Position numbers and translations under genes: made by a program. DNA of 64,000 nucleotides from Utricularia gibba (taxonomy: Eukaryota > Plantae > Magnoliophyta), in the NCBI GenBank assembly GCA_002189035.1, contig NEEC01000002.1, positions 3,100,001-3,164,000 on the forward strand. Reading direction: 5' to 3'. Of the stretch, positions 1-64,000 are shown piece after piece (the first letter of the stretch is position 1; every line of letters starts with the position of its first letter). The notes beneath the pieces were generated by a model, which saw nothing but the letters and a program-made list of their open reading frames with translations, searched no databases and was not told the origin of the DNA.

Positions 1-59
1 TGTAACCATCCGAAATGGAAACGGGTATAGGTTCAAGCAAAATAGCAAGACTATCAAAC

Positions 60-1930
60 ATGATTTCATCAGCACAAAAATGAGTAATAGGTATGATATC
101 TAGTATTCAATCCCTATTATTCAAAAAATTTAATGCAATATATAATTCGATATGTGTACCTACAAAATTCTTGAAGATATAATAAGTTTGTTCACTAGTG
201 TCTGTCTTTATGCAAGTTCTCATTAGCTTCAACATCTCTTGTTGTATAATCTTCCAGGAGTTGTCCTTTTGAAAGTCAATTCCATTGATTGACTGTTCAC
301 TAACATGTTAACCATGAAATTCAAAAGCATTAACCTTAGTCATGTTAATTGTTTGTATCTGCTGTTGACCCGTTATATGAATATCCATTCAATTTGTAAG
401 AAGTTTCTCAAGTGTCATTCTTGTTTACAATAAGTGCAATATCTCTCCTTTGGGTTTTTTTATTTCAAGTGAAATAACCGAAAATGATGTTGGTTGACTA
501 ATTATGACATGACTAACATGATGTTAATGTGTCAAATAGAACTCTCTTGTACCATATTTTTAACTCCTAGTTTTAGTCGTCACTTCACTATTATTGATGG
601 AATAGAAAATCGGTACATACCATGTGGAGGTGAACGAGGGCAGCTTGTACCCTCCCACGAGGCTACAAAAAAGTATCACAAATCGAGAATTTGAGCGAGA
701 CACAAAAAAGTAGCACAAATCAGCTAGAGGAACAGAACATCAAATCGGTTGCCATGGGACCACCCCGATTAAGGGTACAAATCGGATCTTGATGCCTGAT
801 GGTTGGACGCATGCGTATAGAAGTCGGGACATGGCAGTATTAGGTGATATCCATTTTGCAGAATCTGAAAAGAAGCTTATTAGTAGGAAACCATAACAGG
901 AGAGGGTTATTTGTCAATAGGACCAAATATGTGTAGACATACCTATTAGGTATAGAAAGTTGTTGACACTCACAATAGTTGATCGATCGAGCTTCTTTTA
1001 TATATATGAGAACATTGGAAGTACATAGCATGGGGTATTTGACACAATCCCCTCTTTTCATCACTTAGTAAAACCATTTCTATGATGGCCCCTTCTAGTT
1101 GCATGGTTTTTTCATTTCAATGGTTTCCACGTAAAAATTCCTTGGCTCCCTTTTCTACTTTACCCATTAACCGAAAACAAGATCAAAACTTGTATATCGC
1201 ATAATAACTCGAACCAATATTGAGAATTCATATCGATCCACTACATGGGTTTCAATCCACAATAGTTATCATCAGAGCATAGGCTTGATCCAAATATGGT
1301 TCCAGCTTCATGGAAATGATGTGATTAATAGTAGTAGCAACTTGTTCATTCAATCTATTCAGGAATTGCACAAATTTTGTTTGTTGTGATACTTGTCTCT
1401 TTGCACATTAAACATTGATTTATAGGCATTAGTCCATTCAAATCTATTCATAGATTTTTCATATGAGAGTAATACTCACATACTAATATTTGCCATTGTG
1501 AAATGTGGTACAATTCATGTTGAATGTGGAAAACTACTGCTAAAATCAGCTGCCCCAATTGTTTCTCTTTGATTTCCAAAAGCTCGTTTGTAGTTCCTAT
1601 CAAATAAAAATTGTTTACTGATTCCTATGATATAGAGTTCATATGTTAGCATTTGATCATCACATCTACTCTATTCCAAGCATTGTAGGTTAAATATGAA
1701 GTCAGTGACTGTGGAAGATGACCATTTACAAACACCAGTTTATTTTGAACTTGTAGGGCCATGGTCATGCTTTAACGCGAAGGTAAGAAGTTCTTGTTGG
1801 TCAAAGAAGAAGTCACCAAAGTGAGGCTCAAATTTTCAAACTCATGAACATACAATGGATCTGAAGCATCTAGCCCTTGATGTTGAAGGATCTTTAATAA
1901 TTTTTCCAGATCTAAGATATCACCACGAGT
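60..1930 (-). mobile_element. Decayed Ty1/copia gag-protease remnant, interrupted
   Basis: Minus-strand translation with stops gives DPLYVHEFENLSLTLVTSSL...MTMALQVQNKLVFVNG (copia gag N-terminus) near 1650-1900, a zinc-knuckle-like YCTYCK...YKLNGY near 380-460, and a protease-like (W)ILDIIPITHFC near 70-120. Confidence 0.55.
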
Positions 1931-3329
1931 TTATGTCAAAATTTCCAAAGAATTAGTCATTGTGTTTGGTTCATGCTCATTGTACCATGAACAAGTGAAC
2001 TAGTGAGGAAGAAGGACGTTATAGATGAAGAAATCAACAAACCCTACTCTGAAGACCAAGAATGGGAAGGATGAGCATAAAAACTCTTTTTGATTTCTCA
2101 CTCCAAAATAATTACATTGTCCAATTTATATTTTGTATAAAAGGGCAATTTGGTAAACTAATACAATAAAAGAATTGTATAAAGAAAAACTCAAAGTCAT
2201 CATGTATTCTGCAATTTCCTGCAACTCTATTGTCTTGATAATATGAGATAGCAAGAGATTTTATATGTACAAGTTTAGAAGGGCCCATTGAGTTTAATTA
2301 AAGATATAATATGGAAATAAACTCTTGGACAAGATTTATTAGGAAAATAAAGGAGATGAGGTTGACACCTAAAGAAAAAGAAAAGAATGCACATAATTAA
2401 GAGCTTTACACTTAGAAATGAGAGTATACTAAAAAAAAATGATTTTTTATGACTTTGCTCGGTGGAAAATGGTCTCTTGAATATTAATATCGTGAATGTA
2501 TCATAGATGGTATGATCATGAGCTTGTGAATGAGATAGATAAGACTACGATAAAGATCATGGTAACAATGTCAAGCATGAGTGCTTACTAGCACGAGGCC
2601 AATCATGTATCATGTGAACGGGTATGGACACATCAAGATGAACTCATTTGGTGAATATGCTAGGATATAAATAGGGGAGGAGCTCATGGATGGATGGGTA
2701 AGGCTACAACAATGACAGTGGCGATAAAGACAATCATGGATCGGTGGGTGTAGGCTAATGGTGTGTACTATTTGGAAGGGCACGAACACATGAAAGAGAG
2801 GACAAGATCTAATATGAGAGTTGGCGAGAATGATGGAGAAAGAAAAGATGTTATAGGGTTTGGGAGGAAATTTATGTAGAGGGAGTTTTATATAGATGTG
2901 TATAATATACTAGTTGAGAGGTAAACTATTACATTAGGATTGACTTCATACTTTTTCTATATAGGTGACGAGAATGACATGGTGGTTGATGTGGTTGAGG
3001 TGGGTCTAAGGTGAGAATAGAGATTGAGATGAGGTGTAGTGCAATGTGCATTAGGATGTGGTTATCTTCATTTTACTTGCATTTCTACTAATTATAGTGG
3101 ACTAGAATTGCTTTTTGTTGCGGTTTGAACCTCGCAATCATTTTTAACAAAATTTTTCTTAATGCTTGAAAATTACAAGCAGGATGTTGGTGATGGGAGG
3201 ATCTAGAATGAGGTCTTGTTAAAAGCCAACATTAGTTCAAAAGCAAATTTCTAGAGGCCATAGAATCAATTACTAGGGTGCTATATAGGATGACATCAAT
3301 CAAAATGAAGTAGTTTAAGTTATAATTAA

Positions 3330-3620
3330 ATGATCTTATGGAGAAGGAATTTATTAGACCGAGCGTTCCATCTTGAAAAGCACATATGCTGTTCATCTAG
3401 AATGAGCAACACAATGCAATTATGTATGGATTATCGAAAGTTAAATAAGATGATATTAAAGAATCGCTACCTCTTACCATGTATAGAAGAATTGTTCTTC
3501 CAACTACAAGAATTGTTTGTGTCCTCTAAGATAAAATTGGGATCATGACTAAATATAGTTATCGATGAATAAGATTTCATGAATTTTATTGATGAGATAT
3601 TTATGTACATCTAGAATGAC
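3330..3620 (+). mobile_element. Ty3/gypsy reverse transcriptase fragment
   Basis: ORF 3330-3548 reads LCMDYRKLNKMILKNRYLLPCIEELFFQLQ, matching the gypsy RT motif CIDYRxLNKxTIKNxYPLPRIDDLFDQL. Confidence 0.6.
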
Positions 3621-4714
3621 ACACATACTTATTCTACTCCATGAGGGTGTGTATACACTTTACATGGATGTTCAAGTATAAGACTATGATGTCTAACTAA
3701 CATGCAAGAGTGGGATACATGCTTTACATGAATGCTCAAGTATAGGACTATGATATGTTAGTTGTTTATCATGTAGATTTATTCATATCTTAGGGATTTT
3801 AAATATGAAAAAAATATAAAAAGGATGTTATTCATATTTTATGTTAGATAAAGTATCATACATGGAGATTATTCTTTTTTATCTCATGAACCATTGTTAT
3901 GAAGTTATTCAAAACCATTATTAAGCTCTTTAAAACTTCTTAGGCATATTATGAATTCTATAGACTTGTCAAATTCTATTAAGATGTTTATTCAGTATTA
4001 AATACTACTGAGATATCGTGTATCAAACATTATTATATTTTTTCATAAGTCTTTATTCTCAATCATATTTTCTTTGTGGGATCTTGCCCTCCATTGTATA
4101 CCCAAACGTTCCTTTGTGGGTAACTTCAGCACTGCATATGAGTATTCCATTCATAAACATTATCTTTTCAAGCATTGCATCACCTTGGTTCTTGGTTTTG
4201 TGGAACCCGACACACTGAAACTCTTGCGTGAGGCTTTCTCCTCAGGCGCATCATATCGATAGTGCCACTAAAGCACTTTCTTTTCAATCACCGGTGTGTG
4301 CGGATGCTATTTCATGACGATTTGATTCTGGTCCTCGTTGTTTAGGTGAGTGAATCACCCGTCATGTGTTTTGCTTTCCCCCAAGTGGCGTCTAATTAAA
4401 TTGGATTGCGCAATGAATGATTGATTTCCTCTCAGTTCAATTATTGCAATAACGAGGCAGGGGCCTCGCGACGGGGACTGGTGCCTCCAACTCTGACCTG
4501 AGCCGCTTCTTTAAATCTGGTCTGGTCCGAGTACCCACACCTCATCTCGCCCAACTAAACCAGATGGATGGTCCATATGCTTGAAAATCACTGCGAAAAA
4601 GAGTTCCCAGTTCCCACTAAAATTTTCACACTCTACGCAATTACAACACCTCATCCATGATCTATCTGTCAGTCCCTCCACCGGGGTTTCCGGCCACTAC
4701 CACCGGTTTGGTAT

Positions 4715-6394
4715 TCATGGTCTGGGGGGTATTCTCCAGGCAGACGCCGCGATGAGAGGTTGATTTTGCCACCCTAACATCAAGCACCCGCTGCGCTCAT
4801 CCACGGTGTAGCCATTGCCGCCGGAGCTAGCGAGGATCAACATCGCTTGCTTGTGCACGTTCGAGCCGAGGTGAACGGGCTCGAAACCGGCCGAACCGAA
4901 CCGGTTTCTCCATTGCGCCAAGCTCTCATGCCTCTCCACCCTGTCCTCACCCTCACAGGCAACCACATTGCAGATTTGCTGACCCAAGTACAGCTCGCTC
5001 ATCGCCTTATTCTCCTCGCTGCCGCCGCTGCAGCTTTCGAGAGAATCGAAGAAGGCAGAGTAGTAGTGGAGAGCACTGGTGAAGCGGTCGTAGAAGAATT
5101 CCCCACTGTGACTGGCTTCCTGTTCAACGACGGTGAAGATCTGAGGTTTAGATTCGACAACCAGCTGGAGAACTTTGTCGATAGCGCCTGGACGGGCAAG
5201 CATCTGGTGCAAATCGAAAATAGAATTCACGGCGACTGTTTCCCCTTCTTTGATGTGCAACATGGAAGCATCAAGATCTGCCAGTGAATTCACCACAATT
5301 TTCCTATAATCAAACGCCACACGGAACTCTTTCGCGAAACGAGATAAATTCAATCCAACTTCCTGCAAACTATCTGACTGTTCAGGGGGGCCGACCCCGG
5401 TCAGCCGGAAAGTCGGAGCGCCGTCGGGGACATTGGCGAGAGCATGCAGAAGAGGGGGCCACTGCATGCCTTGGTTTATACTGAAATCAATGACGTGAAC
5501 ATGTTTTTTACCTGCAAAAGCTTCGAGAATAGCTTGATTGGCAGTGAAGTGGGCGAATTTCAGATATGGGCAAGCATCGTAGAAGTGATTCTGCAACTTA
5601 TGGTTGATAGCATAATCCCGCAGATTCGTGGGAGCCTTGTGGATTCTCCTATTTAAAGCTTCTTGGAAACAAAGAGCTACTCTTCTCATAGCCCCAGCTT
5701 GAGAAACACCTAGAACACCGATGGTGTTGACCAAGGCTTCAGCCAATTTCAAATCCTCCTGCTGAACTGCTTCAGCACACGCCATTAAAGTGTGCACCAG
5801 TCTGATTCCGTTTTCCTCCGAATCAACGAGGAGAGGGCGCGGTAGATCAGAACCGCGACCCAAATCTTCCACATACGACGACGATGATAGCCGCGGCGAG
5901 ATTTTGGCTTTCTTCGCTGGCGGCTGATGCGCCTTCTCTACTGACTCGTCTACAGGGTAAATCGCTTTTCCGGGTATAGCGATAAGATCCGACCCGAAAT
6001 CGAGGTTAACCGCCATCCGATCGGAGATATTGGCCCTGCTACTGCTGTTCTCCGCCGCGGGAGACTCGAGAAAAGGAGCTGCAGAGGAATCGAGTTCTGG
6101 CAAGGAGAAAATCCCAGAACGCATAGACTCAAGCCAAGAGAAAATATCCGAGGGATTGTGATGAACAGTATCCGCAGCAAGCTCAGAGAACCCATCCTCC
6201 GGAGTGCTCCACATCGCCATCTCAATCTGCTGTATTTTCTCGGCGACCCTCGCCATTTCCGACGGTTTCACGGTGTATCCCAGAAGGCTGAAAAGCTCAT
6301 CTTCCTTCTCGGCGGAAGCCCACCTAACCTTATCAGAGGAACAATTTCCCCAAGAATTCGAGGAATTCTCGTCGCTCAAGTGCTCCCTCTTCAT
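4715..6394 (-). CDS. GAI: DELLA protein (GRAS family, GAI/RGA-like), intronless, 559 aa
   Basis: MKRE start; DELLA-like DELFSLLGY; TVHHNPSD; GRAS domain with LVHTLMACAEAVQQ, PYLKFAHFTANQAILEAF, VHVIDF, RVERHE and C-terminal SAW. Confidence 0.95.
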   Translation of the reverse strand: MKREHLSDENSSNSWGNCSSDKVRWASAEKEDELFSLLGYTVKPSEMARVAEKIQQIEMAMWSTPEDGFSELAADTVHHNPSDIFSWLESMRSGIFSLPELDSSAAPFLESPAAENSSSRANISDRMAVNLDFGSDLIAIPGKAIYPVDESVEKAHQPPAKKAKISPRLSSSSYVEDLGRGSDLPRPLLVDSEENGIRLVHTLMACAEAVQQEDLKLAEALVNTIGVLGVSQAGAMRRVALCFQEALNRRIHKAPTNLRDYAINHKLQNHFYDACPYLKFAHFTANQAILEAFAGKKHVHVIDFSINQGMQWPPLLHALANVPDGAPTFRLTGVGPPEQSDSLQEVGLNLSRFAKEFRVAFDYRKIVVNSLADLDASMLHIKEGETVAVNSIFDLHQMLARPGAIDKVLQLVVESKPQIFTVVEQEASHSGEFFYDRFTSALHYYSAFFDSLESCSGGSEENKAMSELYLGQQICNVVACEGEDRVERHESLAQWRNRFGSAGFEPVHLGSNVHKQAMLILASSGGNGYTVDERSGCLMLGWQNQPLIAASAWRIPPRP

Positions 6395-6920
6395 CGCTTA
6401 TCACTGGATGACCACGAAAAAGGAGGAAACAAGCTAACAGATGAATTAGGAAGAAGAAGAATTCACCAACGGGGTGAGCGGCGCTTGGTTTTCCAACCGG
6501 CAGCAGGGAGAAAGATAAAAAAAATGGAAAATGAGTCAGTGCGTGTTATCTGCGTGCGTCGGAGAGAGATGCCATTGGAGAGTGCAATAATGAAGCCAGC
6601 GCAAAATCATCCACACAAATTTAAAACAAATAAATAAATAAATATTAATTTCAGACATGCTACCAGTTTCTTTTTTTATTAAAAAAAAAACTACCCCACA
6701 GGCAAAGAACTGAATCCCGGTATCGGTTCTGATCACTTTGTAATATTTTAAATGATATCTCTTTTTTTTTTCTTCCAAAGAATATTAAAGTTATTGATAA
6801 TATATTATAAATATTTATAATTAAATTTCTAATACACTAATATCAAACAATCTTTTAGAGTCATTATTTTTCACATTATATAATTTTTATTTTTGCCGTG
6901 ATGTTAATAGGCAGGGCACT

Positions 6921-7201
6921 GGGGCTACTTTTTAGCACACTGTGGGAAAGTGACTTGACAAATCTCTTAATTGGTAACTTTTGGTAAACCATTTTCGCAC
7001 CCTGCTGCTGGCTGCTGCCTTTGAGTGGGTAAATTCCGATGCGCTGTCAAATAATATTTTGCTGACTCGGTGACTTTTTATTCAATTTCTTTCATGAAAA
7101 AATGGAAGCACCGGACCGGATTGCCGGCCGGAGCGGCGACGCGTGGGAACACGTCTGCACAGTCGCGTGGCCGGCAGGGGCTACTTTTTATTAGGCACGT
7201 G
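6921..7201 (-). promoter_or_regulatory. GC-rich upstream region of the DELLA gene with a duplicated 14-mer and a G-box
   Basis: GGGGCTACTTTTTA at 6921-6934 and 7177-7190; CACGTG at 7196-7201; the region is a GC island within AT-rich flanks, about 0.5-0.8 kb upstream of the ATG. Confidence 0.4.
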
Positions 7202-10200
7202 GAGGAAGAGTTGCGTCTCACTGTGTAATTAGACTGCGGTCAGTCAGATCTGGTGGAGGGGGAATTGACCAGAGGACCCCTCTCTCCCACGACGTCGGCG
7301 TTGGGCAAGCCGTACGAATGACGGAAAGATAACGCCGTCACTGCTCAGCCTTATCCCCTACCAGTGGAAACTGCTTTTTTTTTCCTTTTTTTTTGTCTAG
7401 GAAATAAACAGACCGGTGGTGTGGGCCCTTGGAGGCGTATGAGTAATTTTTAGATTTAATTTGCAATATACTCATGAAAAAAAATTGATTGGTTATATAA
7501 TCTTATTTTAAAAATCATTAAAAAATAATTAAATTTCTCAAAAAATTAATTATTTTTATTATTTATATATTTAGGTTGAGTTATATATTTATATTTATAA
7601 ATATAATTTTTTATTTCATAAAAATATACTTATAAATGCATTTTATATATATAAAATTATTACAAATTTTATAGTATTATATTTTTATTTAATTAATACT
7701 GATATACTTTCAATAATCATAATATTATTTTGAATAAATAATAATTTAACTTTATTTAATGTAATATAATACATTTGAAATAAAATATTTTTAAATTACA
7801 TTTTTATAGCAAGGATACATGCACTTTGAATAGTCCCGACCTGGTATAAGTGAATGCCATGACCAATGAATGGTATATGGCTATGGTAAGGATGCATATA
7901 AAGGTAATAAATGTAGTTTTTATATAAACTATGTTTTAAAAATTATGTAATTATTGTTTATATAATTATAATTATATAAATATTTACATTTTTTAAATAT
8001 GATAATTATTTTTATTGTATAAATATGATATTGTATAATATGTTTAAAAAAGTAGATGATGATAGTGAAAATCGACATCGTACCACATAGGTAAAAAAAG
8101 ACCAAAGTATACTAAACAATGAGACCCAAAATCAAAGATCGATATAAAGCTAGAGAAATGAACTAGAAGAATCAGTTATAAAATTTAAATCAATGCTAAA
8201 GCCTAAATCAGCTAAATGGAACTGAAAGAATAGATCAGCTTATGAATAATGAATTGGCCTAGAGAGACTGGTAAATCGACTACACATCCAGATGAAAACA
8301 AGAAAGAGATAGTATATATAGTTGTTTGTAAACAGCCTAAAATGTTATTGATCTGCACGAGTTTAGAGCATGAGACGGTTATCCATCGGTGAAACCGCAA
8401 ATGAGATTAAACAAATATTGTTAGGCACAAAAAGTAAATGATCCTCTTAGAATCAATCGGCAATGGCTCGTTTACAAGTAGGAGCGCAGTTTATTTTCTT
8501 GCATTTAATGAAAATAAATGAATTGTATCACAAAGTAACACTGATAGAATAGAAAAATATTTGGGCAAGGTAACGCCCACATGAAGATCCTTAGATGGGA
8601 TGGACTAGGAAAACGAATGCATAAGAATCAGTTTCGTACAACTACAACTTCAATAGAAGTACTTTTAGAAATAATTATCGGATAAAACATTTGTTACTTC
8701 TACTCCATATGAACTTGAAAGAATTAAGCGTTTCAATTTTTTTGGAAGTTGTGATACCTATATTCTAATAAAAATTGAAGTATTTCTAAAATTATTTTTG
8801 TAGAGTTGTTTTTTGGAGTCACACCAAACAAATCTTAAGTATGATTCAAGGTGAAAGTTCAAGGTTGGAATTCTCTTACTAAAGGAGATGTTTAAGTGGA
8901 ACAAACTCCACCCATCAAACACTCTACTACACAAAGTGTCAAAGAAGATAGTATCCAATCCATAGAAGAGGACTCGGGTAGAAAATGCCCGCTTATTCTT
9001 GAAAGATGTTTCACCTTAGAAGAACAAGACACGAGAATGCAATCCCCGAGAAGGAAGATGGAACCTGCACCTATCAACTAGCACCTAGGTAGGGGCGGAG
9101 CTTGGGGATAAACCGAACCGAACCGAGCCTTGTCCTGCCCTAAAAAAAATAATATTTCAAAACCCTTATACACATGCAAAATCGACCCTCCTCAAAAACG
9201 CATTCGAACTCCATTACTGCACCTAGGTCGAGGGGACTCCAGAAGACAAGTGATAATTTAGCACTTAGAGAGCATAAGCAAAACGCCATAACCCATGGAG
9301 TGCATCACCTCACCTTGCATAATGATCAAGAAATGAATAGGGTGCATCAAGGCAAGAGTGTCCATATGAGGTGTAGCCAGTGTATGGATAGGACCACAAG
9401 CACTCATAACAACAACAAACATTGAATATCTAGAGAGGGCACTGCTGTTAAACTCAAGCAACGACTATGTCAAGAATGCTTGAATAAAATCCAAGCACTG
9501 CTGTTAAACTCAAGAGCTCGGCACCCTCCTCTAGAGTAAATCCATAAGAACAAAATGCATGAGAAGCCTCAACACACGGTAACTAGATGTGTCAAAATGT
9601 TAGGCGATCAAGCAAACCAACCTTGTAACTACTTTTCAAAAGTATCAGATGGCATGTGCACTGTACTAGGGATTTCGGAGATTTTCGTATTTGTTAGTTG
9701 AATACCTTTTGGCGGATTCGTGAAAGCACTACAATAAAAGTTGGAAGTACTCACATTTCTAGGGGTTCGCTATACAGTTATCGCAAAAAGGAATAAACCT
9801 TTAATACTATACTATTAGAACAAAATAATCTCATATTGAGATTTGAAATTAAAATAATGAAATATCTAAAAAATTATAGATCATTAATAATTGATTAAAT
9901 TTAATTTTTTCTAATGTGATTCATTTTCTTGTATAATTAGGTTTTACGTATAATTGTCCAATACATCGGATATTTAATTTCAAGCACACCAAATATTTCA
10001 CTATAAATATTCATAATTCAATAATTATATATACTTATTTATCGCATGTTTAAAAAGAATAAAATAATATCATATTTTGGTATCATAGAATTCATTAAAC
10101 TACTTTACTATATGAACAGCTGTATGATCAAGTGCATGGAAGCCCGTCACTTACATGGAGACTTGGAAAGCACAAATAAGCAAAATAATCACTTGAATAT

Positions 10201-13200
10201 GACCACAACGCCTACTCGGATGAGAAATCACCCTCTAAAAGATAACGTCCAAAGGGAGTTATACTGATAATAAACCTTTTCCTAGAAGCGCAATTATCTA
10301 GATGACATACATCCGAAAATATATAATACATAATTTCTCTCGAGAGCAGATCTCTGATTCAAAGTCTCATTTGCCTCGGAAAAGCACAATCTAAACACCC
10401 TTTGCAAGGCTCACCCACGACAAATGAAACTAGCGCACCATAGCTCAGTTGTTAGTGAACCCACTTGCTTACTCCAATTATGGAAGGGAAAGAATTTTTA
10501 CTATCTTTTCTTCATTCGGCAATAGCTTGAAAGTAAGTGGTTATAACTTGCACCTAATCAAAGGAAGAAAATTCATTGGAGATCAAATTTTGGGAGAATG
10601 CCTATAAAAGCCCTTAAAAGATGCAATATACGGGTGGAGGGAGATAGGATCTAAGATCTCACCCATCAATCAGAAATTATGCATGAGAAAACACATTTGG
10701 TTGTAGTTTTATATTATTAGATTGTCAAATTATGTGTTTTAGGTACTAGTTTGGATATTTTGATAATTATTAAAACATAATCAATGTTCATTTGTTTTTC
10801 ATTAGTAATATAATCGGGATACAAACAAGACCTTTTACATCAAAAAATTGGAAAGGCGCAGAATAAAGATAGGAGCAAAGATGGAAAAGAAGCAAAAAAA
10901 AAAGAGTAATTTTTTTTCTTTTCAAAAGTGGTGGAGTAGAAAAGCAATAAAAAAAGAAGGTTTAGTGCATCTGCCTTATCCCGCAAGAGGAATAAGATAT
11001 TTTTTGTAAGTGATGTCTGGCATCTTTTAGACATCAGCCACCACATTAGGGTGACCATTCTTTGAACAAGAGAACTTCTAGGGGATGGAGGAAGATGAAA
11101 TAAAGAAAAGGAACACTTTAATCTATCTCAAAATTCTAGCAATGTAACTAAAATGGAATTGAACAGTATGCACATAAAATTAGAACTTAGAGCATGTTCT
11201 GTATATTTTCTTCATTTTACATTTTCATTTATTAAGAACGGGAATGTGACAAATGAGAATAAGTTTATTTATACATTCTATATGGTAGTGTATTTTTAAG
11301 AATGAGAATTTAAATTGTGAGAATGAAAAATGCAAAAATATTTATGTTCTGTTTTTTTTTTTTTTTTACATTCTCATTTTGTAAAATAAGAATACAACAG
11401 AAAAATGAATTGGTTGTTGATTTCTTGTTTAGACTTACCATGGCATTGTGTTGATTTTTAATGTATATGCTTTCATTCAATTACTTTAATATGTTAGATT
11501 TAATAGTTCATTAGGATAAATGAAGGTTGTGTAGTAATTTTAACTCCTTTTTTATATGAGTTTTGGCTTGTTTTGGTATTTTACTATCCTTTTTATAGAA
11601 AAAATCATGATGAGTAAATCAGGCAGATATATTTGAGCAAAACAAATAGAATTCGATAGATCTAATTCTATTTATTCCAAGAAATGTAAAAGTGTGTAGT
11701 AGTTAGGAAAACTTGAGCATGTCAAATATCGAAAATCTAATAAATAACCTTAATATACTTAAGTTGTTTCGGTTTGTGGTATTCTAAAATATGTGAATTA
11801 GAATTTGTTCCACAGTTTTTTTTTTTTTTTTACTTTGATAGATTTATATTATATTATTTTTTTCATAAAATAACTTGTTGGTGGATTTGTGAAAAAAAAA
11901 ATAAGAAAACAAGTAGATGGTAACCCTGAAAGATAACAAAAATCGGTAATGTTCAAACACTAAGGATTTCACTAAAAATTGAAGAAAAAGAACAAATTCA
12001 CATTAGTGTTCTAAGAACTCCGAGGAGCATATTTTGATTTCTATAGAATACTCTTTTACCAAAACGTTGATTCATGTTCTCTTCTTATTCATTATTTATA
12101 TACTCACAAAAAATGTTGATAAGAAGACGGAAATTTTCCCTTTTCCCATCTTTTCTGATTATATCTTCTTAGAGTTGAGATGGAAGGTATGCACTGCCAT
12201 TGCTGGGGTAATGACCCCCAATTCATTTTTAATGGAAACCATCTTTTTTTCGTGTGAATAAAAACCACAATTTCATGTTTTACAAGTTAGAAAAACTCAT
12301 GTTTTTCACTTTTTGCATTACATAATCACAACCCGGCAATAAATTTCATTGTTTGTAGAGAGAAATCATTTGTCAAATTTTTCTAACCGCAATACCTTAT
12401 AATCACATTAAACCTGTAGAGTTGTGAAACTAATGCTTGATCTAGTTGTTGCTAATTTGTTGATGTGGTAACTACACTTTAAATCTGATTATGCAAGATG
12501 ATTTGTCTATTATTGATAAGTAAATTTAAAAAATTGGTAAAAATATAATTTATTGGATTGCAATATTAAAAAAATGATATCTATCTTATATATTTTTATA
12601 GAATATTTAATGAGTTAGCTATCCACTCATATCAGTTTAATCTATCATATACATTGATTGTTCGCACATATGTCTATTTTTAATTCATAATTACACTTTT
12701 TCTAGTAATTGATTACAAAATACTTGAAATGTTTGTCATTCCATCGATGAAAAATAGACTAAAATGGATTGTATGAGATGATCTTTATAACTCATTTGCG
12801 TTTCTTTGATATTTTTTGTATAAAAGTATGTGATTATTTTCAAATTTCCTGTTGATTCTATTAAGTACATAATTTCCAGCATTTTATCCTTCCAAATGAT
12901 TCGAAAAAGATCATGCCTCCTTGCACACATTTGGCATTCATCACATATGGCAAAAGATATCACCTCTCTTTGATTCAAATTCTTTAAAGAAGATGATATG
13001 CTATTAATTGAAGTTAATATTATTATACGCATCTCTTTCACTTAATACTCTAGCTCTTATATATCTCATTCTCATCTTACTATCATAACTCATTATTTAA
13101 ATAAATGATTTATAATAGTGCATTTTGGGAAAATACACTTATTTATTTGTATTATATAAAAAATATACTTATTATTTAACTCACTTCTTTCACCTCAACT

Positions 13201-14049
13201 AAAAGGTATTAAATAAAAAAACATGAAATGAGGTATTTATTCAATACTTTTTTAAATTACAATATTTTAATATTGTTTTTTTTTTTGTAGAGGATATTGT
13301 GAAAAATTGCCCCATGTTACGTGATGTAGTATTGTTTTCTATTTTTTTTAATGGTATACATCAATTTTTCAAAACTCCATGTCTTTCAATACGCTCTTGC
13401 TTTGGTATGCATTCTTTTGGGTTACTGATTTCAAAATCCCGGGGAGTTGATTTAACTAATTGTCTACTTTTTCAAAATGTTGATTTAGAAAGTGAACCTC
13501 CGCTCCCAAATGAATGAATTAGAAATTTGATCATATGTTAGAAAGTGTGTGAGAAAATTAATCATACCTAATATAATTTTTTTAATTTAATGTGTATGAG
13601 AGAATGTACGGATGACCATTTTTCTAAATAACCGTTACACAGACAAGGGTAATACTTACGTAGCACCAATCCATTTACTCTGAGATTGTTCACCTGTTCA
13701 TGCGCAGGTAACACTTCTGCCCTTGTTTGCTAGCAGAAGTGGTTTAATTCCATTGTTTTATCAAGATTGTTCACCTGTTCATTTATGTTCCTTTACGCAG
13801 TAGCATTGTGTGTGGATTCGTTCTTCTAATGGAGTATCAAATTTTTTGATGCAATGCATTGATCAAAGAGAGGAGTGTCACAGAAAACCCAGATCAAAGA
13901 AGACGACCCTACGAAATCTAACCCTGGAAATCCAGGCCCAGTTACAAAAAGCAGTAGCATTTGCATGATCAAACTCCTGGTGGTGATTGCGCTGAAAATC
14001 TTGAGGCCACCTCAGGGGATCATGCCAGTTAGGAATGCTACTATCATTG

Positions 14050-16194
14050 CTATTGACGCAAGGCTGATGCAAGCAATAAAGCAATGAGTATGTTGAGTAT
14101 GCAGAATTGCTCGCTTTGAGATAACAGCAAACGGCTGCTGTTGGATGAGTGTGTGGAGTTGGACGACGGTGCAATGAAGGTTGTATTTCCAGTCGAGCCA
14201 TTGAATCCGCTGCAAAGAAGCAGGAGTAGTGTTAGATCACTCATGGCAGGAAGCCTTATTGCTTTGAACATTGCTCAGTTCATGCTTACCTCCCAGGGAA
14301 GTTACAGGAACCATGACCTGAAATGAAAGGGAAAAAGCTTGTGAAGAAGGAATCATGTGATGAATCAGTTTCAGGAATTTATTGCTGCGGATTCAACAAG
14401 TGCGGAATCGGATCTCTTTATTTGTATGACACTCGTCAGAAACTGAAAACATACCTGGATTAGTTGTGGTGATGGTGGCTACACCGTTGAAGCTACAAGT
14501 TCCATCAGCCATAGCCATTCGATGATAATATGCGTCAAATGCAAAAGATGCATGGGCAACCACGGTATCCGGTTCATAGCATGGTTGTCCCTGCAACAGA
14601 GGAGAGCAATCCACTTTTCCAGGTCCACAGGCCCAATCTAAGGCAGCCTGCAGCATCTTTGGATCAGCTCCATCTCTTGCAACACAATAAGTTTGTCTTG
14701 TAGTATCATTTGCCAGTACAGTCCCGGCCTCCGTCAATTGTAAGGTATAAACCGGCGCCCCATTAGCTTCAAACAGACCCCAGTTCTTCTCGGAAGTCGG
14801 TCCAGGTCGAAGGTCTTCATTGTAAAGCTCATATATAAAAGTATTGATAGCAATGCCGGGATGTTTTGGAGTCCCAGTGCCATTGATAACATGTCTGATG
14901 AGATTGCTGTTGTAGGTGTTGGCATTCTCAAGAGTAGCATCAGGTTCAGATGAATCTCCCTTCGAGGGCCAGCCTGATTCCATCACCACAACGGGGATAT
15001 TCGTGAAGTTGAGATACAGCATTGCAAAATAAGCTGCATCAACTAAAGCATCAAAGACATTGGTATAATGCAGAAGTGTGTTAGGATCCACTGCTTCCTT
15101 GTTTGGAAGAAGAGGGCGGAATAAAGCATAGTCCAACGGAATAGCGCCATTTGCTTGCACATAATCATAATATGGATACACGTTCAGCATAAGGTATGAG
15201 CTCGTAGACTGCAGGAAACTAAGCAAGGGGATCATGACTGGATTCAGAGTGCGGTTAAAGAAAGCTTGCGATGGTGGAAAAGAATCAAGTATCACTGAGG
15301 ATGAATGAGGAGAGGAAACCTTAATCTTGGAGTCAAGATTCGCAGCTTTCAGTGCAGAGTGGATAAAAGTAATGGCAGCAACAAGAACCGGAGCTGCATT
15401 AGGTAGAGTCGTAAGAACCTCCGAACCAACAGCTATAGCAGTAATGTTGGTGGCAGGATAATAAGCAAGAATATTTCTGGCAACCCAGTTAGAAGCAGTG
15501 GTGTTGGACTGCCCAATGCCGAGAAGTTCATCGTTTGGCACGGAGACAACAACACGAATCCCAGTATTAGCAAGGGCTTGCAGCATCCCCCGGTCTGCAT
15601 CATAAAGCCTAACATGGTGAAGTTGTTGAGCCCTCAGAAGCGCTACTACTTGGGTAGGATTGGGCATGTCTGAGAGATCTGTTCCAATGTTCACACCAAG
15701 GAACGCAGCTGGCAACGAAAAAAACATTCATGAATGACCTCATCACAGACAAAACATGATGCTGGATCACTTCCAAAAAGGGAGCTATGCTACACCAACC
15801 AATCAACAACATACATTTCCAACTACGATGCCAACGTGCAATAAAGAAACAGTGAACATGCTTTCTGTGCACCTTGTTATGGTAGAGATTTAACTTCCGC
15901 TGCGCATTTTGCACATTGTTATGGTAAAGAGTTAACTTCAGCTGTGCATTTTGGGAATAAGTACCCAACGAAATAGGATGGTTGGCATCAAAAAAAAAAT
16001 CAAGTGGGTGCAACTGAAGACCTTTCCTTTTTTTTTCAAGGGTTTAGTGCATGATGCACGAGCCCAGCAAAAAAAACGAGATTGAACTTGCAAGCACAAC
16101 TCCAACTCAAATAAACCAACAATTAATGCCTACCTTCCTCAGCAAAACTATAAGGCGAGAGCAGCAAGCACAGAACAAGAAACCAGGGACCCAT
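14050..16194 (-). CDS. Glucan endo-1,3-beta-glucosidase (GH17 + X8/CBM43 + GPI signal), about 500 aa; exons 16194-16134, 15708-14455, 14317-14290, 14209-14050
   Basis: Signal peptide MGPWFLVLCLLLSPYSFAEE; AFLGVNIG; VMESGWPS; FIYELYNED and EKNWGLF; X8 domain YCVA...LDWACG...DCSPL; hydrophobic C-terminus. All introns are GT-AG with consistent phases; exons total 1503 nt. Confidence 0.92.
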
Positions 16195-17519
16195 TCTCCT
16201 CCGTTTCTTCGGCACGCGAGCTCCGAGCTGGGGAAAACCCGAAAGACGAAGAAGAACCCTTGGCTAAAACCCAGAAAACCCCATGGAGGAAAAATGCTCA
16301 TTTATTAAGAAGGCAGAGAGAAAATTGTAGTACGACAGACTGGGTGGCAGCTTTATCATCGCCATGAGTTGTTTCTTGAATCCAGATTTCTCTGTTACCT
16401 TTTCTTGGATTCCATGATTTGGACGGATCAGTTTGGCAGCTATTTTCTTGGACCCACTCTATTTAGAACGAGCCCACCTGCTTCTAAATGCGCCCATTTG
16501 AGAAAAGGCCCATCCATCTGGAACACCGAATTCCGAAACTCTGGAGGCCTCAAGGCATTTAAAATGGTTAGATATATTAAGATTTTGTCACTCACATGCA
16601 GAAGTCAACAGTTTTTCTCTAGAACTGAACTTGGTTCATCCTCTTGGACGTGCTGATCCTATCATACCCTCACTCATCTTCACTATTGCGGCTGCACATC
16701 TATTTTAATATTGTAAATAACTTTCATTCGTATATTCGAAAAACAATAAATCACAAGATCATATTCTATGGAAACACCTACCCAACTTTGTCGGAAGTAG
16801 AAGTTGCTCCACCTCCAAAATATCGATCAAAATCAATTGTTTTAGTTTCAACATTTTCCCTTCTGATCCTTTTGGGATCATTGAAGGGGTCAAATTCCTT
16901 TTCAATACATGATTAACTTTTTTTTAGTATTTAATCAAATTTTTACATCAATATTTTGTGTTTATTTTTTACACATAAATTCACATAAATACGGTTTCCT
17001 TGAAAAAAATGCATTTAATCATATTTTATATTAAAAATTTAAATATAATATAGTCCAATACAATTATATTACAATATTTATATTAACCAATAAGCTAAAA
17101 CATAACCAATTAAGTGTATGTAAAAATTATGCAATAAAACATAGAATAGCTTCATAAGCAATATTATTTGAATTTAAATTTCAAAGTTTTGAAAACACAT
17201 TTATGAAAATATTTGAAATTGAAATTAATTAACTTTTGATCTTCTCTTCAAATGTATATGAGTTAAGTTGTTTGAAAATGATTTTGATGCACTCCATCCA
17301 CTCTCATGAATGGGTGAATTAAATTATCTTTTGTATATTTTTGCAAGAGTCTTTATTTGTTAATATTTTGAAACATAAAAACTTTTATCTTCATTAAATT
17401 CCTTGTACATCTAGTACAAAAACAAAGTTAACAACTATTATAATATTGTAAATAATATGATACATTATAAGATAATTCTTACCTGAATAGCATGCGAACA
17501 TGAAATTGTTTTTTGCTGC

Positions 17520-18778
17520 CATTTTCCCCAAGTACATGTCAAATCTATCAAACAAACAATATAGTAATACTTGATTTTTTAGAACTTTTGTTTCGAAATA
17601 TCACAGTGGCATTCATTTTTTCTGTATTATATTTCTTGACTCTATAGTTGGTTGATTTATCATCATATTTTCTATGAATATGGAGTAAATAATTGGCACT
17701 TCCATGAGTAATTCTATCTTCGCTTTACTATTGATGAAAATCTTAACATGTCACTCGAAAGCAATCTCAACAAAAGCTTTTGGGAGTAATCTTCGTGCCC
17801 TAACGTAAAACAGTGTTTAATAATTCAGAGATACTTGTAGCATGCATACCACATCTGCAAAAATAAAAATTATAAGGTTAATATAGTAATAATATGAATA
17901 AAATTATTCCATTTTGAGTTACCTTATGCCATTATCATACGATAATGTCCATTGCTTTGGATCGATTTTATGAAGATACTCAAATGGTGTTGCATTTCTA
18001 TTTCTGATTTTTTGCAAGGCAACCTCCCAAAATAAATTAACCAAGTGTTTTGACATGAAATTGGACATGAAATTGGCAAGTAAATGTTGTATAGAAAATA
18101 CGTAATCTCTCATAGATTCATTGAAAGCAAATATATCCTTAATTGCATATAACAATTCTGTAGCATGATCAGTTATTAGACAAATATAACGTCCTTTTAC
18201 GATATGCTTAATCAAAAAGTTAAAAAACCAATAGCATGATTCATAAGATTATTTCTCAATGATAGCAAATGCAAGTGGAATTATAGTGCGATTGCCATCA
18301 AATATGCATGCTATTAGAAGGTGATTTTTATATCCTTCATGTGGATGTGTTCCATCAACAGTAATAATCGGTCGACAATACCGAAAAGTGTGGACACATG
18401 ATCTAAAGCCCAAAATACATAGTGTAGGATTGGTTTGCCATCATGAAAACGAAGATTCTCATATTCGTATCTATAATAAAATAAATATATTAGTAAACAT
18501 ACATCAATACTTGTAAAATAATAAAAATGAATTATTTGGATTAGTTTCCTTAACAGATAACAAATAGGAAGAGAGTTTTGTCAACACTTCATCCGAAGTG
18601 TCATATGTATGCATGATAGCACGCCTAACAGTAGTCTATCCGAGCTTATATGATATCTCACAATGATAAGCTTCATCAATATCATCAATGACATAAAAAA
18701 CGCGTATCATTGGATTCGTTTTAACCTTGCTCATGATGTGAAGAGACACAAATTCGCTAGTAATGATATAATTTCTAG
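17520..18778 (-). mobile_element. Mutator (MuDR/MULE) transposase pseudogene
   Basis: Minus-strand fragments FRYCRPIITVDGTH, DGNRTIIPLAFAIIE, CLITDH...IQHLLANFM...QWTLSYDNG and SEFVS...NPMIRV...ISYK match MULE transposase motifs; several stops and an intron-like AT-rich gap. Ends at the LTR remnant at 18779. Confidence 0.75.
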
Positions 18779-18882
18779 CAGATTTCTGACAGATGTCGAT
18801 CTGTCGTCTGACGTTATCCCTCGGGATCTCATTTGGCAGCCTTTTAGGAACCGATTATATCCGACCGGTTTATCCCCTATCA
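18779..18882 (-). repeat. Truncated 3' LTR of copy 1 (104 bp)
   Basis: Near-identical to the last ~105 bp of 27931-28467 (+ view ending CCCCTATCA); followed by the PPT complement. Confidence 0.9.
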
Positions 18883-19389
18883 TTCAGCCCCTCTGATTTG
18901 CCGATATTGGCCCTTTCGGGATAAATCGGGGAATCAGAATCACCACAATGCCGACTTCCAAGGTGCCGCTTTGTTTGCATGTGCCACAAACCGCTTTGTT
19001 CCGATATCTCTGCCACGCGTTGGTTCATAAACACGCCACGTTTTTTCCCGCCCATCCGGGGTACCTGAAACGTCGTGTCGCTTTGTCTCCCGACTTCTTC
19101 CATTATAAATATCCGCACCCCTTGTCATTTCTCCCCTTTGCTTTCTTCGTTCACTCACGAGATTCCAGCGCCCTTTGCACTCCGCCGTTCTTGTCGCCGT
19201 GTTATCCGCCGGAGATTACAGATTTCTCAGGTATCCGCTCCTTCTCCGTGTCTTTTTGCATCCCTACGGTAGCTTAACTCTCCTTTAGATCTTCGAGAAC
19301 TTTGATGGGTAGTTACCGCCCTCTTGAGTCTTTTTCCTTTCTGACTTCCGCCTCGTCCTAGGGTTTGGGCTTCTTTCGATTTTTCGAAA

Positions 19390-21642
19390 ATGGGTAGAAG
19401 ATCTAGTGAACTTGACATCCCATCTCTGTGCATTCGGTATTCGATTCCTGATGAATATCAGATTTCTCCTGCTCGGGATGCCGAAATCCCTTGGGGGATT
19501 GGCGAGGCCCCTCTGCCTCCATCCAGTCTTCCGATTCCATTAGCCTATTTCGAGAGCGGTTTACGCTTCCCACTCCATCCTTTAATAGTCCGCTTTCTCT
19601 CCACCTTTGCGATTCCACTTTACTGCCTCGCCCCGAATTCTATATTCTGCTTCACCACCTTCCTTTTCTATTCGGCCGGTATGGACCCGGTTATGACTCT
19701 GGTAGACTTCCTCCATCTCTTCAAGATTGCTGTGCGTAAAGCGAAGTCCCCGATGGATGGACGATCTCATTTTCGATTCCGCCGGTTTGAAGATAACCCC
19801 AACTTTGTCGTTAAAGCCCCCGATACCCATCATGATTGGTGGTCCTCTTTTTTTTGAGTAGCTCCTCCTTCGGGTTTTCGGTGGAACTTCCCAATCGATC
19901 CTTCAACTCCTTTCAGGGTTAAAATCTTCGGTGCGTATCGGTCTTCTTCCGAATCTCGCGAAGTTCTTTACGAGAGGCTCAGCCGAGGCTCAGTTCGGTA
20001 CGAATCTCGTGCCTTGATGTTCTCGGGTGCGTCGCTGAAAAAATCAGGTATTATCAGTCGCTCTCGAGACCCCCACTGGCCCGATATTATTTCTTCCGGT
20101 GGCACCGATTCGAGAAATCTTCATCTTAGCCCATCTCCATCCTTTCCTCTTGTTTCGGCCTCATCCCCGATTCCCCACCTGTTCAAACCGGGGCCCCAAG
20201 AAAAAGAAGAGGGTTAAGGCGATTGCGCATAAACCCTCAAAGAGGCAAAGAGGTAGTTGGGTTTAGCTTCCCCGAGTCTTAGAATCGGCATTATGTCTTA
20301 TTGCTTTTCCTACTTTCGTCTTCAGCTGAAGAGATGGCTCGAAGAAGCTCCCTAGAAGATTCGGTAATGGCGCAGTTCTCCGCCGAGATGCAGAGGATGT
20401 AGGAACCCGAGATGCCTTCCCCTGCACAGGTTTATCTTATTCCTGATGGCCCGCTGCTAAGGGTATTTGGTTCTAACTTTTTAACTTTCTTTCCAGGTCG
20501 ATTCGCCCTCAGCTCACTCAGATGTTGCTGGTCACCTCCCAGAGGGCCAAGTGGTTGAGGTTTTCGGGACTCGGGAACCAACTCCTTCTCCATCTGGAAA
20601 AGGAAAAGAAAGGCTCCCGCCTTCACCGATATCCGATAATGATCTGGCTCCGGACATTGGACGGATCTCGGCTGGGGCTTCTACTTCGGTCCCCCCTATG
20701 GACATAGGGGGGATTTCATCCCTCCGACCCGGGTGAGGGAGGATCCTGCCTTTCCCCCTTCTTCCTTCCCCTTAGGGCTACGAAAAGCCTTAGAAGAGGC
20801 CACTCCCAACCTTGTGGGAATTCAACCGAAGACTGTACTCAAAGGGATTTGGTAGGTATTCCCTCTTCCGTCTTCTTTTCTTCTTTTCTCTCTCAGGTAA
20901 GCAAATATATCTGATTCCTCGCTCGTTGATTTCATCATAGGCTTTGACCTTTGGATGGGGGATGGCCAAAGAGATGGGATCCCATTCTGAGGAGGTTTCT
21001 CGGCTTCAAGCTCAAATCATGGCTCAAGATGCCAAGATAAAGTCGTTAGGGGAAGAAGGGAGCGCATTGAGGTGCATACTCGGGAAGCGTACCCACCGAG
21101 AAGAGGAGTTGCAGACCCTGGTTAATGAAATGGGGAAGGCAATTGATGACGCCAACTCCGAGAAAGAAGGCTTCAAAGTGCAACTCGAGGAGACTGAGGC
21201 GGAGTTGAAACAAACCAAGGATCGCGTATCGGCCCTGGAAGCAGAGCTACACAACCAGGAGGTATCTCGCGGAAGACTTTTGGAGGATTTCGTGAACTCG
21301 GCCTGCTTTTCCGAATTATCGGATGTCTATGCTGGAGACTTAATCGGCCTCCTTCTATATCGCCAAAGACGACAATTCAGTCGGGAGTTTGGGCTTTCAA
21401 TTATGGATCCGCGATTCGACAGGATAAATCCCCTGACAAAGGATGAGAACATGCTAGACGTTATCGCAGATACGTTCCAGGCCCCGGAATTCGGGTTTGG
21501 AGCTGATCGGGAGCGGTTGATGGCGCTGATTCGGGCGAGGGTAGGGCGAGAGAATGATGCCAAATTGAGAGCAAGGATGGAACGTCATATCGGTTCCTCT
21601 ACCAATCCTCCTGTTAATCCCCGATCTCCTCCTGCACCTTAA
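19390..21642 (+). pseudogene. Spliced antisense accessory gene of copy 1 (Transposase_28-like domain, NLS, coiled coil); exons 19390-20252, 20326-20429, 20497-20855, 20941-21642
   Basis: FESGLRFPLHPLIVRFL...LAPNSIF motif; three GT-AG introns in consistent phases; heptad-rich last exon. Exon structure matches copy 2. Has nonsense codons and two 1-nt frameshifts. Confidence 0.8.
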
Positions 21643-22435
21643 TGACTTTTTTGACTTAGTGTATTTTCCCCCTGCTGTGGGGTTGCTTGAATATTTTTGA
21701 TATCCCGGTTCGGGATTTCCCTCTAATTTACACTCTTTTTTGCGCATCACTTTTGCCTTTGATGATATCATATTTCGGGGTAGCCCCCAGTCGGTTTGTT
21801 ATGTCTATTACGTACTTAGACTTGGAAGGTTCGCCTATGCTTTTGTGACCCGGGGGAGGGTGTCTCTTCGCCAACCCTTTGGTTTGGGCTTTTTGATTCC
21901 GGTTTGCCTTAGTATTTCCTCATGTGGGCTGAACCGCCGCTAGGGAAGTAGGTCGGAACCCCTCATGGTTGAGCGACCTCCCCAATCCGAAAGGGCCCTC
22001 TTCTGGCCGAATCCCATTGTTTTGAAAATGGGTGGATTTGCTTTGGGTGCTCCTGTCGTCTCGAGATTTCGACAGTAAGGTCAATACTTAAGGGCTTTTC
22101 AGGGCTTACGCGTGCGGTTTACGGGAACCGGTGCCCGAATTGTACCAGGGCTTATCCTTGCTACTGATGCCTAGGTTGATGGGCCACATATATATATCGG
22201 GGGAGACCCCGAGTTAATTTGCTGTATCCCACGGAGGACGCCGATTTAGAAGATTCGCCTGGGCTTATGTTACTTGGCCAGAGCTTTAGATCTTTGATGG
22301 TTTGCCTGGGCTTACGCGATTCGGCCAGGGCTTGTGTTTTGTTTTCCCATCTCCATTTCGGAGGAATTTATAGGTGCATGACTGTTTGGGGGAAGATAAT
22401 GCCGAATTCTGCAACAGAGATTGATATTGAGTCGG

Positions 22436-25400
22436 TTAAGCGTAGAACTTACTTAGATGCGATGCATTCCACGACCTTGGGAGTTCCACGCCATCTAATT
22501 GTTCCAGCGATATGCTCCTTTTCCGATTACCCTTGAAATCCGATAAGGGCCTTCCCAGTTGCGGTCTAATTTCCCGACGTATATTTGTGGTTGGATGCTC
22601 CGGAGCACCAAATCTCCCTCGGAGAATTCCCTTGGGGATATCGAGTTGTTGTAACTCTTCTCCGTTCTTCTCTGATAAGCCTCTAGTCGGCTATAGATGC
22701 TTCGTTGCTTCTCTTCCAACAGCTCCAATTCCAGTTTTCGGAGTTCAGTATTCTCTTCTTCGTTATAATGCTCTACCCGGTAGCTCTTCAAGGTCAGTTC
22801 GATAGGGCATATGGCTTCTGAACCGTAAACCAATAAGAATGGGGACTCTTCCGTGGTGGTTCGAGGGTAGTGCGATATGACCACAGTACCTCATCTTAGC
22901 GATCTGCCCACGACCCCCCAAAATCTTCGAGCTTAGTCTTCATACCTAGTCGGAGCGTTCGGTTCGTTACCTCTGTGAGGCCATTGCTCTGCGGGTGATA
23001 TACCGATGTGAAGTTGTGCTTGACCGAATACTTATCCAGGAATGCATCCATTTTTCCTCCGGCGAATTGAGTTCCGTTATCAGTCACTAGTTCTTGAGGG
23101 ATTCCGAACCGGATGAAGATGTTTTTCCACAGAAATCGGATAACGGTCTCCTCTGAGATCTTTGCCACGGCCTCAGCCTCTACCCACTTAGAAAAATACT
23201 CGACACCCACGATGACGAATTTCCTTTGACCCGAGGTGTGGGGTAAAGGCCCCATTATATCCACCCCCCATCGGTCGAAGGGGCAGGAGAGTGGAGAGAG
23301 GTTAGTTTGCTTACTGGTTTTCTCGGTATACTTGCATGGTATTGGCACACTTTGCACTTCTTCACTATATTGGTAATATCCTGCTTCATAGTTGGCCAGT
23401 AGTACCCGGTTCTTAGAACTTTCCGGCATAAGGATCGTATTCCAATATGGCTGCCGCATTCCCCCTCATGTAGATCGGTTATGAGTTCTTGAGAATGCTT
23501 TGCCCCGATGCACCTCAATAAGGGTCCATCTAAGGATTTGCGATAGAGAATTCCATTCACTAACGTATACCTCTTCACTCTAGTCTCTAACTGTCGGGCA
23601 TTCGGCTTATCAGATGAGGTTTTCCCATTTTGTAAATACCGGATGTAGGGCATCGTCCAGTCATCAAGGGGACTCAGTTGTGGAGAGATATCGTTTCCCG
23701 GTTGCTGTGTGATATGATTCACGGCTCGTAGGATCACCGAAGGTTGGTCCCGCAACCGAATTGTCACACTTCCTTCCCTTAACTCGTGAAACCCTGCTGC
23801 GAATCGGGTGAGGCTATCTGCGGACCCATTTTTTTCACGTGCTACGTGCGACAGGGTGAACTCCTTGAAGGTTTTAGCCAAGTCCTTCACCTGGACACGA
23901 TACAGAGCCATGAGGGAGTCATGAGTTTCGTATTCTCCCGAAAACTGCCCTTGCAAAAGTCGCGAATCGGTGTAAACGTCGAGTTCTGCCACTCCCAGCT
24001 CCTTGGCAATTTTCATTCCCTCAATCAGGGCTTCATATTCGGCCACATTGTTGGAGGCAGGGAATAAGAATTTCACCGTAATATAAATATGCTCTCCTTC
24101 TCGGGTCTTAATGTCTATTCCTCCTCCGGCGCCATTGTATGTTGAGCCATCCACATGCATAGCCCATCGGTCGTTGGCTTCCATGAAACGGTCTATAGGC
24201 CTGGTCATTTCGACCACAAAATCAGCAAGAGGTTGGGCCTTGATTGCTGTTCTCGACTTAAACTCAATATCCATTGTACTTAATTCAACTGCCCATTTGG
24301 CAACCCTTCCGGAAATCTCTGGACGAGACAGGATGTTCTTTAGAGGCTGATTGGTGAATACCACAATGTGCGGATCTTAGAAATATGACCTCAATTTGGT
24401 GGCTGCCATCTTCAGAGCCAAGATGAATTTCTCTGTCACCATATAGTGGGTTTCGGCCGGTAACAAAACTTTGCTTACATAATACACCGGCAAGTGATTA
24501 TTTTCCGAGATGGTTGTCAAGACTGCGCTGACTGCGACGGGCGATATAGACAGATATAGTCCTAAGGGCTCCCCTACTTTCGGAGCCACAAGAAGCGGGG
24601 GTGATGAGAGGTATTCCTTGAGTTTCTCAAAAGCAATCTGGCAATCCTCGTTCCATTCTAAAGCGCTTCCTTTTCGCAAGACCTTGAAGAAGGATGCCGA
24701 CTTATCGGCTGACCGAGATATGAAACGGCTGAGGGCAGCCAATTTACCCGTGAGGCTCTGGTATTCCTTGATTGTCCTCGGGGGTTGCATTTCGCATATT
24801 GCCTTAATCTTCTCGGAGTCAGCCTCGATTCCTCTCTCCGATACGTAATACCCAAGGAATTTTCCACTTTGCACCCCGAAACAACATTTCAATGGGTTGA
24901 GCTTTAACCCGTATGACCGACATAAAGAGAAACACGAATCCAAATACGCTAAATGTTCTTCTTCATTCATAGATTTTACGATCATATCGCCCACATACAC
25001 CTCCATTGAGGTATCGATTTCAGAAGAGAATATTTTATTTACCAACCTCTGGTAAGTCGCCCAGCATTCTTCAATCCGAAAGGCATTGCCACGTAGCAGT
25101 AAACTCCATCCTTAGTTTTCGGTTGGTCTTTCTCGGCACGAAAATTTGATGATACCCTGAATAGGCATCCATGGTGCTCAGAAATCGGGATCCGGCAATG
25201 GCGTCCACTAGCTTGTCGATCTTTGGCAAAGGATAAGGGTCCCTTTCGCAGCAGGCGTTAAGGTCGGTGAAGTCAATGCACATCCTCCATTTTCCCCCGG
25301 GCTTCGGGACGACGACCAGGTTGGCTACCCATTCGGAGTACTGGATCTCCTTCACATAACCAGCTTCCAAGAGCTCTCTTGTTTTTTCTTTGATAATTCG

Positions 25401-27852
25401 GCACTTTTCCTCTGAGAAATGTCGTTGCTTCTACCAAATCAGTTTTGCCCCCAGGTAGGTATCAATGTGATGTTCGGCGACGGATCGATCGATGCCTACA
25501 AAATCCGCAGCAGTCCAGGCAAAAATATCGGTGTTCTTCATCAAAAGTTCAACTAACCTTTTCTCGAATCTAGCGTCTAGATTGGCACCGATGCGGGTGG
25601 CTTTCTGCGCATCTTCTGGTATTAGTTGCACCGACTTGTACCCTATTGGTTCTATTGCTTGTCTAGGGGGTTCCTTTTCTACCATCATTACTCTCGACTT
25701 TTTCGCGCAGGGGTCCCGACAAGAAGATACATAACAGGACCGGGCGGTGGTTTGGTCGATACCCATCGTGCAAATGCCCTTCGATGTTGGGAATTTGATT
25801 TTCAAATGCACAGTGGAGGGTAACATACCGAATTGGTTGATGCCACGTCGCCCGAGGATGATGTTGTACGAGATCTCTGAATCTAGGATTAAGAATTCCA
25901 ACCTTTCGGTTCGGCTCCGCCCTGCCGCTTCGAATGTTACGGGCAGGGTTATTTTCCTGATAGTTTGCATGGCCCGCTGGTCGAATGCGTACAACTCCAT
26001 GCGCACATGGCGAATATTTCCCTCGTTAGATGACGCCAGTAACTCGGCCACTTCCTTCTTCATGATGTTGCACGAGGATCCTTGATCGATAAGAATCCTC
26101 CTTACCTTGGTGCTCCCACATATTCCTGACACCACAAGGGGCTCATCTCTCGCGGCTGGGCCAACCGGGACGTCTCTGCTGGAGAAGCTGATCTCTTCCT
26201 TTTCCCAAGCAGCTTTCTCAGTCGGATCATTTCCGATTTCGAAAACTTCTCCTCTTCTGACTTCATTCAAATATCTCTTCCATTCCTTTCCGAACACATC
26301 CATCTCGGTTCCTCCGGATATCATATGGATTTCCTTAATATAGGGGGGACTACCCTGCATTTGATGGGCACTCCGTGAACTTTCCGATATGTCTTGTCCT
26401 TCTCCAAGATTCGGTTCCCTGTTGGTTCGCGAGTTCGCCATCCCTGGTTTTGGAGGGAATTTCGGATATTGGTTCTCCTCGTTCCCCGTTCGCTCGTTAC
26501 GTCCTCTTTTCCGGTCCGTCATTGATGCGGGGTTCCGCATCGCGTTGTTCATCCCTCAACCAGCATGATACTGCTCGATCATCCTCTTCATCAGTCGGCA
26601 GTGGGCAGTATCATGCCCGGTGGTCTTGTGTATTTTGCAATAGGCATCTGTTCTGGTTGGTTCCACCTGATATACTTCACGGCGCTTATTCGGCCTGGGT
26701 CCCCGGTTAAGTTGGGTCTCCTGCTGTGGGACTGGATGAATCTCCACGCGGCTTTTCATCTCGGCCCTGAGGTCGTCGTCCACTCGGATGTACTTCATGA
26801 TTTTCCTTAGCAATTCTCCGAGATTCTTTGGTGGGGACTTCGATAGACTCTGTCCCAATTTCGACGTTCCTAAGGCCCGCTTCATTATTTCCACCCTTTC
26901 TTTCAAATCCAATTGGACATCCTGCGCCAAGCAGTTGAATCGATCGATGAATCTTCGCAAGCTCTCTTTTTGGTGGTCGTACCGAATAGAGTATAGTGAT
27001 GCCTTCGAAGGTGGAGCTTCAATGTTAACAACGTATCGGGTAGTGAAGAGCAGTATTAATTCCCGATAAGATGCCACGCTGCATGGTTCCAACTGTTTAA
27101 ACCAAGTCTTCGCTCCTTTCTGGAGCGAGCAAGCAAACAGCTTACACTTCATGGCCTCTGAATGTCGAACTGTGGACATCCTCATATCGAAGTCGGTTAC
27201 ATGCGATATGGGGTCCCCTTTTCCGTCATACGTGGGTAATCCGTCCGGGACCCTGAATCCTCTCTCGGGCTCTTCTCCGACTAAATCGTCCGAGAAAGAA
27301 TCAAAACGCAGCGTTGTGGTTCCAGCTGCTCCCTCAACTCCACTCTTCAAGGCCAAAGCAATATCGGCCAAAACATCTCCTCTTCCAATGGATACGTTCT
27401 GATCGAAAACGTCCCTGAAGCCTCTATCCTCTCTTCTTCCTACCAACGTCCGCTTGTCGATAAACCTTTTCCTTTCGCGGATCTGGTCTAACTCTCTTTT
27501 CAACTCTTCTTCTCTTTCTTCCAAGATTTTGCTAGTCATGTTCTCCCTATCAGTTCCTGGCTCATAACGACTTGGTTGCGCCTCTTTCTCCGCTGCATTT
27601 CCTCCTCGGTTTCGGATTCAGTCTCCATATCTGGGGGTACTCCGGAATAAGAGGTTGCTTCCTCGTTCGTGGTGCGGTTTCAGGTGTTCTCTCATGGGTG
27701 TTGGAGTTGAGACCTGAAGGTGCCCGGAGGTCGGTAAGGATTTCCGTTAGCAGGGCCTTCAGTTGGTCCCTGCTAGTGATCATAAGGCCGGGGTCTCGAG
27801 CGTCGGCACTTCCGTCATGAGCCGGGTCGGTGGCTGTGCTATTTTCCGCCAT
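22436..27852 (-). pseudogene. gag-pol polyprotein of copy 1 (frameshifts and stops)
   Basis: Gag (KCKLFACSLQKGAKTWF; YCKIHKTTGHDTAHC), protease (ILIDQGSS), RT (WRMCIDFTDLN; YVGDM), RH remnant, archaeal-type RNase H (WAMHVDGS...NNVAEYEAL), integrase HHCC/DDE (GVDIMGP, TDNGTQF) and GPY motif. Confidence 0.92.
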
Positions 27853-27908
27853 GACTCGTGATTAGCGAGTGGCTCCTGTGGGTTTCTCAAATGGGACTGT
27901 GGAACATA

Positions 27909-27926
27909 GCCCCACGGTGGGCGCCA
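27909..27926 (-). other. Primer-binding site of copy 1
   Basis: Minus strand TGGCGCCCACCGTGGGGC lies 4 nt from the 5' LTR. It is complementary to the 3' 18 nt of plant tRNA-Lys(CUU) as I recall that sequence. Confidence 0.85.
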
Positions 27927-27930
27927 AATA

Positions 27931-28467
27931 TGTTGTGGGTGAAATCGGTGTCCGGTGGGAGGCCGGTTTCAGGTAATAGGCGCGGTCGGGAATGTCGCAC
28001 CTAGTCACGTTCTTCACGGTTGGTGCGATTAGAATAAGGGTGAGCAAGGATTTTTTACGTGGAAACCGCCGGAGAGCGGAAAAACCACGGAGCTGCCGGA
28101 GCTCGCCGGAAAAGAGTTTCACTAGATGGAGGTCGCGAAATGGAGAATACAACTTGAAGAAATCTTTTGTTTTTTTTGAGTCCAACCCGGATTTCATCAT
28201 AATTCCTCCTATTTATAGGAGAGCTCACTCTGACCGAATTCTGGTGTCTGCAAATATCGGTTGCTTTCTGCTCCTGCTATACAATCTCGCTTTTCAGATA
28301 TCGGCCACCTGTCATGCCGTAATTCGGCCGCTTTTCAAACTACGTCATATGGCCATACTTGTCAGATTTCTGACAGATGTCGATCTGTCGTCTGGCGTTA
28401 TCCCCTTGGGATCTCATTTGGCAGCCTTTTAGGAACCGATTATATCCGACCGGTTTATCCCCTATCA
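27931..28467 (-). repeat. 5' LTR of copy 1 (537 bp)
   Basis: TG...CA termini; CCTATAAATAG TATA-like box on the minus strand near 28205-28218; adjacent PBS. Confidence 0.9.
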
Positions 28468-30639
28468 ATATTTTAATCATATGAATTCAAAAAAAACTCT
28501 TAAACTTAATTTAAAACTAATAATAATAAAATTTATTTGGAAAAAAAAATTACATACCAGTGTGTTGTTGAATGACTAAATTCATGAAACTTAGTATTAC
28601 ACAAATATACATATCAATACTTGAAAACATTCGACTTTGATTAAAAATCAAAGACAAACTGTCATCTGTTTGATCAAAACGATGACAATACCTCTAAAAA
28701 TCCATTGTTGGATCTATAGCAACATAATTTTCAATAATACTAATAGAATACTTAGTTGAACATAATTATATAAGTTATAAAATCAATGATAGTAGCATTG
28801 ATATTGTGGTATTCCAAACAACCCAAGTAGAAAATCACGGTGGTCAGTCATAACATATACCATTGTTTCCATAAAACAAGTTACCTCCCCAATACAATTA
28901 GATCTCAATTGGAGAGGAAACTATTGAAATTCTGAGAGTAAGACGGGGAGGAAGAATGATAATATGAGAGATGTATTCCATAATATTCTTCGTTTTTGAA
29001 TTTTGAATTGAAAAAAAGACAAATAAATTTAGTGTTACACCAAAATTTTTTTTAAAATTTTAATACTAAAATCTGAACATGTGAGTGTCACATAAATACA
29101 ATACTCTATTTATGTGAATTTTCGTGCAAAAAATAAATACAAAATGCTAATGTGGAAATTTGTTGTACACTATAAGACAAAGTTGATCATGTTTTGGAAC
29201 TCTCTCTCCAACATACTGCGGAAAACGATATATAACTTCATCTTTTTCACCAACATTGCAAATATGGCTACTTCCCTTTGGGATGTTGAACTTGCAAAGA
29301 GCGGATTTCATGCTCATTTTATGCCATTTCATAATGCATGTTGTGTGATAGTGATATTTGGAGGGAAGAGCATTGAGTTTGATTTCATCTTTATATGGGA
29401 TTAGGAGATATACTGTAAGGTCAGAGGCTTTGTGATGATTGCGTATCTCACATTGATTACGGACAGGGGAGGGAAAGTGCTTAAATATAAGGATCCTATT
29501 AATCTTGCATGAGGCCTTTTCCCTCAAAGAGGAGAACGTGAAAACCGTGAGGGTTTGATGCCCAAAGCGGATAATATCATACGAGGCGAGGGCAGGTCGT
29601 GACATTTACTATACTCCTAAAACATGCAACCATGAATGATGAAAACTACAAATGCATAAATATCAAGATGTAAAAATACTAGCACCACACATTAAATTAG
29701 TTACTCCAACAAGGATCTTAGGAAAAATCAAAGATCCCATTCCATGAAAACTAGTGAGTTACAAAATTAGAGAATACATAAATCACTTCATCCTTTGGCA
29801 AAAGAACTCACTCTTTAGTCATGTAGGCAATACTAGTTTCAAGAGGGATCATATCACCTACTACAATTGGCCACCTATACTCATCCTTGCAAGCTTAAAA
29901 TCTATATTTGAGAAGAGTACTCAGATCTGCATTTGTCGTCCATTCTTGCATAATGAAGCAAAAAGATTGATGCGGCTTGGCTAATACAATAGTTTTTATG
30001 AAATTCTATGATAGAAAAGCAAAAAATGATAGGAATCCCAAATTTAATCCTACTGTGAATCATGCTAAAATGATATTCGCATGACATATTACAATACGAT
30101 CAATAAACATAATGAACCAAGCATCAGCTAGGCATTCCTTGGTTCACTAGATTGATGTGACTATTGGTTACAGAAAATTTCTACTGATTGGTTTTGAGTG
30201 GACAGCCATGAAGAAAACATTCTAAAAATATTAAGGTGACACACTGTAACTGGATGATTAAAAAACTACCATAAGATAAGCGAGATTAAATAGTGGCTGT
30301 TAAATGTCATTTTCTAGTTAATTATTAAATATTATTATGTATTAATCTAGTGTTAAGTCGCTCAATTAGGAATTATATTGATAATTAATTGAAGTTTCTT
30401 ACAAAACAGTTTTCACGAAAAACAACTCCCTGAGATTAACACTCGTACTACATTCTTTTGTGTTTTACGTTTTATAAATATTTAAATTTTTTGTGAGGAA
30501 GGTCCATACAACCATGGCGAGAGATGTAAAAATTATGTAACCACCATCTAACATAGAGATGCATAAAACTGATCATATTGAGAACTTACTAAAAACAAAC
30601 ATTGAGCATGCTGTAGAAGAGTATCATCTCCGAAGGTAA

Positions 30640-32460
30640 CCTTATTTATGTTGATGAACTATGCTTTTCCATGCTAGAAGTGGGCAAATTCTCCCACATC
30701 GTATAATAATTGAGCATAAAGGATGCTATACAGCAACATCATGGTATAGGAGTAATGGGGTGAGGAAGAGTTGAGTGTGAGGGGGGAGGGGGGAGGGGGG
30801 AATCAATTTGTTATTGAGGGGATAGACGTGCTTATATAGTCATTAGGAGTAATTTAAAGATCAATTTATCCAATGAAACATGGTGTTGTGTTGTTTGGTT
30901 ATTTCCATGTTTCATTATTTTGTGTATTTAGAACATTGTGATCAACCCTATACTAAATGCTAAGACATTTCCTAAATTGGGTTTTATGTAGGTAATTCTT
31001 GTTGTTTTATTTATACTTTTATTTATCACCTATGCATTTAAGCAAACAATCATATAGTTTATAGATTCTAAAACCAGTTTGTAAGAGAGAGTTACAAAGT
31101 TTTGGGGTGCACCAATAGGTTGCACCAACCACTGATAACAAAATCTCATGGATGAGGTTCATGGGATGCACAAACTCACTACAATTAATTATTCTCTACG
31201 ATTCATGCATGATTCTCAATGGCTTGTGGCAATACAAGAAGAAATGAGATCATTGTGGAAGAATAATACCAATGAGTTGATTTTTTTACCAACGGAGGAA
31301 GACACTTGACAACAAGTTGATTTTCAAAATGAAACAAAACTCAAATGCAAGTGTGCGATATAAAGCTAGAAACAAAGACCCTCAAGTGATAATAACTCAA
31401 AAAATTCAACAAGATCCAAATTTTATCACAATTCACTAGAAATCCGAATAGAAACGAGCACAAGAATTAATAAGTATGATCAATCCTTCAAAAGTATCAA
31501 ACATGAATAGTCTGGCTACTTAAAAGGAGTTGCTAAACTTAGCTTATGGTTTGGCTCAATAAAATTTCAATCGATGTGTATGTTGACTCAAACCTTATAG
31601 AGGATATAGACACAAAACGGTCTTCTATTGGTGTGATCACCATATTAGATGGAGTTAGAGTTTCATATACATATACACTTAAGACGAGTGTTGAATTATA
31701 CTCTATTAAAGCAAAATATATGATCCTTGTAGAAACTTATAAAGAGGCCTTGTGGTTGGATATGTTTCTCAAAGAACTTAGTTTTCATTTACAAGATCAA
31801 AAGGTGCATGTGTATTGCAATAATCAAAGTGCACTAATGCTAAGTAAACATGCTGTGTATCATTCTAGGACAAAACATATTCACATTCACTATCGTTGGC
31901 TATGAGATTTGCTAAAGGAATGAAGATTTGACTAGGTGAAGGTCACGACTGAGTATAATATTTCTGATTTAATAACCGAAGTTCTGTCCTAATCTAGATA
32001 TATTATGTTATTACGAGGGATAGGATTAATGTTGTAAGGTTAAGCTCAATAACACTTCTAGTCAAAAGGAGTGATTATTGATTAAACATGCTTATTCAAG
32101 TTAGGAGTGGGGTAGTTCCTCCTATATTTTACAACGGGGTTGAGTAAGAGTGCTATGTAGCAACATCTTTGTGTGGGAGAAATAGAGTGAGTAGGGTTCA
32201 GTGTTGGGGAGAGAGGAGGGGAGGAAATTTGATTATTTTTCAAGGGATAATCTTACAGATATGTTGTTGGGCATAGTAATAAATTGATTTAGTGAAATAT
32301 AGTGTTATTTGATTTTGTTGTTTCTTTATTTTAGTGTATTATGTACTCACAACATAGTGATCATCTTCATTCTCAATGTTAGGAGGTTTTCCACATTGGA
32401 TTTTACCTAGGTGATTGTTGTTGTTTCATTTCTACTTTTATTCATCACCTAAGAAGTAGG
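30640..32460 (+). mobile_element. Ancient, internally deleted Ty1/copia element with two diverged LTR-like flanks
   Basis: RT start (WLVAIQEEMRSLWKNNT) near 31220 and copia RNase H (KEALWL...VYCNNQSA...YHSRTKHIHIHY) at 31546-31905. Segments about 30640-31060 and 32080-32450 share alignable blocks such as TGCTATxxAGCAACATC and TTTATTxATCACCT. Confidence 0.6.
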
Positions 32461-33531
32461 AATACCATTAAAATGAAAAGCCATACCATTTCTAGAACTT
32501 GGACCCAATCTCTTAGGTGAGTTATAGAGTATATGTTGAGGTACCATTATGTTATGCCAATAATATATCCTCATTATCCACCAGACAAAGGATGATATTG
32601 TGTTTAAAGATTGTCATCACTTTAACCTTTCACATTGCTATAAAAAACATAACATGAAGAAACAAAAATTGTAAAATACTTTTCTATGTGAACATTATAA
32701 TTTTCATAAAATGGTATATGCCCTCAAATATATCACAAAGTGATCTTTTAAATAAATTGAATCCCAATGTCTCTTAAGAATGGATTAGATTTTAGTGAGG
32801 ATGTAGAAATTGAGTCAAATTAAGTAAGTAATTGGCATATGCTAATGTACCTAGTTCAAGCTGAATTCATTCCAGAGACTGATCCGATCGATGATGTGTT
32901 GAATGAAAAACCCATGAAGTGAAACAAATGAACGAATTCAATAGAGGAATTACCAATAATGACAATGTCATGAATCTCTTGAAAGAACAAGTAAAATTCC
33001 ACAAGCCATTTGATAATCTTCTACGAGTTGAAGATGGCAACACATTGTGATATGTCTATTTAATTGGATTATTTTTTTATTCTATTTTTGATCCATTTCT
33101 TTGTCTTTATAAATTTGTTTTTACAGCGAATTAAAATGGTAGTTGCAATATAATGGAAATTTCCAAACTTGATTTTCATATTCTCTTTATAATGCGGTAT
33201 CAAAACAATGATATATGATCCTTGTAGTTGAGTTCTCTGATTTGGAAATACTACTTATACTTGGAGAATGAATGGACTAACAAGACGAGATAATTCTATT
33301 AAAAGATTGATGATTTTATAAGAGAGAATGAAAATTCACTCTATTTCATTGCCAACTCTTATTTTTCGAGTGTAAAATTGGTGGATCGTGTTATAACTTC
33401 TTCTAGTTTCTATGATTGGAGTCAAGGGATTTGTTTTGTATTATAATATAAAGATAATCTTGATGTTATTATCGATGATGCTATGATTTTTGTGATTGAT
33501 TCTAATCATTTTAAATTATGAAAAAAAGCTG

Positions 33532-33827
33532 ATACAAGTTTTTTGAATCCTCTGGCGCTCGTCATAATTCCTTCTATTTATAGGAGATCTGACCGAACCC
33601 TGACATCTGCAAATACCGGCTGCTTTCTGCAACTGCTATACGATCTCGCTTTTCAGATATCGGCCGCCTGTTATGCCATAATTCGGCCGCTTTCCAAACT
33701 GTGTCATATGGCCCTGCCTATCAGATTTCTGACAGATATCGGTCTATCGACTGGCATTATCCCCTCAGAGTCCCCTTTTGGCAGCCTTTTAGGAACCGGT
33801 TACCCTTGACCGATTTACCCCCTACCA
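33532..33827 (-). repeat. Truncated 3' LTR of copy 2 (296 bp)
   Basis: Matches the distal part of 43812-44305; homology starts abruptly at ATACAAGTTTTTTGAATCC. Confidence 0.9.
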
Positions 33828-34336
33828 TTCAGCCCCTCTGATTTGCCGATATTGGCCCTTCCAGGGTAAGTCGGGGAATCAGAATCACTATAATGCCAAC
33901 TTTTGAGATACCGCCTTCCATGCATGAGCCATAAACCGCTTTGTACCGATATCTCCGCCACGCGTCGGTTCGTAAATATGCCACGTTTTTTCCTGCCCAT
34001 CCGGATACCTCAAACGTCGCGTCGCTTCGTCTCCTTAGTCCTTCCATTATAAATATCCGCTCCCCTTGTCATCTCTCCTCTTTGCATTCTTCGTTCGCTT
34101 TCGAGATTCTAGCGCTCTCTGAACTCCGCCGTGCTTGCCACCGTGTTATCCGCCGGAGATTACAGATTTTCCAGGTATCCACTCCTTCTCTGTAACTTTT
34201 TGCATCCCTACGGTTGCTTAATTCCCTTTTAGGTCTTTAGGAATTTTTCACGGGTAGCTATCGCCTTTCTGAGTCGTTTACCCTCTCTAACTTCTGCCTT
34301 GTTCTAGGGTTTGGAGCTTCTTTCGATTTTTCGAAA

Positions 34337-36569
34337 ATGGGTAGGAGATCTAGTGAACTTAATATCCCCTCTCTTCGCATTCGGTACTCGATCCCTACTG
34401 AGTATCAACTTTCTCCTACAAGGGATGCCGAAATCCCTTGGGGGATAGGCGAGGACCCCTTGCCTCCATTCAGTCTTCTGGTTCCGCTTGCCTATTTCAA
34501 GAGTGGTTTACGCTTCCCACTCCATTCTTTAATAGTCCGTTTTCTCTACACCTTTGCGATTCCGCTTTATTGCCTCGCCCCGAATTCCATATTCTGCTTC
34601 ACTACCTTCCTCTTCTATTCGGCCGGTATGGATCCGGTTATGACTCTGGTGGATTTCCTCCATCTCTTCAAGGTTGCCGTACGTAAAGCGAAGTCACCGA
34701 TGGATGGTCAATCCCATTTTCAATTCTGCCGATTTGAAGATAACCCCAACTTTGTTGTTAAAGCCCCCATACCCACCATGATTGGTGGTCTTCTTTCGTT
34801 TGAATAGCTCCCCCTTTGGGTTTTCGGTGGAACTTCCCAGTCGATCCCCCAACTCCTTTCAGGATCAAAATCTTTGGTGCGTATCGGTCTTCTTCCGAAT
34901 CTCGTGAAGCCCTTTACGAGAGGCTTAGTCGAGGCTCAGTTCAGTATGAGTCTCGTGCCTTGATGTTCTTGGGTGAGTCGCTGAAAAGATCTGGTATTAT
35001 CGGTCGTTCTCGGGACCCCCATTGGCCCGATATCATTCCTTTCGACGGCACCGATTCGAGAAACCTTCCTCTTAGCCCCTGTCCATCCTTACCTCTTGTT
35101 TCGGCTTCACCCCGATCCCCCACCTGTTCAAACCGGGGCCCCAAGAAAAAGAAGAGGGTTAAAGCAGTTGCGCACAAACCCTCAAAGAGGCAAAGAGGTA
35201 GTCGGGTTCAGCTTTCCCGAGTTTCAGAATCGGCGCTAAGCCTTATTGCTTTTCCTACTTTCGTTTTCAGTTGAAGAGATGGCTCGAAGAAACTCCCTGG
35301 AAGATTCGGTGATGGCACGGTTCTCTACCGAGATGTAGAGGATGCAGGAACCCGAGGAGCCCTCCCTTGCACCAGTCTGTCTCCTATTTAACAGTTACCG
35401 CGAATTCCCAATTATAACCTTTTTTCGGTTTTTCTTTTAGGCTGATATGATTGGAGCTCAGCTGGATGCCGCCGATCCTTCCTTGGGGGAAGATCAAGTA
35501 GTAGAAGTCTCCGAGATCCGGGAGTTGACTCCCCGTCCTTCAGCCTGGAAAGGGAAAGAGAAACTTCCTCCATCACCCGATCTCAGCGATACTCCCATTC
35601 CTGATGCAAGATTCTTTTCGGCTGGTGCTTCAACATCGGCTCCCCCAATCGGGTTATAGAGGGATTCTGCCCTCACAGAAGTAAGGGACAACCCGGTGCT
35701 TCCTCTATCCTCAGTTCCAGCTGAACTAAGGAGAATCCTGGAGGAGCTATGTCTAATACCTCGGATGTTCGGCCGGAAACGGTACTTGAAGGGATCTGGC
35801 AGGTACGTATCCCGTTTCCTTCTCTAAATTCTAAGTAGTCGGTGCTTGACTTGGATTATTCTTTCAGGCTTTGACTCTTGGGTGGGGAATGGTTAGAGAG
35901 ATTGGTTCTCAATCGGAGGCAGTCTCTCGGCTTCAAGCCTAGGTTGTGGCTTAGAATGCCCAGATAAAGTTGTTGGAGGAGGAGGGGAGTTCGCTGAAGA
36001 CCGTTTTAGGGAAACGCACCCGCTAGGAGGATGAATTGCGGAATGTGATCGAGGAAATGGGAAAGGCGGTTGACGATGCTAAATCGGAGAGGGAGGGCTT
36101 CAAAGTCCGATTTGAGGAGGCAGAAGCGGAGTTAGAGCATGCCAGGGGCCGCATTTCAGCACTGGAGGCCGAATTACTTGATCGAATTGCATCTCGGCAG
36201 GGACTTCTGGATGACTTTGTCAACTCTTCCTGTTTTGCCGAACTCTCCGATATCTATGCAGGAGACTTATTCGGCTTACTTCTATACCGTCAGAGACGAT
36301 AGTTCTGTCGGGAATTTGGGCTTTCAATCATGGATCCGCGCTTCGACAGGATAAACCCCTTGACGAAGGATGAGAACATGCTTGATGTTATCGCAGATAC
36401 TTTCCAGGCCTTGGAGTATGGGTTCGAAGCTGATAGGGAGCGGCTGATCGCGCTGATTCGGGCGAGGATAGGGAGAGAGAATGACGCCAAGTTGAGAGCC
36501 AGGATGGAGCGACATACCGGTTCCTCTGCCAATCCTCCCATTAATCCCCCATCTCCTCCTGCACTTTAG
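34337..36569 (+). pseudogene. Spliced antisense accessory gene of copy 2; exons 34337-35197, 35271-35374, 35441-35802, 35868-36569
   Basis: Homologous to 19390-21642; NLS-like PKKKKRVK; KGKEK motif; several TAG stops at codons that are CAG/CAA (Gln) in copy 1. Confidence 0.8.
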
Positions 36570-37348
36570 TGACCTTTTTAACTTGGTGTATTTTCCCCTT
36601 GCTGTGGGGCTTCTTGAACATTTTTGATATCCCGGTTCGGGATCTCCTTCTAATTTACTCCATTTTTTGCGCATCAATTTTGCCTTTGATGATATGTCTA
36701 TTACGTGCCTAGACTTGGGAGGTTCGCCTATGCTTTTGTGATCTGAGGGTGGGCGTCTCTTCGTCAACCCTTTGGTTGGGTTTTTTGATTTTAGTTTTCC
36801 TTGGTATTTCCTTATGCGAGCTGAACCGCTGCTAGGGAAGTAGGTCGGAACCCCTCATGGGTTGAGCGACTTCCCCAATCCGTAAGGGCCCTCTTCTGGC
36901 CACGCCCCATTGTTTTGAACATGGGGGGATTCGCTTCGGGTGCTCTTGCCGCCTCGAGATTTCGACAATAAGGTCAATACGTAAGGGCTTTTCGGGGCTT
37001 ACGCGTGCGTTTCATATAAACCGGTGCTTGAATTGTACCAGGGCTTATTCTTGTTATTGACGCTTGGGTTTTTGGGGATCACACATATATATATCGGGGA
37101 AACCCCGAGTTGATTTGCTGTATCCCGTAGGGGATGCCGATTTTGGAGATTCGCCTAGGCTTATGTTACTTGGCCAAAGCTTGTGATTTAGATCTCTGAG
37201 GGTCTGCCTAGACTTACGTGACTCAGCCAGGGCTTACGGTTTCGTTTACCCATCTCCACTTTGGAGGAATTTATAGGCCCGTTGGTGTTTTGAAGAAGAG
37301 AATACCGAATTTTGCGCAATCCCGTGATGGAGATTGACATTGGGCTAG

Positions 37349-40300
37349 CTAGGTGTAGAATTTTCTTAGGTGTGATGCATTCCATGACCTTGGGAATTCC
37401 ACGCCATCTAATTGTTCCAGACGATACGCTCCTTTCCCGATTACCCTTGAAATCCGATAAGGGCCTTCCCACTTGCGATTTAATTTCCCAACATGTCTCT
37501 GTGGTTGAATGCTTCGAAGCACCAAATCTCCATTAGAGAATTCCCTTGGGGCTACCGACTTGTTATATCTCTTCTTCGTTCTTCTCTGATGAGCCCCTAG
37601 TCGGCTATAGATACTTTGTCGTTTCTCTTCCAACAGCTCCAACTCCAGTTTTTGTAGGTCAGCGTTTTCTTCTTCATTATAATGTTCCACCCGGTAGCTT
37701 TTCAAGGTTAGTTCAATAGGGCATACGGCTTCTGAACCGTAAACCAATAAGAACAGGGATTCTTCCGTGGTGGTCTGAGAGGTGGTGTGATATGACCACA
37801 GCACTTCATCTAAGCGATCTTCCCATGACCCTCCAAAATCTTCAAGCTTAGTCTTCATTCCTAGCCTGAGCGTTCGATTCGTTACCTCTGTGAGACTATT
37901 GCTCTGCGGGTGATACACCGAGGTGAAGTTGTGCTTGACCGTATATTTATTTAGGAATGCCTCCATTCTTCCTCCAGTGAATTGGGTTCCATTATCGGTC
38001 ACTAGTTCTTGAGGGATTCCGAACCGGATGAAGATATTTCTCCACAAAAATCGAATAACGGTTTCCTCTAATATTTTTTCCACGGCTTCAGCCTCCACCC
38101 ATTTGGAGAAATACTCGACTCCCACGATGACAAATTTCCTTTGGCCCGCGGTTTGGGGGAACGGCCCCATAATATCCACTCCCCATCGATCAAACGGGCA
38201 TGAGAGTGGAAGAGAGGTCAGGCTATTTACCGGCTTTTTCGATGTACTCGCATGGTATTGGCATACTTTGCATTTCTTCACCATTTCGGTAATATCCCGC
38301 TCCATAGTTGGCCAATAATACCCGGTTCTCAAAGCTTTCCTGCATAAGGATCGTATACCGACGTGGCTGTCACATTCCCCTTCATGCAGATCGGTTATAA
38401 GTTCTTGAGAATGCTTTGCCCCGATACACCTCAAGAGGGGTCCATCTAAGGATCTACGATAAAGAATTCCATTTACCAGTGTATATCTCTTTGCTCTAAT
38501 CTCTATCTGTCGGGCTTTGGATTTATCAGATGGTGTTTCTCCATTTCGTAGATACTGGACGTAGGGTGATGTCCAATCATCAAGATGACTCAGCTGTGGA
38601 GAGATATCATTTCCTGGTTGCTGGGTAATATAATTCACGGCTCGAAAGGTCACTGAAGGTTGATCCTTGCACAAGTCGTGAATCGGTGTAGACATCGAGC
38701 TCCGCCACTCCTAGTTCCTTGGCAATTTTCATTCCTTCAATCAAGGCTTCATACTCAGCCATATTGTTGGAGGCCGGGAATAAGAATTTCATCATGATAT
38801 AAATGTGTTCCCCGTCCTGGGTTCGGATGTCTATTCCTCCTCCAGCGCCGTTGTACGTCGAGCCATCAACGTGCATGGCCCATCGGTCATTGGCTTCTTC
38901 AAAATGGTCTATAGGCCTGGTCATTCCGACCACAAAATCGGCAAGAGGTTGGGCCTTGATTGCTGTTCTCGATTTAAACTCAATATCCATTGTACTCAAT
39001 TCGACCGCCCATTTGGCAACTTTTCTGGAAATCTCTGGTCGAGATAGGATATTCTTCAGAGGCTGATTGGTGAATACCACGATATGCCGATCTTGGAAAT
39101 ATGACCTCAGTTTTGTGGCCGCCATCTTCAGGGCCAAGATAAATTTTTCTGTCATCGAATACTGGGTTTCAGCCGGTAACAGAACCTTGCTCACATAATA
39201 CACCGGAAGGTGTTTATCTGCCGAGATGGTTGTCAAGACTGCGCTGACTGCAACGGGTGATATAGACAGATACAGTCCTAAGGGCTCTCCTGCTTTCGGA
39301 GCCACAAGAAGCAGGGGTGATGAGAGATACTCCTTGAGTTTTTCAAAGGCAATCTGGCAATCCTCGTTCCATTCTAAAGAATTTCCCTTTCGCAAGACCC
39401 TGAAGAATGATGCTGACTTTTCGGCTGACCGAGATATGAAACGACTGAGAGCAGCCAATTTAACCGTGAGACTCTAGTATTCCTTGATCGTCCTGGTGGT
39501 TGCATTTCGCATATTGCCTTAATCTTCTCAGGGTCAACCTCGATTCCTCTCTCTAATATGTAATGCCCCAGGAATTTTCCACTTCGCACCCCGAAGCAAC
39601 ATTTCAGTGGGTTGAGTTTTAATCCGTATGACCGACACAAAGAGAAACAAGAATCCAAATACGCTAAGTGGTCTTCTTCATTCATAGATTTCACGATTTT
39701 TTTATCGTCTACATATACCTCCATCGAGGTACCGATTTCAAAAGAGAATATTTTATTTACCAACCCTTGATAAGTCACCCCAGCATTCTTTAAACCGAAA
39801 GGCATGGCCACGTAACAGTAAACCCCATCCTTGGTGTAGAAGGTGGTTTTTGGTTGGTCTCTCTCGGCAACAAAAATTTGGTGGTATCCCGAATAGGCAT
39901 CCATGGTGCTCAGGAATCGAGATTTGGCAATGGCGTCTACTAGCTTGTCAATCTTTGGCAAAGGATAGGGGTCCCTTTCGCAGCAGGCGTTGAGGTCGGT
40001 GAAGTCAATGCACATCCTCCATTTTCCCCCGGGCTTCGGGACGATGACTGGTGATAACATATATTTTTGAGTGACTCAATGCATGGAATTTACTCATGTT
40101 GTGCTACAAAAATTATGCTTTATTGCCTAGTTTTATATTTTTGCACATAAGTACCATAGTAGTGTCAATTTAGTCTTAGTTGGGACTAAATCGCGATTTA
40201 GTCCCAATCTTCTAATAGTTTTATTTGAGTAATGCAGTGCAGGTCGCAACACAAATCCCAAGGAACCGAATATGCACAGTGTAGTGGTAGAAGATGAGTT

Positions 40301-43300
40301 CAAAAGTCTACAAATTGATACAGACAAAATCCAAGGAGGGAAAAAGGGAGATTTTGGACAAAATGAGGGAAAGTTGGAGAGAGAAGGCAGATCTCCTCTT
40401 GGAGACTCACGAACAAGTTTTTGGAGATTTTTCTGGAGAAAGAGGAAGGAGGGGACGACGAACCAGAAGAACACAGCTTCTTTTGAGAAATTATCTTCGT
40501 TCTTCATGTTTACTGTTCCTGTGTGAACGAAGTATTTGTCCTACTTTTGCTTCATATTGCTCGTTGTTATTTAGCATTTGTAGTCAAGATGTTGCTTAAT
40601 ATCTGCTATGAAGATGTTTTACTTTCCATTACCATGAGTAGCTAAGCACTTAGAGGGGGGTGACTTGGGGTGAAGAGGGGAGAAATATGCTAATCCATCC
40701 TTAAACCTAGTAAATCATAAGTCACACTACTTCCTTAGCAAACCAGAATATATCCAGGAGGGGGAGGTAGTGGAACCCAACTAACAACCCTAATTAGAGG
40801 TAGACCAAAGATTAGGGGGAAAAACAAGAATCCGGGTAGACCTAGATCTTGTGAGTTAGTTGTATGATTTTTGATTTATGTGAGCTTGTTTAGTGATAGG
40901 TATACATCCTTTAGGAGTCCCAAGGCATCACTCATTCCATCCCAGAAACTACCAAAGCCCAAAACTTGTTACTTTTCCTTACTGCATTCCATCGTAGTTC
41001 TGTTTTATTCCTAGCTAAGACCAATTTTACCAACATGACACTGATTACATGCATTAACACTCACATAGCAAGCACCTGCTCTTCGTGTTCGACCCTAATC
41101 ACTATGCTCATAATTGTTTTATGCTTGAAGGTGTATTAGGTTATAAATTTATTTGATAGGAAATTTTGCATTTACGACGTGTGAATTTTTCGTTTATCAA
41201 GTGGGTTGGATACCCACTCGGAATATTGGATCTCCTTCACATAACCGGCTTCCAAGAGTTCCCCTGTTTTTTCTTTGATAATAAATGCCGTTGCTTCTGC
41301 CGAACTGGTTTTGCCCCTGGATAGGTATCAATGTGATGCTCGACAACGGATCGATCAATGCCTAAAAAGTCTGCAGCAGTCCAAGCAAAAATATCGGCGT
41401 TCTTCATCAAAAGTTCAACTAACCTCTTCTCAAATTCGGTGTCCAGATTGGCACCAATGCGGGTTGCTTTCTGCGCCTCTTCTGGTACTAGTTGCACCAA
41501 CTTGTACCCTATTGGTTCCATTGCTTGTCTAGAGGGTTCTCGGGGTTCCTTTTCTACCATCATCACTCTCGGCTTTTTTGCGCAGGGGTCTCGGTAGGGA
41601 GATACATAACAGGACCGAGCGGCTGGTTGGTCGATGTCCATCGTGCAACCCCTCGATGTCAGGAATTTAATTTTCAAATGCACAGTGGAGGGTATCATAC
41701 CGAATTGGTTGATGCCGGGTCGCCCAAGGATGATGTTGTATGATACCTCTAAATCTAGGATTAAGAATTCCAACCTCTCGGTTCGGTTCTGCCCTGCCGC
41801 CCCGAATGTTACAGGCAGGGTTATTTTCCCGATAGTCTGCACGGCCCGCTGATCGAAGGCGTATAACTCCATGCGCACGTGGTGGATGTTTCCCTCGTTG
41901 GATGATGCCAGTAACTCGGCTACTTCCTTCTTCATGATGTTGCAGGAGGATCCTTGATCAATAAGAATCCTTCTTACCTTGGTGCTCCCGCATATTCCTG
42001 ATACCACCAAAGGTTCATCTCTTGCGGCTGGGGCGACTGGGACGTCTTTGCCGGAGAAGCTGATCTCTTCTTTTTCCCAAGCAGTTTTCTCAGTCAGACC
42101 ATTTCCGATCTCGAAGACTTCTCCTCTTCTGGCTTCATCCAAATATCTCTTCCGCGCTTTTCCGGATACATCCATTTCGGTCCCTCCGGATATCACATGG
42201 ATTTCCCGAATGTAGGGGGGACTGCCTTGCATTGGGTGTGAATTCCGAGAATTTTCCGGTATGTCTTGTCCTCCTCCGAGATTCGGTTCCCTGTTGGCTT
42301 TCGGGTCTTCCCTCAATGGTTTTGGGGGAACTTTGGATATCGGTTACCTTCATTCCCGGTTCGTTCGTTACGTCCTCTTTTTCGGTCCGTCATCGATGCA
42401 GGGTTTCGTATCGCGTTGCTCATTCCCCCGCCAGCATGATATTGCTCGATCATCCTCTTCATTACTCGGCAGTTGGCAATATCATGCCCGCTGGTCTTGT
42501 GTATTTCGCAGTAGGCATCTGTTCTGGTTGGTTCCACCTGATATATTTCACGGCGCTTGTTCGACCTGGGCCCCCGGTTATGTCGGGTCTCTTGCTGCGG
42601 GCTCGGATGGATCTCCACGCGGCTTTTCATCTCGGCCCTGAGGTCGTCATCAACTCGGATGTACTTTATGATTTTCCTTAGCAATTCTCCGAGATTCTTT
42701 GGCGGGGACTTTGATAGACTCTGTCCCAATTTCAATGTTCCTAAGGCCCGTTTCATTATTTTCACCCTCTCCTTTAAATCCAGCTGGACGTCTTTCGCTT
42801 GGCAGTTAAATCGATCGATGAACCTTTGAATAGAGTATAAACTCTCTTTTCGGTGGTGATACCGAACAGAGTATAATGCTGCCTTTGAAGGTGGAGCTTC
42901 GATGCTGACAGCGTATCGGGTAGTGAAAAGCAGCACTAACTCTCGATAAGATGCCACGCTGCATGGTTCTAACTGTTTGAACCAAGTCTTTGCTCCTTTC
43001 TGGAGCGAGCAAGCGAATAGCTTACACTTCATGGCCTCTGAATGTCGAACCGTGGACATCCTCATATCGAAGTCGGTTACGTGTGATATAGGATCCCCTT
43101 TTCCGTCGTACGTGAGTAATCCGTCTGGGACCCTGAATCCTCTCTCGGGTTCTTCTTCGACTAAATCGTCCGAGAAGGGGTCAAAACGCAGCGTTGTGGT
43201 CCCAGCTACTCCCTCAACCCCACTCTTCAAGGCCAAGGCGATGTCGGCCAGAACATCCCTCTCCCGGTGAATACGTTCTGATCGAAAACGTCCCTGAAGC

Positions 43301-43733
43301 CCCTATCCTCTCTTCTTCCCGTCGATCTCTGCTTGTCGATAGTCTTCTCCTCTCGCGGATCTGGTCTAACTCTCTCTTCAGCTCTTCTTCCCTTTCTTTC
43401 AAAATTTTTCCAGCCATGTTTTCCCTATCAGTTCCTGGCTCGTATATGACTTGGTTGCGCCTCTTTCTTCGCAGCATCTCCTCCTCGGTTTCGGATTCAA
43501 TTTTCGTATCCGGGGGGTAATCGGAAATAAGAGGTTGCTTCTCCGTTCGTGGTGCAGTTTCGGGTGTTCCCTCCTGGGCGTTGGAGTTGAGACCTGAAGG
43601 TGCCCGGAGGTCGGCAAGGATTTCCATTAGCAGGGCCTTTCAGCTGCTCCCTGCTGGTGATCATAAGGCAGAGGTCTCGTGCGTCGGCGCTTCCGTCCTG
43701 AGCCGGGTCGGTGGCTGTGCTATTTTCCACCAT
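37349..43733 (-). pseudogene. gag-pol polyprotein of copy 2 (interrupted at 40052-41199)
   Basis: Gag, ILIDQGSS protease, RT (WRMCIDF, YVDD), aRH (WAMHVDGS), and integrase ORF 37349-38695 with HHCC, DDE and GPY motifs. Confidence 0.92.
40052..41199 (+). mobile_element. Solo LTR (1148 bp, Athila-like by motif) nested in the RT of copy 2
   Basis: TGATAA...TTATCA termini; 5-bp target duplication ACTGG/AGTGG; removing it restores the RT sequence seen in copy 1; contains ATGAGTAGCTAAG; no coding domains. Confidence 0.88.
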
Positions 43734-43789
43734 GATTCGTGATTAACGAGTGGCTCCTATGGGTTTCTCAAGTGGGGCTGTAGAACGTG

Positions 43790-43807
43790 GCCCCACGGTG
43801 GGCGCCA
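43790..43807 (-). other. Primer-binding site of copy 2
   Basis: Identical 18-mer to the copy 1 PBS, 4 nt from the LTR. Confidence 0.85.
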
Positions 43808-43811
43808 AATA

Positions 43812-44305
43812 TGTTACGGGTAAAATCGGTATCTGGTGGGAGGTTGATTTAAGGTGATAGGTGCGGTCGGGGATCTCGCGCTTATTCACGTTATTCACAG
43901 TTAGTTCAATTGAAGTAAAAATGGGCAAAGATTTTTACGTGGAAACCGCCGGAAAGCGGAAAAACCACGGAGCTACCGGAGTTCGCCAGAAAAGGTTTTC
44001 ACTCGATGGAGGTGGTGAAGAAGAGAATACAAGTTTTTTGAATCCTCTGGCGCTCGTCATAATTCCTTCTATTTGTAGGAGGGCTCAATCTGACCGAACC
44101 CTGACATCTGCAAATACGGGTTGCTTTCTGCAACTGCTATACGATCTCGCTTTTCAGATATCGGCCGCTTGTTATGCCGTAATTCGGCCGCTTGTTATGT
44201 CAGATTTCTGACAGATATCGGTCTATCGACTGACATTATCCCCTCAAAGTCCCCTTTTGGCAGCCTTTTAGGAACCGGTTACCCTTGACCGATTTACCCC
44301 TACCA
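43812..44305 (-). repeat. 5' LTR of copy 2 (494 bp)
   Basis: TG...CA termini; adjacent PBS; matches the 3' LTR remnant. Confidence 0.9.
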
Positions 44306-45229
44306 ATCTTGAAAGTCATTTTGGAAAATATGGTACACAAATTTCTTTTTATTTCTTTAAAGAACTATTTAAATTAATCTAAGAAAATTAAAATATTTAG
44401 AATATTATTTTAAAGCACAAACTTTTTGAAACTATATTGAGAACTTGTTTTCTACAGCGTCACTCCTGTTATAAAGATGTGAACATAAATAGTTGTATGA
44501 TGTTATTGAAATTTAATCATTTTCTCATTAGGTTGGATAACATTAGAGTGTAACTATAAATTTGATTTGTGATGGAAAATGCCTTTTTTTTTTTGTAAAC
44601 ATATTTCTCAATAATATTAAATGTTGCACCAACATAAAAGGAGCATAAAATTATATATTCTATTTTGCCAAAAAGGTTTTTGAAAATGGAGGAAATGAAG
44701 GGTAGAATTGATTTGTGGACAAAAAAATTCTTTCTTGCACAAAATAAAGAAAAAAGAACATCTAGCAGAAACTCGTTAAAAAAATGTTCGTGATGTTGAT
44801 TTTTCAAACTGGTTTCTTGTAAGTAAATACAAAGGAAAAAATATTTGCAACTTCTTGACAACTATTATCACCAATAAAGTAGAATAGGTTTATCATGTTA
44901 ATAATGCTACAAATTTAAATAATCCTCTATATGGATAGGGATAAGGACTTGTGAACAAAGTTATTAAATTCATTTAATAAGAGATTACCAAGGCTTTGAG
45001 TTTCCAAGGGAATATGATGATACACAAAAGGTTAATTTGGTAGATTTTAAAGAGTTTATGGATAATTCACTCATCCCATATTTGAATTACTTGTTTTTGA
45101 GCCTATTCTATTTCTTAGTTTTGCATTTTTATATGATGAATTGCCCAAATGTATTTCTCATAAGTGATCACCCAATTTTACCTCCACTCTCACCTTGATC
45201 TTTTTTCATAGTCAAGTTCACTAAAAATG

Positions 45230-45920
45230 ATATTCATTTAATCGTTCATGGATTAATCTGCTTTTGGAAGTGAAAGAAAATATCAAGAGCTATACATTTT
45301 AGATTCTACTTTAATTCTAAAATTTTGAGCATTTATAGTCATGTATAGCAAAATTTACAACTTTACAAAAAATTTTTTACAATGGTCAAAATGCAATACA
45401 CAACCACAATGAAGATTTTACATTCTGATAATGGAGAAGAATTTATGAAAAAAAACTCTTTTAGAATGTATATTTTCTCTAGGAGTCATTTCTCAAAATA
45501 CATACTAAATACACCTTAAAAAAATAGAATCATAGAAATAAAATATCTACATCTTTTGAAAACTTCCCAAATTTTATATTTTCAATCTAATTTACCTTGA
45601 GAATTTTGGAATGATTATATTCCAATAGCTACTTACATAGTTAATTGTCTTCATGCAACAACTTTATGTTGGAAAACACCTATTTATATTTTATTGAATT
45701 CTCCAATTTCATATTTCCATATGAAGGTTTTCAGATATTTTTATTTTAATGTTATAACTCAGATACACATACATATTTTCTCTTTGTGCCATTAAATATG
45801 TTTTTCTCAGGTTATCCTCCAAATCAAAATTGTTACAAACAATATGACTTTGAAATCAAGACTACCTTTGTTTCTTGTGATGTTAAGCTTTTTGAGTCTT
45901 ACTTCCCATTTAAGTATGGT
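45230..45920 (+). mobile_element. Decayed Ty1/copia integrase fragment
   Basis: FFTMVKMQYTTTMKILHSDNGEEF and LYFQSNLP*EFW...ATYIVN...WKTP...MKVF resemble copia integrase core motifs. Confidence 0.6.
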
Positions 45921-47062
45921 TTTCCTCAATAATTAAATATACTAGAGCATGTATTACCTTTGATTTTTGATTCAATCACTATCTCCCTACCAACTTTTTT
46001 AATTCTATTATTATTTCTTTATAATCTCTAACTTATATTCCAAATCCTCTTCTCCAACAAGATCCACAAAGATGGATTCTTTTAATTCAACTCTATCACT
46101 TACTCCATCAATCATACAACTTCTCTTTCTATTATATTGGATGGATTTCACACCACTTTTTCTTCGATCAACACACCTAGTACCCCAAGTGTTGTAATGG
46201 CATAAACAACGACCTCAACAAACTACTTCTCCATAGAATTCAAAACGAACGATATAAATTGAAAATCGTATTGTTACTCCTCACAATACTTATTGATTGA
46301 TACCTCATATTTCCAAGTACAACGATATTCATGCCAATGGGTCTAGTGGGTAAGTTTGGTGGTAATGTAACATCGATATGGTTGAGACAATATTGCTTAT
46401 CTAATGCTATATACACAAATTTCAATGATGTTACATAATTTTAGTGCTCAAGATGATTGTAATCTATGTAGGAGTTCAAGATACCATAGAAGGCAATTTA
46501 AAAGAACATTTAGGTACAGTAATAAAATATATCATTGTCACCTTGATATCATAAATAATTCAATAATATAAGTAGAGAATACAATATATTCTCACTGATC
46601 ATAATATATATTCACATACATGGTTTTTTTAACTATTTCCTTAGAGTACACTAATTTATACCCTATATATTGATTATAATTATAGTAGAAGCTATATCCT
46701 TTACATCTTTGACAATATGATAGCAAATTGAAGTAAGTCATGGCATCCACATCTTTAACGATCTGAGGCACTGGAACTTATGGCCTACATGTATTATTCA
46801 ACCCCCAGGGGCATGACGCTGAGTTGGGGTTTCAGAATCGGCGTACAATATTTATATGGATTGTGGAAAAGCAGGGGAGAACGGAGGCGCGTGGTAAGTG
46901 GATTAGCCGAAGTTTGGCCATGTTCCCGCCACAAGCCAATCCAAATTACAATTATGTCCTCGTGGCCCTTCTCCTGGCTTCTTCCCAATGTTAGTTAGCA
47001 CACTCAAATTCGGGTTTTATTTCATGTCAATGAAACCTAATTCTAATGAATACACACCTGGA

Positions 47063-47092
47063 GGGAGGGGGTGGGGGTGGGGGTGGGGGTGG
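47063..47092 (+). repeat. (GGGGGT)n G-rich tract upstream of VIT1
   Basis: Four perfect G5 runs separated by single T, plus flanking G runs. Confidence 0.8.
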
Positions 47093-47293
47093 TGTATGTT
47101 ACTTTCGTGTCAATGCCAAAGAATGATGAGCCTCTTTGTTTGCATTTGGGACCATCCGATTTGGGAATCTTGATGAAAATCTTATTTTTAGCTGTAATTT
47201 TTCTTTTTCTTTTTCATTTTTAACCGGGATAATCGATCAGCTTTTTAAATGGCAAGTATTTAATGCCTGATTCGAATATCCGCATGCTTATCA

Positions 47294-48754
47294 ATGGCGC
47301 CGGAATCTCAGAATTCCCTACTGGACCGTCACGAGGAGAGCCATTTCACGTCCAGCGAAATCGTGCGCGACATAATACTCGGGGTCTCCGATGGCCTCAC
47401 AGTTCCCTTTGCCCTTGCCGCGGGCCTCTCCGGCGCCGATGTCACCTCATCGGTGATTTTAACCGCCGGACTGGCGGAGGTAGCCGCCGGCGCCATCTCT
47501 ATGGGCCTTGGAGGGTTAATATTTTCAGTTTCCTTTCGGATCTCCTTCGAATAAAATCATTCCTCTCTGATTCTGAAATTTCTTGCAGTTATCTCGCCGC
47601 CAAAAGTGAAGCAGATCATTATATGAAGGAATTGAAACGGGAAGAAGATGAGGTTAACGCAGTTCCTGATACTGGTAAGTTTCTTTTCCACATGTCCGCG
47701 TATTAGCGTCTTTTCTGCCGGGCCTACGGAAGCATCTAGGTCGTCTTCAATATGCAACATGTGATGATTTATTGAATTCGACTTCCGATGCGACTTGCAG
47801 AAGCCGCAGAGGTTGCAGAAATTCTCTCAGAGTATGGGATTCAGCCTCACGAATATACTCCAGTGGTGAATGCCCTGAGGAAGAATCCCAAAGCATGGGT
47901 TGATTTCATGATGAAGTAAGCCACCACCTTCTCCGAGCAATATGTTTTTGATGAATCTATTTACACCATAACAAAAACATCTTAGGAAGCTGCTGGTTCA
48001 TCTCCTTTCACCTAGTGGTTCTTTACAATAGTTCTGGTTCATAGATCAGCGCTAAGCTATGGCTCCTGGGGCTAGTTTTTGTATTTCCATGCCGCAGAGT
48101 TGCCCCATGCTCGTGTTCCTGCGTCACAGATTACTGGGATTATGCCTCACCCTGTGATTTCTTTACAACTTCTTTACAATTACTGCGTTACTGGTTGTCG
48201 CATGTGCATCCTGAGTTGCTGTCACATGCTTATGGAACCTAGAAAAAGATAACTAAAATATAAAAATACATCTTATCTGCTTCCCCCACACCCCTTCTTC
48301 ATCCCCTTCCCCTTGTCACGAATCTTTCTTCCTTGAAACCTTTTCTCTTGTATTTTTCTGCATTGAAGAAGCCCCTGAAGAATATGGTAACTGAGGCCCC
48401 TCTTTCTGCTTTGTTTGTATGCTCTGATCAATTGCGTTTCCACGTTTTTACCGCAGATTCGAACTGGGATTGGAGAAGCCGGACCCCAACAGGGCCTTCC
48501 AAAGCGCTGTGACGATAGCGCTGGCTTACATAACTGGAGGGGTTTTTCCCCTGCTCCCCTACATGTTCATCACCAGCAGGATGAAGGCTGTTCTAGCCTC
48601 GGTGGTACTGACCCTCCTTGCCCTCCTAGTTTTCGGCTATGCGAAAGGCCGTTTCACTGGCACCAAGCCATTCAAGAGCGCTGTGCAAACCATGGTGATC
48701 GGAGCACTTGCTTCCGCCGCTGCTTTTGGCATGGCGAAGCTTGTGCAGAAGTGA
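47294..48754 (+). CDS. VIT1: Vacuolar iron transporter 1, 239 aa; exons 47294-47514, 47589-47674, 47801-47915, 48457-48754
   Basis: VRDIILGVSDGLTVPFALAAGLSGA, AISMGLGGYLAAKSEADHY, WVDFMMKFELGLEKPDP; GT-AG introns in phase; exons total 720 nt. Confidence 0.95.
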
Positions 48755-48879
48755 AGAAACCATTTATCGCTCTCCTCCACTCAGGGGCGTGCAGTCCTCG
48801 GTTGGTGTTCAGTTTTTGTTATGTCTTGTGTTCATCAGCGCAATATCTGTTTGCGTCTACTGATCTCTTAGATCCCAAG

Positions 48880-49076
48880 AAGTTCTTTGGCAATCATGGG
48901 GCCGCATTCTCATTCTACAATCATAACAGAGAATGCTAATTCTCTTGGACTCTGTTCATAACTGAGAATGCTTTTGGCATGGCGATAACGGGGCCCCATT
49001 CTCATTGTGATGCCTCTATTGTGACTGGCAATCATGTGGCCCCATTCTCATTGAATGCTGTGCAAACTATGGTGAT
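48880..49076 (+). repeat. Mosaic of short duplications downstream of VIT1
   Basis: Copies of the CDS 17-mer (48721-48737 at 48969-48985) and 20-mer (48680-48699 at 49057-49076, 1 mismatch), plus three GGCCxCATTCTCATT units. Confidence 0.8.
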
Positions 49077-49399
49077 GCTGTGCTAAAGGTTCAAGCCTCA
49101 AGTGTTGTGTGTGTGTGTTATTGGTTATTTCAACAGTAGCACTTTCACATCCCAAAATGAATGCAGAACTGGCAAAAAATATCGAGAAGGAACTTGTGTA
49201 GAAGTGTCGTACCCGAGAAACAGCTCCACGGTGCTTGTGGATTCAATGGAAATCAACCCAAAATGCCTGGCTCCATCAGTAAGATATGCTCAGCCTGCGA
49301 ACCCAAAACGCGTGTAGCACAGGGCAGTACAACAATTAATAAGTTGCACGAAGAGCATACATTCTCTCTACAGAAATGCAGTATTTGTATGTCAGGATT

Positions 49400-50065
49400 C
49401 TGAGAGACAAGAGATCTTCGGCTTGCTGCCTCAGTTAACTGAGTTTCAGCACCATCATCTAGAGGTTCATCTTTGAACTCAATAGCTTCATGATTGGTCG
49501 TTTCCAGAGTTTCTAGAGGCTCATATGTGACTATCGTACCATCTTTGTGTGCAGGCTCACAATCTTCAGTTTTGTCGCTACCATTTCCAGCGAGACGCCA
49601 ACCATGTTCCATGCCGTTCGCATCTCCACCACACAGAAAGAAAGCATCAGCTGCTGGTTCTTTCTCCATTCCCTTCAACTGCTGTCTCAACAGTATCAAT
49701 TCCTTCTGTGACTTTCGCTGGTGCTGTCGTCGGGGCTCTTTCACAGGGTGTTTCTGTGGAAGATTCTGAAGCGGCATTTGTCTCCCTCACAAATGGTTCG
49801 TTCGCAAATTGCCAGCAACCCGTATCTGCTTTTTTCTGAAATCCTGGATTTGAAACATGTTTTACCACATCACCCTAATGCAAACGGGAAACAACGAAAA
49901 TACCTCCATTAATATTGAGCTGGCGGACAAAGCTGGGACGCTAGGCAAGCAATGGGCAGCAAATTTGAATTCATTCCATACGATAAACATATCATTCAAG
50001 TCAGCATTCGTTGACTCCCGTAACATTTAACCGCGAGAGGAGGCAACGAAACCCCATAATCCAAC
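49400..50065 (-). pseudogene. Heat-shock transcription factor pseudogene (HsfA8-like)
   Basis: Successive frameshifted blocks: PPLAVKCY, FIVWNEFKFAAHCLP, SFVRQLNING, a GT-AG intron at 49903-49844, GFQKKADTGCWQFANEPFVR, ELILLRQQLKGME, NQQLMLSF, GWRLAG...DGTIVTYEP. Confidence 0.65.
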
Positions 50066-50505
50066 GATCTCACCTAATCCAAAACAATCGAAGGACGAAA
50101 ACAACAGACGGAGGAATCGACGCGAATGTCTTGGAAACTGACTCGCGGCGCCGCTCAATCGGAAACTAATCATTCCTCGTTCTGATTTAAAAAAATACAA
50201 ACTAAATATGTCAACGTTAGTATTTTTAAAACTTTTTATAACAATCGACATTAAAAAAATAAAATCGAAAATAATATATTTCACACTCCACACATCGCGA
50301 AGCAAACTTAAAACATGCTTGGGAACCGTACACTTCTGCCCGGATAAAACGCATGGTTTTAGAAGGCATTCCAAAATTAGAATGATATGATGATTAAAAC
50401 AGATCCTTTTTCCGAGTGGCGTATCAAAACCAGAGAGGAGAAGAAGAAAAGTTGAAGATGGCGGGCGAGAGCCCTCCAGCAGCGGTGCTAGTCCTAGTCC
50501 TAGTC

Positions 50506-53500
50506 CTAGTCCGTGTGAAGCTTCCGATGCTCGCAGCGCTTGAGGTACCACCTTGCGAATCGACGGAGCCCCATGCCGACCATCACTTTGGAACCAGCGA
50601 GCATCAAGAAGGTGACGAAGAGCATCAACAGAATCCAAAGCGGCCTCCAGGAATGTGGCGTGGAGGGGACATGGGCTGCGTAAACTGGTTGCAGAACTCG
50701 AATCACCTGTTCCAACATAGGATTAACGAACTGAGTTCAGTTGGATAGGGAGGTGAAAATGGATATACAAGACAAACACGCACGCACGCACCACACAGGC
50801 TGGAGCCAGAGGCACGAAGCTAAGGCCTTTCTTTCCATCATCGCCTTGAGAGATCAATGTCTACACAAGAGGAGAGCAAGGAACGAATGCATGCGTAAAA
50901 TGGAGTAGAAGATTGAAATGCTAACCAGAAAAACACTCAATATAGCTGCCTGCCAACCTGTTTACATAGATCCTCCAGGAATTCAGAGAAAGCAATGGGC
51001 TTTATGTCATTGAATTTAGCAATGAACGAGTGTTTTGTAATGTCGATCATCACCTCGCATACATAAACAACTAGGACATTCTGCAAGATCGCAACATAGA
51101 GCTCAAAACAATAGAAAAAAAAGGGCAATCCTGTACAGTTAATTCATGTGGGAACAAAGAGCTGCCACTTACAGAGATAAAGCTTTCAAACCAAGGACCC
51201 TCTGCTTCTAATATATTTTGAGCTAGAACAAAAATGATGAATGCCGTAATGTGGAATCTCTCAACGGAATCTGATTATGAGCAATACAGAGGGCATTAGA
51301 ATTTAAGTAAACATATGAAAAGGCAAAAAAAAAAAAAATTAGAAGTGAAGTAACATTGCCCACCAATGTATACCAAACCCTGGACATTGTCTTTGCTGTA
51401 ACGTTTGAATACATTGCTTTTTATCTCAGCAAAGTTGTTCGACACCAGCATTGCGAACAGAGCATTATTATGAGCAACTATACATGTAGATAACGTAATA
51501 GCCTGAGCTAACAAAATAAACGAATGAATAAGTAAGAAGAGTTAAGGAATAGAACAGACTTTGCCACGGATCATCTTTAGTTGACAACAACGATCTATGG
51601 ATAAAGAAATGAAAGGATATTTGAAGACACAACCACTAAGACTTCGTCTGAAAAATATCTCCACAGCCAAAAGTTAGTGTCCTGAGGCGAGCATTTAGCA
51701 AGTCCATCAGCTGAATTAAAAAGAGCCTTCATTACTTCACCACCAAAACTTTGGCATAATTTATCAAAAATCTGCCAACCAAAGAACAAACGGAGCTGGT
51801 TAAATATAAAATAGTTATACTGAGTCATGAGAATGACGAGTGGTTCATCAATTCTCATACCTCTAAAACATTGTAGACCACATAGAGTTTGATAACTCCT
51901 TGGCCACGAATCATGTGATAAATTAAACTTATATCTGCAACGGAGATAATAGTCAGTGACAAAAAAGATCATGATAATCATGAGAGTAGTCTGTAAATAA
52001 GACCAAAACACCATGCTTAAACTAAAACATGTGAAACAGAAAGACCCGTCATCATACCTGCTTGTTGCAGAAGTGCGACCCCAATAATCATTGCCACAAA
52101 ACAGCCATAATCAGATAGCTCTGCTGAAGAAGGCCTCTGGAACTGCCTGGCACAAAGCACGGTTAACTTACTGTGATACTCATGAGAGCAGCTTACAATG
52201 TTGACAGCACTCATGTACAGTATACATCATCAAGTTGATAATGTTGACAAAAACATCAATTACTTTTAGAATCTGAGTACGTAAACAGGATTTCATTAAA
52301 ATCTCATTATAAAATAACATAACTGCAACATATATAACCTGGTTTTCAGAAGCTTCAAAAAGGTAATGATAATCCTAGTTGGCATGATGGTCAAGAGTGA
52401 CAGGAACGAATCCAAGCAAACAAAGAAGCCAAAATTGATGAGCTGCAAGAAGCATACAAATATTTTCAACGACCAAAAAACAACATGAACTCAGGTCCTC
52501 AATCAACAAAATTGTAGTGAAGAAATGCCTATATCAAATTCAAAAGGATTCAATTCCTGAAAAAAGTAATGAAATAAGGAAAATTCATCAGAAACTTTGA
52601 CATAACCTGAGGACTGAGAGACAAATATCCTCAAAACTAACCAACAGAAAGAAGGTAGCAGCAAAATGGATATACAAAATCAATTTAATCCCGATAGTTT
52701 ATCAGTCAGGCTAACATTTTACCAGTTCACAACGCCAAGGCAAACGAAAAATTGTATCATAAACTCTTTCCCTCTCCTTGTTATTGCCTAAGGCTGTAGT
52801 ACTCCTCAAGGAATTTCCAGCATACATTTCCTCCATGAAGTACTTTATTGGTGAAATATCCACCCCAGGAACATCTGAAAGAGTTTAGCAAGACAATAAG
52901 CAAGAAAACATACGAACATTAATTCTAAATCAGCATCAAGCAATGAGGAAGCGAGAAAGATATGTTCAAATTCATGGTAAGCGTAATGCAAAAGTTATAG
53001 ACAAAAGAATCTGATATGAGAAGCGCAATTAACCATTAAATTCTTCAGCCATTAACTTCTTCCAATCCAAGGATTCCTCTTTCTTCAACGTCCTTAGAGG
53101 CAATTCGACATCTTTGTCTAAACCGATCATCTCTAATGACGTATCTACTTGCGCCTTCGCCTTTTCATCCAATCGACATCTCCCCATCTCCTCAACCGCG
53201 GATTCCCCATTTTCTTCATTCATTCCGAATCCCACATTTCTCTGTCTCAACTCTCCAAACAGTGATACCGTCGCAGCACTTAATGGAAAACCATTCTCCA
53301 TATCTAAATCCGCTGGGATGACTGCAGCATCCATTACCACAGTTTCAGTGCGACTGAGGCTTAAATCAACGCTGCTCACGAAGGCATCCTGAATCACATC
53401 CTCAGAAATCACTGATTTTTCCTGGATCGCCTTCCCCTTTCTCTGTCTCTTCTTCCTTTTTCCCTTAATTGTTCCAAAACTCCCATCGTCGGAATTGGAT

Positions 53501-53601
53501 CGGGACAAGGAGAGGGTTGTGGGGGGGTTCAAAACGTCGTCAAGCTGAGAAAATCGAAGGATGTCGAATGATAGCTTACGGTCACGGGGTCTCAGCCCCA
53601 T
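50506..53601 (-). CDS. POD1: POLLEN DEFECTIVE IN GUIDANCE 1 / TAPT1-family membrane protein, about 598 aa; exons 53601-53034, 52874-52723, 52442-52339, 52146-52058, 51934-51861, 51771-51621, 51531-51364, 51270-51173, 51080-50958, 50860-50792, 50706-50506
   Basis: RKLSFDIL, RERVYDTIFRLPWRCEL, YHMIRGQGVIKLYVVYNVLE, LVSNNFAEIKSNVFKR, KHSFIAKFNDIKP, FVPLAPACV; all 11 exons join in frame (1797 nt) only if one intron is AT-AC. Confidence 0.92.
51532..51620 (-). other. U12-type AT-AC intron in POD1
   Basis: 5' site ATATCCTTT, branch TTCCTTAAC, AC terminus; splicing restores VVVSS-I-IHSFILLAQ. Confidence 0.9.
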
Positions 53602-53821
53602 CGGCGGTGGCAAATGGTGGCACTTCGGTGTGGGCTCGTGACTTTGGGATGGGCAACGACTATGAGGACCATGACGACACCTTGACCTCAAATATTTATT
53701 GGTTAGGAATTTCATGAAAACACTAAATATTTTAAAATCATTCCATTTTTAATCAAAATAGATAAAAATCGATGTTTTTTTTGTATGAAGCCAATCTATA
53801 CTACATTGGTTTCCTCATAGA

Positions 53822-54514
53822 TAGAGATGCTATAAAAAAGTAACAACTCATGTTACAATTGTATTCAATTAGATTAATATCATTTATTTTGTTAATGAAT
53901 AATATATAAATAAAAGAACATATATAAAATATATATTCAATTATTTAATAAATGAATACAAACGAAATTCATATTTAACTATGTTTGATTGTTTTCAATG
54001 ATATTCGATTGTGACATTAATGTTGTATCATAATTTAGTATTTTTTGTTGGTAGAAGATATATAATATAAAATATATAATCTTAACCAATATTATAAGTA
54101 TATTATAATTATTTATATGATATCTAGGATTTTAGAAATTAATTTGAGTGTTTTTAGTTAAGTTATAGAAGATTTTATCATTTTAATTGACTTAAACATA
54201 TAAATATAATTCATATAATATATAAAATTTAAATATGTAGCTAATTTTTAGTTTTTTAAGATGCTTCATATGTTGTACAATTTTTAGATATATATAATTA
54301 TTCTAACAATAACATATACATTAAAACAATAGATACTGGAGTAACTGAAGATATATATTTTGTTTTTAAAAATTAATATTAAATTTTTCGGCATGAAAAT
54401 ATTAAATAAATAAATATGAATAAAATTTTGATTAAATTAACCTAAATAAATGAATACAAATCAATTTTTCATTCAATAAATGTTCGTATCCATTCGTTTT
54501 ATATAACAGCTCTA
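53822..54514. mobile_element. Old hAT-type MITE-like element
   Basis: Imperfect terminal inverted repeats TAGAGATGCTATA / TATAACAGCTCTA; degenerate 8-bp flanks (CTCATAGA/TTCAAATA, 5 of 8 match); AT-rich interior with TAAATGAATACAAA repeats. Confidence 0.4.
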
Positions 54515-55720
54515 TTCAAATAAAAGCATGGATTTTCTATTTTCACTATCACCTCACAAATTATAGTTCAAAAATTTGAAAAATATTAGAAAGATTGTAG
54601 ATATTGAAAATTTTATTTTTTAATAAATAAAAGATGAAACGCTTTTCAAATAAAATAAAATACATAATTATCACTACCATCTACCCATTTCATCAAATCT
54701 CTAAATTTTTCAAAATTTTGAAATCAATCAAATAATCATATCATGTATAAATTTATAAACATTAACCAATCCTCCAAATGTTCAACATTATTAACATATA
54801 AATTCTATCAAAAAAAAAAATTCCAAATCTCAAACCAACCCAACAAACATATCATGCATAATTTTAGAGAAAGTAAACAATCCCATGAAATGTTAAACAT
54901 TATTAACATACATACAAATTCGATGAAAAATAAAACATTTCCAAATTTGAAACCAGTCTGACAAGCATATGATATATAAATTTGGAGGGCGAGACCACAA
55001 TCCATTCCATCAAATGTTGAAAATCGTTAAATGCAAATTGGAACAAAAACAATATAGAAGAGAAAAATTTCACTTTCACCACCCCAACAAAAGACGTGTT
55101 TTCTTCTATCCAACTCTTGCATTTTGACGACTATATGTTCTCAGGGCAATCGTGAAGATACTTCAGTTTTCTTCATAACTAAATAATGGTTGCTTCATCA
55201 CAGAAAAATAAAAGGTCTAAAACAAGGAAATTAATATTTAAATAGAATGAAAAAAAGCTGTGCATTTTCGTTAGTAAATCAGATTAAACTCAATTAAATC
55301 GATGCGACTATTAACAAAAAAAAGGGGTTTCTATGTTTTGATTAGGATTAAAACGATGACTTCATAAAACAAATAAACTTTGATATAAACAATAAAGACC
55401 GATTGTGGATTTGATGCAACGTATACATTTTCGAAGAAACCATCATTTTTTTCAGGTAACATGCTCACATAAAAGCACGAAAACATATACATGAATAGGC
55501 AGGCAGGATCAAAATTCGCACAGGAGCAGCAGATGTTACACAAGAATGGCAGCAGCATGAGATCAATGGTTACGCGCACCAAACGAAATAGTTTGCAGGG
55601 CAGGTAGGTCAGGTCAGAGCACTGGGTGCAAGCAAGCAGGCGAAGATAAATAAACAGCAGAAGCAACCAAGCGAGCATCCCACGCCCCAGCCGTCCACTT
55701 GTTGTTTGTCCTCCCTCTAT

Positions 55721-58700
55721 TTACTTGCGGTGTCTCCTTTTGGCTTCAGCTCTCAGCCTCTTCTCCTCGTCCCACTCTCTGTCATATATGCTACAACCAG
55801 TGGAGTTAAGGCATTCACTTGCACACACACATTAAGCATTTTGCACCGTAACCAGGATTTTTGAAGCACAACAGCACTAATGCATGCAAAAACTGAAGAT
55901 AAATTTCAAATTTCATGAAAGGAAGAAATCAGGTAGAGGAGGATACGGATCACCATCGCGACGGGCCGTTTTGCTGACTGCTTCTTTTGCGTGGGACCTG
56001 AGGCCTGGATCTTCTATGTAACCAGGGCGCTGGACTCCAGCGCCCTTGCGATCGCCCCTATCTCTCAAGTCGTGTGGCTGGGATACGGTAATGGATAGAG
56101 GAGGAGGCGGCGATGCGGCAGGAAGATATTCACCAGGTTCGGATGGCAGATGCTCTCGTTTCAGCTTCCGCCGCTTTAAACTGGAATCCATGTCCTCCTT
56201 GCTAACACTCGGTTTGTCCCGCTCCCTTTCATCCATCTGTGAAAGCAAAATAAGCACAAGTAAATAAATAAACACGAAAACAAGGTAGAAGGTTTTGTAT
56301 GGTGTCTCCAGCTACCTTCATTAAGAAGATGTCACGCTCATCGCGCTTCCTATCACGAAACTCATCTTCTCTTCTCCGTTTGGCCTCGTCTGATAATGCT
56401 GAAATATTCTCCTCTGATTTTCTCCTTTCGCGTTCGTCATGCCTTGGAGAAAGCTTCTGTGAGCTTCTGCTGCTCCCGAATCGTCTGTCACCATCTTCAT
56501 CTCTTCGTCCGGCATTAACCGACTGAGGGATGAGATGGGGAGGAAGAGGAGGGGGTGGAGGGAGCCCCTGTCCATGATATCTGTCGTCTAGATGTGATTT
56601 GCTTCTGTCATCTTTACTTCTATCATCCTTCGGCATCCTGTCAAAACTCCTATCAGTGCCCCTATCCTGTACTCTCTCAACAGGGCGCTCTGTTCCATGG
56701 CCTTCTACTGATCTGTCCCTCAATTTGTCAGAAATCATGTCATCGGGACGTGGCTTCTCACTGCGCTCCAACCGTTCCTTGTTATCCCTGTCATATCTCT
56801 CACCGCTCTTGTCTTTTGATTTATCCACTGGCTTTTCAGCTATCTTGGGGTGATCATCAGAGAATGCTTTATCAGATGGTGTCCCGTGAAGCTTATCTAC
56901 AGCTCGCAAATCATTTGACCTCTCCTTGTCAGATGCCCGGGCCTCAATGCCATCCACATCTCTCGAAATGTTTTCTCCTTTCCGGCGTTTGTTAATATGC
57001 TCAAGCTCTTCGCTAGGGCTCGCCCTCTTTTGAGCTTTGTCACCAGTTTTTGAAGTTGGCATAAGGTTCTCCTGCCTAGGGGAACGGACTGGCCTTGAAA
57101 TCGGCCGTTTGTGCATTTCCGATATATCAGAGCCAACATCTTTTGCGGCATAAACCCTCGAATCAGATGACTTGTCATAAACAGTCTCCTCACTTGCCTC
57201 AGCACCATGATCAGGTCTGAGGGATGAGTGCAAAGATTTAGCAGCAGGAACCCCTGCAGCATTTCCTGGAATCGCAGCATTAGTACAAAGTGTTTAATTA
57301 ATAAATCACAGTCAGCCATTAGATGATGAGTGGATCAGTTTTCTACCACTAGAAGCAGAACTCGGGGGTCTAGCCACAGCCTTTCCGGATTTCTCATCAT
57401 CTTTCCCAGGGTCTTGTCGTTTAGCAGGAGCCCCAACAGGTGCAGACTTCTTAGCCGAAGCCCTTGGCTGTATTAGAGAACTGTGTTACCTACGCTGAAC
57501 ACTGATAAAGACAAACAGTGCAACCCAGGGTCCTAGTGGCTACGACATAAAAAGGAATTGGAGAATGAGAACTTCATAACCAAGTTTCGAAACCGCCATC
57601 CAAGAATTTAAAGGAATATCAAAAGCACAACTTGGCGACCAACCTAGAGTAAGCAGTTAAAAGTCTAAAGAAGAAAAACTACAGCAACTTTATAGAATCA
57701 AGGAACACATAGGCATATATGAATGAACAAATGCTTTAACAATTAAAATTGCAAGCCCTAAACCATACCTCAAGTTCCATAGCTGCTTTGGTAATTATTT
57801 TGTCATCCAGTGGCTTGCTTGTCAACTCATCAAGCTTTTGATTCTCTATTGTGCCCATAGTGCAATAGACGACACCAATTGACGAAGGAATATAGATTAG
57901 AACATAATTTAAAACAGAACGACCTCAAATTTCAAATTTCATGTAGAAGAATTGTTTCCCAACGTGGAACTAAATTTCACCTTCAGTGTTTCTGGATTCT
58001 GTGCCCAGATTTCCAGCCTCTGAATGCAGTCCAATGGGCATGATTCGAGCTCCTGTTTGCTCAACATGTGAAGCGCTTTGCAGAGCAGCAGAATTGCCAT
58101 TTATAGATTTGAGAGTAGGTGCTGGCGCTGGTTTTAAGTCAAGATAACCCATGCCAAATTCTTCATCTGTTAGCCAGGATGCCTACACCGCCAAAGACAG
58201 AAATAAAAACACTTCATCAGCTCAAGTTTTTCAGAGAACCTTGCCTTCTCTATTATTATGATAAAGTCGGAAAATCAATTTCTCAACTCCATTTTGCCCC
58301 TTGAAAAAACAAGCCACTATTTTCATGACAAACCTTTCTAGCAGCAAGGGCAGCAGCTACACCAGTCGCTAGGACTTTGAGATCCTCCCTCTCATCACTT
58401 TTGATCTTTGCAACCTATAAATGATTAAAAAAAAAAATAGTACAATAAGTATGTCAGTGTCAGCACTAAGCGAAATAACATATAAGGGTGCAATACCCTT
58501 TTCTCTACGTTGATGCCACTCTTCCGTGTAACAGGAAACACACTAGCAATCTTTGACAGCATGATAAGAGCATTTCGAATCTCCATTGACTCAGAAGATT
58601 CTAAACATTGAATCAGAATCTTGGTAATCCTTTGATTCCATTTCCAGTGTACCTACATTGCACAAATACTAAGATAGACATCCAAAAATAGGCAAGCACC

Positions 58701-61700
58701 CATTCAGAGCACATACGTCAGTTAATCTGAACACCCTGTCAGACGAAAACAAATAAAATCACTATCCAGATGAGGAACGAGATCCAAACCAGGGTTTGAT
58801 TACTTCCCCAAAATCAAGAGTGTAAACAGGTAAGAGGAGGATGATTAGAAAAACAAGTATATATCCAGAAATGGAAAAGAACCAGGCGTCACCAAACATG
58901 ATATTTAGCTTAAGAAAGAAGGGTCGTTGAATAGTCAGTTATTCTTTTAAGAAAATAATAAAGAACCACAGCAGCAGTTTTCGACTTGCTACCTTGATAA
59001 ATTGACCGTAGGTGACCCGTTGGCTATTGGGATATCTATAATACACAGCAAAACCAGGCATGTTCCCGCACTCCCGCTCATATATTGATTCATCACTCTG
59101 AAAATGGAAGGTCTCTGTGAGTATAAAAATGATTTTGCACAATGGGCAAATGAATAATCAATGGGATCATGATACAAGATGACGTGAAATTCAAAATGCT
59201 GACCTTCCACTGATATGCAGTTTTCAGCGTCTCGAAAAGAAATCTTCCAAGTCGGCCAACTTCATACTCAGTGCTACAGCATATTATCGGTTGCAAGGTT
59301 TTGCATATCAGAACATCGATATGGTTCACAGTGTTGAAGAATGGTGTTCCCAGAGAATGAAGTGTATTCACAAAAAGCGCACAGTAAACAGCATCTGGCA
59401 TGCTAAATGTGCATCGAGGAAATATGCAACGCTGAAGAAACTCCATGTTAATTTTCAATGTGTCTGGGCATGAACTCAACCATGTATCCTTCTCACGAGA
59501 CAACCGGATACGCACAGATTCAACATGTTCTTCATGTTTCTGGAGTTCAGTAGTCAACCTATCAAGAGATTCTTGAATTCTTTCTTTATCCTTTTTCCTT
59601 TTAGCAATTGCAGAACTTGAATTGTCAGAGACTTCTTCAAGAGCTTTAAGTGCAGAGTGGAATTTTGAAAGCTCGGACTCGTAACAATTTCTGGGCACAT
59701 AAAGATCATAAAGCGTAAGACCCCAGAAGGTTGCATATAAATCGGGAGACAAGCTATTCCAGGCTTTTATGGGCAACATTGTCTTGACAGTGTCAAGCAG
59801 ATTAAGCCATCTGCAAAGTACATACAAACAGTTGAGTATTCAGAGAAAGAAATATTATAAATATTTCATAAATATAATGTCCATCAATAGAAAAAAAATA
59901 TATATATAACGGAAGAATGTTACAGAAGAATATTACGTAATAGGTTTGCGAGAAGCGCCGAGATCTAAAACCAGCGAGTTGTACAAATCAACAGGCTCAG
60001 GCTCCTTGTCTACTTCAGAAGGTTGCAAGGCTTCCCTACAGTCGGCTGGCCAGAAAGATGCTTGATTTTGTTGGCGCCTGAAAAGTCTTAAAACTGGCCG
60101 GTATATCAAAAAGACCACCTAGGAAAAATAACATGGACTCACTGAGTATGAAAGTTGTTTGGATCCTATTCTGTAATGAGCATCCCACAACAAGATGGAA
60201 AAAAACAAGGTTCAACATAAAATATGTATAGGATACCTCAGGATCAAGATGATACTGATGTACAAGGTCATCAAGGGTGGGAATAAGCAGAGCATAGCTT
60301 GATACGGGTGTCACTGCACTGCAGAGGAAGTCCACGTACTGAAGAAGGGTTCCATGACATCTGTCGAACTGTTCACTAACCATTTTGATATGAGGTGCAT
60401 CTGCTTTTATCACAACTCTGCAAAAGCACATAGGAAGCCTTAATAAGAAGGGAAACATGGTAAAATCAATGTTAGGTGCGCCTGCTTTTTATAAAAAGAG
60501 AAAATGAATCAAGGAAAACATTGTGCGCAATATGCTTGTACAAAAAGCAATGGCAGTAAGATGGCACAATGTGATGAAATTGTATGAAGCATAACAGAGC
60601 ATACAGAGATCGATGCTGAGAAATCAGAAGTAGTAGTGGAATTGCCAGCTTAGGCTCATCCTTAGGCAGTAAAGAATCTCTAAGCCTGTTGGTCGACTTA
60701 ATCAATGCCTGCAAAATGAATTTGAGTCTCACTACTTGGGTAAACAAGTTAAAACCCAAAAATAAAATCCTGCAATTACTTTGTTATTCCTTGTAATTCC
60801 AAGTGACGTAGCTTGGTAGCGGAGAGTCTCACTTCCAGCCATGGCGTCTAGTTGTTCCTCTGTCATGTTTTCTGTATACTGGACATTAGCCATCTGCTGT
60901 ATCAACTCCTACAAAACATCCACAAAATCACAAAAAAAACTCCATTTAAAAAAATAGAGTCATTGATATAGCATGAATAAAAAAAAAAGTGAAACAACCT
61001 GCAGTAATACAAGCTCAATGCCATTCCCCTTCTTCAATTGATTCACAAGATACTGGAATAAACCCCTTAGCTCCATTGATGGATACTTCTTACATCTGAG
61101 AAAACATGATAGCCAGTATTTGTATGCCGAAAAATTTTCCAAATGTAACACATGATTACAACATCCCATTTTACACACCATGAGCTGGGTTCTCATTTTG
61201 GATTAGCCAGCTTAAAATGGAGATTCTATGAAGACACTAACCCAGTTAACAAAGTAAAAATCTAGAATGGTTAACAAGAAACATAATATACAACACAAAG
61301 TGTCGGAAGAAGAGGAAAGAAACATTAAGACCAATCAAGCACATATGGAGTAATATTCTTTGCACAGCAACAACAAAACTGAAAACATACAAATATACTT
61401 GAAGTGATTAATTACGAATTTTGGAGGAGAAAAATGTTGACATTGATGTATCTCCAAACTAATGCATCCAAGCAAAGCAATAGATACAGTTCAGGTACAG
61501 ACCTAAGCAATCATACACACCTTCAATTCACATGTTAAGTCACCTGTTGAGTTTATGTAGCCTAGCCAGTACTAAGGTGTATCACATCAATATACATATA
61601 AATCTCATACACTTACAAGCCACAATGAAACATCCAAGCTTCTTTTACATGTGTCCCCATCATTCTACATTTAAGACAAAATGGGGCCGCTCAAGAGCCT

Positions 61701-64000
61701 CGACCAGTGAGGACACAGAAAAACATGCTCTGCTTCATAGCACTAAGGTGGAAAACTGTGCAAACCTCACCCTCATATGCTAGGATGTTTCCAGTGGGAA
61801 ACTGAAAGATTGAAACTGATGTTTTGGTGACAAGACGCATACCAACTCGCAACCCATGAAGACAATACAGAGTACCTTGGTCTCAGAAATGAATGCCAAG
61901 AAAATTTTAACAGTCCTTGTCACAACCATCCTTGTCACAACCAAACCCATAATTGAGACGATCAACAACACCCATGCAAACTAGGAATCCAACTTACAAT
62001 TTCAATTTCCAAGGAGAGGGGTGCCAAAGTAGCACTGTCTTTGCAGATAAAAAATCATTCAAACCATCAAAGAGACCACAAGTATCAACAGAATCTCCCC
62101 ACCTCCAACACCACCATAAGTGTCAACAGCTTCTCATTGTTCAAAAATAAAATAAAATGGTCCACAGTCATGAGTCGTATTCCAACAAAACCTCTTTGGC
62201 ATTTCCAAACATGTAGCAGCAACAATCTCATTGGCTGCACAAGTTCATTCAAATCAAAATGTATTCCCACACAATGATCATTTTCCAGTGAAAATACACC
62301 ATCTATTTCATATTGAACTTGAAAAAATCCTCGCATCCATCCTGTGGCAAAATCACGAAGGACGCCACTCCAAATGCCAAAAAAATTCAAAAAAGGCAAA
62401 CCACGAATACATCTTCAATGAGACAGCAGGTTACTCCACCATTAAGAGTAGACTACTTTGGGCTTAGGGTTTAGGGTAATACCAAGAACACCCTCAACTA
62501 ATCTCCCCCAAGGACGGATGGGAATGACAATAGCAGAATCTACTGTCCCTAAATCTGATCTCTTTCAAGTAAGCATTTCCCAACCAAGTTCAGTCCTTAT
62601 TCAAACATCCTCATAGAGTCTCAAGCACTGAGACAGAAAGGGAACTAAAAAAGAACCAATGATTTCCTTTATCTGAAATTAGTCCACATAGAAATCTTCT
62701 TCATCACCACATAAAATCTACCCGGCCAGCACATGGAGGTGAAATAGGACAAATTTCTCAACCAATCAACCATGAAGATCAGCCAGGTCCATCATACAGC
62801 TCCAATAGATGGCTCCATCCGGATAGTCATCAGCAACTTGCTGAGTGGGCAGAGAATCCCATCAAGTTTAAGCATTCTAGAAGAATAATTTTATCGTATT
62901 TAATATTAATTTATTATATACCTAAAATACCAGAGTTCCCCAAGAAAAACTTGTTCAAATATTGACAAAACTACAGTTAACACAACAGCTCCTTAAACCC
63001 ACAATTCTATTTTTGTTCCGTTAATACTGAATAAAATCCAAGTGCAATACAAACCATGCCTCATTAAATATTGGAAACACGTCAACTCACTTATTTACGA
63101 AAAGTAGGCAATATCAGTTTTTACGGTCATCAATTGATAATCTACAGAAATTAGCAACACAGAAATCTATACCACAGAAGATGCATGAGGAAGAAGCAAG
63201 AGTTCCAGCAGCATGATGATCCAGATTAAAAAAAAAAATCAACAAACAAACACATAACACTGCATGACGGTGCATATGAGGGAAAGAGATCCATACAAGT
63301 GACCCCAAAATGAAGCAAGGGACTGGAGCCAATCCGATAAGTTGAGCCCATCATCTTTAAGCTTATCTCGGCCACCTTGGGCTAGACGTTCAATGACAAC
63401 ATACTCCAAGATGTCGTATTCAAGCTGTCAAAATGCCCAAGCAAAAAATTAAGAACTCAAATCAGAGGGAAAGAACATGAATCCTTAAATTTGATCGTCA
63501 ATCAGTGATAGCATCATCATCCACAACATCAGTGTAGTAGCGATGTATAGCAACAAGAAGATTTACTATATTGAATGAATGGTCCAAGTGGAAGTTTTGT
63601 ATAAAATTTAGCCCTGTAGTTGAGTCCTCAAAGGAACAAAACAAACTTCTGGCATTACACTTCATGATATGGTCAGTGAAAAAGCACAAACACCCAGAGC
63701 ACCAATTCCTCACCTGAAAGCATTGCCAACTGGATGTTTCTATACGGGCTAATAATTTACTTCCCAGAAATCGCTACTTAGCCCACTAGTCAATAGTGTA
63801 AAGTAGAAAACAAAATTGGTAATCTCGAACCTGTGTCAAATATTTGAATGCATCGACAACTGGAGCAATCATGTCTCTGTAGGCCTCTATCTGCAGATTA
63901 CATAACCATGTGAGAATTCCAACAGAAGAACAAATGATGAGTAACAGATAAATAACAACATTACCTGATGGACAATCGTACGAAGAACTGTCATTGGATT
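55721..64000 (-). CDS. THO2: THO complex subunit 2 (3' part; gene continues beyond the window). Exons: >64000-63965, 63890-63831, 63424-63297, 61095-60999, 60908-60780, 60708-60605, 60417-60237, 60118-59937, 59810-59204, 59097-58993, 58652-58497, 58414-58334, 58182-57981, 57845-57769, 57467-57347, 57265-56316, 56236-55947, 55790-55721
   Basis: NPMTVLRTIVHQIEAYRDMI, CKKYPSMELRGLFQYLVNQLKKG, LSPDLYATFWGLTLYDLYVP, INMEFLQRCIFPRCTFSMPDAVYC, YERECGNMPGFAVYYRYP, C-terminus YDREWDEEKR...KRRHRK; all phases consistent. Confidence 0.95.
55791..55946 (-). other. U12-type GT-AG terminal intron of THO2
   Basis: 5' site GTATCCTCC; branch CCTTAAC 14 nt upstream of the exon; no strong polypyrimidine tract; splicing gives DGDP-IYDREW. 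Confidence 0.8.
62090..62870 (-). mobile_element. Degenerate L1-type LINE ORF2 3' fragment in the 2.2-kb THO2 intron
   Basis: IVWEYILI*MNL...CCYMFGNAKEVL...LW resembles the zf-RVT region of plant LINEs; heavily mutated. Confidence 0.35.

What the first reader, a model, noticed from the sequence alone, without database searches (positions are those of the whole stretch)
19390..21642. LTR retrotransposon carries a four-exon spliced antisense gene conserved in two diverged copies
Seen: the short plus-strand ORFs between INT and the 3' LTR join into one reading frame of about 675 aa through three GT-AG introns. Copy 1 introns: 20253-20325, 20430-20496, 20856-20940. Copy 2 introns: 35198-35270, 35375-35440, 35803-35867. 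Phases are identical (1, 0, 0). Exons 2 and 4 have identical lengths in both copies (104 and 702 nt); exon 1 is 863/861 nt with opposite 1-nt indels. Introns 2 and 3 barely align apart from their splice signals, while the flanking exons stay homologous as protein. Architecture: Transposase_28-like domain (GLRFPLHP..LAPNS), NLS-like PKKKKRVK..KRQR, disordered KGKE linker, long coiled coil. Established: Retand/Grande-type elements are known to carry antisense extra ORFs of unknown function, generally described as separate ORFs. Inference: these may be exons of one spliced nuclear protein. Antisense orientation shields the introns from removal in the genomic RNA. The role may be anti-silencing or chromatin targeting.
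Basis: partly seen in the sequence, partly recalled or inferred. Interest (0 to 1): 0.85.

Follow-up and report, generated by a model that had tools for sequence, protein, structure and literature searches.

The report
Spliced antisense gene in Retand retrotransposon
Two dead copies of a plant Retand-type jumping gene carry that lineage's known helper gene on the opposite strand, and comparison with relatives shows the gene is split by three genuine-looking introns, where the papers I could read describe only separate open reading frames.

Summary
However, neither copy gives one open frame: each has at least five lesions, including an in-frame TGA shared by both.

The gene is the known antisense Tr28 (Transposase_28) plus coiled-coil accessory gene of Retand/TatVI Ty3/gypsy elements.

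The split-gene reading holds up by comparison:
- A much more diverged third copy (L005) keeps the splice dinucleotides. Its exon 3 is open, 336 nt long and in phase 0/0.
- The only three T-rich, GC-poor islands bounded by conserved GT..AG are the three proposed introns.
- Differences between the copies pile up at third codon positions (p = 1e-15), and dN/dS is 0.09-0.27.
- In a distant Retand family (integrase about 43% identical), three copies keep frame over 2.3 kb only once 83-nt and 70-nt GT-AG introns are removed.
- Sesamum and Primulina elements also have a phase-0 intron just before the coiled-coil exon.

No RNA evidence was obtained: no RNA run holding the stretch was listed, and the contigs laid on it showed no joints.

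No paper I could read mentions introns in this gene, but three key subscription papers were not available.

First-stage readers noted the same gene many times elsewhere in this genome; those notes are unchecked.

Verdict: a real feature, a new variant of a known kind. Its function is untested.

The parts
18779..28467 (-). Copy 1 of the Retand/TatVI-type element. Its 3' LTR is truncated on the left and gag-pol is broken into several ORFs.
   Evidence: Direct repeats and copy-to-copy alignment. Pfam finds gag, RVT_1, RT_RNaseH, RVT_3 and integrase on minus-strand ORFs.
18779..18882 (-). Remnant of copy 1's 3' LTR: only about 105 nt align with its 5' LTR, at 97% identity.
28155..28467 (-). Copy 1's 5' LTR (about 310 nt; boundaries approximate).
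19104..19111 (+). TATAAATA, a candidate TATA box of the antisense gene, 279 nt before the ATG. It lies inside the element between the 3' LTR and the ATG, in a 17-nt block identical in both copies.
   Evidence: The promoter function is inferred and was not tested.
19390..20252 (+). Copy 1 exon 1 (863 nt): Tr28 domain, then an NLS-like basic cluster. It ends in phase 1. Broken by an in-frame TGA at 19855 and a 1-nt frameshift near 20165.
   Evidence: dN/dS is 0.13 before the TGA and 0.27 after it.
20253..20325 (+). Copy 1 intron 1 (73 nt, GT..AG; T 0.42, GC 0.42).
20326..20429 (+). Copy 1 exon 2 (104 nt), with an in-frame TAG at 20400.
20430..20496 (+). Copy 1 intron 2 (67 nt, GT..AG; T 0.45, GC 0.39).
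20497..20855 (+). Copy 1 exon 3 (359 nt): Ser/Pro-rich linker with a GKGKE motif. The frame changes near 20733 (TGA at 20734) and the last codon is a TAG at 20853.
20856..20940 (+). Copy 1 intron 3 (85 nt, GT..AG; T 0.45, GC 0.39).
20941..21642 (+). Copy 1 exon 4 (702 nt, 233 codons, open): coiled coil plus a conserved C-terminal helical region.
   Evidence: dN/dS is 0.14.
33532..44308 (-). Copy 2 of the element (about 10.8 kb). LTRs are at 33532-33828 and 44027-44308 and are about 88% identical, so this is an old insertion. The domain order is gag, RT, gRNH, aRNH, INT.
34048..34055 (+). The same TATAAATA upstream of copy 2's gene.
34337..35197 (+). Copy 2 exon 1 (861 nt): a 1-nt frameshift near 34769 and the shared in-frame TGA at 34801.
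35198..35270 (+). Copy 2 intron 1 (73 nt, GT..AG).
35271..35374 (+). Copy 2 exon 2 (104 nt), with a TAG at 35336.
35375..35440 (+). Copy 2 intron 2 (66 nt, GT..AG).
35441..35802 (+). Copy 2 exon 3 (362 nt), with a TAG at 35657 and a frame change near 35745.
35803..35867 (+). Copy 2 intron 3 (65 nt, GT..AG).
35868..36569 (+). Copy 2 exon 4 (702 nt), with four in-frame TAGs at 35940, 35952, 36024 and 36300.

Best explanation
**What it is.** The stretch is the accessory gene of a Retand (TatVI) Ty3/gypsy LTR retrotransposon. It lies between integrase and the 3' LTR, on the strand opposite gag-pol.

**Structure.** At family level it is an ordinary Pol II gene:
- a candidate TATA box 279 nt upstream of the ATG, inside the element;
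- four coding exons;
- three short (63-85 nt), U-rich GT-AG introns in phases 1, 0, 0;
- a product of about 675 residues: an N-terminal Tr28 (Transposase_28) domain, a basic NLS-like cluster, a fast-evolving Ser/Pro-rich linker, a coiled coil and a conserved C-terminal helical region.

**How the introns persist.** On the element's genomic RNA the introns read as CT..AC, so they cannot be spliced out of the RNA that is reverse-transcribed. Every new copy therefore inherits them. Only the antisense mRNA is spliced.

**State of these copies.** Both copies in this window are dead, in gag-pol as well as in this gene.

**Shown here:** the architecture, conservation of the splice sites, coding constraint confined to the exons, and recurrence of a split gene in distant Retand families.

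**Inferred, not shown:** actual splicing and transcription from the internal promoter, nuclear import, oligomerisation through the coiled coil, and nucleic-acid or chromatin binding by Tr28.

**Guess at the role (low confidence, about 0.3).** A nuclear, self-associating factor acting in trans for the element, regulating its transcription or silencing or guiding integration.
For: **Within this family**
- GT..AG is present at all six intron ends in both copies.
- The diverged relative L005 keeps donor 1 at the same position and phase, and keeps introns 2 and 3 (67 and 71 nt). Its exon 3 of 336 nt is fully open in phase 0/0, against 3-9 stops in the other five frames.
- L001 keeps intron 3.
- In all three sequences, introns have GC 0.34-0.47 and T 0.38-0.45, while exons have GC 0.46-0.56 and T 0.18-0.30.
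- The only GT..AG intervals that are conserved and intron-like in composition are the three proposed introns.
- Intron lengths differ by amounts that are not multiples of three (73/73/63, 67/66/67, 85/65/71). Exons 2 and 4 keep their length or change by a multiple of three (104/104/101, 702/702).

**Selection**
- Differences by codon position are 69/49/154, p = 1e-15.
- NG86 dN/dS is 0.09-0.27 in the model frame, against 0.3-2.3 in the wrong frames.
- In exon 3, pN/pS is 0.39-0.66 with synonymous sites saturated.

**Distant Retand family (L004, L009, L010, L011; integrase 42-44% identical)**
- The 83-nt phase-1 and 70-nt phase-0 GT-AG introns are conserved, apart from one private donor change in L011.
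- Every indel in exons 2 and 3 is a multiple of three, as are those of exon 1 apart from a 65-nt gap at L011's truncated start.
- With the introns removed, L004, L009 and L010 (2280-2397 nt) stay in frame to the final stop, with only 4, 1 and 1 premature stops. Unspliced, they show 11-16 stops. L011, which is truncated at its 5' end, does not stay in frame.

**Other hosts**
- Sesamum (L003, 64 nt) and Primulina (L008, 59 nt) each have a phase-0 GT-AG intron directly before the coiled-coil exon.
- The deposited 407-aa Sesamum gene model is reproduced only when that intron is included.

**Identity of the gene**
- Tr28 matches in 4 of 5 aligned homologues, best E = 6.8e-10.
- aRNH lies between gRNH and INT.
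- The literature describes antisense Tr28 and Tr28-coiled-coil eORFs in Retand/TatVI.
Against: - There is no RNA evidence. No RNA run holding the stretch was listed. Contigs of four runs guessed to be RNA showed no joints and only short or diverged matches.
- Neither window copy has an open spliced frame.
- Both copies share an in-frame TGA at 19855/34801, inside the conserved region after the Tr28 core, which I cannot explain. It could be a parallel transition at a methylated cytosine or an ancestral stop.
- In L005 the position matching acceptor 1 lacks AG. An AG 8 nt downstream must be used, which gives a 101-nt exon 2.
- Only three lineages of this exact family were available (two window copies and L005, plus partial L001).
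- The introns in Sesamum and Primulina rest on single sequences.
- NG86 overestimates dS when transitions dominate, so the true dN/dS is somewhat higher than stated.
Confidence: 0.8

Rival explanations
1. The plus-strand ORFs are separate, unspliced additional ORFs, as in published ORF-based surveys. The short gaps between them would be plain spacers, and each ORF would be translated, or not, on its own.
For: - Retand surveys list several antisense ORFs per element and do not mention introns (104 antisense ORFs in 63 clusters).
- No spliced RNA was seen here.
Against: - The spacers carry conserved GT..AG ends, are U-rich, and have lengths that are not multiples of three. The flanking coding pieces change length only in threes.
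- Exons 2 and 3 lack a start codon at their beginning and sit in frames that connect only once the spacers are removed.
- In L009 and L010 a frame of about 2.3 kb runs to the end, each with a single premature stop, only if 83 and 70 nt are taken out.
Confidence: 0.07
2. The introns are real, but they are relics of a host or DNA-transposon gene captured as genomic DNA. In the retrotransposon the gene is no longer expressed or needed, so the structure is a fossil and not a working part of the element.
For: - Both window copies and most relatives carry stops.
- Unchecked notes from this scan report Tr28 genes in hAT, MULE and Harbinger elements and a stand-alone copy in the same genome.
Against: - Purifying selection is visible on the divergence between element copies and lineages.
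- Indels in threes persist across copies of the L004 family that differ by 13-24%.
- The premature stops I could compare across copies of the L004 family are private to single copies, as expected from decay after insertion.
- The gene is reported in 97% of recently active Retand clusters.
Confidence: 0.08
3. The four-exon model is over-fitted. With enough GT and AG dinucleotides and free use of frameshifts, decayed DNA can always be stitched into a long frame.
For: - The model needs at least five lesions in each window copy.
- There are 130 conserved GT..AG intervals of suitable length to choose from.
Against: - It shows the same boundaries with an open, in-phase exon 3.
- Composition picks out exactly the same three intervals.
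- Third-position excess and low dN/dS hold in the model frames only.
- An independent family reproduces a split gene without any frameshift.
Confidence: 0.03

Closest known systems
Antisense Tr28 / Tr28-coiled-coil extra ORF of Retand (TatVI) Ty3/gypsy elements (Kejnovsky 2006; Steinbauerova 2011; Ustyantsev 2015, PMC4408406; Vicient 2025, PMC11963269)
   Same: - Same position, between pol and the 3' LTR.
- Same antisense strand.
- Same N-terminal Transposase_28 domain and C-terminal coiled coil.
- Same element lineage, with aRNH between gRNH and INT.
- A POL-3'LTR region of about 3.5 kb, within the published 2.9-6.6 kb.
   Different: - The papers I could read describe one or several uninterrupted ORFs and never mention introns.
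- Here the gene is split into four coding exons. A distant family has three.
- This family has no tandem-repeat array.
- Its Tr28 match falls just below Pfam's cut-off.
Maize Grande gene23 (Gomez-Orte et al. 2013, as cited in PMC7264820)
   Same: It is an antisense accessory gene in the long 3' internal region of a related element. It is transcribed from its own promoter and its product is nuclear. Here a conserved TATAAATA lies inside the element upstream of the ATG, and the protein has an NLS-like cluster.
   Different: I could not read the primary paper, so I do not know whether splicing was examined. No sequence comparison with gene23 was made here.
HTLV-1 HBZ and other retroviral antisense genes
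   Same: It is a protein-coding gene on the minus strand of a retroelement, near the 3' LTR, expressed from an antisense promoter and, for the main HBZ isoform, spliced. This rests on my own knowledge and on the review cited. The logic matches: antisense introns are invisible on the genomic RNA.
   Different: There is no sequence or domain relationship. HBZ's first exon lies in the 3' LTR, whereas here the candidate promoter and all coding exons are internal. This is an analogy of mechanism only.
Ogre (TatIV) intron between gag-pro and pol (Steinbauerova 2008, cited in PMC6317226)
   Same: It is a spliceosomal intron carried by a plant Tat-lineage LTR retrotransposon.
   Different: The Ogre intron is in sense orientation and is removed from only part of the genomic transcripts. 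The introns here are antisense and need no such balance.

Membership tests
Retand / TatVI lineage of plant Ty3/gypsy elements | An extra RNase H (aRNH, Pfam RVT_3) lies between the gypsy RNase H and integrase. | tested here: met
   In ORF 38607-39455(-), RT_RNaseH covers residues 57-154 and RVT_3 covers 202-262, followed by INT ORF 37349-38695. In copy 1, RVT_3 comes before Integrase_H2C2 in ORF 23255-24364.
Retand / TatVI lineage of plant Ty3/gypsy elements | [quoted passage not shown] | tested here: met
   In copy 2 the region from the end of INT (37349) to the inner LTR edge (33828) is about 3.5 kb, and the gene lies on the opposite strand.
Retand / TatVI lineage of plant Ty3/gypsy elements | Placement of RT/RH/INT in the Retand clade by phylogeny (REXdb). 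| not tested
   No reference set was on hand. The nearest integrases are only 43-46% identical, and those checked carry RVT_3.
Retand / TatVI lineage of plant Ty3/gypsy elements | No chromodomain (non-chromovirus). | tested here: met
   The INT ORF hits rve, Integrase_H2C2 and a weak SH3_Tf2-1, with no chromo domain.
Tr28-coiled-coil accessory protein | An N-terminal Transposase_28 (PF04195) domain. | tested here: inconclusive
   The window proteins score 24.2 and 21.7 bits against a cut-off of 26.2. They align with L004, L003 and L008 homologues through the GLRFPLHP..LAPN core, and 4 of 5 aligned members hit PF04195, best E = 6.8e-10. They are homologous, but below Pfam's own threshold.
Tr28-coiled-coil accessory protein | A C-terminal coiled coil. 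| tested here: met
   The AF2 model of exon 4 has helices at 2-47, 52-118 and 121-150, with pLDDT above 90 over about residues 60-100. Pfam and PDB give only weak coiled-coil hits.
Tr28-coiled-coil accessory protein | Nuclear localisation. | not testable with these tools
   There is only an SV40-like basic cluster, PKKKKRVK..KRQR, in a 45-nt block identical in both copies.
U2-type spliceosomal introns of plants | GT..AG termini conserved among diverged copies. | tested here: met
   - Window copies: 6 of 6 intron ends.
- L005: 5 of 6, with acceptor 1 displaced by 8 nt.
- L001: intron 3 retained.
- L004 family: 15 of 16 ends.

U2-type spliceosomal introns of plants | Short and U-rich relative to the exons. 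| tested here: met
   Introns are 63-85 nt, with T 0.38-0.45 against 0.18-0.30 in exons. They are the only three such islands bounded by conserved GT..AG.
U2-type spliceosomal introns of plants | Removing them yields one continuous reading frame. | tested here: inconclusive
   - Not met in the two window copies as they stand.
- Met for exons 2-3-4 of L005, apart from two stops.
- Met for L004, L009 and L010 of the distant family, in frame to the end with 4, 1 and 1 premature stops.
U2-type spliceosomal introns of plants | Spliced RNA is observed. | tested here: inconclusive
   No RNA run holding the stretch was listed. Contigs of four runs showed no joints and little coverage.

The most novel reading that the evidence does not exclude
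The split structure may be an old, lineage-wide property of the Retand Tr28-coiled-coil gene. A phase-0 intron directly before the coiled-coil exon is seen in this family, in a family from another genome whose integrase is about 43% identical, and in Sesamum and Primulina elements.

If that holds:
- The 'several antisense ORFs' of Retand, Grande and RIRE2-type elements would be exons of one Pol II gene.
- The SMC, Mis12 and topoisomerase-like hits reported for some of those ORFs would be the linker and coiled-coil exons.
- The gene would have been acquired as intron-containing DNA and kept intact through countless rounds of reverse transcription only because it lies antisense.
Probability: 0.6. 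Interest if true: 0.7.

Novelty: new variant of a known kind. Interest (0 to 1): 0.6.

Why it matters
- **Annotation.** It would change how one of the most abundant plant retrotransposon lineages is annotated. ORF-only surveys detect Tr28 in 23% (PMC6317226) to 97% (PMC11963269) of Retand elements, depending on the ORF length cut-off, and they list the other exons as unrelated ORFs.
- **Biology.** It is a natural case of an LTR retrotransposon stably carrying an intron-containing gene. It shows that antisense placement is the condition that allows this.
- **Origin.** The introns bear on where the gene came from: capture as DNA, or from another transposon, and not by retro-transduction of a spliced mRNA.
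- **Assay.** Exon-junction primers or reads would separate the accessory mRNA from genomic RNA and from DNA contamination. That makes expression of this enigmatic gene directly measurable.

Tried and rejected
**Protein database searches**
- The exhaustive HMMER search with exon 4 found only a 94-aa fragment of the same family, a 56-aa relative and a TE-contaminated TRM13 gene model.
- Word-indexed searches with exon 4 and with the Tr28 part found nothing within the allowed length range.
- Exact look-ups showed that the window's ORFs are not in the protein collection.

**More copies of the family**
- A metagenome scan with a protein alignment and one with a 26-nt conserved DNA word both found nothing.
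- Only L001 and L005 could be added.

**RNA**
- No RNA run holding the stretch was listed.
- Contigs of X1, X2, X3 and X5 laid at 80% likeness gave no joints.
- One 311-nt contig matches only 20939-20971, starting at the intron 3 / exon 4 boundary. It does not continue into exon 4, so I draw nothing from it.

**Structure and solved structures**
- The Tr28 model was unusable (mean pLDDT 40), so no fold search was run.
- PDB sequence searches gave nothing for Tr28 and only chance-level coiled-coil hits for exon 4.

**Ideas considered and dropped**
- A further small intron that would remove the shared TGA: there is no suitable GT..AG, and it would delete the conserved GFRWNFP motif.
- Programmed read-through of the TGA: the sequence context does not resemble the known plant-virus read-through contexts (from memory, not tested).
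- Homology of intron 1 here with intron A of the L004 family: both are phase 1, but they lie on different sides of the NLS region. I leave this open.

**Literature**
- Steinbauerova 2011, Gomez-Orte 2013 and Kejnovsky 2006 are not held. An earlier mention of introns there cannot be excluded.
Full report
**1. What is at the coordinates**

The window holds two copies of one LTR retrotransposon on the minus strand. Copy 1 spans about 18779-28467 and copy 2 spans 33532-44308. They are 81-92% identical over most of their length.

Pfam on the minus-strand ORFs gives the order gag, RVT_1, RT_RNaseH, RVT_3 (the extra 'archaeal-type' RNase H), Integrase_H2C2, rve. An aRNH between gRNH and INT is the arrangement described for angiosperm Ogre and Retand elements (PMC6317226).

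The LTRs are only about 300 nt long:
- Copy 2's pair is about 88% identical, so it is an old insertion.
- Copy 1's 3' LTR is truncated to about 105 nt, which are 97% identical to its 5' LTR.

Gag-pol is broken into several ORFs in both copies.

The finding lies between integrase and the 3' LTR on the plus strand, so it is antisense to gag-pol.

**2. The observation**

All six intron ends are GT..AG. Exons 2 and 4 are 104 and 702 nt in both copies, and exon 1 is 863/861 nt.

The exons do not, however, form one open frame in either copy. Each copy has at least five lesions.

| Copy | Lesions |
|---|---|
| Copy 1 | in-frame TGA at 19855; 1-nt frameshift near 20165; TAG at 20400; frame change near 20733 (TGA at 20734); TAG at 20853; exon 4 intact |
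| Copy 2 | 1-nt frameshift near 34769; the same TGA at 34801; TAG at 35336; TAG at 35657; frame change near 35745; four TAGs in exon 4 |

Exon 3 is 359 and 362 nt, so the stated phases (1,0,0) cannot be read from these two copies alone.

Nearly all the stops are TAG or TGA. Substitutions between the copies are mostly transitions (for example 76 to 19 in exon 1). This is what cytosine-methylation decay of a plant transposon produces.

**3. Is the intron model more than clever stitching?**

Four independent lines say yes.

(a) *A third lineage.* The only database relatives of exon 4 were two Logan contigs from one run.
- L001 is 94% identical to copy 1 and internally deleted. It retains intron 3 with its GT..AG.
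- L005 is far more diverged: 39-40% amino-acid identity in exon 3 and about 50% in exon 4. It is collinear with the genomic structure.
- In L005, donor 1 is a GT at exactly the same position and phase.
- Intron 2 is 67 nt (GTTAGT..TTTTCAG) and intron 3 is 71 nt (GTATTG..CCTCCAG).
- Exon 3 between them is 336 nt, a multiple of three. It is open in the model frame, while the other five frames hold 3-9 stops.
- One blemish: the position matching acceptor 1 is not AG in L005. An AG 8 nt downstream gives a 101-nt exon 2, three nt shorter than 104, which is open up to its last codon.

(b) *Composition.* In all three sequences the introns have GC 0.34-0.47 and T 0.38-0.45. The exons have GC 0.46-0.56 and T 0.18-0.30. 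Of 130 GT..AG intervals of 55-120 nt conserved between the two window copies, the 16 with intron-like composition all fall on the three proposed introns.

(c) *Length changes.* Intron lengths vary freely (73/73/63, 67/66/67, 85/65/71). Exons 2 and 4 keep their length or change by three.

(d) *Selection.*
- Differences between copies 1 and 2 fall 69/49/154 on codon positions 1/2/3 (p = 1e-15). The piece after the shared TGA shows it too: 6/10/20, p = 0.013.
- NG86 dN/dS in the model frame is 0.13 (Tr28 part), 0.27 (after the TGA), 0.19 (NLS part), 0.27 (exon 2) and 0.14 (exon 4). The same stretches read in the wrong frames give 0.3-2.3.
- In exon 3, synonymous sites are saturated (pS 0.59-0.74) while pN is 0.29-0.42.
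- NG86 inflates dS when transitions dominate. The wrong-frame controls and the codon-position counts are therefore the safer statements.

**4. The same kind of gene in distant elements**

The integrase finds relatives of at most 43-46% identity. Those checked carry RVT_3. I fetched DNA around several of them.

*One ENA genome assembly (L004, L009, L010, L011).* The antisense region after INT holds a Tr28 ORF followed by two or three further ORFs and, in L004, a tandem-repeat array. Aligning the four copies gave the following:
- An 83-nt intron (GTGAGT..AG, phase 1) follows the Tr28 region.
- A 70-nt intron (GTAAG/GTATG..CAG, phase 0) sits directly before the coiled-coil exon.
- 15 of 16 splice dinucleotides are conserved.
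- On average the introns are more diverged than the exons.
- Exon lengths are 751/751/745, then 710/752/842/713, then 819/819/810/819.
- Every indel in exons 2 and 3 is a multiple of three (3, 3, 9, 30, 57, 57, 57, 72, 72).
- With the two introns removed, L004, L009 and L010 (2280, 2322 and 2397 nt) stay in frame to the terminal stop, with 4, 1 and 1 premature stops. The stops I compared lie at positions where the other copies have a sense codon.
- Without splicing, the same three copies show 11-16 stops.
- L011 is truncated at its 5' end and does not stay in frame.

*Sesamum indicum (L003).* A 64-nt GTATTT..GTTTAG intron in phase 0 lies directly before the coiled-coil exon. The deposited 407-aa gene model at that place can be reproduced only with this intron plus a second one of 85 nt. 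That model is a prediction and not RNA evidence.

*Primulina tabacum (L008).* A 59-nt GTAAGT..TTTTCAG intron in phase 0 holds the same place.

In all four families the exon after this intron begins with a similar short motif (window ALTFGWGMAKE, L005 GFTLGWSLLKE, L004 AATHLKGLAEK, Sesamum ASNFVRGLSLK). The C-terminal regions also align. I read this as one old intron position, although exact homology of the position is not proven.

**5. What the gene is**

The exon 1 N-terminus matches Pfam Transposase_28 just below the cut-off (24.2 against 26.2 bits). It aligns with the L004, L003 and L008 proteins through the GLRFPLHP..LAPN core, and 4 of 5 aligned members hit PF04195.

Exon 4 is predicted as long helices, with pLDDT above 90 over roughly residues 60-100.

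The literature places this squarely:
- TatVI (= Retand) elements carry an antisense eORF with 'a Tr28 domain fused with CC' (PMC4408406).
- The product of Grande's gene23 is nuclear, and the gene is transcribed from its own promoter (cited in PMC7264820).

The one-protein architecture is therefore known. None of the five papers I could search for the words 'intron' or 'splic' applies them to this gene. Full-text searches for Retand or transposase 28 together with splicing terms found nothing else. Three subscription papers could not be read.

**6. How it most likely works**

A TATAAATA in a 17-nt block identical in both copies lies 279 nt upstream of the ATG, inside the element and about 220 nt from the inner edge of the 3' LTR. 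This fits an internal antisense promoter like that reported for Grande.

On the genomic (minus-strand) RNA the introns read CT..AC and cannot be spliced. The RNA that is reverse-transcribed therefore keeps them, and every daughter copy inherits an intron-containing gene. Only the plus-strand mRNA is spliced.

The product would be a protein of about 675 residues:
- a Tr28 domain (function unknown; predicted to bind DNA in PMC11963269);
- a basic cluster PKKKKRVK..KRQR;
- a fast-evolving Ser/Pro-rich linker;
- a coiled coil that probably mediates self-association.

Everything from transcription onwards is inference. I obtained no RNA evidence.

**7. Things that do not fit neatly**

- Both copies share the TGA at 19855/34801, in the conserved stretch after the Tr28 core. 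Downstream sequence still shows coding constraint. That argues for two parallel hits at a hypermutable site, or spread by recombination, more than for an old truncation. I cannot decide between these.
- A sharply bounded block from the end of exon 2 to the middle of exon 4 (about 20374-21357) is only 59-70% identical between the copies, against 81-92% elsewhere. Its synonymous sites are saturated, yet dN/dS is 0.09 in its exon 4 part. This looks like recombination between deeply diverged subfamilies that exchange the linker and coiled-coil module, and not like local decay.

**8. Verdict**

It needs three corrections:
- Both copies are dead.
- The Tr28 plus coiled-coil single protein is already published.
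- The proposed function is untested.

The intron-exon structure, and its recurrence across distant Retand families, appears not to be described in the literature I could reach.

First-stage readers of this scan noted the same spliced antisense gene at many other places in this genome, and Tr28 genes in DNA transposons. Those notes are unchecked, and I used them only as leads.

Broken frames were read piece by piece.

Noticed in passing
window 20374-21357: This sharply bounded block, from the end of exon 2 to mid exon 4, is 59-70% identical between the two copies, against 81-92% everywhere else in the 10-kb element. Synonymous sites are saturated, but dN/dS is about 0.09. It looks like a module swapped by recombination between old subfamilies.
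   Followed up: partly
window 19855-19857 and 34801-34803: The same in-frame TGA occurs in both copies, right after the Tr28 core (..WWSSF(F/V)*), while the sequence downstream still shows coding constraint. It may be a parallel mutation, spread by recombination, or an ancestral stop. This is unresolved.
   Followed up: partly
window 19231-19288 and 34175-34232: A candidate 58-nt GT..AG interval lies in the presumed 5' UTR, downstream of the conserved TATAAATA (19104 / 34048). The whole region is 92% identical between the copies, so conservation says little.
   Followed up: partly
window 21128-21176, as seen in runs X2 and X3: Contigs of 1.2-1.4 kb at depth about 22 in two runs guessed to be RNA share only a 49-nt stretch of exon 4, with 9 mismatches. 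This may be an expressed, diverged relative of the coiled-coil part elsewhere in the genome.
   Followed up: no
window about 25316, against copy 2 about 40050-41180: Copy 2 has about 1.1 kb between the gag/protease part and RT that copy 1 lacks. Its one ORF (40133-40507, minus strand) has no Pfam hit. It could be an insertion in copy 2 or a deletion in copy 1.
   Followed up: partly
window 4715-6394 (-), 14393-15727 (-), 59093-59827 (-): Host genes flank the elements: an intronless DELLA/GRAS protein (559 aa), a family-17 glycosyl hydrolase with an X8 domain (444 aa), and an exon of a Tho2 homologue.
   Followed up: no
L004 13000-15500: The distant Retand element has a long tandem-repeat array between the antisense gene and integrase, as described for about half of recently active Retand elements. 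The window's family has none.
   Followed up: partly
L011, donor of the second intron: This copy has AT instead of GT at the donor that is conserved in its three relatives. It is also truncated at the start of the gene. This is an example of a splice site decaying in a dead copy.
   Followed up: no
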